Shown: positions 1 through 64,000 of the stretch, piece by piece
Layout of the letters: every line of letters starts with the position of its first letter
Numbering within the stretch: position 1 is the stretch's first letter
Source: Callorhinchus milii
Lineage: Eukaryota
Direction of reading: 5' to 3'
DNA length: 64,000 nucleotides
Assembly (NCBI RefSeq): GCF_018977255.1
Contig: NW_024704742.1
Location: 8,806,001-8,870,000, forward strand
Notes under the pieces: generated by a model
Database searches by the model: none
Told to the model about the DNA's origin: nothing
What the model saw: the letters and a program-made list of their open reading frames with translations, nothing else
Made by a program: the position numbers and the translations under genes

Positions 1-334
1 CATCACCGGCAGAATACGAGGACTTGTAACTTAACGGGACAACTTCCTCTCTTCCTGTGTAACGAAATTTCAAGTAGAAATTTGGGATATCAGACGAGCA
101 GAATTGATTTATTAATAATAATAATCCCTGCGTTTGATGTAGCACCTTATCACGTCTTCAAGACGTCTCAAAGCGCTTCACAGAATATACTGTAAAGTGA
201 ATTACTGTGCATTTTGTGGGAGAAACATTCTTCATCACACAGAACACTTAACAATTACTTCATCAATGAGCTTATAAAAATCAGACGTTTCAAGGCATGC
301 TTTGCGACTTTTTAATTCTATTCTCCATTTCACA

Positions 335-525
335 TCATTTTAAACTCAGGCTTTGTACAATCGGCTTTTTAAGTTTATAGGCTGGGGTTTTCCTTATCCG
401 TTCACCCTTGACTTGCACAATAAATGGCAATAGAGGTGGCTTCTGAACCAATAAGCCAATTGCTGCTGGTGTATAGGCCCGAAGCTCAATTTTGTCTTCA
501 GAATGAGCTGTCACTGCAATCCAAC
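335..525 (-). CDS. NOA1: NOA1 exon 7, terminal coding exon (GWIAVT...KPIVQSLSLK*)
   Basis: tttcag acceptor; stop TGA at 335-337; summed CDS 2136 bp gives 711 aa with no frame break. Confidence 0.93.
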
Positions 526-841
526 CTGAAAAAGTCATCAGAAAAGACTGGATATCAACAACCACTTGCACTGATTATAGAACCCTTCACGGGGAATAGC
601 ATCTCGGAGCGCTTGAAGAGACAAGGTTTTGAGAAAGAAAGACCGAGGGAGAGAGACAGACAGAGACTTAGAGAGGGAGAGACTGAGAGATGGAGACAGA
701 ATGAGAGAGAGGGAGAGAGACACACACACAACAGTTTGGGAAAATAGTTAACTAGTCTCTGAATTATGGAATTCTTTGGGGAAAAAAGCAACTGAGCTCC
801 AATAGACACAATTGTACCAATAATCTCACTTATTAGTAGTA

Positions 842-1555
842 CAGTGGAAGCCAGTTAAGACGGATACATCAGGGAAGGACATTTTATCCGGCTTAAGAAG
901 CATCCGAGGGTAGGAGGAGCTCCACCGATGCCGTATAATATGTAATAATGTTGTTTCACTTGAACCAATGTTAACTAACAGTGAAAGTTAAAATACACTG
1001 TTCACAATTCAGTAAAATATATTTACTTTGGCTGCAAAATGTAAGACAATACTTTCCTGCCCAGCAGGGGAGCGACTACCTCCCTCCCATTGCTGTTCTC
1101 ATTGGACGGGAAGGGGACCAATTAGCGGGGGCCTGAAGTAATTGACAGCACGGAGCCACTTTTGATTGGATGGACTCCAGCCAATCACAAGTGGCTCAGC
1201 TGTCAATCAATCAGTTTCCCTCCCTTGTTCTGCCCCATTCCTCTGCGCCCCCCCCCGCCACTGATTGACAGCCCAACTGCAGCTGCTTGCGAGTGGCTGG
1301 AGTCCGCTGTCAAATCAATCGTAGACTCCTCCCATCTTCATCCCGGAACCCCTTGGCTGAATGGATGCACACAAGGCCCCAGCGAGTACACTAGCGGTGA
1401 CCAGCACAGCATTTTGCTCAGAATTAATGGATTTTTGTCCAAATCAACTGTCATATTTACAGCAGGTAAAAATACAAATGAATCGGGCCGGGTGTTTTCA
1501 TCAATTTACCAGACGTCTGAGGTTAACCGACATCCGGTAAAAGCGGATTCCACTG
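842..1555. mobile_element. Non-autonomous Tc1/mariner (pogo/Tigger-like) MITE, family 1
   Basis: Ends CAGTGGAAGCC... and ...GGATTCCACTG are degenerate inverted repeats, TA on the left; a fragment of the same left end recurs inverted at about 33040-33095. Confidence 0.55.
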
Positions 1556-1559
1556 TGGA

Positions 1560-1930
1560 GACTACAGAGGCGGGGATTGTTCTTCTTAAGACCAGAAAGG
1601 ATTGAAGGGAGATTTAATAGGTGTTCAAAATTATGAGGGGTTTTGCTAGAGTAGATAGGGAGAAACTGTTTCCACTGGCCGGTGGGTCGGTAACCAGGGC
1701 ACATAGATTTAAGATAACTGGCAAAAGAACCAGAGGGGAGAAGAGACAATTTTTTTTTAAACCAGAAAGTTGTTCCTGATGGAATATGGTGGAAACAGGT
1801 TCAATAACAACTTTCAAAAAGGAATTAGACAGGTACTTGAAAAGGAAGAAAAGGAAGAATTTGCAGGGCTATGGGGTAAGATTGGGGGAGTGGAACTAGT
1901 TAGTAGCTCTTTCAAAGAGACGGCACAGGC
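1560..1930 (+). mobile_element. CR1-type LINE 3' fragment; related fragments at about 8955-9370(-), 21650-22300(-), 31160-31555(+), 35050-35620(+), 36650-37060(+), 51455-51815(-)
   Basis: Translations such as LRGDLI..FKIMRGFDRV.KEKLF, FFTQRVVRFWNALPERVVE; shared 3' tail GGCCGAATGGCCTACTCCTGCT. Confidence 0.8.
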
Positions 1931-2713
1931 AAGTCCCCAGCTTGCCATTAATAACACTGTCTGGCACGCTACCCACTGCGTGTCCAGCTGGGATGGATAT
2001 CAAGGCTTTAGATTGCAGGTTAACATGAGTGGGAAGAATCAATGTCTCCAGTGAATGGTCTGCCTATGAGGGAGGCTGGCTGGTCTGTCAGTGCGATGAA
2101 GTACTGCAGACCCACCTAGCTCAGGAACTGGCCCACCAAGACCGCCACAGCAGATTGATTATATTTGATAGTATGTTGTCAAACATAACAACTTGTTTCA
2201 AAGAGACCCTCCCTCTTCCTCCCCCACCCCCGAGGATAGTCACTATAGATCATTTGATAACTGACAGTGGCGGGGCATACTAGGGCGGGGGAGCTGGAGC
2301 AGGCCAATGTCCGCCGAGTAGAGGAAGCGGACAGGTTGATACAGTGTTCATAAGTCACAGAGGTAGAGAGGAGCAAGACCATAGAGGACTTTAAAAGTGA
2401 AGATGAGGATTTTGAACACTATCCTCCTGTGAAGCCAGGCGAGGGTGCGGGTGTTAGGGTCACAGTGCCTGGTGCGGGAGTGGACATGAGCTACAGAGTT
2501 CTGAATAATCTGCAGCTTGTGGGGGTAAGAGTCGGTAAGTCAAACAAGCAGATCGCTCTGTTAATTTGACACCATTGCCGACAATATGTACCTGAGAGGA
2601 AGGGCAAGTTGCTGATGTGTTGGTTTAACAATAAACATTGGATACAACATACCCTCACCAAAGTTATTTTGTCTATCGAAACTTTAAAAAATTATAAAAA
2701 TGAATGCCATTAC

Positions 2714-2831
2714 CTGCGGAAGAGAGCTTAATGTCAGCTGCAGCCTCCAGCAGGCCAATTCCCTCCAACTCAATATTCTGAGGAACCAGTGATGGGAAAT
2801 CTTTCATTCTCTCCTCACCACCAATAGGAAC
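2714..2831 (-). CDS. NOA1: NOA1 exon 6 ([15 protein letters not shown]...ADIKLSSAG)
   Basis: ctag acceptor, gtaat donor, 118 bp. Confidence 0.93.
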
Positions 2832-3395
2832 CTAGTAGAAAAATTCACAGAATCATTGAGAACATGCAAGATCAGCCACATAGACCTAAACAGTCTTTAA
2901 TAATAATTTCTTCAAATTTTTGTTTAAAAAAATGTCACTTAGTCCATTACTGTTTGTGGGACACTGCTGTGCGCAATTGGCTGCCCCGTTTCACCCACAA
3001 ATTATAGTCAATTCACTTTACAGTATATTCCATGAAGCGCTTTGAGATGTGATAAGGTGTTATATCAAATGCAAGGATTATTATATAGAATGCTTAGATT
3101 GTATCAGGTATATTGACACCTTCTTGGCATTTATTTCAAACAAGAATTTCAATGCATTTTCATGTTCTTATGCTTTATTAATTTACAAGGAAACTGAGGT
3201 GATGGAAAATGCCCTCACGAGTCCCTCCCCATGTTACAATGTGCGAGACTAAACATTTTTGGTGAATAGCTAGCTCGACAGATAAAGGATATGCAGATAA
3301 GCAGAGCGCCACTGAACTCTCCCAGCAAACGTCAGGTTTAAACCAAGTATCTTATTCAGCCACTCTGTGCTTTTTAATACGGAATGGTGGTTTAC

Positions 3396-3512
3396 CCCAA
3401 GGAATGCTTTGCCAGCATGCTTCTGGTAGATTGAATCTGCTTTCTCCAAGCTGGTTATGTGAACTGGAAGCTGGTTGGAGGCAAGTACAGAAAACCAGGC
3501 TGACTTTTCACC
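3396..3512 (-). CDS. NOA1: NOA1 exon 5 ([20 protein letters not shown]...AFLG)
   Basis: ttacag acceptor, gtaaa donor, 117 bp. Confidence 0.93.
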
Positions 3513-4121
3513 CTGTAAAATAAATAAAAGATGCTTTAAAGTATAAACTAATAAATGCTTACAGAGTTTATGCTTACATCATGCGAAGTTTATCTGAAAA
3601 TAAAATTCTCACACGCCTGTACCTGCTCACTCTAATTTTTGCACAACTGGCTGCCGTGTTTTGCCCACAAAATATAGTCAATTCACTTTATTGTATATTC
3701 TGTGAAGCGCTTTGAGACATCTTATCGACTTGATAAAGTGCTATATCAAACGCAAGGATTATTTTTATTGTTATCCTGCTGTGGAGGTCAAACAAGAAAG
3801 TTCCAGCACTGATCTGTTTGAATTTTTTAAAAACTCAGTCTCAACATAAACAAACAAAGATCACAGCAACTGCAGATCTAATAAGAAATTAGCACCTCAC
3901 AAACATTTTTACTAAAAAAAACTCAAAATAATTAAATGGCAAGTACAGGCAATTCCTTCTGACATTTTTGGCAGTACAGGCACAAGTATCAAACAAACAA
4001 GGTATTTACAGTGTTAAAGAGCAAAATGTTTAAAGACCCAATACTTTGAATTGTGACATAATAAAACTACTACAAGCCACTGATCACCTGTTTTGTTCCT
4101 ATCGGTATTCTAAACCCATAC

Positions 4122-4253
4122 CTTCAGAAAGTCTATGCGGCCCAGGGCACCCAGTAGTAGCACCATTCCTGGCTGAAGTACAAACGTACGTGGGACAATA
4201 CCAGAAGAAGGCATCACAACTTTCAGCTCGTGTTCTGTAAGAAGATTTAAGAC
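4122..4253 (-). CDS. NOA1: NOA1 exon 4 ([15 protein letters not shown]...[11 protein letters not shown])
   Basis: ttgcag acceptor, gtatg donor, 132 bp, phase 0/0. Confidence 0.94.
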
Positions 4254-5800
4254 CTGCAAAATATATTGGTAATATTGAGGGAAGCTTCAACCCCTGATGG
4301 TCTATAGCTTCATCCATAGCTGCCGCATTTCACCCACAAATATTTAGTCAATTTTCTTTACAGTCTATTCTATAAAGCGCTTTAAGACATCTAGATGTGA
4401 AAAGCGCTATATCAAATGCAAGGATTATTATTATATAGAGTGAATTCACTTTACAGTATATCCTGTGAAGCGCTTTTGAGATGTCTCGAAGACGCGATAA
4501 GGTGCTGAATCAAATGCAAGGAATATTACTGTCAATCTGTGAGTTGTCAAAAGACAGAATATGGAAAGGTGGTGTGTGCGCCAACCTGCTCATTCTGGGA
4601 ACCATCATATCACCTCACACACACTGACACAAACAGCGGGAACGGGAGGCGGTGCGCTCTGTACACAGCTGGGAGTCGCTGTCTTATCACCTGCACAGCG
4701 GAGGGGCAGCGTGTGAAGGGAAGATAGTGCAGACCACCCACAGCTGGTCCTGGGAGTTACTGGTTTACCTCACACGTAACAGAAGTGCAGGGACAGAGCA
4801 GCATGTCCTGCGAGCTGCTATCTTACTTCCTACAGGAAGAGTTCAATTTGAGAAGGAGATTTTGCGAGTTTATCTGTGATGAGGAGTGGATACCGTGTAA
4901 ATAGTTGTGAAGTTTACTCGAGTTAAGAGTTATAAAAGCAAATATTGTTGAACAGTAAATGGATTTACATAGGTATAGATAGATAGACATGTTTAAGCAA
5001 AATAATTAAATATAGAATTAAATAGAATTCAAGAGTATTGATGAAGCCTAAGGAGTATTTAAAGGAAAAAGGGAAAAAATGTTGTAAAGCAGGCAGGTTA
5101 TATAAGAACGTTTGTAAAGGTATGGTACAAAATAAACAAAGTTCTTTGAAGGGAGTGTTCTCTTGATTCCCTCAGTTCCTGAATCTTGATTAAAACACGG
5201 TGTTCAACACCACCCTATCTCTACACCCTCCTTCAACCCGAGGCTCTCTTCATGTGTCCTGCCTTCAGCTTTCTTCCCCAGCTCTCTGGAATCCCAGTCC
5301 CCTGCACTCACTCCTTCCCTCACCCCATCTCATGTACCGTTGACTATGCATCTTTCCCCTCCCCCACCGTCTTCAGCTCCCACCTCCAGCTCAGGTATGT
5401 AGCTAGCAGTATCAAGTCCTCCTGACGTGAAAGGCATGATACAAATGTAAATTGTGCTGTAACTTGTAAACCTTGTTTTTACTTGGAGAAGTTATACACT
5501 TTACTTTGGAAACAAAATGGCTGTAAAATCAACTGCAATTGGATTCTCCAACTGCAAGGATTTTCTTATGATTTTACTAATCATAAAACTGGACGAAAGA
5601 AAAATAGAAATACAAGATGTTCTGTCCCTATATCCCATAGTGTCAATTCGGGTCTGCATACCAGAATTCATCACACAATGATGCGAATACATTGTTGTAA
5701 ATGTGATCAATCAATCTTTTGGTAAGTGACCTGAACTGAAGAAATGGCTTGTGATTTGCATTATACCACCAACAACTTATTGCAATTTAGCTTCACTTAC

Positions 5801-6018
5801 ACAGTCCTCCTTGACAATGCCAGGAGTGTCATAAAACCAGCGAGCATCCTTCAGTTCATTGTACGTAAATGCCAAATTCTCTTGGATGTTTAAGCGATTT
5901 TGCGGATGATCATCTTCCATACTTATGGCGAGTTGGTCTGGATCCCATTCCATTTGTTCAGAAACTTTGTTTCTCTGCTGAATTACTTGTGAATTATGAA
6001 AGGTTTTACCAATTCTAC
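5801..6018 (-). CDS. NOA1: NOA1 exon 3 (RIGKTF...WFYDTPGIVKEDC)
   Basis: cttag acceptor, gtaag donor, 218 bp, contains G3 DTPG. Confidence 0.94.
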
Positions 6019-7148
6019 CTAAGTGTCAAAGAAAATAATTCCATAACCAAGTGTTACAAATTTCCAATTGTTTGTCTCATCTCTATTGAATGTGCTCAGT
6101 TGTCCCTTTCTTGGTTACTACCATTTTCAGCTACTCCTAAATTTACTCTTTCTGAACCTATTCTGGGTTGTTTACAGAGATACAAACAATAAAGCTCAGA
6201 CTAAAACTCGTAACACCGCTCTCCTACATTACTTCCGCACTTACCGGCTGCATTAAATGACGGGAAATGACCCGTCACCACACGCACACCTACCAGTTGC
6301 AATGAATTACGCAGGCTTATTGTAGATTATTGATTAAATAGAATTTTATACGACTTAATATAGTTTGCCTGTAACTCTTGACTTCATGCAAGTCATATTA
6401 AAGGTTATGGTCCTGACTGATACAATTTACGTGAGTTTTACTGTATTGATGACTAAATTGATGACTTGAACATAAATTCATGAATTGATAGTATACTGAA
6501 CAAGATTGACAAGATTTGTTATGAACCCCATTACTACCACATTCTCTAGTGAAGTACTGTGGAGCGCTGCACTGTCATGGAGGTTTGTGGGACTTAACTG
6601 TGTGGAAAGTGAGTTACCAAGTTTGTGTTTGCCAACAAAGCCAGTGATTACACGTGGCCACAATTATCTGTGAAATGCTTAGAGGTATTTTGATGTTGGG
6701 AGCGTAATAATCCTTACATTTTGTATAGTGTTTTTCATGTTTGCAGGACATCCCAAAGTGCTTCACAGGATTTACTGCAGTGATTCATGTCCTGTGGGCA
6801 AATTTGGCAGTTCATTGGTGAAGTGTACGACCAATTTTATTTGGGGGTTTGTTGGCCAGTACATCGGGAGAAACTTACTTCTCTTTTCGAAGAGTGCCAT
6901 GGGATCTTTAATGTCCACCTGAAGAGGCAGACAGGATTGTGGTTTAACATCTCATCCGAAGGATGGAACCTCCAACAATACTCCTAGTATTGAAGTGTCA
7001 GCTTAGATTATACAGGTTCCCAGGCCCACCGTGGGGCTTGAACCCATAACTTTCTGTCTCAGAGGCAAGAGTGCCACCAACTGAGTCAGTTCCAGAAACA
7101 AGAATAGCAATTGAGTCCTCCTTTATTAGACGAGTATGAAAGCCTTAC

Positions 7149-7313
7149 CAATTAAGTAGCCATGTTTCTTAAGTCGATGAAGCTGCTTCAATTCCTCTTC
7201 ATCAAGGTCAAATTCGGTCTGTGACTTATCAGCTTTCAGTCTCTTTGCTCTTTTTTCCATTCTGGATGGCGTTGGATTTATAATTGGAAATTTAAGGAGA
7301 TTTAAAGTGGTTC
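7149..7313 (-). CDS. NOA1: NOA1 exon 2 ([14 protein letters not shown]...HGYLIG)
   Basis: ttcacag acceptor, gtaag donor, 165 bp, completes the G2 motif WPGTT in frame. Confidence 0.94.
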
Positions 7314-10168
7314 CTGTGAAACAAAACATTTACATAATCACATAAATAAGTGCATTTTTTCAAAAAATGAACAGTTAAATTGAAAGATTAATTTTTAAGG
7401 TTTGGGAAAATAATTTGTTCAAACATTAAAAAAAAATTTGTTTTCAAAATGCAACGATTATACCTTCTTCTATGAAACCAAACATCTAATTTACATTTCA
7501 GAGATAGTCCACAAAAGAGTTCTTCCACACAAAAAAAGTCACTGCATTTCACGGTATATCCCGTGAAATGTTTGGGAACATCCTCACTGTGAAAGGCGTC
7601 ACAATAAACCCCGCCACAAGAGAGAATGATTGAGGGGGAGAAGAAACAGAGACGGAGAGCGAGGGGGGAGAGAAAGGGAAGAGAGTGATTGACAGAAGGA
7701 ATAGTGATTGAGAGAGAGAGAATGAGGGGGAGAGAGCAGAGTGATAGAGAAACAACGAGAGAGAGAGAGAGAGTGCGAGCGCATGGGGAGAGGGGCAGAA
7801 ATCACAGGAGAGAGGGGAAGTGAGGGCATCGTTTTGTGGTTCTCAGCAACCAAAAGGTTGGACCACGTGAAACAATCGTTGTGAAGAGTTTTTGTAAACT
7901 TTGTAAACAGTTCTGTTTTGAAACCTGTTTGGTTTTGTTATTCATTGTCCAGTACATGTTATCTCCACATAAAGATCAGCACTGTGCAGAACTGTATATA
8001 GAAAGAACATGCAATTATAGCTTTAATATACATGGGTTAAACATGGTGCAGAACTTTGCCTTAATGTGTGCAGCCAGTCAGGTACTTGTGTATTTTGTTA
8101 TGTGTTAGTCATATAAAATCCAAATTATACATAATTTTACATGTGCCATATACGATATGACTTACGCAAGTTTGACATAACTCGTACTTTGCATAAATCA
8201 TTAAATGTATGGTCCCAACTGATATGACTTATGTGAGGTTTACTGAATACCAAGTGATTATTATTATGAAATAACAATGGAAACCTTAAGAGATTTAAAA
8301 GGCTCGAAACAGATTTTATGGGGACGTTTTACATACAAATTGTAGACATTCAGCTAAGATTTTTTTAAAAAAAACAAAAATTGGTCACTCACCTCATTGG
8401 CTGTTTGAGGGACACTGCTTTGTGCATTTTGGCTGCCGTGTTCACCAACAATCTACACTGTCACGCCACTTTACAGCATATCCTGTTAAGCGTTTGAAGA
8501 CAATATCTTGACAATGTGATAAGGCATTATATCAAATGCAAGAATTATTATTCATTTATATATTTACCAACTCTGACAGAACGCAAGATTGCATTTCTGG
8601 AGACAGTCAGGATCTTTTCTAGAACAAAACTGGGCACAAATAGCAGAGCAAAAGGAGAACTGGTACCCTTTTCATACACATTCAATATATAGAGTACAGC
8701 CCCAGTTTCCTTAAGAGTGAAAGACAAAATATAGAGCAAAACGACTTAATGGGGATTTTAGTGGCAGTCTTCAAAGACTTGCTTACTTCCCCTACTTCAA
8801 TTAAAAACATTTTTTAGCAACTAGTACAGGTGCATGCCTGTACTGATGTGTGTATACCATCTTGTCTGCTCCCACTGAGAAAAACGCTAAATGTAATTTG
8901 CTGTTGTTGCTCTCCAATTCCACAGAACTCCTCTATATTGGTTTTATATGCAAATCATAGAATCATAGAATTATACAGCACAGGAGGCCATTCGGCCCAT
9001 TGTGCCTGTGCCGGCTCTTTGAAGAAGCTATCCAATTCAATCCTACTTGCCCACCCTCTCTCTCCAAAACCCTTCAAACTTGTCCTCCCCAAATAATTAT
9101 CTACTTCTCTCTTAAAAGTTGTTATTGAATCAACTTCCACCACCCTTTCAGGCAATGCATTCCAGAACCGAACAACTCGCTGTGTGAAAAAAATTCTCCT
9201 CACCTCCCGTTTCTTTTAACAACTATTTTAAATTGGTGTCCTCGGGTTACCAACCCATTTACCAGTGGAAATAATTTCTCTTTGTTCACCCTATCGAATC
9301 CCCTCATAACTTTGAAAACTAGATCTACTAAGTCTCCTCTTAATTTTCTCTGCCCCAAGGAGAATAATTTTCTCTGCCCCAAGCAGCGTTTTGTGGTTCT
9401 CACTGGACATCTGACCCTCAGCAACCAAAAGGTTGGACCACCCTGCTCCACGTGAAACAATCACTAGTTAACTTTCCTTAACAGAATTCTCACTCTGTTC
9501 CACCTCACTCAGGTCCCTCCTCATGCTGCCGGGCTCTCTGCTTAAGGGAGAAAATGAACTGGTTTCTTTAGGTCTAATTCAGTATTGGGTTTAATGAACC
9601 AAGTGGGTCTGCAGTTCTCCAGAGCACTTCTATCAGACCAGCCTGCCCGTTCTTGGGCTGGGCAGCATTTTTATACAATAATAATCCTTGCATTTGATAT
9701 AGTGTCATATTTACATCTTCAAGACATCTCAAAGCTCTTCACAGAATATACTGTAAAGTGAATTGACCGTATATTTTGTGGGCAAAACCCAGCAGCCGAT
9801 TGGATTGAGTGACCAAATTATATTTTTTGGGGAGACGGGATTATTGCTCCCGAAAACAACCGGGTTCTTACTTACTGCTAGGTAAACGGAGACCCGTGGA
9901 GCACAGAAACTTGCCCAACGTTTTGTCCTGCCTGGGAATCAAACCCAGGTCCTCTCGCGTGTGAGGAGAGTGCTCTAACTACTGAGCTACAGGACTCCAC
10001 TGTAGTCATTGGGAGTCATTATATAAAAAAAGTTGTTGTACTGTACTGCGTTGTACACAACTATAAACATGAAGTTAAAAAGCAAAGCTGAACTTCATAC
10101 AATCCAAAGATTATACAATTTGTATAAAGCGGACCCATACGCTTGAATAGTTTACTTCTGTCTCTCAC

Positions 10169-11363
10169 CTGGCCATCGTGAAATCGTTGCTCTCTGAATG
10201 ACATCTGGAGTTTTGGATTTACAGTAATCTGACTTCAACAAGGTATTGAATAGTGTAGACTTTCCAACATTGGTGGTTCCCACCAAATAGACATCTCCTT
10301 TGCGCTTCCAAGAACTCTGCAGTTTTGAGATCAAGTGCTCGATTCCGTACCCAGTTTTGGCACTGATGAGCTGCACATCTTTAATGTTCTGCCCATCGTA
10401 AATCCCATGTCTGACACAGAGATCGAACACGTGCTGCTGGATCCGCTTCAGATAGTTCCGAGAATCGGATGGGATCAAGTCGACTTTATTGGCGAGGATT
10501 AAGACGGATTTCTGCTCTCCCACTAAATCGAGGAGATCGGGGATGATGGTACCGGGGAGATCCAGCAAATCGATCATGTACAGGACAAGCGCCTTCTCCT
10601 TGCGGATGCCGCTCACGATCTCTCGGTACTGTTCAACCGACACTTTGACGTCCAGAGCCCTGTGATGGTGAACGAGCAGAAAGCAGCGCTGACACACGGA
10701 CTTGTCCAGGGCGCCCTCCTGCACCAGGCGCTTGTACTTCTCACTGGGTAGGTACCCGGCCTGGGAGGGCTCGGTGCAGTGCAGGACCGCGCCGCAGCCC
10801 GAGCAGTTACAGCTGCTGATCGGCTCCAGGGGGTCGGGGCTGCCGTAGATCGGGTGCCGCCCGGAGGCTCGTCTCTTGCTGCTGGACGGCAGGTGGGAGA
10901 GGGGGGATTGAGGCCCGGGGCTGACATGCGGCCTCTGTACCTGCTGCTGGCGGGGCCGCGGGGGGCGGCGACCCTGCGCCCCGGCCTCGGAACCCTCCTC
11001 CCGGGCCTCCCCCTCCCCGGCAGCCCGGGCCCCGCGCTCCCCCTTGGCGAGCGCAGCCTCGCACTCGCTAACCCTAACCTCGCTCTCCCGCTCCCCCTCC
11101 GCGGCCTCGCACTCCCCGAAGCGCTCCTCCTCCTCCTCCTCCGGCCACACCGCGCCGCCCCCCGCCGTCCGCGCGCGGCCTGCTCTCAGCCACCGGTGCT
11201 GACCGTGGGCCGTGGCCGGGCTGAGCTCGGGCCTGGCCCCCGCCGGCCGGCAGCGGGGAGGAGGCCGGAGAAGGAGCCGCGGCGGCAGAGTCAGGCGGCG
11301 GCTCAGGCCGAGCGTGGCCCTGAGCAGCAGCTCCATCGGCCTCCGGCTCCGGACACTCAACAT
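10169..11363 (-). CDS. NOA1: NOA1 exon 1 (nitric oxide-associated protein 1, mitochondrial cpGTPase): targeting peptide, Zn-binding CxxC pairs, G4/G5/G1 motifs
   Basis: ATG in GCCGCCATG Kozak context at 11363; Arg/Leu-rich N-terminus; CSGCG...CQRC; NKVD, SAKTG, GTTNVGKSTLFN, TISRWPG; donor CAG|GTGAG after 10169 (phase 1). Confidence 0.96.
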
Positions 11364-11466
11364 GGCGGCCACCTTCCTCCCAGCGGCCACCGCGGCCCGG
11401 GCACATGCGCACTGGTCGCCCTCACTGCTGACCTTTGACCCGGAACTCCTCTCCCAGCTTCCGGTC
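11358..11466 (-). promoter_or_regulatory. NOA1 proximal promoter/5'UTR in a CpG island (about 10450-11480)
   Basis: YY1-like CAACATGGCGGC over the ATG, NRF1-like GCACATGCGCA 11401-11411, DR1 TGACCTTTGACCC 11429-11441, ETS CCGGAA 11440-11445 and CTTCCGG 11458-11464; no TATA. Confidence 0.6.
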
Positions 11467-12639
11467 ATCAGGTTCAAATGTGAAGCTTTGGATCCCCCCC
11501 CCTCCCCCGGCCTTGTTGTTATTGTTCTATAATTATTATTATTATTATTATTACCTGTTATAATAGTGCAGTGCAGTCCTGTCGCTCAGTGGTTGGAGCG
11601 CTCACCTTCGCGTGGGCCCGGGTTGGATTTCCTTACTCCGCGTGTGCACCTCTGGAGAGGAGAGGAGAGGAGAGGATAATAAGTTGGTGATGTTCCGCCC
11701 GCGGCAGTTTGTGGGGGTTCGCTGCCGCGCGCAATCGGCTGCCGCGCTTCGCCCACAAAACATACAGTCAATTCACCTTACGGCATATTCTGTGAAGGGC
11801 TTTTGAGACGTCGAGAAGACGTGATAAAGCGCTATAGCGAACACAAGGGCTATTATTACACAAATCCAGCTTTCTGTTAGGGATTCTCTGTGCCGTTCTG
11901 CTTTAGGATTGACACCTCCGACAAACCCAAAAAAGGCCACCGACTCAACAATAATAATAACAATAATCCCGGCATTTGATACAGCGCTCTTCACGTCTTC
12001 TCGACATCTCAAAGCGCTTCACAGAATATACTGTAAAGTGAATTGACTATATTTATGGCGAAACGCGGCAGCCAATTGCACACAGCAGTGTCCCACAAAC
12101 AGTCGTGGATTGAGTGACCAAATTATTATTGATTTTTTTTCTTGAGGGACTATTATCAGGAGTGTAGAGAAAGGAAACTTGCCCAAGGTTTCACCCTGAC
12201 GGCTGGGAATCGAACCCAGGTGTCTCGCTTGCAAGGCGAGTGCTCTAACCACTGAGCTGCAGGACTCCACGTCCTGCATAAGCATAACATTTACTAATAA
12301 AACTTCGAAAGAAAAGTTTACAAGACGGTAACCTACTTCTACATATCAATGCCATCAATGGATGGTTGCAGAAGCCATGCAGTCTATATGGTACTATCAG
12401 TATAAGTGAGCAACATGTCCTTTATTATTACCTTCTACGTTCTATGACTGAGCCAGTTTTCAATCCAACCAGCTAAGTGAACTCATGTTATCAACAAGGA
12501 AAACAATGTGGTGCAATACCAAATCCAGATTTTGTACAAAGAGAGGAGAAACAAGTGCTTGCGTTGGAATCTAACTGTATGCCTCCATCTCAATTTGCAC
12601 TTGTGACAGCTCATTCATTCGTATATGGAGGTTAAATGA

Positions 12640-13975
12640 ATGAGGAAAGACACAACTTCATATAATAAATCCTCAAACTCCACAGCGTATCTTTGTGATA
12701 GTATTCACCTTTGGAATCTTTAGGGTTTTTCATTGAGTATGTTTTTTTTAATGCCCTTTAATTGTTTGTGATCTTTTCTATTATTTTTTCCCAAACACAT
12801 GCCACTTGAAGCTTTCACGGCCAAACACTGCTGATAAACACTCCTTTTCCATTTGGGCATATTTTGTTTCAGATAGTGCGCTTGATGTATAAGCTATGGT
12901 ATATTTTCCTTGTGTCAATATTGCTCGTATCCCTGCTTCACTTGCATCTACAAATACTTACATCATAAAATGTCAATATGGAGGCTTTCAAAATAGCGTC
13001 TATTATTCTATTAAATGTCTGCTTTTCTCTTTATTGGTTCCATAACCTCTCACCTTCAGTTTGAACTGAGCCATCGAGTTTACCATCCCCATTAATCCAT
13101 TTACTCCTCTTGTCTGTGGGTGCTGGTATTTTAGTGATTGCTTCTACTTTCTGTGGATCTATTTTCAACCCTTCATGTATAATTATGTGCCCCAAATTCT
13201 TCTGTTACTATTATCTTGCACTTATAATAATAATAAACCTTGCATTTGATATAGCGACTTATCACGTCTTCAAGTCATCGCAAATTGCTTCACAGCACTT
13301 CACGGAATATACTGTAAAGTGAATTGACTCTATACTTTGTGGGCGAAACACAGCAAACAATTACACACTAATGTCCCACAAACAGTTGTGCAGTGAGTGA
13401 CAAATTTTTTTTTTTTTTTGAATGAATGAATTATTACTCCCGGAAAAGTGATCCGCCGATTGCCTAACAGCTGGGTTCATATTTATTGCTAGGTAAACAG
13501 AGGTGTGTGGATTAAAGAAACTTGCCCACCATTACGCCTTGCCGGGAATCGAACCCAGGTCTCTCGCTCGCCCTAACCACTGAGGTACAGGACTCCACTT
13601 CTCTCTGTTCAGTTTAACATTTTGTTTGAAACATTTCCAATGTACTCTTTCTTCACCTGTCCTTCCATACATCATCAATGTAATTTATAACACCTGGTAT
13701 TCCTTCAAGTAATTTCTTTTGAAATATTTCCTGGGCCGATTTTCTGCCCAAACGCATTCTCTGGAATTCATATCTTCCATATGATGTAAAAAATAATAAT
13801 AATAATCTTTGCATTTGATATAGCGCCTTATCGAGACATCTCAAAGCGCTGCACAGAATATTCTGTAAAGTGAATTGATTGCTTATTTTGTGCGCAAAAA
13901 TATTGTCAAGTACACACTGTCAACTTGTTCTGCCAATATCCCAATGAATGTGCAAAGAATTTTGCATCAAGCAAT
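12640..13975 (-). mobile_element. Decayed Gypsy/Ty3 LTR-retrotransposon pol remnant (RT and RNase H), interrupted by SINEs
   Basis: Minus-strand fragments in pol order: LDA...GYWQ, GRYEFQRM..G.KSAQEIFQK..LEGIPGVINYIDDV, GLMGMVNSMAQF, FVDASEAGIRAILTQ..IAYTSSALSETKYAQMEKECLSAVFG, DHKQL; stops and frameshifts. Confidence 0.85.
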
Positions 13976-14649
13976 GTTTAAATTTTGTTTTGGTCAACCA
14001 GGTATCTGACTCACACGGAAATCCATCACAGCAACAACAACAACTTGGATTTATATAGCGCCCTCCACGCCGGACGGCATCTCAGAACATCACCATGCTT
14101 AACAGCCTCCAAATCAATCTGAGAACTCCATGAATCCCTTCTACACATGGAAGAGATAGATTGTTGAAATGGAATCGCACTCTCTCCCTGGTGGGGCGCA
14201 ACCTGTTTACCTAATTAGAGTGTGCGTTGGGGTAACTGCTGGAGTCCGACAAGCAAAATCGCATAGCTTGCCATTGATATTGTGGGGGCAAGCGTTCCTG
14301 CTGCTTATTCAGCTTGGACCACCCTGCATGTTGGGGCTTTGCCTTGTAGGGTTAACAGGAGCTGAGTGGGAGGATTCCCTAACCCCAGTGACTGGTCGGC
14401 CCTTCCAGATGCTGCCGATGAGCCAGGCTGTCTGTGCTGTCATGAGCAGTGCCCTGGAATACTGTGGACTCACTCGGCTGAGGAAACGAACTGGAGACCA
14501 TCACAGAGGGTTGGCTCGATGCTGACATTCCATTGCCAGGCATGTCACCTTGGTGCCAGATAAGTGTTCTCATTTTATGGCCTTGTTTAGTTGTCGTGGG
14601 TCTATACATATTCACGACTTATTTGTTATTTCACTCGACATTTTTACAC

Positions 14650-17421
14650 AAATTCCAGGAAATGTTATTTTGTTGCACGTTTGTGCAGGAATCACAGCAA
14701 AAGCAATTTTGTTCGACATTTGTACTGAAACCACTCAAAATTTCAATTTCACTTGACATTTTTACAGACATTCCATGACTGGACCAGGCTGTCACACACA
14801 GTGACTGAGCCAGGCTGTCACACACAGTGACTGAGCCAGGCTGACACACACGGTGACTGAGCCAGGCTGACACACACAGTGACTGAGCCAGGCTGTCACA
14901 CACAGTGACTGAGCCAGGCTGTCACACACAGTGACTGAGCCAGGCTGACACACACAGTGACTGAGCCAGGCTGTCACACACAGTGACTGAGCCAGGCTGT
15001 CACACACAGTGACTCAGCCAGGCTGACACACACAGTGACTGAGCCAGGCTGTCACACACAGTGACTGAGCCAGGCTGTCACACACAGTGACTGAGCCAGG
15101 CTGTCACACACAGTGACTGAGCCAGGCTGACACACACAGTGACTGAGCCAGGCTGTCACACACAGTGACTGAGCCAGGCTGACACACACGGTGACTGAGC
15201 CAGGCTGTCACACACAGTGACTGAGCCAGGCTGTCACACACAGTGACTGAGCCAGGCTGACACACACAGTGACTGAGCCAGGCTGTCACACACAGTGACT
15301 GAGCCAGGCTGTCACACACAGTGACTGAGCCAGGCTGTCACACACAGTGACTGAGCCAGGCTGACACACACACAGTGACTGAGCCAGGCTGTCACACACA
15401 GTGACTGAGCCAGGCTGACACACACAGTGACTGAGCCAGGCTGTCACACACACAGTGACTGAGCCAGGCTGACACACACAGTGACTGAGCCAGGCTGACA
15501 CACACAGTGACTGAGCCAGGCTGACACACACACAGTGACTGAGCCAGGCTGTCACACACAGTGACTGAGCCAGGCTGACACACACAGTGACTGAGCCAGG
15601 CTGTCACACACAGTGACTGAGCCAGGCTGACACACACACAGTGACTGAGCCAGGCTGTCACACACAGTGACTGAGCCAGGCTGACACACACAGTGACTGA
15701 GCCAGGCTGACACACACAGTGACTGAGCCAGGCTGTCACACACAGTGACTGAGCCCGGCTGACACACACACACACAGTGACTGAGCCAGGCTGTCACACA
15801 CAGTGACTGAGCCAGGCTGACACACACACAGACACACTGAGCCAGGCTGACACACACACACAGTGACTGAGCCAGGCTGACACACACACACAGTGACTGA
15901 GCCAGGCTGTCACACACACAGTGACTGAGCCAGGCTGTCACACACAGTGACTGAGCCAGGCTGACACACACACAGTGACTGAGCCAGGCTGACACACACA
16001 GTGACTGAGCCAGGCTGACACACACAGTGACTGAGCCAGGCTGTCACACACAGTGACTGAGCCAGGCTGATACACACAGTGACTGAGCCAGGCTGACACA
16101 CACAGTGACTGAGCCAGGCTGACACACACAGTGACTGAGCCAGGCTGTCACACACAGTGACTGAGCCAGGCTGATACACACAGTGACTGAGCCAGGCTGT
16201 CACACACAGTGACTGAGCCAGGCTGACACACACAGTGACTGAGCCAGGCTGTCACACACAGTGACTGAGCCAGGCTGTCACACACACGTGACTGAGCCAG
16301 GCTGACACACACACAGTGACTGAGCCAGGCTGTCACACACAGTGACTGAGCCAGGCTGTCACACACACTGTGACTGAGCCAGGCTGACACACACACAGTG
16401 ACTGAGCCAGGCTGTCACACACAGTGACTGAGCCAGGCTGACACACACAGTGACTGAGCCAGGCTGACACACACAGTGACTGAGCCAGGCTGTCACACAC
16501 AGTGACTGAGCCAGGCTCTCACACACAGTGACTGAGCCAGGCTGACACACACAGTGACTGAGCCAGGCTGTCACACACACAGTGACTGAGCCAGGCTGAC
16601 ACACACACAGTGACTGAGCCAGGCTGTCACACACACAGTGACTGAGCCAGGCTGACACACACACACAGTGACTGAGCCAGGCTGACACACACACAGTGAC
16701 TGAGCCAGGCTGACACACACACACAGTGACTGAGCCAGGCTGTCACACACAGTGACTGAGCCAGGCTGTCACACACAGTGACTGAGCCAGGCTGACACAC
16801 ACACACAGTGACTGAGCCAGGCTGTCACACACAGTGACTGAGCCAGGCTGTCACACACAGTGACTGAGCCAGGCTGTCACACACAGTGACTGAGCCAGGC
16901 TGACACACACACACAGTGACTGAGCCAGGCTGACACACACACAGTGACTGAGCCAGGCTGACACACACAGTGACTGAGCCAGGCTGTCACACACAGTGAC
17001 TGAGCCAGGCTGTCACACACAGTGACTGAGCCAGGCTGACACACACACACAGTGACTGAGCCAGGCTGTCACACACAGTGACTGAGCCAGGCTGTCACAC
17101 ACAGTGACTGAGCCAGGCTGTCACACACAGTGACTGAGCCAGGCTGTCACACACACAGTGACTGAGCCAGGCTGACACACACAGTGACTGAGCCAGGCTG
17201 ACACACACACACAGTGACTGAGCCAGGCTGTCACACACACAGTGACTGAGCCAGGCTGACACACACACACAGTGACTGAGCCAGGCTGTCACACACAGTG
17301 ACTGAGCCAGGCTGACACACACAGTGTGTTCAAGTTCAAATTTCAGTACAAATGTTGAGTAAAATTGTGTTTGATGCGATTTCTGCACAAACATGCAACA
17401 AAATAACATTTCATGGAATTT
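14650..17421. repeat. 81-bp inverted repeat pair (14650-14730 and 17341-17421) enclosing the minisatellite
   Basis: Ungapped alignment of the left arm to the reverse complement of the right arm with 10 mismatches in 81. Confidence 0.9.
14776..17326. repeat. Minisatellite, roughly 90-95 units of GTGACTGAGCCAGGCTG(T/A)(CA)n, 26-32 bp
   Basis: Direct reading; explains the repetitive CDSLAQSLCV ORFs. Confidence 0.98.
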
Positions 17422-18089
17422 CTGCGGATATGTGAATCACAAGCAGGGAATACCTCAAAAATCCCGATAGAGGCAGACCACAATACAATACAAAATTATA
17501 TATTTCACATTGGAGGACGTCCCTACGCGCTGGACAGTGAGGGTGGGGGGGGAGGGACAGTAGGAGAGTGGCCAAAGGCACGGTCAAGGAGGAGGGTCGA
17601 GATGCGCCTTGAAGGAGGCAAGGGTGGGAGCGAGGCGGGATGTGCGATGAAGTTCCAAAGGGTGGGCAGAGAAGCTGAAAGCCCGACCACTGATGGCGGG
17701 GGGGACAAGGCAGGGAACATGGAGTAGGCCAGGGCCGCTGAGTGGAGGGAGTGGACAGGTTGATATGGGGTTAGCAGGTCACAGAGGTAGGAAGGAACAA
17801 GGCCGTGGAGGCTTACTCTCTACTGCCAACAGTCCCGAAGGGAGCAAGCCTGTGGGTTCACAGTCTCTGTCAGTCTCCTGCAACCGCTCTGACAGGCACT
17901 CACCCTCACAATTTGCCCTGCTGTGTGCTCAACTTGGTCAGCCATGTGGTCTTGGCCTCAGGCTTCTTCCCTCGGCGTCCTGGTTCAAGGGCTCTTTCTT
18001 GAAGCCCCAGAGACACAGACATGGGGCCTGGATGGTTTACCCAGAATGTGATAGTGTTTTTCTGAGTGAGCTCGGATTACAACTATATG

Positions 18090-19070
18090 TGTACATGTAT
18101 GAAGATGACACCTAACTCTATCTCTCTGCCTTCACCCTCGACTCCAGGTCCACTGCTGTCCTGACAGAATGTCTGTCAGACATCAAGTCCTGGATGAGAG
18201 CCAACTTTCTACAGTTGAATGTCAACAAGACCGAGGCCCTCCAGATTGGCTCCCGTTAGCTCCTCCATACATCAGGCACTGACAGCATCACCATCCATGG
18301 TTACACACTCCACTTTACTAAGCCAGTCCAGAACCTTGGCATCTTGTTTGACCCTCAACTATCCTTTCTACCCCACATCCGTGCCATGACACCCTTTGCC
18401 AGCCCCCACCTCTGCAACAACACCCGGCTCTGCCACTGCCTCACCCCTCAGGCCGCCAAAACCCTCATCCACGCATTCATTACATTTAGACTCAACTACG
18501 CCAACACCCTGCTTGTCGGCCTTCTCAACTTTTTCCTCCACACACTGCAGATCATCCAGAACTCTGCAGTTCGTATCCTCTCCCTCAAAAAGCTCCATGA
18601 CCCCCTCACCCACACCCCGCCTGGCTCCACTGGCTCCCCAACCCCCAGAAGATAGAGTTCAAAATCCTCATCCTCGCCTCCAAGGCCCTCCATGGCCTTG
18701 CTCCTTCCTATCTCTGCAACTTGCTGACCCCATATCAACTTGTCCGCTCCCTCCGCTCAGCAGGGTCTGGCCTGCTCCACGTGCCCTGCCAGGCCCGCTC
18801 TAACATTGGCGGCCGAGCCTTCAGCCTTTCTGCCTCCACCCTATTGAACACCATCCCACATTCCCTTCACCTTGCTCCCTCCCTTGTCTCCTTCCAGGCA
18901 CGTCTCAAAACCCTCCTATTCGACCTAGCCTTCAGCCACCCTCCTATCCTCCTTGCCCTCCACCCGCCCCAATCCCCAACTCGGGTCCAAATCCCTTACT
19001 GTCCAGAAAGATGTCCTCCCGATGTGACAGGTGCCATACAAATGTAACTTTGTATTGTATTGTATTGCAT
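18090..19070 (+). mobile_element. L2 LINE 3' fragment (older, diverged copy)
   Basis: YEDDT, FDPQLSFLPHI, TLIHAFITFRLNYAN..L.GL, IGGRAFS, LKTLLF; L2 tail. Confidence 0.85.
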
Positions 19071-19404
19071 ATAATACGCAGATGAATACACTAACAATTC
19101 CAGGAAAGGAGGTTTCTGAAGAGACATCACTTTCACAAGAGACAAGAAGTACTGTGGGGAAGGGACAGTACTTCATGTACACTTTATTCTAACATGTTAT
19201 TCTTGCTTATTACATCAGTATTTAGGAGGAACAAGATAAGCAAAGAGCACTCCTTGTTCTCAGTGAATAGTGATATAAGAGGATCCATGAATAAGCTTTA
19301 TCCTGTGTTTGAGTGCAACCATTGCTTTACACGGAAACACTTGAAACACGTTTAATTCTTTATCTGTTGGTTGACACATTCATTCTATGTTTCACATTCC
19401 TCAA

Positions 19405-19436
19405 TGAGTCATTGACCAGCCTTTCCTTTATATAAA
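19405..19436 (+). promoter_or_regulatory. SPINK-A promoter: AP-1 site and TATA box
   Basis: TGAGTCA 19405-19411; TATATAAA 19429-19436, 80 bp before the ATG. Confidence 0.75.
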
Positions 19437-19515
19437 CCAGCACCGGTATCAGCAGTTTACACTGACAGACACGCAGACAATTACTAACAACAGTCAACAT
19501 TTCTGCTGCAGCAAC

Positions 19516-19570
19516 ATGAAATCCTTGCCAGCTTTTGCTCTTGTTTCCATGTTCCTCGTCTGTGCTGTGG
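19516..19570 (+). CDS. Kazal-type serine protease inhibitor A (SPINK-like, 81 aa) exon 1, signal peptide MKSLPAFALVSMFLVCAV
   Basis: GCAACATG context, hydrophobic leader, G|GTAAG donor, 55 bp phase 1. Confidence 0.9.
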
Positions 19571-21190
19571 GTAAGTTCCTTTGTGGATTTTGATTTCTAA
19601 CATTAGGTTTTTTATTTGCTTCTATTTTATAGGTGTTAGTCTGTACCTGCAAAACACAGCCTTTCCACTTTAAGATGCGCTATTGTATAATGTAAAAATA
19701 TCCCAGGTTGGTTTGGGTCAGGACTGTGGGGGACATAAGCTGAGAGAGAAAAATAAAAGAATTACAATATTGGACGTAAGATGATTTCTGAAAAGCGTAG
19801 CACAGTTGAAGGTGATTGGGTCTGAAAGGACTGGTAGTCTTATCAACTCGCCCCTTTAACTGCTTCGCGATACTGCATTTCCAATAATGATAATTCTAAT
19901 GAATGATTATTATCAGTGCCTTGGGACGTCCTCCCGACGTGAAAAGCGCTCTATAAGTGTAATTTTGTTGTTGTTGTTGTTATCATTATCAATTAACTCC
20001 CTTTTTTCCAGTAGTTGATTACGCACTTTGTAAAGAAAGAAATTCTGGTATCTGGCCTGAAATTGGCCTTTACAACTCAAAATACTTACAGGCTGCCGGG
20101 TCAAAATGTGGATTCCGCGCCGACCTCAAACAGACTACCGCACATCCTCACTCCAACAATCTTCGCACCCGTCCTCCCGAGGAGCAACATCAACATCATC
20201 GCAGATGGCAGCAGGGGGAGAGGGGGTGGTGGGGGTGGCGGGGCTGAGAGAGGAGAGAGCGAAGGGGACTCGTCTCTGTGTATTATCCTCCTGATGTGAA
20301 AGGCACTGTACAAATGTAATTTTGTATTGTATGAATATGAAAAATACAATAAAACAAGAACAACAATTTACATTTGTAAAACACCTTTCACATCGGGAGG
20401 ACGTCCCACGGTGCTGAACAGTTAAGAGATTTGCACGCGAGCTGGGGTTGGGATCATGTGAAGACTGGGAGTAGGAGGGTGTCTGAAAGCACAGTCGAAG
20501 AGGAAGGTCTTGAGATGGGCCTTGAAGGAGGCAACGGAGGGAGCAAGGTGGAAGGACTGTGGGATGGAGTTCCAAAGGGTGTGGGCAGAGAGGCTAAAAA
20601 CTTGCTCTCCGATGGTGGGGTGGGATGGGATGGGCGGCGGACATGGAGCAGATCGAAGCCCGCTGAGCAGAGAAACCAGGAAAGACAACAGGAACATTCA
20701 AATAAAACATTTAGAGAATATAAAACAGGTTGAAAAGTACATGAAAATGATTGTTCTGGAAAATGATGGGTCTGAAAATTTCCAGTTTGAAACCTTTGCC
20801 TTAGTGTCACCAGCCAGCTCAGTACTTGTGTATTTGTTATGTGTGGATCATAACAAAATCCAACTTATATATAACTTTACATAAGTCATATATGGTACGA
20901 CTTGTGCAAGTTTGACACACTTTGCATAAGTCATATTAAATTTATGGTCCCAACTGATTTGACTTATGTGAGGTTTCCAGCGTGACCCAGAGAGCAATGA
21001 TATCTTTCAATATGAACATAAAGGAAATTAAAACTGGGAGAGATTATATTATTTGTATAAATGGAGAGGGGGCAAGGTGAAGGGATTGAGGGAGGGAGTT
21101 CTATGTAAAACACAAGGATTGTTATTATATTTGTTTTGATGATTAAGTAATTAACCTAACCTTTTTTTAACCCTTTGCATAATTTTAAAG

Positions 21191-21219
21191 AGGCCAGAAA
21201 ATATGTCACAGTCATTGAG
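21191..21219 (+). CDS. SPINK-A exon 2 (EARKYVTVIE)
   Basis: aag acceptor, GAG|GTAAG donor, 29 bp restores phase 0 for exon 3. Confidence 0.75.
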
Positions 21220-21326
21220 GTAAGATGATCTTTAATGTTTTAGGTAAACCGTGTGCCTTAAACTTTCATTTTACTTTGTGCGCATTTCTTTTTGAACAAC
21301 TGCAGTGATTGTGTTTTCTATTCCAG

Positions 21327-21442
21327 CCAAACTGTGAGAAGTACAGAGAAATGTTCCCAGCTTGTCCACTGAACTTCCGGCCTGTCTGTGGATCTGACGG
21401 TGTGACCTATGACAATGAATGCATGCTCTGTTTCACTAACTG
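21327..21442 (+). CDS. SPINK-A exon 3, Kazal core [39 protein letters not shown]
   Basis: ttccag acceptor, gtaaa donor; C-x7-C-x10-C-x2-C spacing, [13 protein letters not shown] motif. Confidence 0.95.
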
Positions 21443-22927
21443 GTAAACATAAACACATATCTCTGCTTTCTTTAAGAGCAGTTCTGTGTTCTTTAAGAGG
21501 AGCTGCCGTGTGACATAAGTAAAATGGGAAATGTTTGAACATCAGCAGCGCAGCAATGCAAGGCAGATAGCATTGAGTTAAAGTATCCGACAGTGTTACA
21601 GCACACACACAAACCAACCATTACATCCATCACATCCGCAGTGATGTAATCAGAATCGTAAAATCTTACAGCAAAAAGGAGGGCATTTGACCCATCGCGC
21701 CTGTGAATAGCTACCAACTCCCCCGCTCTTACCCCATACCTTGCACGTTTTTCGTTTTTAAGTATCTGTCCAATTCCTTTTTGAAAGCTATTAGCGAATC
21801 TGTTTCCACCATCCTTTCAGGCAGTGCATTTCAGACTGTAACAACTCTCTGGGTAAACAAAATTCTCCTGGTCTCCCCTCTGTTTCTTTTGCCAATTATT
21901 TTAAATCTGTGTCCTCTGGTTACTGCCCACCTGCTAAAGAAAACAGTTTCTCCTTATCTACTCTGTCAAAACCCCTCATGATTTTGAACCTCTGTATTAA
22001 ATCTCCCCTCAACTTTCTCTGCTCAAAGGAAAACAATCGCAGCCACTTTCGTGTCTCCACATAATTGAAGTCCCTCATCTCTGGTATCATTATAGTAAAT
22101 CTCCTCTTCACTCTCTCCAAGGTCCTGACATCCTTCCTAAAGTGTGGTGCCCAGAATTGGACACTTTACTCCCTGTTCTTATACTCTGTCTCTATTTATA
22201 AAGCCATGGATCATGTATGCTGTTAGAACAGCTTTGTCAATTTGTCCTGCACCCTTCAAAGATTTGTGTGTGCGAATCTCCAGGTCTCTCTGTTCCTGCA
22301 CCAGGTCATAAGCCTCCTTTTCCTGTTTCATTTTAATCCCAGTTTATTTAGTCATCAGGGAGCACAGCTTTGGATGCCCCACATAGGAATGTGTTCAGTT
22401 TTGAAGATGCTTAAAATCAAGCAGCTAAGATCACTGCACAGCAATGCGTGTTTAATTTTGTAATCCTTGCATTTGATATAGCACTTTTCACGCCTTTTCG
22501 ACGTCTCAAAGCGCTTCACAGAATATACTGTAAAGTGAATTGACTGAACATTTGTGGGCAAAACGCGGCAGCCAATTGTGCACAGCAGTGTCCCACAAAC
22601 AGTCGTGGATTGAAGTGACCAATTCATTATTTTTTTGAGGAATTATTATCAGGCGTGTGGAGTAAGGAAACTTGCCCAAGGTTTCTCCCTGACCTGCCGG
22701 GAATCAAACCCAGGTCTCTCCTTGCAAAGCGTTTACACATTATGCGTGTAAACATAAACACACATCTCTAGTTTCTTTAAGAGCAGTTCTGTGTTCTTTA
22801 AGAGGACCTGTTATGTGACATAAGTAAAATGGGAAATGTTTGAACATCAGCTTGAACAACAATCATATTAAACAACAATTCAATTAAGATTTTGATTTCA
22901 GCACAACTGATGTTCTCTACATTTCAG

Positions 22928-22973
22928 GAAACTCAAGGAAGATGTTGTTATTGAGAAGCTTGAAGAATGTTGA
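22928..22973 (+). CDS. SPINK-A exon 4 (KLKEDVVIEKLEEC*)
   Basis: tttcag acceptor; supplies the sixth Cys 17 residues after Cys5; candidate AATAAA at 23235-23240. Confidence 0.9.
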
Positions 22974-23562
22974 GCTAAATCTCACAAGAATCTAAGCAGT
23001 CTCCGGGTAACCAGGACATCTGTGAATCCAAATCACATCAATTCTCATCAATTCTAGTTAATCACCATTTGTTTGCAATGATTAGCCAAGTAGACTATTT
23101 ACAAAATGTTGACTTGCATAGACATTTTACTAAAAAGTTTTGCACTGTGAAACAATACAATGTACAATAGTTTAACTATTTAAGTTAGTGATGTTCACAC
23201 TGGTCCTATCCAACTCCTCTTTTCTAACAGCCATAATAAATGAGTCTTTGCACCTCACTGATTTTACAAATGATCTGTTATTTTTCAATGATTTCTGTTT
23301 TGAAGCAGGAAGTTGGACCAACATGTTTTCCGCTGAGCCTCAGCCTCCTCCCCACTCTGTGCAGGTCCAGCAGTGACTCTAGTCTCTATCCCAGTGGTCA
23401 AGTTTGGCCGGGGCCTGGAGATGACTTGAAGTTATCAGAGCCCACACGCACTGTTTCCTCAGCTCATTGCCTACACATAATCACTGAACCCTTTCCTCTC
23501 CTTCCCCCACACTCTCCCCTGCCCCACAGACATTCTTCACAATCAGCATTTTTTGGGCTGTA

Positions 23563-24233
23563 CAGTAAAACTTGCGTAAGTCTGATCTGTATAAATTGTA
23601 CAATCTGCCCAAGTCCCGTTCAATTTCCTATTAAATCCACTTAAATTTACCTGCACTAGTCGTATTAACAGTCACACAACTCGTAACCCTGCTACCTCAC
23701 TAACAGTAACAGTTTCCTGTTCTGTACTGCACATGTACAGAAGATGAGGGTTTGACCAGTTGTTGTTGGATGAGGGGGATCAGGCACAGTGAATTGAGGG
23801 TTTATGTCTGACTTAACATATTCTTAAGAAGTGATTGATGATTCAGTTAAAGTGTTAATACTGTAGTTCTTTGTAAGAGTGTATATTCTAATAAAACAGT
23901 TCTGTTTTGAAACTTGTTTGGTTTTGCTATTCATTGTACAATATACATTTTCTGCACATGAGGATCGGTATTGTGCAGAACTGCATATAGAAAGAATATG
24001 TGATCATTGCTTTAATATGCATGGGTTAAACATGGAATATTGCCTTAATGTCATCAGCCAGTTCAGTACTTGTGCATTTATGTTATGTGTTAAGTCATAC
24101 AAAATTTGACTTATACATAACTTTACATAAGTCATATATGATACGACTTGTGCATGTTTCATATAACTCATACTTTGCATAAGTCATATTACAAGTATGG
24201 TCCCAATTGTTAAGACTCATGCAAGGTTTACTA
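23563..24233. mobile_element. Non-autonomous Tc1/mariner (pogo/Tigger-like) MITE, family 2; partial copies at about 6300-6445, 7885-8245, 20790-20980, 46610-46680
   Basis: TA|CAGTAAAACTTGCGTAAGTC ... GACTCATGCAAGGTTTACTA|TA: terminal inverted repeats flanked by TA. Confidence 0.75.
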
Positions 24234-25175
24234 TACTTTGCTCTTCCATCATGTTTAATGGAAACATCATAAAGGTTAAAATTGGGCACATAAAATAACA
24301 ATAATGACAACAATAATAGCAGAAGAGTCAACAACAGCAAAGCCATATCCTCTCAAAAAGTATTGGTTTATTATAAACATATTGGATAGCACAGAAATTG
24401 AAATTAAAATTGATGATTTAAAGGGATAATTAAATAGGATTTTACTCCGCACCCCATCACACCAGTTCTAGCCATGCTACACTGGCTCCCTATCGCTGAA
24501 AGGATCGATTTCAAGAGCCTCACACTAGTTTTCAAATCTCTTAGTGCCCTGGCACTTCCCTACCCCTCTGACTTGATTATCCCCCAACCAACAACCCGCT
24601 ACCTCCGCTCAACTGGCTCCAGCTTCCTATATGTCCCCCGTGCCCTCCGTTCCACCATTGGTGGCTGCGTTTTCAGCCGCTACATCCCGAAACTCTGGAA
24701 TATTCTTCCTCTATCCCTCCGCCTTGTCATTTCCTTCCCCATCTTCAGGTCGCTCCTGGAAATCATCCTAATCAATGGCCACCCCCGCACTCCCCGCAGC
24801 TTGGCATCGTCTGAGTCTCTGCCACTGTCAAGCGCTGTGCGACACTGCCCTGCATGAGGGGCGTTATATAAATGCAAGTTTTTGTTTACCAAATGTGGAG
24901 ATCTCAAATGGTACACACAACTGAAAGCCTTGGTGCTGAATTCAGACTTGAGCTATCACAACTGAATTGGTGATTGCAAATTTATTTGGACTTTTTATAA
25001 TGTACTAGATGTACCCGTTGCAAATTCATTTGCAACCAAAGGATTCACTATGAAATGTAGATTGACACAGGCAGACACACAGACAGATATTTTGTTTAGG
25101 CATTATCCAAGGTCCTGGAATGAGTTGTCGCCTCCCAGCTGCGCTCTTTCCTCTCCAACCATTCATTATTCAAAC

Positions 25176-26370
25176 CCCTTCAGTCGGGTTTCCGTGCTGC
25201 CCATAGCATGTATTTAGGTCGTACCTCTCCCACCGTCTTCACTTTGTCTCCACGAATGGTTTTTCCTCCGGCCCCCGCACTGTCTCGTGTGGTGTCCCTC
25301 AAGGCTCTGTCCTCGGTCCCCTCCTCTTCACCCTCTATATGCTCCCCCTTGGTGACATCATCCACAGATATGGGGTTAACTTCCACATGTATGCGGATGA
25401 CACCCAACTCTACCTTTCCTCCTCTACCCTCAACTCCACGACCACCGATGTCCTGACAGCCTGCCTGTCCGACATCGAGTCCTGGACGAGAGATAACTTT
25501 CTCCAGCTCAACGTGTGCAAAACTGAGGCCCTCCTGATTGGCTCACGTCAGCGCCTCCGCACCTCAGGCGCTGACAGCATCAGCATCCAAGGCTGCACTC
25601 TCCACCTCTCAAAGCCAGTCAGGAACCTCGGTGTTCTGTTCGACCCTGAGCTGTCCTTTCTCCCTCATATCTGCGCCACAACTGGCACCGCCTTCCATCA
25701 CCTCCGGAATGTCGCCAGACTACGGCACTACCTCACCCCTCACGCTGCTGAAACTCTGGTCCACGCCTTTATCACCTCAAGGCTGGACTATGGGAACTCT
25801 CTCCTCGCCGGCCTTCCCGCCACCTCCCTCCACACTGCAGGTCATTCAGAACTCTGCAGCTCGTGTACTGTCCCGCACCAGACACCGCGACCACATCACT
25901 CCCACCCTCGCTCGCCTCCACTGGCTCCCCATCCCCCAGAGGATTGATTTCAAGATCCTCATCCTCACCTACAAGGCCATTCACGGCCTTGCTCCCTCCT
26001 ACCTCTCCAACCTACTATCCCCCTACCTACCTGCCCGTACCCTCCGTTCCTCTGGCTCCGGTCTGCTCCACATCCCCCGCCCCAACCGCCCTACCATCGG
26101 TGGCCTTCAGCCTCTCAGCCCCGAGGCTCTGGAACTCTATCCCCCAGTGCCTTCGCCGCCTCCTCCCTTTCCTCCTTCAAGGCCGGTCTCAAGACCTTTC
26201 TCTTTGACCGTGCCTTCAGCTCCCCTCTCGACTCTCTACCCCCTCCTCGCTCCCTCCCTTCCCTCCCCTCACCCTGGCCATTTCCCCCCTGCTTGGGTAC
26301 TGACCCAACTGTACAGCGCCTTGGGACGTCCTCCCGACGTGAAAGGCGCTCAATAAATGGAATCTTGTTG
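25176..26370 (+). mobile_element. L2 LINE, 5'-truncated, young (RT C-terminal half)
   Basis: [57 protein letters not shown]; few frameshifts; near-identical to 55760-56547. Confidence 0.92.
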
Positions 26371-26429
26371 TATACTCAGCTGGGAGGACTCCTGTGGGAG
26401 GACTCAGTGAGAGAACTCCTTAAATATAT

Positions 26430-26990
26430 TTTCTCTCACAGTCTGTCTCAGTCTTTCTATCTCTTAGTGTCTCTCTCAGTCTCTCTGAGTTTCTCTCTCT
26501 CTCTCTTAGTGTCTCTCTCAGTCTCTCTGAGTTTCTCTCTCTCTTAGTGTCTCTCTCAGTCTCTCTGAGTTTCTCTCTCTCTCTCTTAGTGTCTCTCTCA
26601 GTCTCTCTGAGTTTCTCTCTCTCTCTCTTAGTGTCTTTCTCAGTCTCTCTGAGTTTCTCTCTCTCTCTCTTAGTATCTCTCTCAGTCTCCCTCTCTCTCA
26701 CACAGTCTCTCCCTCTCTCTCCCAGTCTCTCTCTCACTGTCTATCTCACTATCTCAGTCTCTCTCTCTCTTTCTCTCTCTCTAAGTCTTTCTCTATCACT
26801 CTCACAAAACACACAGTCACTACACTTTATAATATATTCTCTCTGCCAGTCTCTCTCTGTCTCTCTCTCTGGCTTTCTGTCTCTCTCACTATTTCAGTCT
26901 TTCTCTCTCCCTCTCTCAGTCTCTCCCTCTCTGTCTGAATCTCTCTTACTATCTCAGATTGTCTCTCAGTCTCTTTCTCTCTCTCTCCAT
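26430..26990. repeat. CT-rich tract with about six 36-40-bp units (CTCTTAGTGTCTCTCTCAGTCTCTCTGAGTTT(CT)n)
   Basis: Direct reading. Confidence 0.9.
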
Positions 26991-29900
26991 CTGTACCACA
27001 TCAACAAAAACAACAACAACAAAATTACATTTATAGAGCGCCCTTAACATCAGGAGGACATTCCCAAGCGCTGAACAATCAGGTGTCGGGGCTCGAGAAT
27101 GGACTCTTGCTCCCGTGACAACCAGAAAAAAGTACCATATATTTGTTGCAGAATATCGATGTATTTCTCCAAACTGTGTTTGCTTTCCTCTGTCGCTACA
27201 TAGTTGCAGAATAAACTGCATACTTCATATTTTGGGGCTTAATTAAAGCATTTTTTATTATGTTCTTCAACGAAAGGAATTCCCCCCTCCCCCCCACGCC
27301 AAACAACATGCCTATGACATGCCAGTTGCAAGACCTTTCCGATGAGGTATAAATCATATCTCTATGTCAATAAGTTATTGCGCGATTGTCAGATACACTG
27401 ACTGACAGATAGACATGTCATTTTATTAGTATGGATTATTTGTTTATAATTGTATTATTTGACATTAAATGTGAAAATAGTGTTCAAAAGGCAAGGATTT
27501 CTGTGACTGAGACTTCATATTAGTATCAGTATCTGAGTTTGTAACATTTTGCTGAAATAATAGAGGTAAGAATGGTATTTGTTTGGGTCAGCCGGGTATC
27601 TTGAGAGTATCCAAACCAAGCTGAGAATTCCATGCATCCCACCTACACATGGAAATCCCAGAGATAGATTGTTGGAATGGAATGTGTCCTTTCTCCCCAG
27701 AGGAACGCCTCCTGCTTATGGAATTCCAGAAAATATTAGGCGCAGGTAAGCAAGAGCCAAGGCTTGGCGACCCCAGAGACCAACTCGCTGACGCCACATA
27801 GCTTACCATTGATGTTACTGTTTGTCCAGTGAGGACCATACCCATGAGGGCTTTGGCTTGGAATATTCCGGACCCATCTGACTCAGAAACTGGACTACCG
27901 AGACCGCAACAGAGGGCTGGCTCGATTCTGACATTACATTGCCAGGCATGACACCTTGGAGTCAGTTCAACTCTAAGGAGCTTACCCCAAGTCCCGAGGA
28001 GGATACTCACAAGTTGGTCGTTCGACGTCCAATAGGCAAAGGTTTGAGCCCTCACTAAGTGGATAGGAGGCCTCAGGAACTCCCTTCTAGCATGAAATGT
28101 CTGAGAGCTTTGCCACCATCTTCCTGTTCACATTTCAGACCATGTCCCTTCCTATTGAGCGATGGTCCCACCAGTTGGAGGTGTGGAGTTTAAGCAGCAG
28201 CTGCCGGTCTCTCTGCGGCCAATCGGGGTGGGTTCCAGGCGCTGAGCGTATGAACGTGTGTCACAAACTGCGATCCAGGTAATGCCTTCCAGCAGCTGTC
28301 GCCCCAAGTCTCAGAGTTCCCACGTCAGCTCTCTGGTGGACATCTTCCTTCATGTGACATTTGACACAACATGGTGTTTGAGGATATGTATAATCCCATG
28401 TCGGTCAGCAAGTTTTGCATCATCAGGTTGAAAACAAAGATTGATTTTAATTGTTTTTGCATCGTGACCAAATAGCAGTGTTCATGAAAGGTTTATCACT
28501 AGGTCATGGGGGCGAGCAGCTTCTCCAACTACAAGAAGTTGGATTCCTGCTGGGTATTTAGGATCAATCCAAGGACTAATCCGGGGGTGGTAGTCAATAA
28601 GCAATTATGTGAGGAAAGCAATCCTAGAAAAACTATACTTTCTGCTGCTTCGGAATGGTTTTCACACTGAAAGCTTTTTAGAAGGTACCACCAAGTACAC
28701 ACACATCTGAGGCTAACCCAATCATTATGGACAATTAATTTTGTCTGTGAGTGCAGTATTTATTAGCTCTGACTAATTATTAGCTCTCAGACAAATGAAC
28801 ACACAGAGACAGACTCGGTTTATTAATAGACAATTTATTAATACAGGAGATGCCTTCAGCTTCTCTGGAAGCAACAGACTTTGCATACTCATCAAGAGGT
28901 GTAGGGCTTGGGGTCATAGTCGGTGTCCTGTCTTACACTCACCAACTTCTCGCTCGTGACTCACAACACCCTGGTTTCTCAGTTACTATACTGTGGGCAT
29001 CTGTCCTTGTGTACTCCTCAGGAAACAGCTCAGGGGAGCCAGCAGTGGGTCTTCATGCGTGATTTAAAGATAGATTGTACAGATAGATTGGAGTCCTGTA
29101 GCTTAGTGGTTAGAGCACTCGCCTCGCAAGCAATAGGATCTGGGTTCAATTCTCGGGCAGGGCGAAACCTTGGGAAAGTTTCCTTACTCCGCACCCCTCC
29201 ATTTACCAAGCAGGAAGTAGGAACCCGGTTGTTAGTCGATTGGTGGATTACTTTTATAATAATAATAATAATAATTCTTGCATTTGATATAGCGCTTTTC
29301 ACGTCTTCTAGGCATCTCAAAGCGCTTCACAGAATATACTGTAAAGTGAATTGACTGTATATTTGTGGGCGAAATGCGGCAGCCAATTGCGCACAGCAGT
29401 GTCTCACAAACAGCCATGGATTGAAATGACTAATTTATTATTGTTCTTTTTAGGGATTATTATCAGGCTTTTTAATAATTTTTAATAAGAGACAATAATG
29501 ATAAATAATAATAAATAAATAATAAATAAAAATAATAATAAAATCTGGGTGTTTGAAACATTTTCATCACTTTGAAAAATGTGTGTGTGTGGGGGGGGGA
29601 ATACAAATGTTGCAATTGCTCAAATAAAATAATACATTGAAAAAGTTCTGCCTCATCAGCAAATAAACTTATTCAGTGTCTGAATAAACGCCTGAAGGTG
29701 ATTACTGAGTATTTTGATTACTGAGCTTTTCCCTTAATAATTCCTTCAAAACAAGTTTACAAAAATAATGATTTGGTTACTCAATCCACAACTGCTTGTG
29801 GAAACCGCTGTGTGCAATCGACTGCCGTGTTTCGCCCACAAAATATACAATTCACTTTACAATTCACTTGTAGTTCACTTTACAGTATATTCTGTGAAGC

Positions 29901-30283
29901 ACTTTGAGACGTCTCAAAGACGTGATGAGGCGCTATATCAAATTTAAGGATTATTATTATACCTAAGGAGTGAGTGAAGCAAAGAATTCAGACAGGCTGA
30001 TCTAGAAGGTATAGTGGCTGAAGGCACTATAAGGACCGTTCTTTAATAAGTTGATTTAAGTTATGGTAGTTGCAGATGATTAGTGTTGACGACACTAAAA
30101 TAAATAGTACTCGTGCTGAAAATCTTGGTTCACAAACCAAATTTTTTAATAATCAGTTGTACAAAAATATATTAGTATCAATTTTAATGTCCATCTTATC
30201 ACATTGAAACAGTTTGATTGACTTTATATTAAAGACATCTGATTGACACAAATGTCCGACTAAGATCCCGCGTCAAACTGAGT

Positions 30284-30329
30284 TCAACATTCTCCCAATT
30301 TATGAATCCAGATTTCCTTTTGGAGTCTC
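30284..30329 (-). CDS. Kazal-type inhibitor B (SPINK-like, about 83 aa) exon 4 (RLQKEIWIHKLGEC*)
   Basis: tttcag acceptor, 46 bp as in SPINK-A, terminal G-E-C-stop. Confidence 0.9.
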
Positions 30330-32046
30330 CTGAAATAAAATCACAGTAACACAATGACAGTTTCAGGCAAGAGTAGATTTGGCATACCTGTTCAATTTGA
30401 CAGATTCCTGTGACACATCTATCTCATCATCTAATACCTCTGAATCCTTTTACTGTCCAGGAACCAGTCCCTCTGTCTTGCCCTTTTTTCTACACTTTCA
30501 ACATCCCCTAAAGACCTATGGTCTAGGAGCATGTCTTCAGTCACCTTTCCTCTCTTCTCCTCAGTTGTCCCCTCAAAGCTTGGGCTCCCAGTCAGTTGTG
30601 TGAAGTGCTTTTAGAGTTTGTGGAGTCCTGTAGCTCAGAGGTTAGAGCACTCGCCTCGCAAGCGAGAGGACCTGGGTTCGATTCCCAGCAGGGCAATGTG
30701 TTGGGCAAGTTTCCTTACTCCACACACCTCTGTTTACCTAGCAGTAAGTAGGAACCTGGTTGTTAGTCGATTGGCGGATCACTTTTCCAGGGGTAATGAG
30801 TTTGGTGTCTCGCCTTGAAAATCAGCAAATATAATATTGAATCTTTACAGAGGTCAGTCAGGTGTGTAACTGTACCTTCTCAAGAGGAGGGAAAGTGAAT
30901 GTTAGGAACAAATTTGGCATCAAGTCAAATCAGCTTCTTGTTTTGCAGTTCATAGCAGTAATGGTCAGTCAAGATCAGTTTGAAAAATTCCAATCTCATT
31001 ATGAACATACACAGAACACTATCTCTTTGGATCCAGTGCATTATTCTGGGTACCATCACTACCATCTCCACAATTGTTCATCAACACGAGGAGAAACACA
31101 GAATAGATCCAGAATAGATATTCATCACAGAATATCTAATTGTGCTTATATACTCATTATATTCTCAGAGAGGTGATCTTATAGAAACCTATAAGATTCT
31201 TAAGGGTCCTGATAGGATAGGTGCCCTGTGACTGTTTCCCCTGGTTGGAGAACCTAAAACTAGGGGTTATAGTCTCAAGATTAAGAGTCAGCCTTTTCGA
31301 ACTGAGTTGAGGAAACATTTCTTCACTCAGAGGGTAGTGAATTTGTAGAATTCTCTACCCCAGAAGGCTGTGGATGCTCAGTCCTTGAACGTATTCAAGA
31401 CTTAGGTTGATGGATTTCTAAAGGATAGAGGGGTTATAGGATATGGGGATAGGGTGGGTAAATGGAATTAGGTTAGAAGATCAGCCATGATCTTATTAAA
31501 TGGCAGGACAGGCTCGAGGGGCCGAATGGCCTACTCCTGCTCCTACGTCTTATGGTCATTTGTCTTATTGCATTACATGATTAATAATAATAATCATAAT
31601 CCCTGTTTTTGATATAGTGCCTTATCACGTCTTTGAGATGTCTTAAAGCACTTCACAGAATATACTGTAAAGTGAATTGATGGTATATTTTGTGGGTGAA
31701 ATGCAGAAGCCAATTGCAGTTGGCTGAGCGCAAACAATCGTGGATTGAGTGAACAATTTTTTTTTTTTTGAAGGGATCATTAACCCTGGAAAAGTAATCT
31801 GCCAATTGACTAACAACCAGGTTCCTACTTACTGCTAGGTAAACAGAGGTGTGTGGAATAAGGAAACTTGCTCAACGTTTTCCCCTGCCCGAGAACGAAA
31901 CCCAGGTCCTCTCACTTGCGAGGAGAGTGCTCTAACCACTGAGCTAAATTAAATAAATAAATGAAGCTAAAGTAAAGTGTAATCTCATTTTTTGTAACAC
32001 ATGTGATAAACAAACTACTCTGAAAGAATATAAAATTGTGGTTTAC

Positions 32047-32162
32047 CAGGAAGCAGAACAGAGTAAGCACTCATTGCTGTATGTCACCCAGTCAGTTCCG
32101 CAGACTGGTTCAAAGGATCCAGGACATGATTTCACTGTCTCTCTGTACCTCTCACAGTTTGG
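32047..32162 (-). CDS. SPINK-B exon 3, Kazal core [39 protein letters not shown]
   Basis: ttacag acceptor, gtaaa donor, 116 bp, Cys spacing intact. Confidence 0.95.
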
Positions 32163-32258
32163 CTGTAAACAAAGAACATAAATTTATTTTAACAAAAAAG
32201 CACAAATGAACAAAAAAGAAACATTCTGGAAATGGAAACTGAAGGATACATAGCTTAC

Positions 32259-32293
32259 CTGCACAAATTCTTTAAAAAAACTTGTTCCTGCAA
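32259..32293 (-). CDS. SPINK-B exon 2 (VAGTSFFKEFVQ)
   Basis: ttttag acceptor (an in-frame alternative AG lies 6 nt downstream), CAG|GTAAG donor. Confidence 0.75.
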
Positions 32294-33208
32294 CTAAAAG
32301 AATGATCATATGAAAAAAAACTACACAACAATTGTTAGAATGTCCTCCCAGCTTGACACGCATTATATAAATGCAATTTGTTGTTGTTGCTAGTTTTGGA
32401 AGTTTAAGTATTTTCCAAGACATTTGCTGCATCTGCGAAGATTCACCCCATGTGTTAGTCTGTGTCAGTGGGTACATTCTCACCTCTGAGTCAGAGACTG
32501 TGGGTTCAGACATTAAACATTAAACCGAGGTCCTATCCTCCTGTTCACATGGACATTAAAGAACCAATGGCACTATTCGAAAAGAAAAAGGAGTTTCTCC
32601 TGCTATCCTGGCCAACAATTCACCAGATAAAATTGGTCATTAGCCTCCATTCTCCCCCACTCCTACCCCCAGCTTGGGTTCGTAACTCTGTCTGTCTAGC
32701 GCTTTGGGATGTCCTCTCGACGGGAAAGGCACTTTACAAATGTAATTTTGTTTTTGTTGTTTATGGGACATATTGGTTTTCGCGCTTAAAATTTGCAGTC
32801 ACATTGGGAGGGAGGGAGGGAGGCAGCTCCTTTGCTGGTAATTTTTAGCCGGACAAGGTAAATATATCTTACTGAATTGAGGTGCAGGATTTTAACTATA
32901 ATTCCTACGTTAAAATACTTGGTGTCCTGTTTGAGCAGTTTACATTATTTCAAGTGAAACAACTTTATTAAATATTATATACAGTGTCGGCAGGACTCCT
33001 CTGCTGGGTGGGAATGGTATTTCGGTGGCCTCTTAGACACCTCTTAAATCGGACAAAATGGCCATCCCCAATGTGTCCGTCTTAACAGGCTTCCTTAGAC
33101 CTTTGCTCAGTCATCACTATTCAGTACTCAAAGGCAGTTTTTTGTTGTTGAAAGTCAGGAACCAACAGAATGATTTTTAGCTCAATCTCGTATCGCAAAG
33201 GAACTCAC

Positions 33209-33263
33209 CCACGGCACAGAAGAGGAACATGGAAACCAGAGCAAAAGCTGGCAAGGATTTCAT
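33209..33263 (-). CDS. SPINK-B exon 1, signal peptide MKSLPAFALVSMFLFCAV
   Basis: 52/55 nt identical to SPINK-A exon 1; G|GTGAG donor. Confidence 0.9.
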
Positions 33264-33342
33264 GTTGCTGCAGCAGAAATGTTGACCGTTGTTGGTAATT
33301 GTCTGCGTGTCTGTCAGTGTAAACTGCTGATACCGGTGCTGG

Positions 33343-33374
33343 TTTATATAAAGGAAAGGCTGGTCAATGACTCA
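33343..33374 (-). promoter_or_regulatory. SPINK-B promoter: TATA box and AP-1 site
   Basis: Reverse complement of the SPINK-A promoter; TATATAAA 33343-33350, TGAGTCA 33368-33374. Confidence 0.75.
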
Positions 33375-34668
33375 TACAACATACTCGTACATAGAATGAA
33401 TGTGTCAACCAATAAATAAAAGAATTACACGTGTTTCAGTGTAAAGCAATGGTTGTACTCAAACACAGGATAAAGCTTATTCAAGGATCTTCTAATATCA
33501 CTATTCACTGAGTACAAGGAGTGCTCTTTGTTTATCTTGTTCCTCCCAAATACTGACGTAATAAGCAATAACATGTTCTTATATAACAACAAAATTGCAT
33601 TTGTGTAGCGCCTTTCACGTCGAGAGTACGTCCCAAGGAAAATTATGTCCCTTCCCCACAGTACTCCTTGTCTTATGTCCCTTCTGGAAACCTCCTTTCT
33701 TGGAATTATCCCCTTTGCTGCTGTTGGTGTCTTTAGCTGTTTTTTACATGCAGAAATAGTTATTATTATCATTACATTTGGCGTAATGCCTTTCAGGTTG
33801 GGATTACATCTCAAATCACTTTTCTGGATACACTGTGTAAAGTGGGTGATAAAGTATAATCCTGTATAATCACTGAAGACCTTTCTTTTCGACCGCGCCT
33901 TTGGTCACCTTCCTCCCCCCTCCCCCTCGCTCGGCCCCGGGATCCGTTACTGTGAAGCGCTCTGAGAAGCCATCCAACGCTCTATAATCCCAAGTTGTTG
34001 CTGTTGTTCACTCAGAACACATTACAGTTCATTCTGCAGCAAAACTTAATTTGATGAAATTGTACAAATGTAATCCTTGCAGTACATGGATTAGTATACT
34101 TAATTGAATGTTGTTAGGCTTTTGTCTCAGAATACTTTCTTGAGTTTGCTGCGACAGTGTGATTGCTGTAGTCTATTACTTCAATAATAATCCTTGCATT
34201 TGATATCTTTAGAAGTTTCACTTTCTAAATTTCTAAATTGGAGGTGTGAATATAAAAGAATATAAAAGAGGCTGATGAGTTAAACATTTTTTTTAAGTTT
34301 GAAAAAGGCTACATGGATGGGCTATACCGGGTAGAAAAATAGTTTAAAAGTAATATTTAGGTTTCATATAAAATTGAAGAGGAGAAAGTAGTGGACTGGA
34401 AAAAAAGCAATTTGAATAATATATAAAGGGGAAATTATCCCAGATAAATTGGGGAGGAAAATGTACCGATAAGCTGCTGCATAAGTCTTCGGTAACATTC
34501 AAAAATGAGTTGGAGACAAACTAGATGTATTCCAAAAAGGGAATGGTTTCCACCCCAGGGAAGTTTGCAAATGTCACTCCATTATTTGAGAAGGGAGAGG
34601 GAAACTGAGCACCTACAGAACTTTACATCCGTTTAACTTCAGTTGTGGGTAGTCACTGGAATCTATCA

Positions 34669-35033
34669 GTGGAGTCCTGTAGCTCAGTGGTTAGAGCACT
34701 CGCCTCGCAAACGAGAGACCTGGGTTTGATTCCCAGCACGGCGAAACGTTGGGCAAGTTTCCTTACTTCACATGCCTCTGTTTACCTGGCAGTAAGTAGG
34801 AACCTGGTTGTTAGTCGATTGGGGGATCGCGTTTCTGGGGGTAATAATTCCTTCAAAAAAATAATAAATTAATCACTCAATCTATTACTGTTTGTGGGAC
34901 ACTGCTGTGCGCAATTGGCTGCCATGTTCCACCCACAAAATATACATTCAATTCACTTTGCAGTATATTCTCTGTAGCTCTTTGAGACGTTTCAAAGACA
35001 TGATAAGGTGCTATATCAAATGCAAAGGTTATT
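34669..35033 (+). mobile_element. Full-length tRNA-head, Deu-domain SINE with L2-like tail and (TTA)n end; about 20 further copies, e.g. 9677-10000(-), 11570-11860(+), 11953-12270(-), 13225-13598(-), 22460-22730(-), 31582-31946(-), 39231-39580(-), 46760-47125(-)
   Basis: Head GGAGTCCTGTAGCTCAGTGGTTAGAGCACTCGCC...GGGTTCGATTCCC (A and B boxes), core GTTTGTGGGACACTGCTGTGCGCAATTGGCTGCC, tail AAGCGCTTTGAGAC...ATCAAATGCAAGGATTATTATT. Confidence 0.85.
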
Positions 35034-38000
35034 ATGCATCAGACACAGAGTGGCTGAGCACTTGGACAGGCATGAGTTGATTAAATAGATTTGTGGATTT
35101 GTGAAGGGTAGGTCATGTCTGACAAATCTAATTGACTTTTTTTTGAGGTCACTACACTAGCATGTTGGATAAGGGATTGCATAATGTTGTTGTCAAGATG
35201 AACGTTCAGAAGGTATTTGCCTCTGCCCAAGAGATTAATAGCAAAAATGAAAATTGGAGATAACTTTGAAAAATGGGTTGGTAATTGGAGACTAGGGCTA
35301 AAGGGAGCATTCTCCGATTCTCAGGATGTAACAAGTGGTATTCCCCAAGAATCTGTATTGGATGAAAGGATAGAGGGCTGTGTATCAAAGTTAGCAGATG
35401 ACACTAAATTGAGATATACTAATTCTGCAGATGAAAGCAGGAAGTTATAAAAGGATATATAAACAGATTAAGCGAGTGGGCAGGATCATGGCAGATAGAA
35501 TTCAATGTGGGGAAGTGTGAGGTCATCGAAAAATATCAGATCAGAATATTTTCTTCATAGTGAAAGACTAGAAGCTGTGGAGGAGCAAAGGGATTTAGGT
35601 TTCCAAGTACATCAATCACTTGTCCACAGGTACAACAAATTGCATTTATATAGCACCTTTCACGTCAGCAGGACATCCCAAGGCACTGAACAAAGAGGGG
35701 TTTGGACCCGAGCTGCAGGTTGGGATGAGAGAGTAGTGGAAGGCAAGGGGGAGGTGGAGGGAAGATGACCGAAAGCACGATCAAAAGGGAAGTTCTTTAA
35801 ATGGACCTTGAAAAAGACAAGGGAGGGGGCGAGATGGAGTTCCGGAGGTGTGGGTTTGGAAAGGCTGAAGGCCTGACCGCCGATAGTGGAGCACGCGGTG
35901 TAGGGGACATGGAGCAGACCAGTGCCTACAGAGTGGAGGGAGTGGACAGGTTGGTTAAGTTTTAATAGGATGTGGAGGTAGGGGGGATGGATGGGGAGCC
36001 AGTGAAGTCGGTCAAGGATGGGGGTGATCGACTCACAAAACTTAGTGCGGGAGAGGACATGAGCTGCAGAGTTCTGAATAATCTGGATGTTGTGGAGAGA
36101 AAAGTTGGGAAGTCGTAGATTTAGGGTCAAGCCTCGACATAATGAAAGCACGAATGAGGGTTTTAAGAGCCTGAGGGGAGATTTTTTTTTGGTCAGCCAG
36201 GTATCTGGCACATGCAGAAACCCATCACCGTGCATAAGAGTATCCAAACCAAACTGAGATTTCAATGCATCCCACCTACACATGGAAATCCCAAAGCTAG
36301 ATTGTTGGAATGGAATGTGCACTCTCTACCGGAGGCCTCATCCTGCTTACCTAATTCAGGAAAGTATTAGGTACAGGTTGGCAAGAGCCAAGGCTTGGAG
36401 AACCCAGAGTGTGCATTGGGGTAACTGCTGGAGTCTAACCAGCTAAAGCTTGCATTGATATTGCTGTCTGGCAAGCTTTCCCACCCTACCTGTTAGGACT
36501 TTGCAGGGTTAAAAGGAGCTAATGACTGTTCTGCCCTTCCAAGTCCTGCCAATGATCCAGGATGGCTGTGCTTCCCCCCGAGGGGCGAGACGGTGGAGGT
36601 GGTCAACATTGTCAAAGGCAGCGAAGAAATCAAGAAGGACAAGACAGATAGGTTGAGCAATTTAGGCCTATATTCTCAAGAATGAAGAATGAGAGGTGAT
36701 CTTATAGAAACCTATAAGATTAAGAGGCACAACAGAATGGATAGTGGGAGTCTTTTTCCCCTGGTTGGAGAAACTATAACCAGGATTGACAGTCTTAAAA
36801 TTAGGGGTAAGCCCTTTCGCAGTGAGTTGAGGAAAAACTTCTTCAGAGGGTAGTGAATTTATGGAATTCTCTACCCCAAAAGGCTGTAGATGCTCAGTCC
36901 TTGAACATATGCAAGACTGAGATTGATAGATTTCTTGTGGATAAAAGGATTAAGTCATATGAAGATAAGGCAGGTACGTGGAGTTAGATCAGCCATGATC
37001 TTATTGAATGGCGGGGCAGGGTAGAGAGGCCGAATGGCCTATTCCTGCTTCTTATGTTCTAGGAGGCGGTTGCCAATCGAGCGGAGGTGCCGGGTGGTGG
37101 ATTGGGGCGTGAGGAGGTCGGAGAGGTAGGGAGGTGCCAGGGATTTGAACACGAAAGTGAGGATTTAGAAGTCAATCCGTTTGGTGATGTGGAGCCTGGC
37201 TAGAACTGGTGAGATGTGGGTATGGAGTTTGGTTCGGGTCAGTATGCGGACAGCAGAGTTCTGAATGAGCTGGAGCTTTTGAATAGTGGAGCTGGGGAGA
37301 CCGGCGGGGAGTGTGAGTAATGGAAAGAAAGGGGAGGTAATGTGAATGAAAGAGGAGGTTTGCTCCCAGTGGCTGGGAACAGTAGGAATTGCAGTGAAAA
37401 TGGGGAATAGGACAGTCAAGGTGGCTGCTGTTGGGCAGCCAACAGCATGTGGAGTCTGTGGGACAGTCCAGAAGGGAACAGAGATGGGTAGGGTGGTAAG
37501 AGAGAAGCGACTAAAATTATTTCCTTAAAAGATAGTAAAAATTATACTTAGCCTGGACATTTGAAAGTTGCCAGGCAGAAATTATGTCTGTTTTGCCAAG
37601 TTCAGACAGGAGATTTGAAATGGCACCTCTGCACCTGGATCACCTGAACTCATCAAATTAAAGTTCTTCTTTAACGTCACCTGGACTGTCCCAGCTTCCA
37701 GCCTTGGATTTCTCCACTGCGCTCATTGTGGCAGATGCTGTTGGCTGTCTCAACAGCGGCCACCCTGAACTCTTGCACTGGTCCCACTCACCTGCAGGTC
37801 TCACTCCCCGAGACCCGCGCTGCCTGAGTGTGCTTTACTGTTCTACTGTGCTTTACTATCTCAAGGGAGTTTATAGGAAACACCCAGATACAATGCTCTT
37901 CCTGCCCCCCCCCCCCACCCCAAAGTCCACAGGGCATTCATTACACCGAGGTCAGGCTGTATCTGAGTTCCAAGTTGCTGTGTTGGGCTTGAACCCAATT

Positions 38001-38116
38001 GAACCAACTGAGACTGGTGGACACACACGCACGCACACACATGCACTCAAAGCTTGTAGACAGTGAATTAATTAACAAAGTACATTGTTAAACCCAAACT
38101 AATGTAAAGAAATATT

Positions 38117-38122
38117 TTTATT
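38117..38122 (-). terminator. Candidate CENPE polyadenylation signal
   Basis: AATAAA on the minus strand about 800 bp past the stop, followed by T- and GT-rich sequence. Confidence 0.45.
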
Positions 38123-38914
38123 GACAACAAACAAAGATTTCAGTCATCTTCAGCAAACAACATTTTACAATAAATCTGGAAGCTATTTGACATTTCTTAA
38201 TGCATCTGCAATAATGTTGACATTGTGAATGTATATATTTTTTAAAATATGCAGGAGTTTGTTGAATGATTAGTCCAAACACTATTCAAATATCACATGT
38301 CATGATACCCTAGTTATCTATGTCATTTTTTTATATATACACATAGGCAAAATGTTATTTGTTTGCTGTCTGCATTAAGGCTTAAACAGGAACAGAAGTA
38401 TGTAAGTGACAAAAGAAAAAGAGGATGCAAAGACAAAAAATATCAAAATTGGTGAAAATAAGAAACAGAAGAAAAAGAACCGGTCAAGTTGAGCAAAGCA
38501 AGACGAGTGTGGGTAGTGGGATGGAATATCCCAGGACTCATAGGCAGGGGGCGTGGGGGTTAATGCGAAGTATTTAATTGATGAATTGAGAAGAAAACTG
38601 CTTCTCATGTCAGTACTTTGGGCGATGGTTTCGCATTGCCTCCTGCAATAAACCCAGCATTAACTCAAATTGCCACTTTGGTACATACTTGGCGTAATTT
38701 TCTATTGTTGACTAAGAAACCAAACACTGATCATCCTGAGCTCAAACAGCATTTGAACTCAAGTTTCAGAAATGGAGGCATTTTGCACGCCAATTGTACC
38801 TCAAAAAATAAACTATTTGAATCATTTAATGTGGTGTAAAATTTGTTGCAATTCATAATGCATTGTGCTGTGGGTGAGGAATGCACACAGAAGCTGTGGC
38901 CTCCACTTAAATTT

Positions 38915-39015
38915 TCATTGGGTCTTGCACTGAACATCATTAGCAGCAGCAGAAGAGGACTTCTTCCACCAATCCTTACGATCATTCTTCTCAGGGTTCT
39001 TCTGAGGACTTTCAC
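38915..39015 (-). CDS. CENPE: CENPE last coding exon (GESPQKNPEKNDRKDWWKKSSSAAANDVQCKTQ*)
   Basis: Ends in CKTQ, the farnesylation CaaX box of CENP-E; gtcag acceptor; phase matches the previous exon. Confidence 0.92.
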
Positions 39016-39986
39016 CTGACAACAAATAAAGTACATTAAAGAACAAAAATAATTATATTCAACTTGACTACACTTGTAACTGAGGGTATTGCGGGGGATT
39101 AAACATCTCTCCTCCGAGACTTGGGGAGAAAGTTCCTGAATATATTTCTTTCAAGGAACAAGGAATGTGGTCATTATTATTTCAGGTACTGGGAGCAGCT
39201 TTTCAGTGCTTACATTAAGCCAATACTGAAATAATAATAATCCTTGCATTTGATATAGCGCCTCATCACATCTTTGAGACGTCTCAAAGCTTCACAGAAT
39301 GCACTGTAAAATGAATTGACTGTACACTTTGTGGGAGAAAAGCGGCAGCCAAATTGCGCACAGCAGTGTTCCGACAAAGAGTCGTGGATTGAGTAACAAA
39401 ATTATTATTATTTTTTCTTCAACAGATTATTACCCCCAACAACCAGGTTCCTACTTATTGCTAAGTCAACAGAGGTGTGTGGAGTTAAGAAACTTGCCCA
39501 ACTTTTGCCCAGGCTGGGAAACAAACCTGGGTCCTCTTGCTTGCGAGGCGAGGGCTCAAATCTCTAAACTACAGGATTCCAAGTCTAAGCATCAAACTCC
39601 TAGAACAATCTGACATGCTGAAAAGTTACTCTGATATGCAGCACTGAAATAGCAGCAACTTTGCTCCTCCATTGCTAAAAGCAGCAGTATTGAATCATTA
39701 GCAGGCATGGGTGAAATTGATTCCTTGAAGTTGGTGTGGTGGTGGGGGGAAGAGGAGGTGCATCCCTGACAAACGTAAAGTTTTAACCCACTTTAAACTG
39801 CAGAAACAATACAAATTTACATACCAAGATATCTTACAGAATACACAATTTACAGAATGCACTTTTCTTAACTTATATTCTATGGTATAGAAGCCAAATA
39901 TAAAACACGTTTTATCCCAAGTCATATCCTTTATGAGTTGGGATACCTTTGGGTCTCTTACTTTCCTCAAATGCAGAATTCCTTAC

Positions 39987-40291
39987 CTGCCAATGACCCC
40001 AGACCTGAATTATCAAAAAACTTGGAGGGATGTGAAAGCCTTGATTGTGATTCCAAATTGAAGAACCTGCTTTCAGAAGAGTCAAAAGATTGTGTTTGTC
40101 CTTGAAAAGATGTTGAGACTTCTACTGAAGGTGGAACTTTTTGTGGAGATGACGTTTGTTGTTTGAGAGGCAATAGCAAAGTTGAAGGCACGTTCACATC
40201 TTCGGATTTCAGATCAAGTGCTCTCACCTCTTCCTTTCTTGCTAATTTTCCTTTCCACTTACGAATTTCACCTTCCCACTCTGCTGCAGAA
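39987..40291 (-). CDS. CENPE: CENPE tail exon (...SRFFNLESQSRLSHPSKFFDNSGLGSLA)
   Basis: Matches the recalled CENP-E tail motif HP..(Y/F)FDNS.LG; tttag acceptor, gtaag donor, 305 bp. Confidence 0.9.
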
Positions 40292-42600
40292 CTAAACATT
40301 TTAATAATGTCAGTATAATTTAATGTCAACAGCATGTTGCAACCTAAGTAAACATAAAAACTCTACCTTCATTATTGCATTATTTGTGTACATGTACCAG
40401 GCAAATTGGAGGCTAGGGTTTGATGAGGAAGAGACTGGATTGCATTCTCCTGTGGGGTGTGTGTGGCAGGTTGTGGCATTGAATGAGATCACAGAACATC
40501 GTAAACCTAAGCCTAAACCACCTTCATTGCTTTCATTAATTTCCAAAAGGCCTTCAACCTTGTGCCTTATGAAGCTCTCGGATTAAACTGGAAGATATGG
40601 GAATACATTGTCAAATTGTGGATTTTATCCAGAATGTGTATTCCAGATCCAAGATTCACGTGAGCCAAAGTGTCTTGAAAGTGGGGTAGGTTAAAGCTGT
40701 TCATTGTCTTAGTCAATGCATTTATGAGGTTTTGGATGGCATTGCAGGAGATGGACTCGGTGCATCAGTTTCAGGTCTTACTGACAGAGGAATTATGTGA
40801 TGGACATCTGCCTTCAGTGTAGTGTTAGGATCTTTACAGAGCAGCCTGTGACGTACCAGACCTTAATATTCTCTAGTCCAGGTCCAATGCTGCTTACCAG
40901 GCTTACTCAACACCAGCTGCTTAATCCAGAGTTTACCCCAAATCCACCTCAATACTTGATCCTGGACTTCACAAAGTGGCCAGACGACGGCTGTCAGGAA
41001 CCCTGAGACACCACCCACGTGAAGGACGCTATATAAATGCAAAATTGTTAGTTCATTCCCAGGAGCTCGAACCCATGAAGGAGAGCTGTTTGGTCTTATT
41101 GATAAGGATCAATAATGGGGGACATATCTTCAGTAAATACCCTTAAGGTCCCTATTTGAGCCATAACTCTGCACTGTGGGGTACCATCATCATGCTCCAC
41201 TGAGTGTCCCAGTGTTCAAGATGGTGAACATTAGTTTGAAGAGGCCATTTAGAATGTGACAATGAATTATAATTGGAACAATAGGTTTTTGGTCGTGAAG
41301 CTGTTAAAAAGGTACTGTTCACAAAATTACAGAAACTGAGGTTCAAGAGGGAATACATGCTGTTGGATGTCAGAGACAGAATGCAGCTTTGATGTAGAAT
41401 GTTCACAGCATAGTCACAATACTAGTCCACAATTTGAAGGGTTGGTCCATCATGAAAGTAGAATTTTCCAGCACAGAAGGAAGTCATTCGATCCACTTTG
41501 CCTTATACCAGCTCACTGACAGACCCACCTGCTTAGTCACAGCTCAAAATTGAGGCTGAGGCTTTATGCCACTTAGTGGGAAAACTTGCCAAACAGTGCT
41601 GTCCATGGCAAGCTATGCGGTTTTAGCTGGTTAGACTCCAGCAATTACCCCAATGCACACTTGGGGTCCCCAAGCCCTGGCTCTTGCCAACCTTGATCAC
41701 CCCCTCTCTTCTCTCACACACTCTCGCCCTCTCAATTACTCTTGCTCACTCCCCCTCTCTCTCTCTCACACACACACACACTCTCTCTCAATCCCCTCTC
41801 AAACTCAATCACTTTCCCCTCTATCTCATTTTCTTTCTCTCCCCGTCTCCCTCATATTCACTCCCCCCTTCACCCCTCAATCTCATTCAGACACTCTCCC
41901 TCTGCTCTCTACCTCTCTCAAATCACTCCCTCTCTCCCCACCACTCTCTCTTACTCCCCCTTTTTTACCTCTCTCACACTCCCCTCCCAATCAGCCGCGC
42001 GGGTACTTTCTGCAGCAGCAGAAGCCAGCGCTTGTTAAGGATGTGGTTGGTAGAGATGCGCTCGTCTTCCTGACAGACAATGGCAGGTATTATTTTCACT
42101 TTCCGTGTTGGGTCCTCCCAACCGCCAGCTCCTGCCGCTGCCCTGGAAGGATGTTCACCAGGGAGGGAAGGTAAATTGGAAATGGTCGCCGAATAAAATT
42201 ACCGACCGGGCCAGATATTAGACCACGCTGATTTAACTAATACATGGCAACTGTTGGACAAATTTGTAAAGCAGTGCTGGGTATCTTCCCATAAGATTTT
42301 GGGTGGATGAAAAAAAAATCATTTAGGCAACAGAAATTTTCTACACAAAAAGTAGAGTATTTGGTCTCATCTTTCCAAAATACCCACCCATATTCTAAAC
42401 AGCATCAAACAGTTGCCAAGTGGGTGCAGCTTCCTGACCTTCATCACAATGAATAAACATAAAAATATCCTATGGATTTGTTATCAATGTTAACCAGCAG
42501 TGTAGCTCCAGATATGATTATCCAAACTCCATCCAACTGTATGTAAATGAAGCAATTTTTTTAAATTGCTAAAACAAATATAATAGGACATCTTAACTAC

Positions 42601-42766
42601 CTTGATAGAGATTGATTTTTCCTTCTGAGCTGAGTAACTTCACGTTCGAGCTTTGCATTCTCTGACTGTAAAACGAGAACCAATGCACTCTGGACGATTC
42701 CACTCCCAGAACCACAAGTGGTTGGTGAATCAGAAGAACAAATCGCTTCTTCAGTTTGATCCACAT
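42601..42766 (-). CDS. CENPE: CENPE exon (PTTCGSGSGIVQSALVLVLQSENAKLEREV)
   Basis: Matches the CENP-E signature TCGGGSGIVQ..AL.LKSE...LE.E; 166 bp, phases consistent. Confidence 0.92.
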
Positions 42767-44401
42767 CTGAAGGTGCAAGTGACAAATATATTAGCATAAG
42801 TTGCTTCCTCCACCACAGAGCCCGCCTCTGACCGTACCTTACCCCAGATGCAGCCAAAACATTCGTCCCTGTATTCGTCACCCGCCCCCCCCACTGGTCT
42901 CTCCAGCTTCACCATGCACAGGATCCAGCTGATCCAAAACTCCACCACCTGCATACTCACCCATACTAAACTACGTAGCCCATCACACCAGTTTAAGCCA
43001 GTCTCCACTGGCTCCCCATCATCGAACGGATCGATTTCAAGATCCTCACACTCGTTTTCAACCTACCTCTCCAACCTGCTTATACCCCCCAACCCACTGC
43101 TTCCCCTCGCCGGCCTTGGTCATATGCATGTCCCTCATGCCCTCCATTCCACCATTGATGGCCGAGCTTTCAGTCACTTCACCCCGAAACTCTGGAATAC
43201 TCTTTCTCTATCCCTCCACCTTGCCTCCTCCTTCCTCATCTTCAGGTTGTGGCTGAAAAACTCCCTATTCGACTGTGCCTATGGTCACCTCTCGCTCCTC
43301 CAGCTCGGCGGTGTGCTTTGCTACTACTCTCCACGAGGGGCACTATATAAATGCAAGCTCCTGTTGTTAACAGACATTGTCAACCTCTCCTTGTCCACTG
43401 GCACCATTCCCACCCCCTTAAAACATTGCATCACCCCCACCCTCAAAAAACTTTCCCTGGTCACCAATTTCCAATCTTCCTTTTCTTTCCAAGGAGCTGG
43501 AACGAGTTATTGCTTCCCAGCTTCACTTTTCTTCTTATTGGTGGTGGAACCTTCAGCCTCTCTGCCCCAACCTTTGGAACTCCATCTCACAGTCCCTTCG
43601 CCTCATGCCCCCCCGCCCCCTGCCTCTTTCAAGGATCGTCTCAAGACTTTCCTCTTCAATGCGCCTTCGGTCACCCTCCCACCCTCTCCCTGTCCTTCAT
43701 CTCTCCTGTTCCCAACCCCCAGCTCCAGGTGAAAATCTTGACTATCCAGCACTGTGGGACTTTCTCCCGATGTGAACGGTGCTGTACACATGTAATTTGT
43801 TGTTGGTTTGTTAAATGGTCATAGAATTAGTATCTTGACTGACCTCATTCCATCTCGTCTGTATTGATTGCCCACTCCGCCTGAAAATGTGTACAGCACC
43901 TTTCACATCAGAAGGACATCCCAAAGCGCTTAGACAGTCAAGATTTTCACCCGGAGCAACAACAACTTGCTTTTATATTGCGCCATTCACGTAGCGAGGA
44001 TATCTCAAGGCCCTGGACAGTCAAACGTTTGCACCTGAACTGCGGGCTGTAGTCAAGAGGAGTGTAGACCATTGGGGTGGTAGTGGGAAGATGACAAAAA
44101 GGAAGGTCTTGAGACAGGTCTTGAAGGAGGCAAAGAAGAAGTTCTGGGATAAAGTTCGAGAGGGAGGGAGTAGAAAGGCTAAAGACCCGATGATGGAGCT
44201 GGTAGGGTGGGTGATGTGGAGCAGGCCAGTACCCGACAAGTGGAGAGGTTGGTTGGGCTTTAGGAGGTCTCAGAGGTAGGGTGGAGCAAGACTGTGGAGG
44301 GCTTTGAAGATGAAGACAAGGAGTGCTTTGAGAAGTCTCAACAACATGATAAGGCGCTATATCAAATGCAAGGATTATTATTAAGAATGAAAAGTACTAA
44401 C

Positions 44402-44499
44402 ATGAAATATTCTGCTGTGTTTGGTTTCTTCGAAGTTCTCGTTTCATGTTTCCCAGTAATTCATCCTTGTGCCTTGAACTGGCTGTTAGAGAAGAAACT
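44402..44499 (-). CDS. CENPE: CENPE exon (VSSLTASSRHKDELLGNMKRELRRNQ)
   Basis: ttgcag acceptor, gttag donor, 98 bp. Confidence 0.82.
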
Positions 44500-44584
44500 C
44501 TGCAAAACAATTATTCAGAATACTTACAATGTGGTCTAAGTGAAAGTATGTAATAGTAAAATGATAAGAGTCAATCATCCTTAC

Positions 44585-44697
44585 TGTTGTTCAAGGCGTT
44601 TGGTTTCGCTAATCTTCTCCAAGTCCAATTTGGAACATCTGTTTTTCAGATCAATAATTTCCTGTTTGAAGGGTTCAGTACATTTGTCCACACTAAC
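44585..44697 (-). CDS. CENPE: CENPE exon (EPFKQEIIDLKNRCSKLDLEK)
   Basis: Resembles CENP-E PYKEEIEDLK..LVK.DLEK; 113 bp, canonical splice sites. Confidence 0.88.
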
Positions 44698-46097
44698 CTG
44701 TAATTACCACAAAAACAGTGCAACAGTAATTGACATCCCTGTATTAAGAAAAATTCTCAACACAATATTATACATTTAAATAAATAAAGATACTTAGCAA
44801 GAAGTATCTTTTACTGTGCTCGTCTCTCCTCCCCTCCTTGCTATTCTCTCTGTTTTTATCCCTCCTTTCACCTCTCTGCACTTTTCTCTCTTTGCTCTTC
44901 TGCAAGCTTCTCAACTTTTGCACTTCTAATTTTCCTACACACATCCGTTCCCTGACCAGGACCCGTTTTTTTATTATTATTATTATTTTTCTGCCTCGGT
45001 CACATTGCCCACCTCACAACCAACGCACCCAAAACCCTTGTCCACACCTTCGTCACTTCCCGGCTGGATTATTGAAATGCCCTCCCGCTGCTCCCCCCAG
45101 CTCCAACATACACAAAATTAATCCAAAACTCCACCGCGTGAATACTCTCCCGCACAAAACTTTGTACCCCCATCACACCAATCCTTACCAGACTCCACTG
45201 GCTCCCAAACACTGAATGGATCGATTTCAAGATCCCTCACTCATTGTCAAATCCCTTCATGCCCTTTCACCTCTCTACCTACCTGCTATACCCCCCACTC
45301 CTCCACCTGCTGCCTCCACTCAGCTGGCTTACCCTCGTCCCCTCCACCATTGGTGGCGTGCCTTCAGCCATTATGCCCCAAAAATCTGGAACTTGCTCCC
45401 TCATCTCTCCCTCCTCACTTTCAAATCTTGCCTAAAGACCTTCCTTTTTGATCGTACTTGCAATCACCTCCCCCCTCCCTCACATCAGACTCCATCACTG
45501 TTAAGCGCCCGATAGGTAGGGAGGTGCGAGGGCATGAGGGATTTGACAACGAATGAGGGGATTTTGAAAGGTATGGAAGGCAGACAAAATGGTGGAGTAA
45601 AGCGGTCCTCGTCAAGCAACGGGTGTGGGGTAGGAAGGATAGCCATGGGGTGAACCTGATGCCTAGGTTGTGCACCGGTTCGGTGAGTCAGAGGGACAGG
45701 CAAACAAGACAAACAACAAGATGGTTAAAAACACAGTACGTTGCACCATTTGATAAATTACTCACTTACAATAGGCCACCTGTCCATCTGGAGTGAAGTT
45801 ACCGGAAAAGTGGTTCATTAAGAACTTTCTTAAAACTCATTGGTGCAGTAAAACCCAACAGTATGTAGAGCATGTTCAATGAGAAAGTTGTCATTTTGCT
45901 ACTTGTTCAATGTAGATTTTCAAGTAAATCACAAGATTTGGGGATTGGGAGGGGGGAAATGTTTCCGAGCACACCCATGTTCATTCATAAAATCTGCATG
46001 TTCTCGTCACACATTTATAATTCACACCTGTGGGTGGGCTGAAACGTAGGGCTACAAACCTAAACTTCATACATAGACATTGGTTGTGCTTACGTAC

Positions 46098-46301
46098 CTG
46101 CAGTTGTGTTGTAGCCTTCAAAAGATCTTGAATCTGATCGTTCTTTCTCACCAGTTCTGCCTGAAGAGCTTCAACCTTCTTGTCCAGAGGCTTGGAGCTG
46201 AATTCAGTCTGCAATGCCAATATTTTATTCTCCTGCAGCTTGCACTTCTCTCGACTCATCTCTAGTGCAATCTCAAGCTTTCCAATTTTCATCTCTCTAT
46301 C
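46098..46301 (-). CDS. CENPE: CENPE coiled-coil exon (DREMKIGKLE...ATTQLQ)
   Basis: 204 bp, phase 0/0, canonical sites. Confidence 0.85.
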
Positions 46302-47175
46302 CTACAATTATAAAAAGTAATAATGTGACTATATGTAATAACCCATCAGTTATTAGAACATTTAGGTCAAGCAGACTCCTTTAGATGCAATGTACAAATG
46401 AAAAAAGACTAATTGATATTATGAATACAAATAATAAGCCTTGTATTTGTATAGAGTCTTTCACATTAGGAGGAAGTCTCAAAGCACTTTATAGAATATA
46501 TTGTAAAGTGTAGTGACTGCGTTTTTTTTTGGTTGAAAGTAGTCAATTGCACACAGCTACTTCTTACAAACAGCCATGAAGTGAATGACCAATTTGGTGG
46601 ATTGTTTGGCATAATAACTTTGCATAAGTCATGTCAAATATATGGTCCCAACTGATATGACTTATGTGAGGTTTACTGTAGTGTAAAGAAATCAAAGTGG
46701 TTTTGATAAGAAATTGAATAGGACTTGGGTGAATGTACAATTTAGGCGATTATACGATTTATAATAATAATAATCCTTGCATTTGATATAGCCCTTATCA
46801 CATCTTCTAGATGTCTCAAAGCGCTTCACAGAATATACTGTAAAGTGAATTGATTGTGTATTTTGTGGGCGAAACGCGGCAACCAATTATACATAGCAGT
46901 GTCCCACAAACAGACATGGAGTGGATTGAGTGACCAAATTATTATTTTTTTTTTTGAAGAGATTATTATCCCCGGAAAAGTGATCCACCAATCGACTAAC
47001 AACCAGGTTCCTACTTACTGCTAGGTAAACAGAGCCGTGTGGAGTAAGGAAATGTTTTGCCCTGCCCAGGAATCGAACCCAGATTGCAAGGCAGATGTCA
47101 AACCACTAAGCTACAGGACTCCATGTATGGGCAGTATCAATAGCTCAGCAATTAAGCATTAACCACAATGAATAC

Positions 47176-47388
47176 CTGAATTGCTTGCTCAAATTTTCTG
47201 GGCAGCTCCTGGTCTTCCACAGTCTGTAATGGATCACATCTATTTTCAGTTGATTCACGTTCTCTTAGTGCTTGAATCTGTAGAAGTAATTCCTTGTTTT
47301 TTCTTCTCTGATCAGCCAATTGAAGATTAGAGTTTATGATGAATTTATTACGGGAATCCCACATTGGTGAAAAAATCTTCACTGTGCT
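47176..47388 (-). CDS. CENPE: CENPE exon (STVKIFSPMWDSR...FEQAIQ)
   Basis: 213 bp, phase 0/0. Confidence 0.82.
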
Positions 47389-47541
47389 CTGTAAGGGTAA
47401 AAGGAATGAAGTGTTAAATAAATCTAATTTCTAGACAAATTTAGCACTTTAATTAAATAAGAGCACAATGTTTTAAGTTTACAACAACATTAATGAATTA
47501 CATTTGTATAGCATCTTTCACGTCAGTTTATTAAATTAGAT

Positions 47542-48579
47542 CAGGGTCATCCAACAGGCTGCCCTCAGCCAGGCAGATGATTTAATCCGGCCCGAGACCA
47601 TTTCGAACTTTGGGCCTTGCGCTCCCTCCCTGGTGAACCGTCCTCTCACGGCAGCGGCAGGAGCCGATAGTCGAGAGGATGCAGGGCGCAGAGTGGAGAT
47701 AATGCCGGCTGTTGCGGCAATGTGTCAGGAAGTCATTCCTGACCTGAGGGGAAAGCAAGTGCTTATCAACCGCGTCCTTACCAACCTCCGGCTTCTGCCA
47801 TGTGAGGATGGTTCTGGGATGGAGGTAAAAGACGGCCCCAAATTGGAAATGGTCTCCGGCCAGATGAAATGATTGATCGACAGAGAGGAGGAGATCGAGA
47901 GAATAGAAGTTAGGGGGGGGGGAGAGAGAAAGAAACGGGGGTGGGGGGGGCAGAGAGAGAGAGTGATTGAGGGAGTGAGAGGGGGAGTGTGTGGGCAAGA
48001 GGGGAAGTGAGGGTGTGTGAGAGGGAAAGGGGGAGAAAATGATTGAGAGAGATGGGAAAGTATTAGCGAGAGAGAGAGAGTGATTTGAGAGAGACAGAGA
48101 GAGAGAAAAATGAGGTCAATGTTTTGTGGTTGGTTCATTGTCAGGACAGACAATCGGAAAAACTCCCTCCTCCCCAGTGAGAAACTCTATGTACTTCATT
48201 TACCCCACCCTCCCATACCACCTCCTAACTGACCATTCCCTTTGCCCAGCAAACACCTACTTGCCTCACCCCATCTGCCCCACAATTGCCATTTTGCCCT
48301 TGCTCTCTGGAGCTCCATTCCCAGAGACCCTCTAACCTGCTCCCTCCCCTTTTTCAAAGCACGTCAAGTCCTAACTTTTCCCCAAAACACCCCCATCGAC
48401 TCCCACCCCCAGTTACACCGCCACTGCTGGTTGGATGCCCAGCCGGCAGTGTTGAGACATCCTTCTGACATGAAAAGGGCGTTGTGTAAGCAAAACACAA
48501 AAATATTGCTTATGTGGTCCACAGACGTTTTTCAAATGGGGCATCTGTCCGTTGGCAGCCAAAAGGTTGGATCAGCCTG
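47542..48579. mobile_element. Probable hAT-type non-autonomous element with internal GA/CT-rich tract; related pieces at about 7560-7880, 9388-9462, 41700-42220
   Basis: Ends CAGGGTCATCCAAC and GTTGGATCAGCCTG are imperfect inverted repeats; no clear 8-bp TSD. Confidence 0.5.
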
Positions 48580-49789
48580 AGCCTGCTAGTTTTATTTGTT
48601 GAATGTAATTTTTTTTAAAACTCACGCCCACCTTTAACTGTAATTCTTGCAGGAATCCAGTCAAGCACAGCATTAGTGTAGAATCTCTAGTTCCACTGAC
48701 TATGTTCTTATATTCAGTGCATCTATTCCCTGGTGTCCTGGCCAACAAGCCCCCAAACAAAATTGGTCATTCACTTCATAATAATAATCCTTGCATTTGA
48801 CATCTTCTAGACGTCCCAAAGCACTTCACAGAATATATATTGTAAAGTGAATTGACTGTATATTTGTGGGCGAATGCGGCAGCCAATTGCTCACAGCAGT
48901 GTCCCACAAACAGTCGTAGATTGAAAATGACCAATTTATTATTGTTTTGTTTTTTTGGAGGGATTATTATTCATGGCTGTTTCTGGGATTTCGCTGTGCA
49001 CAAATTGGTTGCTGCAAATATACGATTGTCTCTGTGACGGTACGCTTATTGCCCAATACATTCATCTACAAATACATAATCACTGCTACACTTCTTAGGA
49101 AATCGCTTTGACCCAGCTCGATAATGTGGTGAGGCAGGATACCAAATTCAAGGGTTATTAAAAGCTCAATAAGAGATCAAACCTAAGGAAGGCTTTGGTA
49201 GTGTAATGCTGGTGAATTGACGTTGGAACCTTTTTTTGTCAGCTGCCAAGGTGGTCAGACACCTGTGGAATTCCAACACCATGCTAACAGTATTCAAACC
49301 AGAGTCCATATATGCACGTCACCCATACATGGATATTTCAGTCTGTTGGGAATGTCCACTCTCAGCTCTTAAAAGGATTTTTCCCACGATTCAATGCAGG
49401 ATGCATAATGGAGGGTAGGGGAGCGGCGTCACGAGTTAGGAGATGATTAATGCGAGTAGTGCAAAGAAATCTAAGTGGTTTTGATAGGAAACTGAATGGA
49501 AAATGGATGGATGTATGACTGGCCATTATACGATTTATAAAGATAAGACTTATGTTAGTTCTCCGGGACGCTATCCCGTGTGAAAGGCGCTGTATAAATG
49601 CAAATTGTTGTTGTAGAACGATCCTATTCCTATTCTGAATTTAGGTTCAGAAAATATTTCATGTTTAAATTAAAACAATGTAAAGATGACCAAGAGTGAT
49701 CATTAAATGTTTTTCATTATTTTTAGCTTGTTCAATTTTTTTTAGGATTGGATGCAACACTGAATTTTTTTTTAAAAAAAGCTACTTAC

Positions 49790-50005
49790 CAGGACTGTTT
49801 TCTTCAGCAGCTCAGTTTCCTCCTGTAGTCTCTTGTTTTCATGTTTGATTCTTTCAATTGTGCTGGATATATTTCCACTTGAATGATTTGAACTGTGATT
49901 CAGAAGTTCCTTTCGGGCATTGATCTCAAATTGTAATTCAGTTTCAGTGATGGTCAGATAGTTTTGATATTTTGAGTCCAATTCAGACAAATTCTGTTTG
50001 GTTTC
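49790..50005 (-). CDS. CENPE: CENPE exon (ETKQNLSELDSK...LKKTVL)
   Basis: 216 bp, phase 0/0. Confidence 0.85.
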
Positions 50006-52286
50006 CTGAACAAAAGATTAGACAGAATGGCATTTGCCACGTGAGGAGCTTTTTTAAAATATGTAAAGAACATTGCCAAGTACAACTCTTCCTATCGGGC
50101 CTCTTTGTTGGCAAATATTTTATAGTATTTTGAGCAAGAAAAAGCTTGACCAAAGTTACCAACTTGAAATAGACAGAGATGATCAAGATCAAACATCAAA
50201 TACCCATCAAACTATTCACATTGTACTTTTAGCATAAACACCAGCAACTCCTGGTGTTGAGGCATGTTTTCGTGTCTGGCACATGCGGAAACCCATCAAC
50301 TAAGAATATCCATGGAAATTTCCCTGTGTCTGAAATGAAATGCACACTCTCTTCCTGGAGGGACACCCTGATTTACCCAAGTCCAAGGAGTGTTCAGTGC
50401 AGGTTAGCAAGAGCCGGAGCTTGGGAACTCCACAGTGCGTATTGAGATACTGCTGGAGTTTAAACAGATAAAGCTAATATATCTTGCCACTGAGAGCAGT
50501 GTCTGGTAAGCTTGTCACTGCTTGTCCAGCGAGGACTACTCTATCAAGCTTAACAGGTGTTGAATAGGAAGAATCTCTCCTTCCAGTGGATGGTTTGCCC
50601 TCTAAATTCTGCCAATGGCCAGCCTGTCACCATCAGTGCCTGAGAGGATTGCAAACCCACGTGGTTCAAAGTGAGATGACCAGACAACTAAAAAAAGTCA
50701 GAGGGATTGACTTGATTCCGATCTTCCAGCAAAGCTCCAAAAAGACTTCACTTGCTCCCCTCCCACCCAGAGAATCCAATCACACCAGAAAATAGAACCA
50801 CCCAACATTGATCTGTTCTAAATTAAAATATTAATCACGGAATCTGAATGACTGTCAATAGATTTTATTTTATTTTGATGGAAACAGAGCTTAAGCCATT
50901 AAAAAGGGCGTCTGTTTTAGCACAATTGTATTTAATTGCAAAATATCCTTGTACTGAATATTGACAGTGTTCATTAACTGTATCAGAAGCTACTAGGACA
51001 GTGCTTCGATATTGGTTTACAAGTCCAGGAACAATGAGGGCAGAGAAATGCCTAGCATCTCACCACAAGGCAGCAAAGAATCTAAACCTTGGAAAGCACA
51101 CCATGCAAGCCATGATAATATGGGCAACACGGTTGCCTGGATCCGATATATTTGACGCACAAAATGACCAACTTCTGGGAGGTCAGTCAGGAAATCAGTT
51201 CGCCGATGATGTCACATCGCTTGCTGAATATTTCCTGAGAAAGCAGGTATTGATGGTCACTTCACACAGTGATATCAGTGACAACCCATAACGCAGCCAT
51301 TTTTAACATGGGAAATAGGCACTAGAAGCATCTTTTTCTGGTTTAGCACAGGTTGACCTGTGTATTTTTAGTTTTTATGAATTCTTAAGCTCAAATTGCC
51401 CAAAATACAACAGTCTTCAATGGTTGGTCTTAGAAGGATGCACTTTGACAAGTGTAGGCCATTCAGCCCCTTGAGCCTGTTCCACCATTCTATAAGATCA
51501 TGACTTATCTGTACCTCAAGTCCAATTATCCATCCTTGCCCCATATCCCTTGATACGCTTACTTAAATTCATCTCAGTCTTCAAAATTTTAATGGATCCA
51601 GCATCCACAACCTTTTGGGGGAGATTTCCACTGCCCTGTTGTGAAAAATTGCCTCTGGTTTCACTCCTAAATGGCCTAGCTGTAATTTTAAGATTGTACC
51701 CTCTTGTTCTGGATTCCCCCACCAGATGAAATAGTTTCTCTGCAGCTAACCTATCAAATCCCTTTATTATTTTAACAATCTTAATTAGATCATCCTTCAA
51801 CTTTCTAAACTCATGGGATTGTGTTGTTGGATGCAGCATTAAGTGTTGCAAACTTTCAAATGAAAAATTTGTATCACATCAATCAAATCTTGAACTAACA
51901 GCATTTTCACTCGCTGAACAATTTGTTTTTCTGATTGGAACTTGCAGCTTGCTGACTCTCCTATACAGTGCAGGGGATGTGCTGCATTGTTGGAGGTGAT
52001 GTCATTTGGTTTAGATGGTAAGCCGATGCCCATCAGCCTGTTCAGGTGGACATTAAAGATCCCATTACATGATTTGAAAAGAGAAGGCGTTTCTCCCAGT
52101 GATCTGGCCAATAATCCTAAATAATTCATTTCATGGCTGATTGTGGGACATTGCTGTGCTCAAGTCAACTACCTTGTTCACCCACAAAACACACAGTCAA
52201 TGCACGTTACAGAAAATCTTCAAAGGCCCTTTAGAAATGTAAGGTTTATTATTATTTTTATTATTTTTATCCAATTCAATGCCCAC

Positions 52287-52511
52287 CTGCAATTGTTGTT
52301 CTTTATTTTCAAGTAAGCTGGAAAGTCTTCTTATCTCCGAGTTTCTTTCTTCACAGTCTGGCAAGGGTAGATTAGCTGAATCAGAATTCAGAGCCCGTAG
52401 CTGTACAAGCAGTTCTTTTTGCTCCCTGTGCTCTTTTACTAGATCTGCATCAATTTTGGTGATGAGCGTCACAAATTTATTTTGATGATAAGGCACGGTG
52501 CTTAGACTAAT
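52287..52511 (-). CDS. CENPE: CENPE exon (ISLSTVPYHQNKF...EQQLQ)
   Basis: 225 bp, phase 0/0; EQKELL motif. Confidence 0.83.
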
Positions 52512-53805
52512 CTATTAGGGAAGCAAAAGTTGGAATAAAAGTATAGTTGTACAGTGAACAGTATAAATTGCCATTATATGTGCAACATTTATTTCTGTAA
52601 AAATTTCCATTTTCCATACATAAGTTTTATAGATAAAGCAAAGACTAAAGTAATCTTATCCAACCTTATCAATCTTTTTGAAGAAGTAACAGAGAAATGC
52701 AGTGGACGTGGAGTGTATAGATCCTCAGTAAGAATAAAGGGCAAAAAGTAGGAAATGGTGTTCCAGACAGATATGTATCAGGATCATGCACATTATTCAC
52801 TATTTACATACATGATTTAGACCCGGTTACAGAAAATATATGGATCTATAGTTGCGTGAAGCACTTTGAGATGTCCCCCCAATGCGAAAGACATTGTTGG
52901 TGTCAAAACTTGCAGAGGTGTGTGGGTGAGGGTGGGAGTGCTACAGCGAATAACGAGGACTTCAAAAAGTTGCAGGAAGAAAACTAGGATAACAAAAAGA
53001 TGCTATAGATTCTATGTAATTGTCTTAAAACTAAAAGGAAAATATAATACATCATTGACTACATATTGAAGGGGAGTTTCAGGGCTTTGGTCGAAAGCTC
53101 ACCAGAAACAGAGTGCTGGAGACAAAGCAAATCAAGTTTGTTTTCAGAGCAAGAGGGTTTGCTCATTTGAGAGGGCGAGCACGATGAGCGGTGCTGGAAC
53201 TATATGGCGCGTGAGACAGAAGTCTCTTCCTTATTTTTTTTCCATGTTAAAATAGGGTGTCCGGGTCTGGCCTCCTCCTCATCCCCCGAGTTCTCTGCTC
53301 CACCCTTGGCGGCCACTATACCCCGAGGCTCTGGAACTGCCTTCCTCACTCCCTCTCTTTCCATTTTCAGGTATCTTTCTTTTCGACCGCGCCTTTGGTC
53401 ACCTTCCTCCCCCTCCCCCCGGCTCCGCCCCGGGATCCATTACTGTAAAGTGCTCTGAGACACCATCCGACGTGGAGGGCACTATATAAATCCAAGTTGT
53501 TGTTGTTGCATGCATACATAAGGATCCAATCCATTATCCAACAATAGAACAATAAATACAGGCAATTAAGAGGCAATTGATGCAGCATACGAGTCATGTA
53601 TATGGCACCTCCCTGCTTTCAAAAGATAACATAACATTATTTTGAGGACACTGTTTCTTCTTTATTTAGAACTTTCAAGCATAAAACAGAGTGAGGAAAA
53701 ATAGTAAAAAGTGCCTGGCACACAGTTCCTTTAAGAAAGTTTAAGCAGTTAAATTGCTTGAAAACAAATTGATAGGAGCACCATAAATATGTTTATGTAA
53801 GTTAC

Positions 53806-54027
53806 CGTAAATTTCAAACTCCATGTCTGATATTGTTCATGTAGCTCCAAATTTTCTCTCTGTAATTCTTCAATAGTTTTTGACAGGGTTACATTTTCAG
53901 TTGCTTCAGATAGAAATCCAGCGAGTAGATCTCTCCATTTCTCTCTCTCTTGTGAAAGTTCTTTATCAGAATTGGAAAGTCGGATGCTGTACTTGCTTTT
54001 TATTTCTACAAAATCCTGGGTGGTGCT
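53806..54027 (-). CDS. CENPE: CENPE exon (STTQDFVEIKSKY...WSLKFT)
   Basis: 222 bp, phase 0/0. Confidence 0.83.
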
Positions 54028-54376
54028 CTGGATTAAACAGGAAGACTCTCTCGTAAGAAAAATTGCCAGTGAATAATATGAATACAACATTCAGAAATAC
54101 ATCGTCATGGTTTTTGTCAATAGAAGAACTCCACAAGTTACTCTGGTGGTAGCAAGACAGTCAGTGGTTGAAAGGAATCTATTCCTTTTTTTAATAATAA
54201 AACAGATGTGATGATTTAGTTTTTACAAAGAATTTACAAAGATCGTACAGCAGAGAAATAGGTAATTCAGCCCAACTACAGAGGTCTACACACACTCCTT
54301 CCTCCCTCCCATACTCTTCCCCCTCATGTGAAAGTCCAGCTTCACTTCCTCTATGATTCAACCAATTCCAACTTAT

Positions 54377-54527
54377 TCAGGGTGCTGATATTTTGCTGAA
54401 GAGAATAAAGCTGCTCCTTTAGTTCCTTTATTACAATCTTGTTTCTTGCCTCAGTCACTGTACTCTGATCTGGATTTAAATGCTCATTTTTCAGGACACG
54501 ATTTCCACATCCATCTTCGTATTGTAT
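54377..54527 (-). pseudogene. Dead copy of CENPE repeat exon A
   Basis: Aligns to 61641-61886 but lacks the tttag acceptor and the 3' third with the donor; runs into TAG. Confidence 0.75.
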
Positions 54528-55136
54528 AGTTTTGTCTTGGGTTTACTTCTTCAATTCCATTGACATTTTTATGCAACTCTAACAGTGAGCGATAAGTCAA
54601 TGAACACCCCGAAATCCGTTTCAGCTTCCTTCCTGGCAACTTTTACCCATCCTTGGAGAACATGGCTTTCCTATTCTGACTTCAGGTATTCATCTGTAAT
54701 AAACTTAATTTGCCAATTAGCAAATTACACCCTATCAAGTTCTCCTCGTAAATCTTTGTTGCCTCCACTCATTCTAGTATCCCCAACTTTGTGTCATCTG
54801 CACTTAACTAGTTTTCTCTGGGTCTGCAAATCCAGGTCAATGACATGTATACAAGGAACAGGAGGGGCCCCATTACAGACCCCTCAGGCACCCCAACAAG
54901 TGACTCCTTGTTGCACAACAATATCAGTGACATCCTAAACAACTGGAAGTCAGACATTTTGGTGTGGGAGCTGAACGGCATGCTGGAGGAGCGCTGGTTG
55001 GCAGCACAGATGAATATTGAATGGGGCTGCACCCCAACCACATTATAACTAGATCAGTATTACAAAGAAGCATATTAAAATAAAGTTGCACTGTATAACC
55101 AACAAGCACAATATATGTGCAATGTATAGAACACAC

Positions 55137-55310
55137 CTGAAGGAGCAGCTCTTTTTCCTGTAGATGGCACGAAAGATCTGTTTCAATTCCATTATTTTCC
55201 GACTGACTCGTTTCACTGTCTACCAGCCTCTGTTTCAAAGTAGCAATTTGTTTTTCTAAAACAGAAACTAGTTCTGCTTGTTCTTGGTTTCTTCTTTCTG
55301 TAGTTACAAC
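55137..55310 (-). CDS. CENPE: CENPE exon D2 (VVTTERRNQEQAEL...QEKELLLQ)
   Basis: 174 bp, aacag acceptor, CAG|GTGTG donor. Confidence 0.85.
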
Positions 55311-55759
55311 CTGTTAATTAAACATTTTCCATGTTTAGTATGTTGCTTAAAAAATTACTTTTTAAAAAAAACATTATACCCTAATAATATTTCAAAACAG
55401 CTTTAATTCTTTCCATGCAACAATTTTCAAAATTGTAGTTGCATTGACAGTCAAGTTAACTTCTGCATTATTGAAACATGGTGGAAAGTTTTCCAATATA
55501 CATGTGGAGTTCTGTAGATTAGTGGTTAGAGCACTCGCATCGCAAGTGAGAGGACGCGGGTTCCAGGCCAGAATGTTGGGCAAGTTGTTTTACTCCACAC
55601 GCCTCTGTTCACCTAGCAGTAAGTAGGAACCCGGTTGTTAGTCGATTGACGGAACACTTGTCCAGGAGTAATAATCCTTTCGATACACTTAAAAAATTGC
55701 AACTACAATTTTGAAAATGGTTACTGAATCCATGACTTTCGTGAGACACTGCTGTCGTT

Positions 55760-56547
55760 TTGTTCGACCCTGAGCTGTCCTTTCTCCCTCACATCCGCAC
55801 CACAACTGGCACCGCCTTCCATCACCTCCGGAATATCGCCAGACTACGCCATTACCTCACCCCTCACGCTGCTGAAACCCTGGTTCACGCCTTTGTCACC
55901 TCAAGGCTGGACTATGGGAACTCTCTCCTCGCCGGCCTTCCCGGCACCTCCCTCCACAAGCTGCAGGTCATTCAGAACTCTGCAGCTCGTGTACTGTCCC
56001 GCACCAGGCTTCGCGACCACATCACTCCCACCCTCGCTCGCCTCCACTGGCTCCCCATCCCCCAGAGGATTGATTTCAAGATCCTCATCCTCACCTACAA
56101 GGCCATTCACGGCCTTGCTCCCTCCTACCTCTCCAACCTACTATCCCCCTACCTACCTGCCCGTACCCTCCGTTCCTCTGGCTCTGGTCTACTCCACGTA
56201 CCCCGCCCCAACCGCCCTACTATCGGTGGTCGGGCCTTCAGCCTCTCAGCCCCCAGGCTCTGGAACTCCATCCCCAGTGCCTTCGCCGCCTCCTCCCTTT
56301 CCTCCTTCAAGGCCGGTCTCAAAACCTTTCTCTTTGACCGAGCCTTCAGCTCCCCTCTCGACTCTCTTCCTCCTCCTCGCTCCCTCCCCTCACCCTGACC
56401 ATTTGCCCCCTCCTCTCTCCCTCCCTTCCCTCCCCTCACCCTGACCATTTCCCCCCTGCTCGGGTCATGACCCAACTGTGCAGCGCCTTGGGACGTCCTC
56501 CTGACGTGAAAGGCGCTCTATAAATGGAATCTTGTTGTTGTTGTTGT
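55760..56547 (+). mobile_element. Young 5'-truncated L2 LINE nested in a SINE (SINE halves 55505-55757 and 56548-56662)
   Basis: Uninterrupted 212-aa L2 ORF2 C-terminus, (TTG)n tail, TGTCGT on both sides. Confidence 0.9.
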
Positions 56548-57340
56548 CGTGTTTCAACCCCCCAAAAAATATAATCAATACACTTCACAATATATTCTGT
56601 GAAGCGCTATGACACATTTCGAATACGTGATAAAGTGCTATATCAAATGCAAGGATTATTATTAACAGCTAGTAAAACTCATTGCGTCAGCTCTAAAATT
56701 GGAAAGAAACCTGAAGCTACAACACAAGTTTCCAATCTTTCTCATTATTCAATGCTCTGCATTGCATTATATCATTCAGGTTGTTCAATACCACCCATAG
56801 ATAGGTTTCCAACAGCAATAACACTTGATTTTCAACAATACATTTCTCGCGTTTCGCCAAACTTTCAGCTTCAAGAGTTTGTAAAAATGGCCATTTTACC
56901 TTAATTCCACCATCTAACCTTTACCATCATCCTCCACCCCCCAAGGATGTCCCTTTCAGTGGGCATGAAGAATCCAGTAAAGTACAACCAATGAATACAC
57001 AATTCAAGCTCTCCTCTTTTAAAATGACTTGTATACATCATAGGACTCACGTAACTTCCCAATTAAATTGGGTTATAACTGAGATGCTTGGATCGTATAT
57101 TTACCCCAACTGTTCCACGTAAATCTTTTGACACTGAGCAGAACTCAAAGAGCCGTCAGACAGTGCTGCGTTAAATACAAGTTTCCCCAAATTGTTGACC
57201 GGTGTCTTCCAGTCAGATTATCTTCAGCAAATACACACACACTGACAAAAGAAAATCTTGCTGAATGGATGAAATCAGTTATTGAAATTAATCATTTATC
57301 TTTCCCAAAAAGTAGCCAAAACTAGGAATCTACTACATAC

Positions 57341-57604
57341 CATTTCAACCTTTTCACACAGAGTCTTCTCCATTGCATCTCTCTGCGATTGAACACTTTC
57401 CAGTTTGTGCTGCAGTTCATCTTTCTCCAGCACCACAGATGATTTTGCATTCTCCAGTTGCTGGACTTGATGGTTGAATTCCTGATCCAGTATTTGTGCC
57501 TTGGAAACGTTATTGATCAGCTCACACCTTAGTTGTTCAACCTCGATCAGTAAGTGGTCACGTTGAGATACTACCTGCTGAAGTTCATTTTTGCACTCCA
57601 GTGT
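57341..57604 (-). CDS. CENPE: CENPE repeat exon C3 (TLECKNELQQVVSQRD...CEKVEM)
   Basis: 264 bp, phase 0/0, open frame. Confidence 0.85.
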
Positions 57605-58312
57605 CTATCAGAAAAAAGCATAAGGTTTTACATGAAAATAACAATATTTAATTGACCAGAGGGTATCCAGGAATAACTGTAGATAAAAGACCATGTGAAC
57701 AAGACCAATGAGCTCCAGCTGCTTGAAACCCATATGAAGATTAAGTGGTGATTAATTCTAAATCTCACCCCCAGAGAAGTATTTGTTCAAAGTATTTATA
57801 CGGCACAAAACTCTCTCAGGTACGGAACCCATCTTCTAGTTGTTGGGTTCTGGAGGAACAGCATCACCTCCAGGGAGATGATGAACCCATGGGCAAGTGT
57901 TTCAGCAGTGTTTGGGTAAGGTATGGGTATAAGGTATAGTCAGTTAGAGGGATAGGCAACAAGACAAATCAACAGAACGATTGAAACCCCTAGTTCTCTT
58001 TCAGCTTCCTTCCTGGCAAGTTTTATCTCATCTATGGAGGGCACGGCTTTCCTATTCAGTGTCATCTGCAGTTTAACTACTGTTCTCTGGGTCTGCAAAT
58101 CCAGGTCATTGACATGTATACAAGGAACATGAGGGGTCCCAGTACAGACCCCTCAGCACCCAACAAGTAACTAACTCCTGTGTGCTGCACAACACGAGTG
58201 ACATCTAAACAACTGGAAGTCAGACATTTTGGTGTGTGAGCTGAACGGCATGCTGGAGGAGCGCTGGTTGGCAGCGCAGATGCGTATCGAATGGGATTGC
58301 ACCCTAACCACG

Positions 58313-58486
58313 TTATAACTGCAGCTCTTTTTCCTGTAGATGGCACGAAAGATCTGTTTCAATTCCATTATTTTCCAACTGACTCGTTTCACTGTCTACC
58401 AGCCTCTGTTTCAAAGTAGCAATTTGTTTTTCTAAAACAGAAACTAGTTCTGCTTGTTCTTGGTTTCTCCTTTCTGCAGTTACAAC
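58313..58486 (-). pseudogene. CENPE exon D1: duplicate of D2 with the donor deleted and an in-frame stop
   Basis: Acceptor intact; reads ...QEKELQL* because a segment equivalent to 55051-55144 is missing. Confidence 0.8.
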
Positions 58487-59168
58487 CTGTTAATTAAACA
58501 TTTTCTGTCTTCAGTAATTTTGCTTAAAAAGTTACTTTCTTTAAAAAACATTATACCTAATAACATTTCAAAACATAGCTTTAATTCTTTCCATGCTCTA
58601 AAATTGGAAAGAAACCTGAGGCTACAACACAAGTTTCCAATATTTCTCATTCTTCAATGCTGTGCATTGCATTATATCATTCAGGTTGTTCAATTCCACC
58701 CATAGATAGGTTTCCAACAGCAATAACACTTGATTTTCAACAATACATTTCTCGCGTTTTGCCAAACTTTCAGCTTCAATGGCCATATTCATTATAGGAG
58801 CAGCAGATTCAAGAGTTGGCAAAAATAGCCTTTTTACCTTCATTCAACAAATAACATTTTACCTTCATCCACTCCCTAAAGATGTCCCTCTCAGTGGGTA
58901 TGAAGAATCCAGTACAGTAATACCAAAGAATACACAATTCAAGCTCTCCTCTTCTAAAATGACTTGTGTACATCACAAGACCCAGGTAACTTCCCAATTC
59001 ACTCGGGTTATAACTGAGATGCTTGGATGACGTATTACGTCATCTCTAACTTGTGACTAAATATTTTGACAATAACCAAGCAGAACTCAAAGACCTGTGT
59101 TAAATACAAAAGTTTCCCCAATTCTTTGGCAGGTGTCTTCCAGCCAGAATATCTTCAGCAAACACACA

Positions 59169-59400
59169 ACAACAACAACAACAACAACAACAAGATTCCA
59201 TTTATAGAGCGCCTTTCACGTCAGGAGGACGTCCCAAGGCGCTGCACAGTTGGGTCATGACCGAGCAGGGGGGAAATGGTCAGGGTGAGGGGAGGGAAGG
59301 GAGGGAGAGAGGAGGGGGGAAATGGTCAGGGTGAGGGGAGGGAAGGGAGGGAGCGAGGAGGAGGAAGAGAGTCGAGAGGGGAGCTGAAGGCTCGGTCAAA
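59169..59400 (-). mobile_element. Very young 5'-truncated L2 3' end with target-site duplication
   Basis: Near-identical to 56330-56547; CAAACACACA at 59159-59168 and 59397-59406; empty site in the paralogous intron near 57230. Confidence 0.85.
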
Positions 59401-59507
59401 CACACACACTGACAAAAGAAAATCTTGCTGAATGGATGAAATCAGTTATTGAAATTAATCACTTATCTTTACCAAAAAGTAGCCAAAACTAGGAATTTAC
59501 TACATAC

Positions 59508-59771
59508 CATTTCAACCTTTTCACACAGAGTCTTCTCCATTGCATCTCTCTGAGATTGAACACTTTCCAGTTTGTGCTGCAGTTCATCTTTCTCCAGCAC
59601 CACAGATGATTTTGCATTCTCCAGTTGCTGGACTTGATGGTTGAATTCCTGATCCAGTATTTGTGCCTTGGAAATGTTAGTTATCAGCTCACGCCTTTGT
59701 TGTTCAACCTCAATCAGTAAGTGGTCACGTTGAGATACTACCTGTTGAAGTTCTTTTTTGCACTCCAGTGT
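59508..59771 (-). CDS. CENPE: CENPE repeat exon C2
   Basis: 264 bp, phase 0/0, open frame. Confidence 0.85.
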
Positions 59772-60051
59772 CTATCAGAAAAACATAAGGTTTTACATGA
59801 AAATAACAATACTTGATTGACCAGAGTGTATCCAGGAATAACTGTAGATAAAAGATCATATCAGCAGGACCACATGGGCTCCAGCTGCTTGAAACTCGTA
59901 TGACAGGTAAGCGGGGATAATTCTAAATTCCATCCTCAGAAGAAATTGTTCAAAGTATTTACATGGCACAACACTCTCTCAGGCATGGAACCCATCTTCT
60001 GGCTGTTTTGGGCTGTGAATAAGTGGAAGAGCAGAAAAATACATCACTTAC

Positions 60052-60177
60052 TTTTTGCTTCTCTTCGTTTATTGTGTGTTCCTTTTCTGACAGATATTGT
60101 TTCAGTTCAATTTCATTTTTCTGCTTTACTTTTAGTTCTTCTTGTAGATTTCTCATCTCTGCCTGATTCTCCACAGC
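60052..60177 (-). CDS. CENPE: CENPE repeat exon B2 (AVENQAEMRNLQEELK...)
   Basis: 126 bp, phase 0/0; with exon A gives DLQESIEM|AVENQAEMR, like the CENP-E stalk repeat DLKENIEM.IENQEELR. Confidence 0.87.
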
Positions 60178-61640
60178 CTGCAAAAGAGTGAATATGAGTT
60201 GCCTATTGTAACAAAAGTAAGGTACAGTTTTAAACAACATTTATATAGCGCCACTCACACAGGGTAGTATCCCAGAGCGCTTGAGAGTGACGGTGATTGT
60301 TATCGAGCCGGGTGAATGGACCTTAGACACCTTTGAGGAGTAAGGTCTTGAGGTGCGACCTGAAGATCGGGAAGGATGGGGCAAGAGTGCAGGATAGAGG
60401 AAGCATGTTCCAGAGTTTGAGGGAGTAGTGGCTGAACTTGCGGCAACCAATAGTGGAACGGAGGGCATGGGAGGAGGCCAGAGCTAGTCGAGTGGAGGTA
60501 AAGGGTAGGGAGTTGTGGAGTTATGCAGGTCAGAGAGGCAAGCAGATGCTACAGCATGAACCGATTTGGTCGAGTTTTAGGATTTTGAAATCTATCCATT
60601 CAGTGATTGGGAGCTAGTGGAGTCTGGCTAGAACTGGTGTGATAGGGTAGTGTTGAATGCGCGTAAGAATATAGACAGCAGAGTTTTTAAATTAACCCGA
60701 TCTTTGGGATACTGGAGCTGGGGAAACTCGCGAGGAGGGTGTTGGAGTAGTCAAGCCGGAAAGTGACGAATGCATGGACGAGTGTTTCAGTAGTGCTTGG
60801 GGTAAGGAATTGTTGGAGGTCGGCAATGTGCTGGAGGTGGAGGAAAGCGGTCCTGTAGGAAGGACAGCTGTGGGTCGAACTTGATGCATAGTTTGGTTCG
60901 GTGAGTCAGAAGGATGGGCAACAAGACAAACAAGACGATTAAACACACAATATGTTGCACCATTTGATAAAGCAAATCTGCACCTGCAAATGTAGATTAC
61001 TCCATTACAATAGGTCACCTATCCACCTGGAGTGATGTTACTGGAAAATTTGTTCATTAAGACCTTTCCTTTCCTAAAACTCTAAAATGTGAGCTGCACA
61101 GTGCCTCGGGATGCCAAAATGGACAAAGTAGAAAATAAACTTTTGTTCAGTTTGGTATGGTGGGAAAAGATCGAATTGAAAGAGTATAATTTTCTTAAGA
61201 AAAATAATGATCCAATAGCTAGAACTCATGCAGTCCAGGCTGACATACCAGTGGAGAGCTGGGAAAAGCGATGCATTGTGAGAGGTGCCGTCATTCAGAT
61301 GAGACATTAAATCAATGTTTTCTCTGCCTGTTCAGGTGGACATTAAAGATAGTATAGCACTATTCGAAAAGAGAAAGGGAGTTTTGTCCCCAATGACTCA
61401 GCCAACAATCCTGCAGACAGAATTGGTCAATCATTTCATGGTTGTTTGTGAGACATTGCTGTGCTGCTTCACCCACAATATACCCAGTCACTAAATACTG
61501 TCCAGTATTTCCTGTAAAGTGCTTTGAGACGTGCTCCCAATGCAAGAAGTGCTAAATCAGCTGTAAGGATTATTTATTTATCTAACTTCTGTTCCGGGAA
61601 ATTCAAGCTTATTGTGGGGAATTAAACCGCTTCAATTTAC

Positions 61641-61886
61641 CATCTCAATACTCTCTTGGAGATCACACTTCATTTGTTCACTCTCAGTTTGAAGGCTTGC
61701 TCGTTCTTGCTGTAGCTGCTTCTTCTCGGTCCTCAGGGTGTTCATGTTCTGCTGAAGAGAATAAAGCTGCTCCTTGAGTTCCTTTACTTCAATCTCATTT
61801 CTTGCCTCAATCACTGTACTCTGATCTGGATTTAAACACTCATTTTCCAGGACATGATTTCCACATCCATCTTGGTATCGTATCTC
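61641..61886 (-). CDS. CENPE: CENPE repeat exon A2 (EIRYQDGCGNHV...DLQESIEM)
   Basis: 246 bp, phase 0/0. Confidence 0.87.
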
Positions 61887-62350
61887 CTAAATAGTTGTAC
61901 AGACATATGATAAATCCTTTGATCACAAGATGGGTTTCAATGAAGATAGTTTGGCCCATTTAATCTCACCCTCCCAAAATACTTATGTTTCTGACTTCCC
62001 ATTACAGCTTCAAGCTGCTTTTTAAACTAAATCAGATTTCTAGGATCCAGGTAACTTCCAAATTCAATTGGGGTATAACTGAAATGCTTTGATGGTGTAT
62101 TATGTCAACTCTGACTTGTCACTGTAGATTTTTTTACACTAACTGACCAGCACTCAAAGACCTGTCAGACTGGTGCTGTGTTAAATACAAGTCTCCCCAA
62201 TTCCTTGGTAGGTGTCTACCAGTCAGAATATCTTCAGTAAATACACACTCGCCGACAAAAGAAAATCTTGCTGAATGGGTGAAATCAGTTATCGAACTTA
62301 ATCACTTATCTATCCCAAAAAGTAGCGTAAACTAGGAATCTACTACATAC

Positions 62351-62605
62351 CATTTCACACAGAGTCTTCTCCATTGCATCTCTCTGCGATTGAACACTTT
62401 CCAGTTTGTGCTGCAGTTCATCTTTCTCCAGCACCACAGATGATTTTGCATTCTCCAGTTGCTGGACTTGATGGTTGAATTCCTGATCCAGTATTTGTGC
62501 CTTGGAAATGTTATTGATCAGCTCACGCCTTAGTTGTTCAACCTCGATCAGTAAGTGGTCACGTTGAGATACTACCTGCTGAAGTTCATTTTTGCACCCG
62601 AGTGT
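62351..62605 (-). CDS. CENPE: CENPE repeat exon C1
   Basis: 255 bp (9 bp shorter than C2/C3, in frame), phase 0/0. Confidence 0.85.
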
Positions 62606-62810
62606 CTATCAGAAAAAACATAAGGTTTTGCATGAAAATAACAATAACGGCTCCACTTCCTTGAAACCCATATGAGGATTAAGTGGCGATTAATTCTAAA
62701 TCCCATCCTCAGAAGTAATTGTTCAAATCATTTATATGGCACAAAACTCAGTTATGGAACCCGTCTTCTGGCTGTGAGTAAGTGAAAGAGCAGAAAAACA
62801 CATCACTTAC

Positions 62811-62936
62811 CTTTTGTTTCTCTTTGTTTATTGTGTGGTCCTTTTCTGACAGACTTTGCTTCAGTTCAATTTCATTTTTCTGATTTACTTTTAGCTCTTC
62901 TTGTAGATTTCTCATCTCTGCCTGATTCTCCACAGC
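62811..62936 (-). CDS. CENPE: CENPE repeat exon B1
   Basis: 126 bp, phase 0/0. Confidence 0.87.
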
Positions 62937-63626
62937 CTGCAAAAGTGAATATCAGTTGCCTCTTGCAACAAAAGTAAGGTCGTTTTAAGCCACATTTCTA
63001 TAACATCCCTCATGCAGGGTAGCGTCCTCGAAAGCTTGACTGTGACGGTGATTAACTCTGACCTGGGGGAAGGGACCTTAGACATGGTTGAAGAGGAAGG
63101 TCTTCAGGTGTGACCTGAAGACTGAGAAGGATGGGGAAAGGCAGAGGGATAGAAGGAGCATGTCCTAGAATCTCGGGGCACATGGCTGAAAGTGCAGCCA
63201 CCGATGGCTAGATAATTGACATCCTTTGAACTCATGCAGTCCAGGCTGACATACCAGCCAAGATCTGGGAAAGCGCTGCATTGGTGCCGTCATTTGGATG
63301 AGACATTAAATCGAGGTCTCCTCTGCCTGTTAAAGATAGTATAGCACTATTCAAAAAGAGAAAGGGAGTTTCTCCCAATGACTTTGCCAACAATCCTCCA
63401 GACAGAATTGGTCAATCATTTCATGGTTGTTTGTGGGACATTGCAGTGCTTGCTTCACCCACAAAATACCCCATCACTAAACACTGTCCAGTATTTCCTG
63501 TAAAGTGATTTGAGACGTGCTCCCAAGCCAAAAAATGCTAAATTAGCTGTAAGGATTATTTATTTATTTTACTTTTGTTCCGGGAAATTCAAGGTTATTG
63601 TGGGGAATTAAACCGCTTCAATTTAC

Positions 63627-63872
63627 CATCTCAATACTCTCTTGGAGATCACACTTCATTTGTTCACTCTCAGTTTGAAGGCTTGCTCGTTCTTGCTGTA
63701 ACTGCTCCTTCTCGGTCCTCAGGGTGTTCATGTTCTGCTGAAGAGAATAAAGCTGCTCCTTGAGTTCCTTTACTTCAATCTCATTTCTTGCCTCAATCAC
63801 TGTACTCTGATCTGGATTTAAACACTGATTTTCCAGGACATGATTTCCACATCCATCTTGGTATCGTATCTC
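63627..63872 (-). CDS. CENPE: CENPE repeat exon A1; the gene continues beyond the window
   Basis: 246 bp, about 3 differences from A2, offset 1986 bp. Confidence 0.87.
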
Positions 63873-64000
63873 CTAAATAGTTGTACAGACATATGATAAA
63901 TCCTTTGATCACAAGATGGGTTTCAATGAAGATAGTTTGGCCCATTTAATCTCACCCTCCCAAAATACTTATGTTTCTGACTTCCCATTACAGCTTCAAG

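Follow-up and report, generated by a model that had tools for sequence, protein, structure and literature searches.

A tandem array of six exon blocks in the stalk region of the CENP-E gene of Callorhinchus milii

How does the stalk of an essential mitotic motor come by its length? The question is raised by a 64,000-nt stretch of the genome of Callorhinchus milii, a chimaera-type cartilaginous fish (contig NW_024704742.1, positions 8,806,001 to 8,870,000; hereafter the window), in which three exons, termed A, B and C, recur head to tail. The long, flexible stalk of CENP-E is thought to set the reach of the kinetochore for microtubules; excerpts from Kim et al. 2008 (PMC2364708) describe Xenopus CENP-E as a flexible, discontinuous coiled coil of 230 ± 25 nm. 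Experimental shortening of the stalk weakens attachment, and excerpts from Vitre et al. 2014 (PMC4116301) report impaired maintenance of attachment for the shortened 'Bonsai' CENP-E. We consider it very probable that the window lies in the stalk-coding part of a single CENP-E gene, which in all has six recently copied A-B-C blocks that are spliced and constrained.

Organization of the exon array

In agreement with the module order given in a preliminary description of this DNA, exon calls on the minus strand of the window yield two A-B-C triplets and then four single elements: a dead D exon, the seventh C, the live D and a truncated, dead A. That description had the array running off the window edge and called for a count of units upstream; four further A-B-C units are indeed found within 8 kb past the edge and, together with the two in the window, make six tandem units of ~2 kb each. 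The earlier account was based on only one third of the array and understated it. A genome-wide search for A and C gave exactly seven C and six A plus one partial A, every one at the CENP-E locus (7/7 candidates scored per search), and found no copies of either elsewhere, including stray copies on other contigs. The modules comprise 82 (A), 42 (B) and 85-89 amino acids (C). The unit size of 209-212 aa stated before was recovered, the first unit outside the window having 213 aa, and the six units together amount to 1264 aa, roughly half of the protein. All 19 array exons (6 A, 6 B and 7 C) have AG/GT splice sites, an open frame and phase 0-0, so the symmetric phase 0 ascribed to the modules holds for every live exon; the D exon likewise has AG/GT sites, a length divisible by 3 and no stops. 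Phase 0-0 throughout means that the reading frame survives any gain or loss. Anatomy, splice sites and, in this assembly, copy number are direct observations.

The repeats are also evident at the DNA level. Positions 61465-61764 and 63451-63750 form a direct repeat of 95% identity with a spacing of 1986, confirming the A period of 1986 bp reported earlier, and 57233-57532 is present in three copies. A blastn self-comparison aligned 61222-62014 with 63228-64000 (92.7% over 794 nt, E = 0), 57233-57844 with 59400-60007 (92.2%) and 57041-57646 with 62041-62646 (88%). Direct repeats at the sites named in the preliminary description are far above chance expectation.

Within the window, where all features lie on the minus strand, unit 5 starts with an A exon at 63627..63872 (246 nt, 82 aa, phase 0-0, acceptor TTTAG, donor GTAAAT, open frame), formerly labelled A1. 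It matches residues 1398-1479 of the RefSeq model XP_042194522.1 at 100%; this model (2584 aa, same contig), mapped at 100% identity, includes all six units. The B exon of unit 5 (62811..62936; 126 nt, 42 aa, phase 0-0) has acceptor TTGCAG and donor GTAAGT, and the C exon (62351..62605; 85 aa, phase 0-0) is a short form with a 9-nt deletion near its 3' end, which is common to units 3-5; its DNA is identical to that of C in units 3 and 4 (0/255 differences). The intron leading to unit 6 (61887..62350) contains the duplication junction according to the alignments: its first ~310 nt resemble the intron after every C, its last ~52 nt the sequence before the first A. Unit 6 consists of an A exon at 61641..61886 (82 aa), a B exon at 60052..60177 (42 aa; XP_042194522.1 residues 1689-1730) and a C exon at 59508..59771 (88 aa; residues 1731-1818). 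Its A-B intron (60178..61640) is, at 1463 nt, longer than those of the remaining five units (676-695 nt) and contains additional interspersed-repeat sequence; parts of the A-B introns match many genomic places at 72-81%.

Beyond unit 6 lies the dead D exon (58313..58486), which has an intact acceptor, has lost ~94 nt including the donor, runs into a TAA in frame and is absent from 7/7 public models. The seventh C (57341..57604; 88 aa, residues 1819-1906) directly follows the C of unit 6 in the mRNA models, and its flanks are 92% identical to those of that exon. The live D exon is found at 55137..55310 (58 aa, phase 0-0). A dead A fragment (54377..54527), 89% identical to the A exons of units 5 and 6 over 151 nt, is truncated where the homology stops after these 151 nt and has no AG acceptor. 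The following, non-repeated stalk exon (53806..54027; 74 aa, residues 1965-2038) is joined to D.

The array belongs to the CENP-E gene

The earlier assignment to CENP-E is supported by model matches, motor exons, matches of coelacanth CENP-E and the C-terminal tail. The exon translations are 100% identical to public Callorhinchus milii models named centromere-associated protein E-like. In upstream minus-strand exons, the Pfam Kinesin domain (PF00225) scored 55.6, 35.7 and 54.7 bits (cut-off 29.3), with one exon below at 22.3, and P-loop, switch I and switch II motifs are readable in the motor pieces; residues 21-445 of sawfish CENP-E align with 12 collinear tblastn pieces, from contig position 8915458 down to 8894941. 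All 16 protein matches of the C-terminal tail (XP_042194522.1 residues 2380-2584) are named centromere-associated protein E or E-like, with E = 2e-17 for sawfish and 2e-11 to 5e-7 for frogs, and the coelacanth CENP-E tail matches window positions 42603-42752. Against the whole genome, 8/8 matches of coelacanth CENP-E fall in contig positions 8848603-8883568 on the minus strand (36/38 candidates scored). The locus is thus supported as the genome's only CENP-E (kinesin-7) gene.

Divergence between the units

Introns included, whole units are 0.2-8% apart (92-99.8% identical DNA). Units 3-5 are the three youngest, 0.2-0.8% apart (99.2-99.8% identical): units 4 and 5 differ at 1/627 exon and 4/1359 intron sites plus one gap column in 1986 nt, units 3 and 4 at 5/627 and 7/1359. 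Units 1, 2 and 6 are 2-8% apart. Between units 1 and 2, 16/636 exon and 25/1395 intron differences were counted, and these two differ from units 3-5 by ~4.5% in exons and ~8% in introns. Only units 4 and 5 have a 61-nt deletion in common. The level of divergence changes along the unit in a mosaic fashion: across the A-B intron, units 1/2 and 4/5 are separated by differences at 3/299 sites in the initial 300 nt and at 27-29 of 271-282 in the final 300 nt. The A exons of units 6 and 4 differ at 2/246 positions, whereas the adjacent downstream intron differs at 24/298, a contrast that probably marks a crossover or conversion boundary. Such mosaics are typical of unequal crossing-over.

The exon and intron alignments directly bear out the recent tandem duplication, with introns, of symmetric phase-0 exons that had been proposed: the copies are adjacent, on the same strand and homologous across introns, and splice sites, frames and phases are kept in the 19 array exons and in D, while two further copies (a D and an A) are dead. 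A ~2-kb genomic block with the three symmetric exons has been copied head to tail to give six units, and an older C-D duplication has left its remains after them, namely C of unit 6, dead D, seventh C and D, with the dead A fragment following. From the divergence hierarchy and the mosaic segments, the units would have arisen, and may still reshuffle, via unequal crossing-over or gene conversion. Symmetric-phase exon duplication is a textbook mechanism for longer repetitive proteins, and nothing here differs from it in principle: same-strand adjacency, copied introns, phase 0-0 and turnover by unequal crossing-over are shared, while the target, the tether of an essential mitotic motor, and the young copies are particular to this case. 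The array is well supported as a further example of this known mode, a clear but not unprecedented case of protein length change via gene-internal duplication.

Splicing and selective constraint

Four sequencing runs, all assembled contigs, were examined, three RNA-like and one DNA-like. Splice joints with CT..AC ends precisely at the predicted exon ends, A to B and D to next exon, were present in 3/3 RNA-like and 0/1 DNA-like runs; the A-to-B joint of unit 5 (62935|63626) and the D-to-next-exon joint (54027|55137, CT..AC ends) were each seen in the three RNA-like runs. Joints that go back from C of one unit to A of the next were found in two contigs of run X5, and run X6 holds a 669-nt contig ordered A-B-C-A, so that more than one copy is carried per transcript. 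The preliminary description had considered that transcripts might include a single copy of each exon; the C-to-A joints in X5 and X6 speak against this. In the X6 contig, the B piece equals B of unit 1 exactly and the C piece carries a 3-nt insertion exclusive to C of unit 1, while the A piece that follows matches 0/6 assembled A exons exactly, the closest being 1 nt off; the contigs may mix copies, or individuals may differ. In run X7, a B of the unit-3-5 type is followed directly, within one contig, by an exon like the seventh C, as would be seen in a transcript or haplotype with one unit, or in a chimera of the de Bruijn graph. The array exons are spliced into mRNA, C-to-A joints across unit boundaries included, and going by the RefSeq model a single mRNA would contain all six units. 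As this model begins after the motor, the exons of which lie just upstream, we infer that motor and stalk share one mRNA. Since all runs were contigs, it is the assembly that supplies the count of the youngest three units.

Between the old unit groups the coding sequence is under selective constraint: pN/pS was 0.22-0.36 in 11/11 pairs, with Fisher p = 7e-5 to 3e-3 in the four pairs tested. These ratios among older copies indicate that the exons are kept as coding, and purifying selection maintains the array exons. In the youngest pairs the changes are too few to show constraint (units 3 and 4: 1 synonymous, 4 non-synonymous).

Predicted fold of the unit

In an AF2 monomer model of unit 6, residues 1-19 have a pLDDT < 50 and residues 20-211 form one helix with a mean pLDDT of 90.1. 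A two-copy model of the same unit scored 0.35, the best of 3 controls 0.00, with a contact agreement of >= 94% and a partner pLDDT of >= 81 across runs; over residues 1636-1815 the two chains touch in register, at a spacing of 3-4. The mark applied to this score was reached by 21/30 proteins solved as same-chain pairs and 0/23 solved as single chains; among eukaryotes 17/29 reach it, and only 1/7 of those without an older solved relative. As coiled coils are abundant among solved structures, the pass may reflect likeness. Judged on this one folded unit, the array has the character of a long coiled-coil stalk. Each unit would comprise a ~20-residue non-helical linker and a ~180-190-residue helix forming an in-register parallel dimer of ~27-28 nm. 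The ~30 nm per unit estimated before is close to this, a folded helix of ~190 residues measuring 27-28.5 nm. Six such units would supply most of the CENP-E tether length, with a presumed effect on kinetochore function.

Comparison with CENP-E of other vertebrates

The array had been called lineage-specific, on a background of ancient degenerate repeats, and both statements agree with the comparison: in CENP-E of sawfish and coelacanth, A-like or C-like modules occur only in diverged form, and copies of >= 80% identity are absent. Coelacanth CENP-E contains two significant A-like modules. The model of the sawfish Pristis pectinata (2481 aa), in which a self-comparison found no internal copy at >= 80% identity, has one A-like module (residues 1032-1086, iE 6e-13) and six tandem C-like modules (1266-1776, period ~86 aa, iE 3e-12 to 8e-20); inspection by eye further shows B-like sequence after the A-like module and D-like sequence after the C array. 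It differs from Callorhinchus milii in repeating C alone, not A-B-C, and in that the copies are old.

Young repeats of >= 80% identity occur in predicted frog models: four copies ~75 aa apart and a ~200-aa block twice in Pelobates fuscus (3731 aa), a ~287-aa block twice in Rhinoderma darwinii (3602 aa), a ~106-aa block twice in Discoglossus pictus (3427 aa), and three tandem copies of 167-aa period plus one copy 425 aa upstream in Eleutherodactylus coqui (3042 aa). Internal stalk copies at this level were present in 5/7 full-length models examined, Pristis and P. cultripes being without. In these frog models, which are predictions only, modules, periods and positions differ from those described here and copy numbers are lower; repeats of >= 80% identity cover 1380 aa in Callorhinchus milii, which no frog model reaches. 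Compared by published description, Xenopus and human CENP-E share the N-terminal kinesin motor, the very long discontinuous coiled-coil stalk and the C-terminal kinetochore/microtubule-binding tail; six near-identical three-exon units making up about half of the protein are the difference here. In the literature searched, no description of a comparably young CENP-E array was found. Since stalk repeats of other kinds are present in the models of sawfish and frogs, repeat turnover looks general; taken with the present array, these models suggest that the stalk can exchange its sequence freely, with its length and coiled-coil character preserved.

Alternative explanations

The near-identity of the units might reflect concerted evolution, the repeat number being old and an early jawed-vertebrate array having been homogenised by gene conversion with no recent lengthening. 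The mosaic divergence along the unit fits such a history, as do the six tandem C-like modules of sawfish and the two A-like modules of coelacanth, and the full length, estimated at ~2935 aa by adding the ~351 aa of motor seen in the alignment to the 2584 aa of the RefSeq model, falls within the 2481-3731 aa of the other models, so the protein is not unusually long. However, identity runs through entire introns and interspersed repeats, with nested shared indels, the pattern expected of whole-unit duplication, and the sawfish, with C repeated alone and a single A-like module, does not share the A-B-C triplet array. We regard this history as unlikely; as unequal crossing-over alters copy number anyway, it also shades into recent copying. 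Somewhat more unlikely still is that most copies are silent, a mature mRNA normally having one or two units and a stalk much shorter than in the RefSeq model. In all six older public models the number of A-B-C units is one or two and the sixth and seventh C are included variably, the X7 contig passes from a B of the unit-3-5 type to an exon like the seventh C, and with all exons in phase 0-0 any exon skip remains in frame. Yet the units were probably missing from the assembly behind the older models, short-read contigs are unable to count units, and inter-unit joints are present in X5 and X6; the pN/pS values between the three old unit groups and the intact splice sites and frames in 19/19 exons would be unexpected of unused copies.

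The same older models, derived from an earlier assembly, could instead mean that units 3-5 are over-expanded or mis-joined and that the true number is lower, and the data examined were contigs without spanning reads. We consider such an artefact highly improbable. The copies are not identical, even units 4 and 5 differing at five sites and one gap column, unit 3 has no 61-nt deletion, no stray copies lie on other contigs, and units 1, 2 and 6, at their distance, cannot be artefacts of one another. With repeats of this kind, early and short-read assemblies mostly err towards collapse, not expansion. Six recently copied, spliced and constrained units remain our preferred reading.

Implications of the array

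The locus offers a natural series of near-identical ~27-28 nm units that can be gained, lost or skipped in frame, and if copy number varies among individuals or related species, it would be a natural experiment on the importance of tether length. More tentatively, and perhaps doubtfully, the CENP-E mid-stalk could be a vertebrate-wide hotspot of exon-block turnover, in which lineage-specific modules are amplified (A-B-C six times in chimaera, C about six times in sawfish, other blocks in frogs), length is kept at ~2500-3700 aa, and the youngest chimaera units, 0.2-0.8% apart, still segregate in copy number. The length of the kinetochore tether would in that case vary among individuals in ~27-28 nm steps, to which skipping of phase-0 exons could add a somatic means of tuning. 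For annotation, the older gene models under-represent CENP-E of Callorhinchus milii, and the current RefSeq model is without the motor exons.

Exon modules of the stalk array

Self-comparison of positions 50000-64000 gave direct repeats far above chance: 61465-61764 matches 63451-63750 with 95% identity at a spacing of 1986 nt, 61222-62014 matches 63228-64000 with 92.7% identity over 794 nt, and 57233-57844 matches 59400-60007 with 92.2% identity. From stop-to-stop frames on the minus strand and from alignments of the copies with their flanks, four exon types were called, A (246 nt, 82 aa), B (126 nt, 42 aa), C (255-267 nt, 85-89 aa) and D (174 nt, 58 aa). Every live copy is flanked by AG at the acceptor and GT at the donor, is a multiple of 3 nt long and is free of stop codons; hence, all are in phase 0 at both ends. 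In transcript order, all on the minus strand, the window holds live exons A (63627-63872), B (62811-62936), C (62351-62605), A (61641-61886), B (60052-60177) and C (59508-59771), followed by a dead D (58313-58486), which has an intact acceptor but has lost ~94 nt including the donor and then reads TAA, a further live C (C7, 57341-57604), a live D (55137-55310) and a dead A fragment (54377-54527) that lacks an acceptor and whose homology ends after 151 nt. These calls reproduce exactly the module order of the preliminary description.

The array had also been said to run off the window edge, and in the next 70 kb four further A-B-C units follow directly. On the minus strand of the adjoining stretch L011, these are unit 1 (U1; A 7765-8010, B 6952-7077, C 6421-6687), unit 2 (U2; A 5717-5962, B 4915-5040, C 4368-4631), unit 3 (U3; A 3667-3912, B 2846-2971, C 2325-2579) and unit 4 (U4; A 1614-1859, B 798-923, C 338-592), preceded by a unique stalk exon at L011:8382-8750 (-). 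Together with the two units of the window, the assembled array therefore comprises six tandem units, U1-U6, then the dead D, C7, D and the dead A, three times the size that the window could show. Unit periods are 1986-2053 nt, with U6 being longer. Searched against the whole genome, one C exon matched exactly 7 copies and one A exon 6 copies and a partial one, all at this locus and none on other contigs.

An inverted pair of interspersed repeats (56333-56550 and 59175-59400, 94.7% identical over 227 nt) is split between two introns, the one from C7 to D and the one from C6 to the dead D. Contig depth is very high there in all runs, as expected of a common repeat family.

Identity of the gene

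Six public Callorhinchus milii proteins named centromere-associated protein E-like match the C exon at 100% identity, and an exhaustive profile search with the A exon led to P0007 (XP_042194522.1, 2584 aa), which maps to the locus at 100% identity and holds all six units, C7 and D. Upstream of the array and on the same strand lie kinesin motor exons (stretches L012-L015, NW_024704742.1:8894941-8915458, minus strand; Pfam Kinesin up to 55.6 bits), where 12 tblastn pieces are collinear with residues 21-445 of sawfish CENP-E. All 8 matches of a coelacanth CENP-E query to the whole genome fall at the array locus, and all 16 proteins found with the C-terminal 205 residues are named CENP-E or CENP-E-like. 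On the strength of the C-exon, motor, coelacanth and C-terminal matches, the locus is taken as the single CENP-E orthologue of the genome. A second CENP-E paralogue was rejected, as coelacanth CENP-E matched only one locus, and so was a pseudogene, as the reading frames are intact.

XP_042194522.1 begins after the motor exons, and its 5' end is probably incomplete; inclusion of the motor would bring the protein to ~2935 aa, as estimated from the offset of the alignment to sawfish CENP-E. The introns between the motor exons and the modelled part contain reverse-transcriptase-like frames (ext 89657-90757 and 95466-95960). A Pfam scan of P0007 gave sub-threshold matches only, DUF5527 (20.9 bits, cut-off 28.5) and MucBP_2 (18 bits, cut-off 23.4), which were set aside as chance. 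Diatom and mite proteins (P0008, P0009) were likewise rejected as relatives, being chance matches via repetitive or coiled-coil sequence.

Age and mode of duplication

Pairwise comparison shows that whole units are alike, introns included. U4 and U5 differ at 1/627 exon and 4/1359 intron sites, U3 and U4 at 5/627 and 7/1359, and U1 and U2 at 16/636 and 25/1395, while U1 and U2 differ from U3-U5 by about 4.5% in exons and about 8% in introns. The exons of U6 are ~4% away from those of the other units. Divergence is far higher in its introns, and its A-B intron exceeds those of the other units by ~770 nt. Indels are nested: U3-U5 share a 9-nt deletion in C, and within this group U4 and U5 alone have lost 61 nt of intron. 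Unit boundaries fall ~52 nt before A and ~310-410 nt past C.

Divergence along the unit is mosaic. Between U1/2 and U4/5, the A-B intron differs at 3/299 sites over its first 300 nt and at 27-29 of 271-282 over its last 300 nt; A6 and A4 differ at 2/246 sites, and the introns behind them at 24/298. Such a mosaic would be the signature of unequal crossing-over or gene conversion among units, and repeated events of either kind may have shaped the array. An older duplication of ~2.0-2.2 kb gave rise to the C6-dead D and C7-D pairs.

The results confirm and extend what the preliminary description observed, and its interpretation, tandem duplication of phase-0 exon modules in the CENP-E stalk, is supported. 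Symmetric exons duplicated in tandem through unequal crossing-over represent a textbook mechanism, and the gene model was in the public record beforehand; neither the six-unit array nor young CENP-E stalk repeats were found described in the literature outside subscription journals. The relevant passages of PMC11230421 deal with site-wise selection, not with stalk repeats.

Coding constraint and transcription of the units

In all 11 pairs between the three old unit groups pN/pS is 0.22-0.36 (Fisher p 7e-5 to 3e-3 in the four pairs tested); since their split, therefore, the copies have been maintained as coding sequence. The youngest unit pairs have too few changes for a reading of selection.

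Four sequencing runs were compared, all stored as contigs, which have no power to count units or to give copy number by depth. That three of them (X5-X7) derive from RNA is a guess, and only their splice joints were relied on. The joints from A5 to B5 (62935|63626) and from D to the next exon (54027|55137), both with CT..AC ends and exactly at the predicted exon ends, are present in all three RNA-like runs and missing from the single DNA-like run. In X5, two contigs run from the 3' end of a long-form C into the 5' end of an A, and a 669-nt contig of X6 reads A-B-C-A, its B piece being identical to B1 and its C piece carrying a 3-nt insertion unique to C1. At least two units are hence consecutive in the RNA-like contigs, where transcripts with only one copy of each exon would have spoken against the preliminary description.

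Some observations fit this multi-unit reading less well. Against it counts one contig of X7, in which a U3-5-type B is joined to a C7-like exon; the older public model P0006 has this order too. The A piece that follows C1 in the X6 contig (window 61823-61885) has no exact counterpart among the six assembled A exons and is 1 nt away from the nearest; the cause is either a difference between alleles or mixing of copies within the contig. The six older models all contain only one or two units. The X7 joint, the X6 mismatch and these short models are compatible with chimeras of the assembly graph, with an older assembly in which units collapsed, with variation among individuals or with genuine skipping of exons.

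No copy of C in the assembly equals the first C exon of the older models P0002 and P0005, which differs from the short form by 6 mismatches and combines a U2-like body with the short 3' end. This exon could stem from a collapsed older assembly or from a recombinant unit in another individual.

Predicted structure of a unit

AlphaFold2 was run on unit 6 alone (212 aa) without an alignment. Residues 1-19 are of low confidence and non-helical, while residues 20-211 form a single helix with a mean pLDDT of 90.1; each unit would thus supply its own break in the coiled coil. Two copies model as an in-register parallel pair, with contacts at a 3-4 spacing over P0007 residues 1636-1815 and one local one-residue shift near 1762-1766. 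The pair score was 0.35, compared to 0.00 for the best of three controls, and runs agree in at least 94% of contacts with a partner pLDDT of at least 81. Of the proteins solved as pairs of one chain, 21 of 30 attain the score mark, against 0 of 23 of those solved as single chains; among eukaryotes 17 of 29 attain it, yet only 1 of the 7 that have no older solved relative. Resemblance to coiled coils of known structure may lie behind the pass.

The rise of a coiled coil is 0.1485 nm per residue. With 180-192 residues, a unit would measure ~27-28.5 nm and six units ~160-170 nm. Full-length Xenopus CENP-E is given as 230 +/- 25 nm in PMC2364708, where the stalk is described as discontinuous and flexible; one predicted break per unit would fit this description.

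CENP-E stalks in other species

The species compared are those returned by one word-based search with the C-terminal tail, all of them predicted models; full-length CENP-E was found in sawfish (Pristis pectinata, 2481 aa) and several frogs (3042-3731 aa). With the A and C profiles, sawfish CENP-E shows one A-like and six tandem C-like modules with a period of ~86 aa; a D-like stretch was judged by eye alone. The A profile has two significant matches in the coelacanth protein, which is partial, and one to three in two frogs; the B profile, at the threshold used, has none outside Callorhinchus milii.

By windowed self-comparison, five of the seven full-length models (Callorhinchus milii, Discoglossus, Rhinoderma, Pelobates fuscus and Eleutherodactylus) contain internal copies of at least 80% identity, whereas Pristis and P. 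cultripes have none at that level. Older internal repeats occur in all eight proteins, coelacanth included. Callorhinchus milii is the most extreme, with residues 541-1920 in young copies and up to 7 copies of one stretch. The pattern suggests that stalk modules turn over recurrently by lineage, with total length staying in a band.

Pelobates fuscus CENP-E (P0023, 3731 aa) has four copies ~75 aa apart with 83-86% identity and a doubled block of ~200 aa, neither of which is present at 80% identity or more in P. cultripes (P0017, 3160 aa, a model that lacks the first ~195 motor residues). Judged by these two models, stalk repeats seem to have changed recently between the congeneric frogs.

Neighbouring features

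A minisatellite at window 14776-17326 (26-nt unit, ~95 copies, 91% matches) explains the G+C-rich block and the long repetitive frames found there. Downstream of CENP-E and on the same strand, an open exon as long as 477 codons occupies positions 10152-11585 (-); its C-terminal part is GTPase-like (Pfam MMR_HSR1, 30.1 bits, above the cut-off), and it may be the first exon of a YqeH/NOA1-type mitochondrial GTPase gene.
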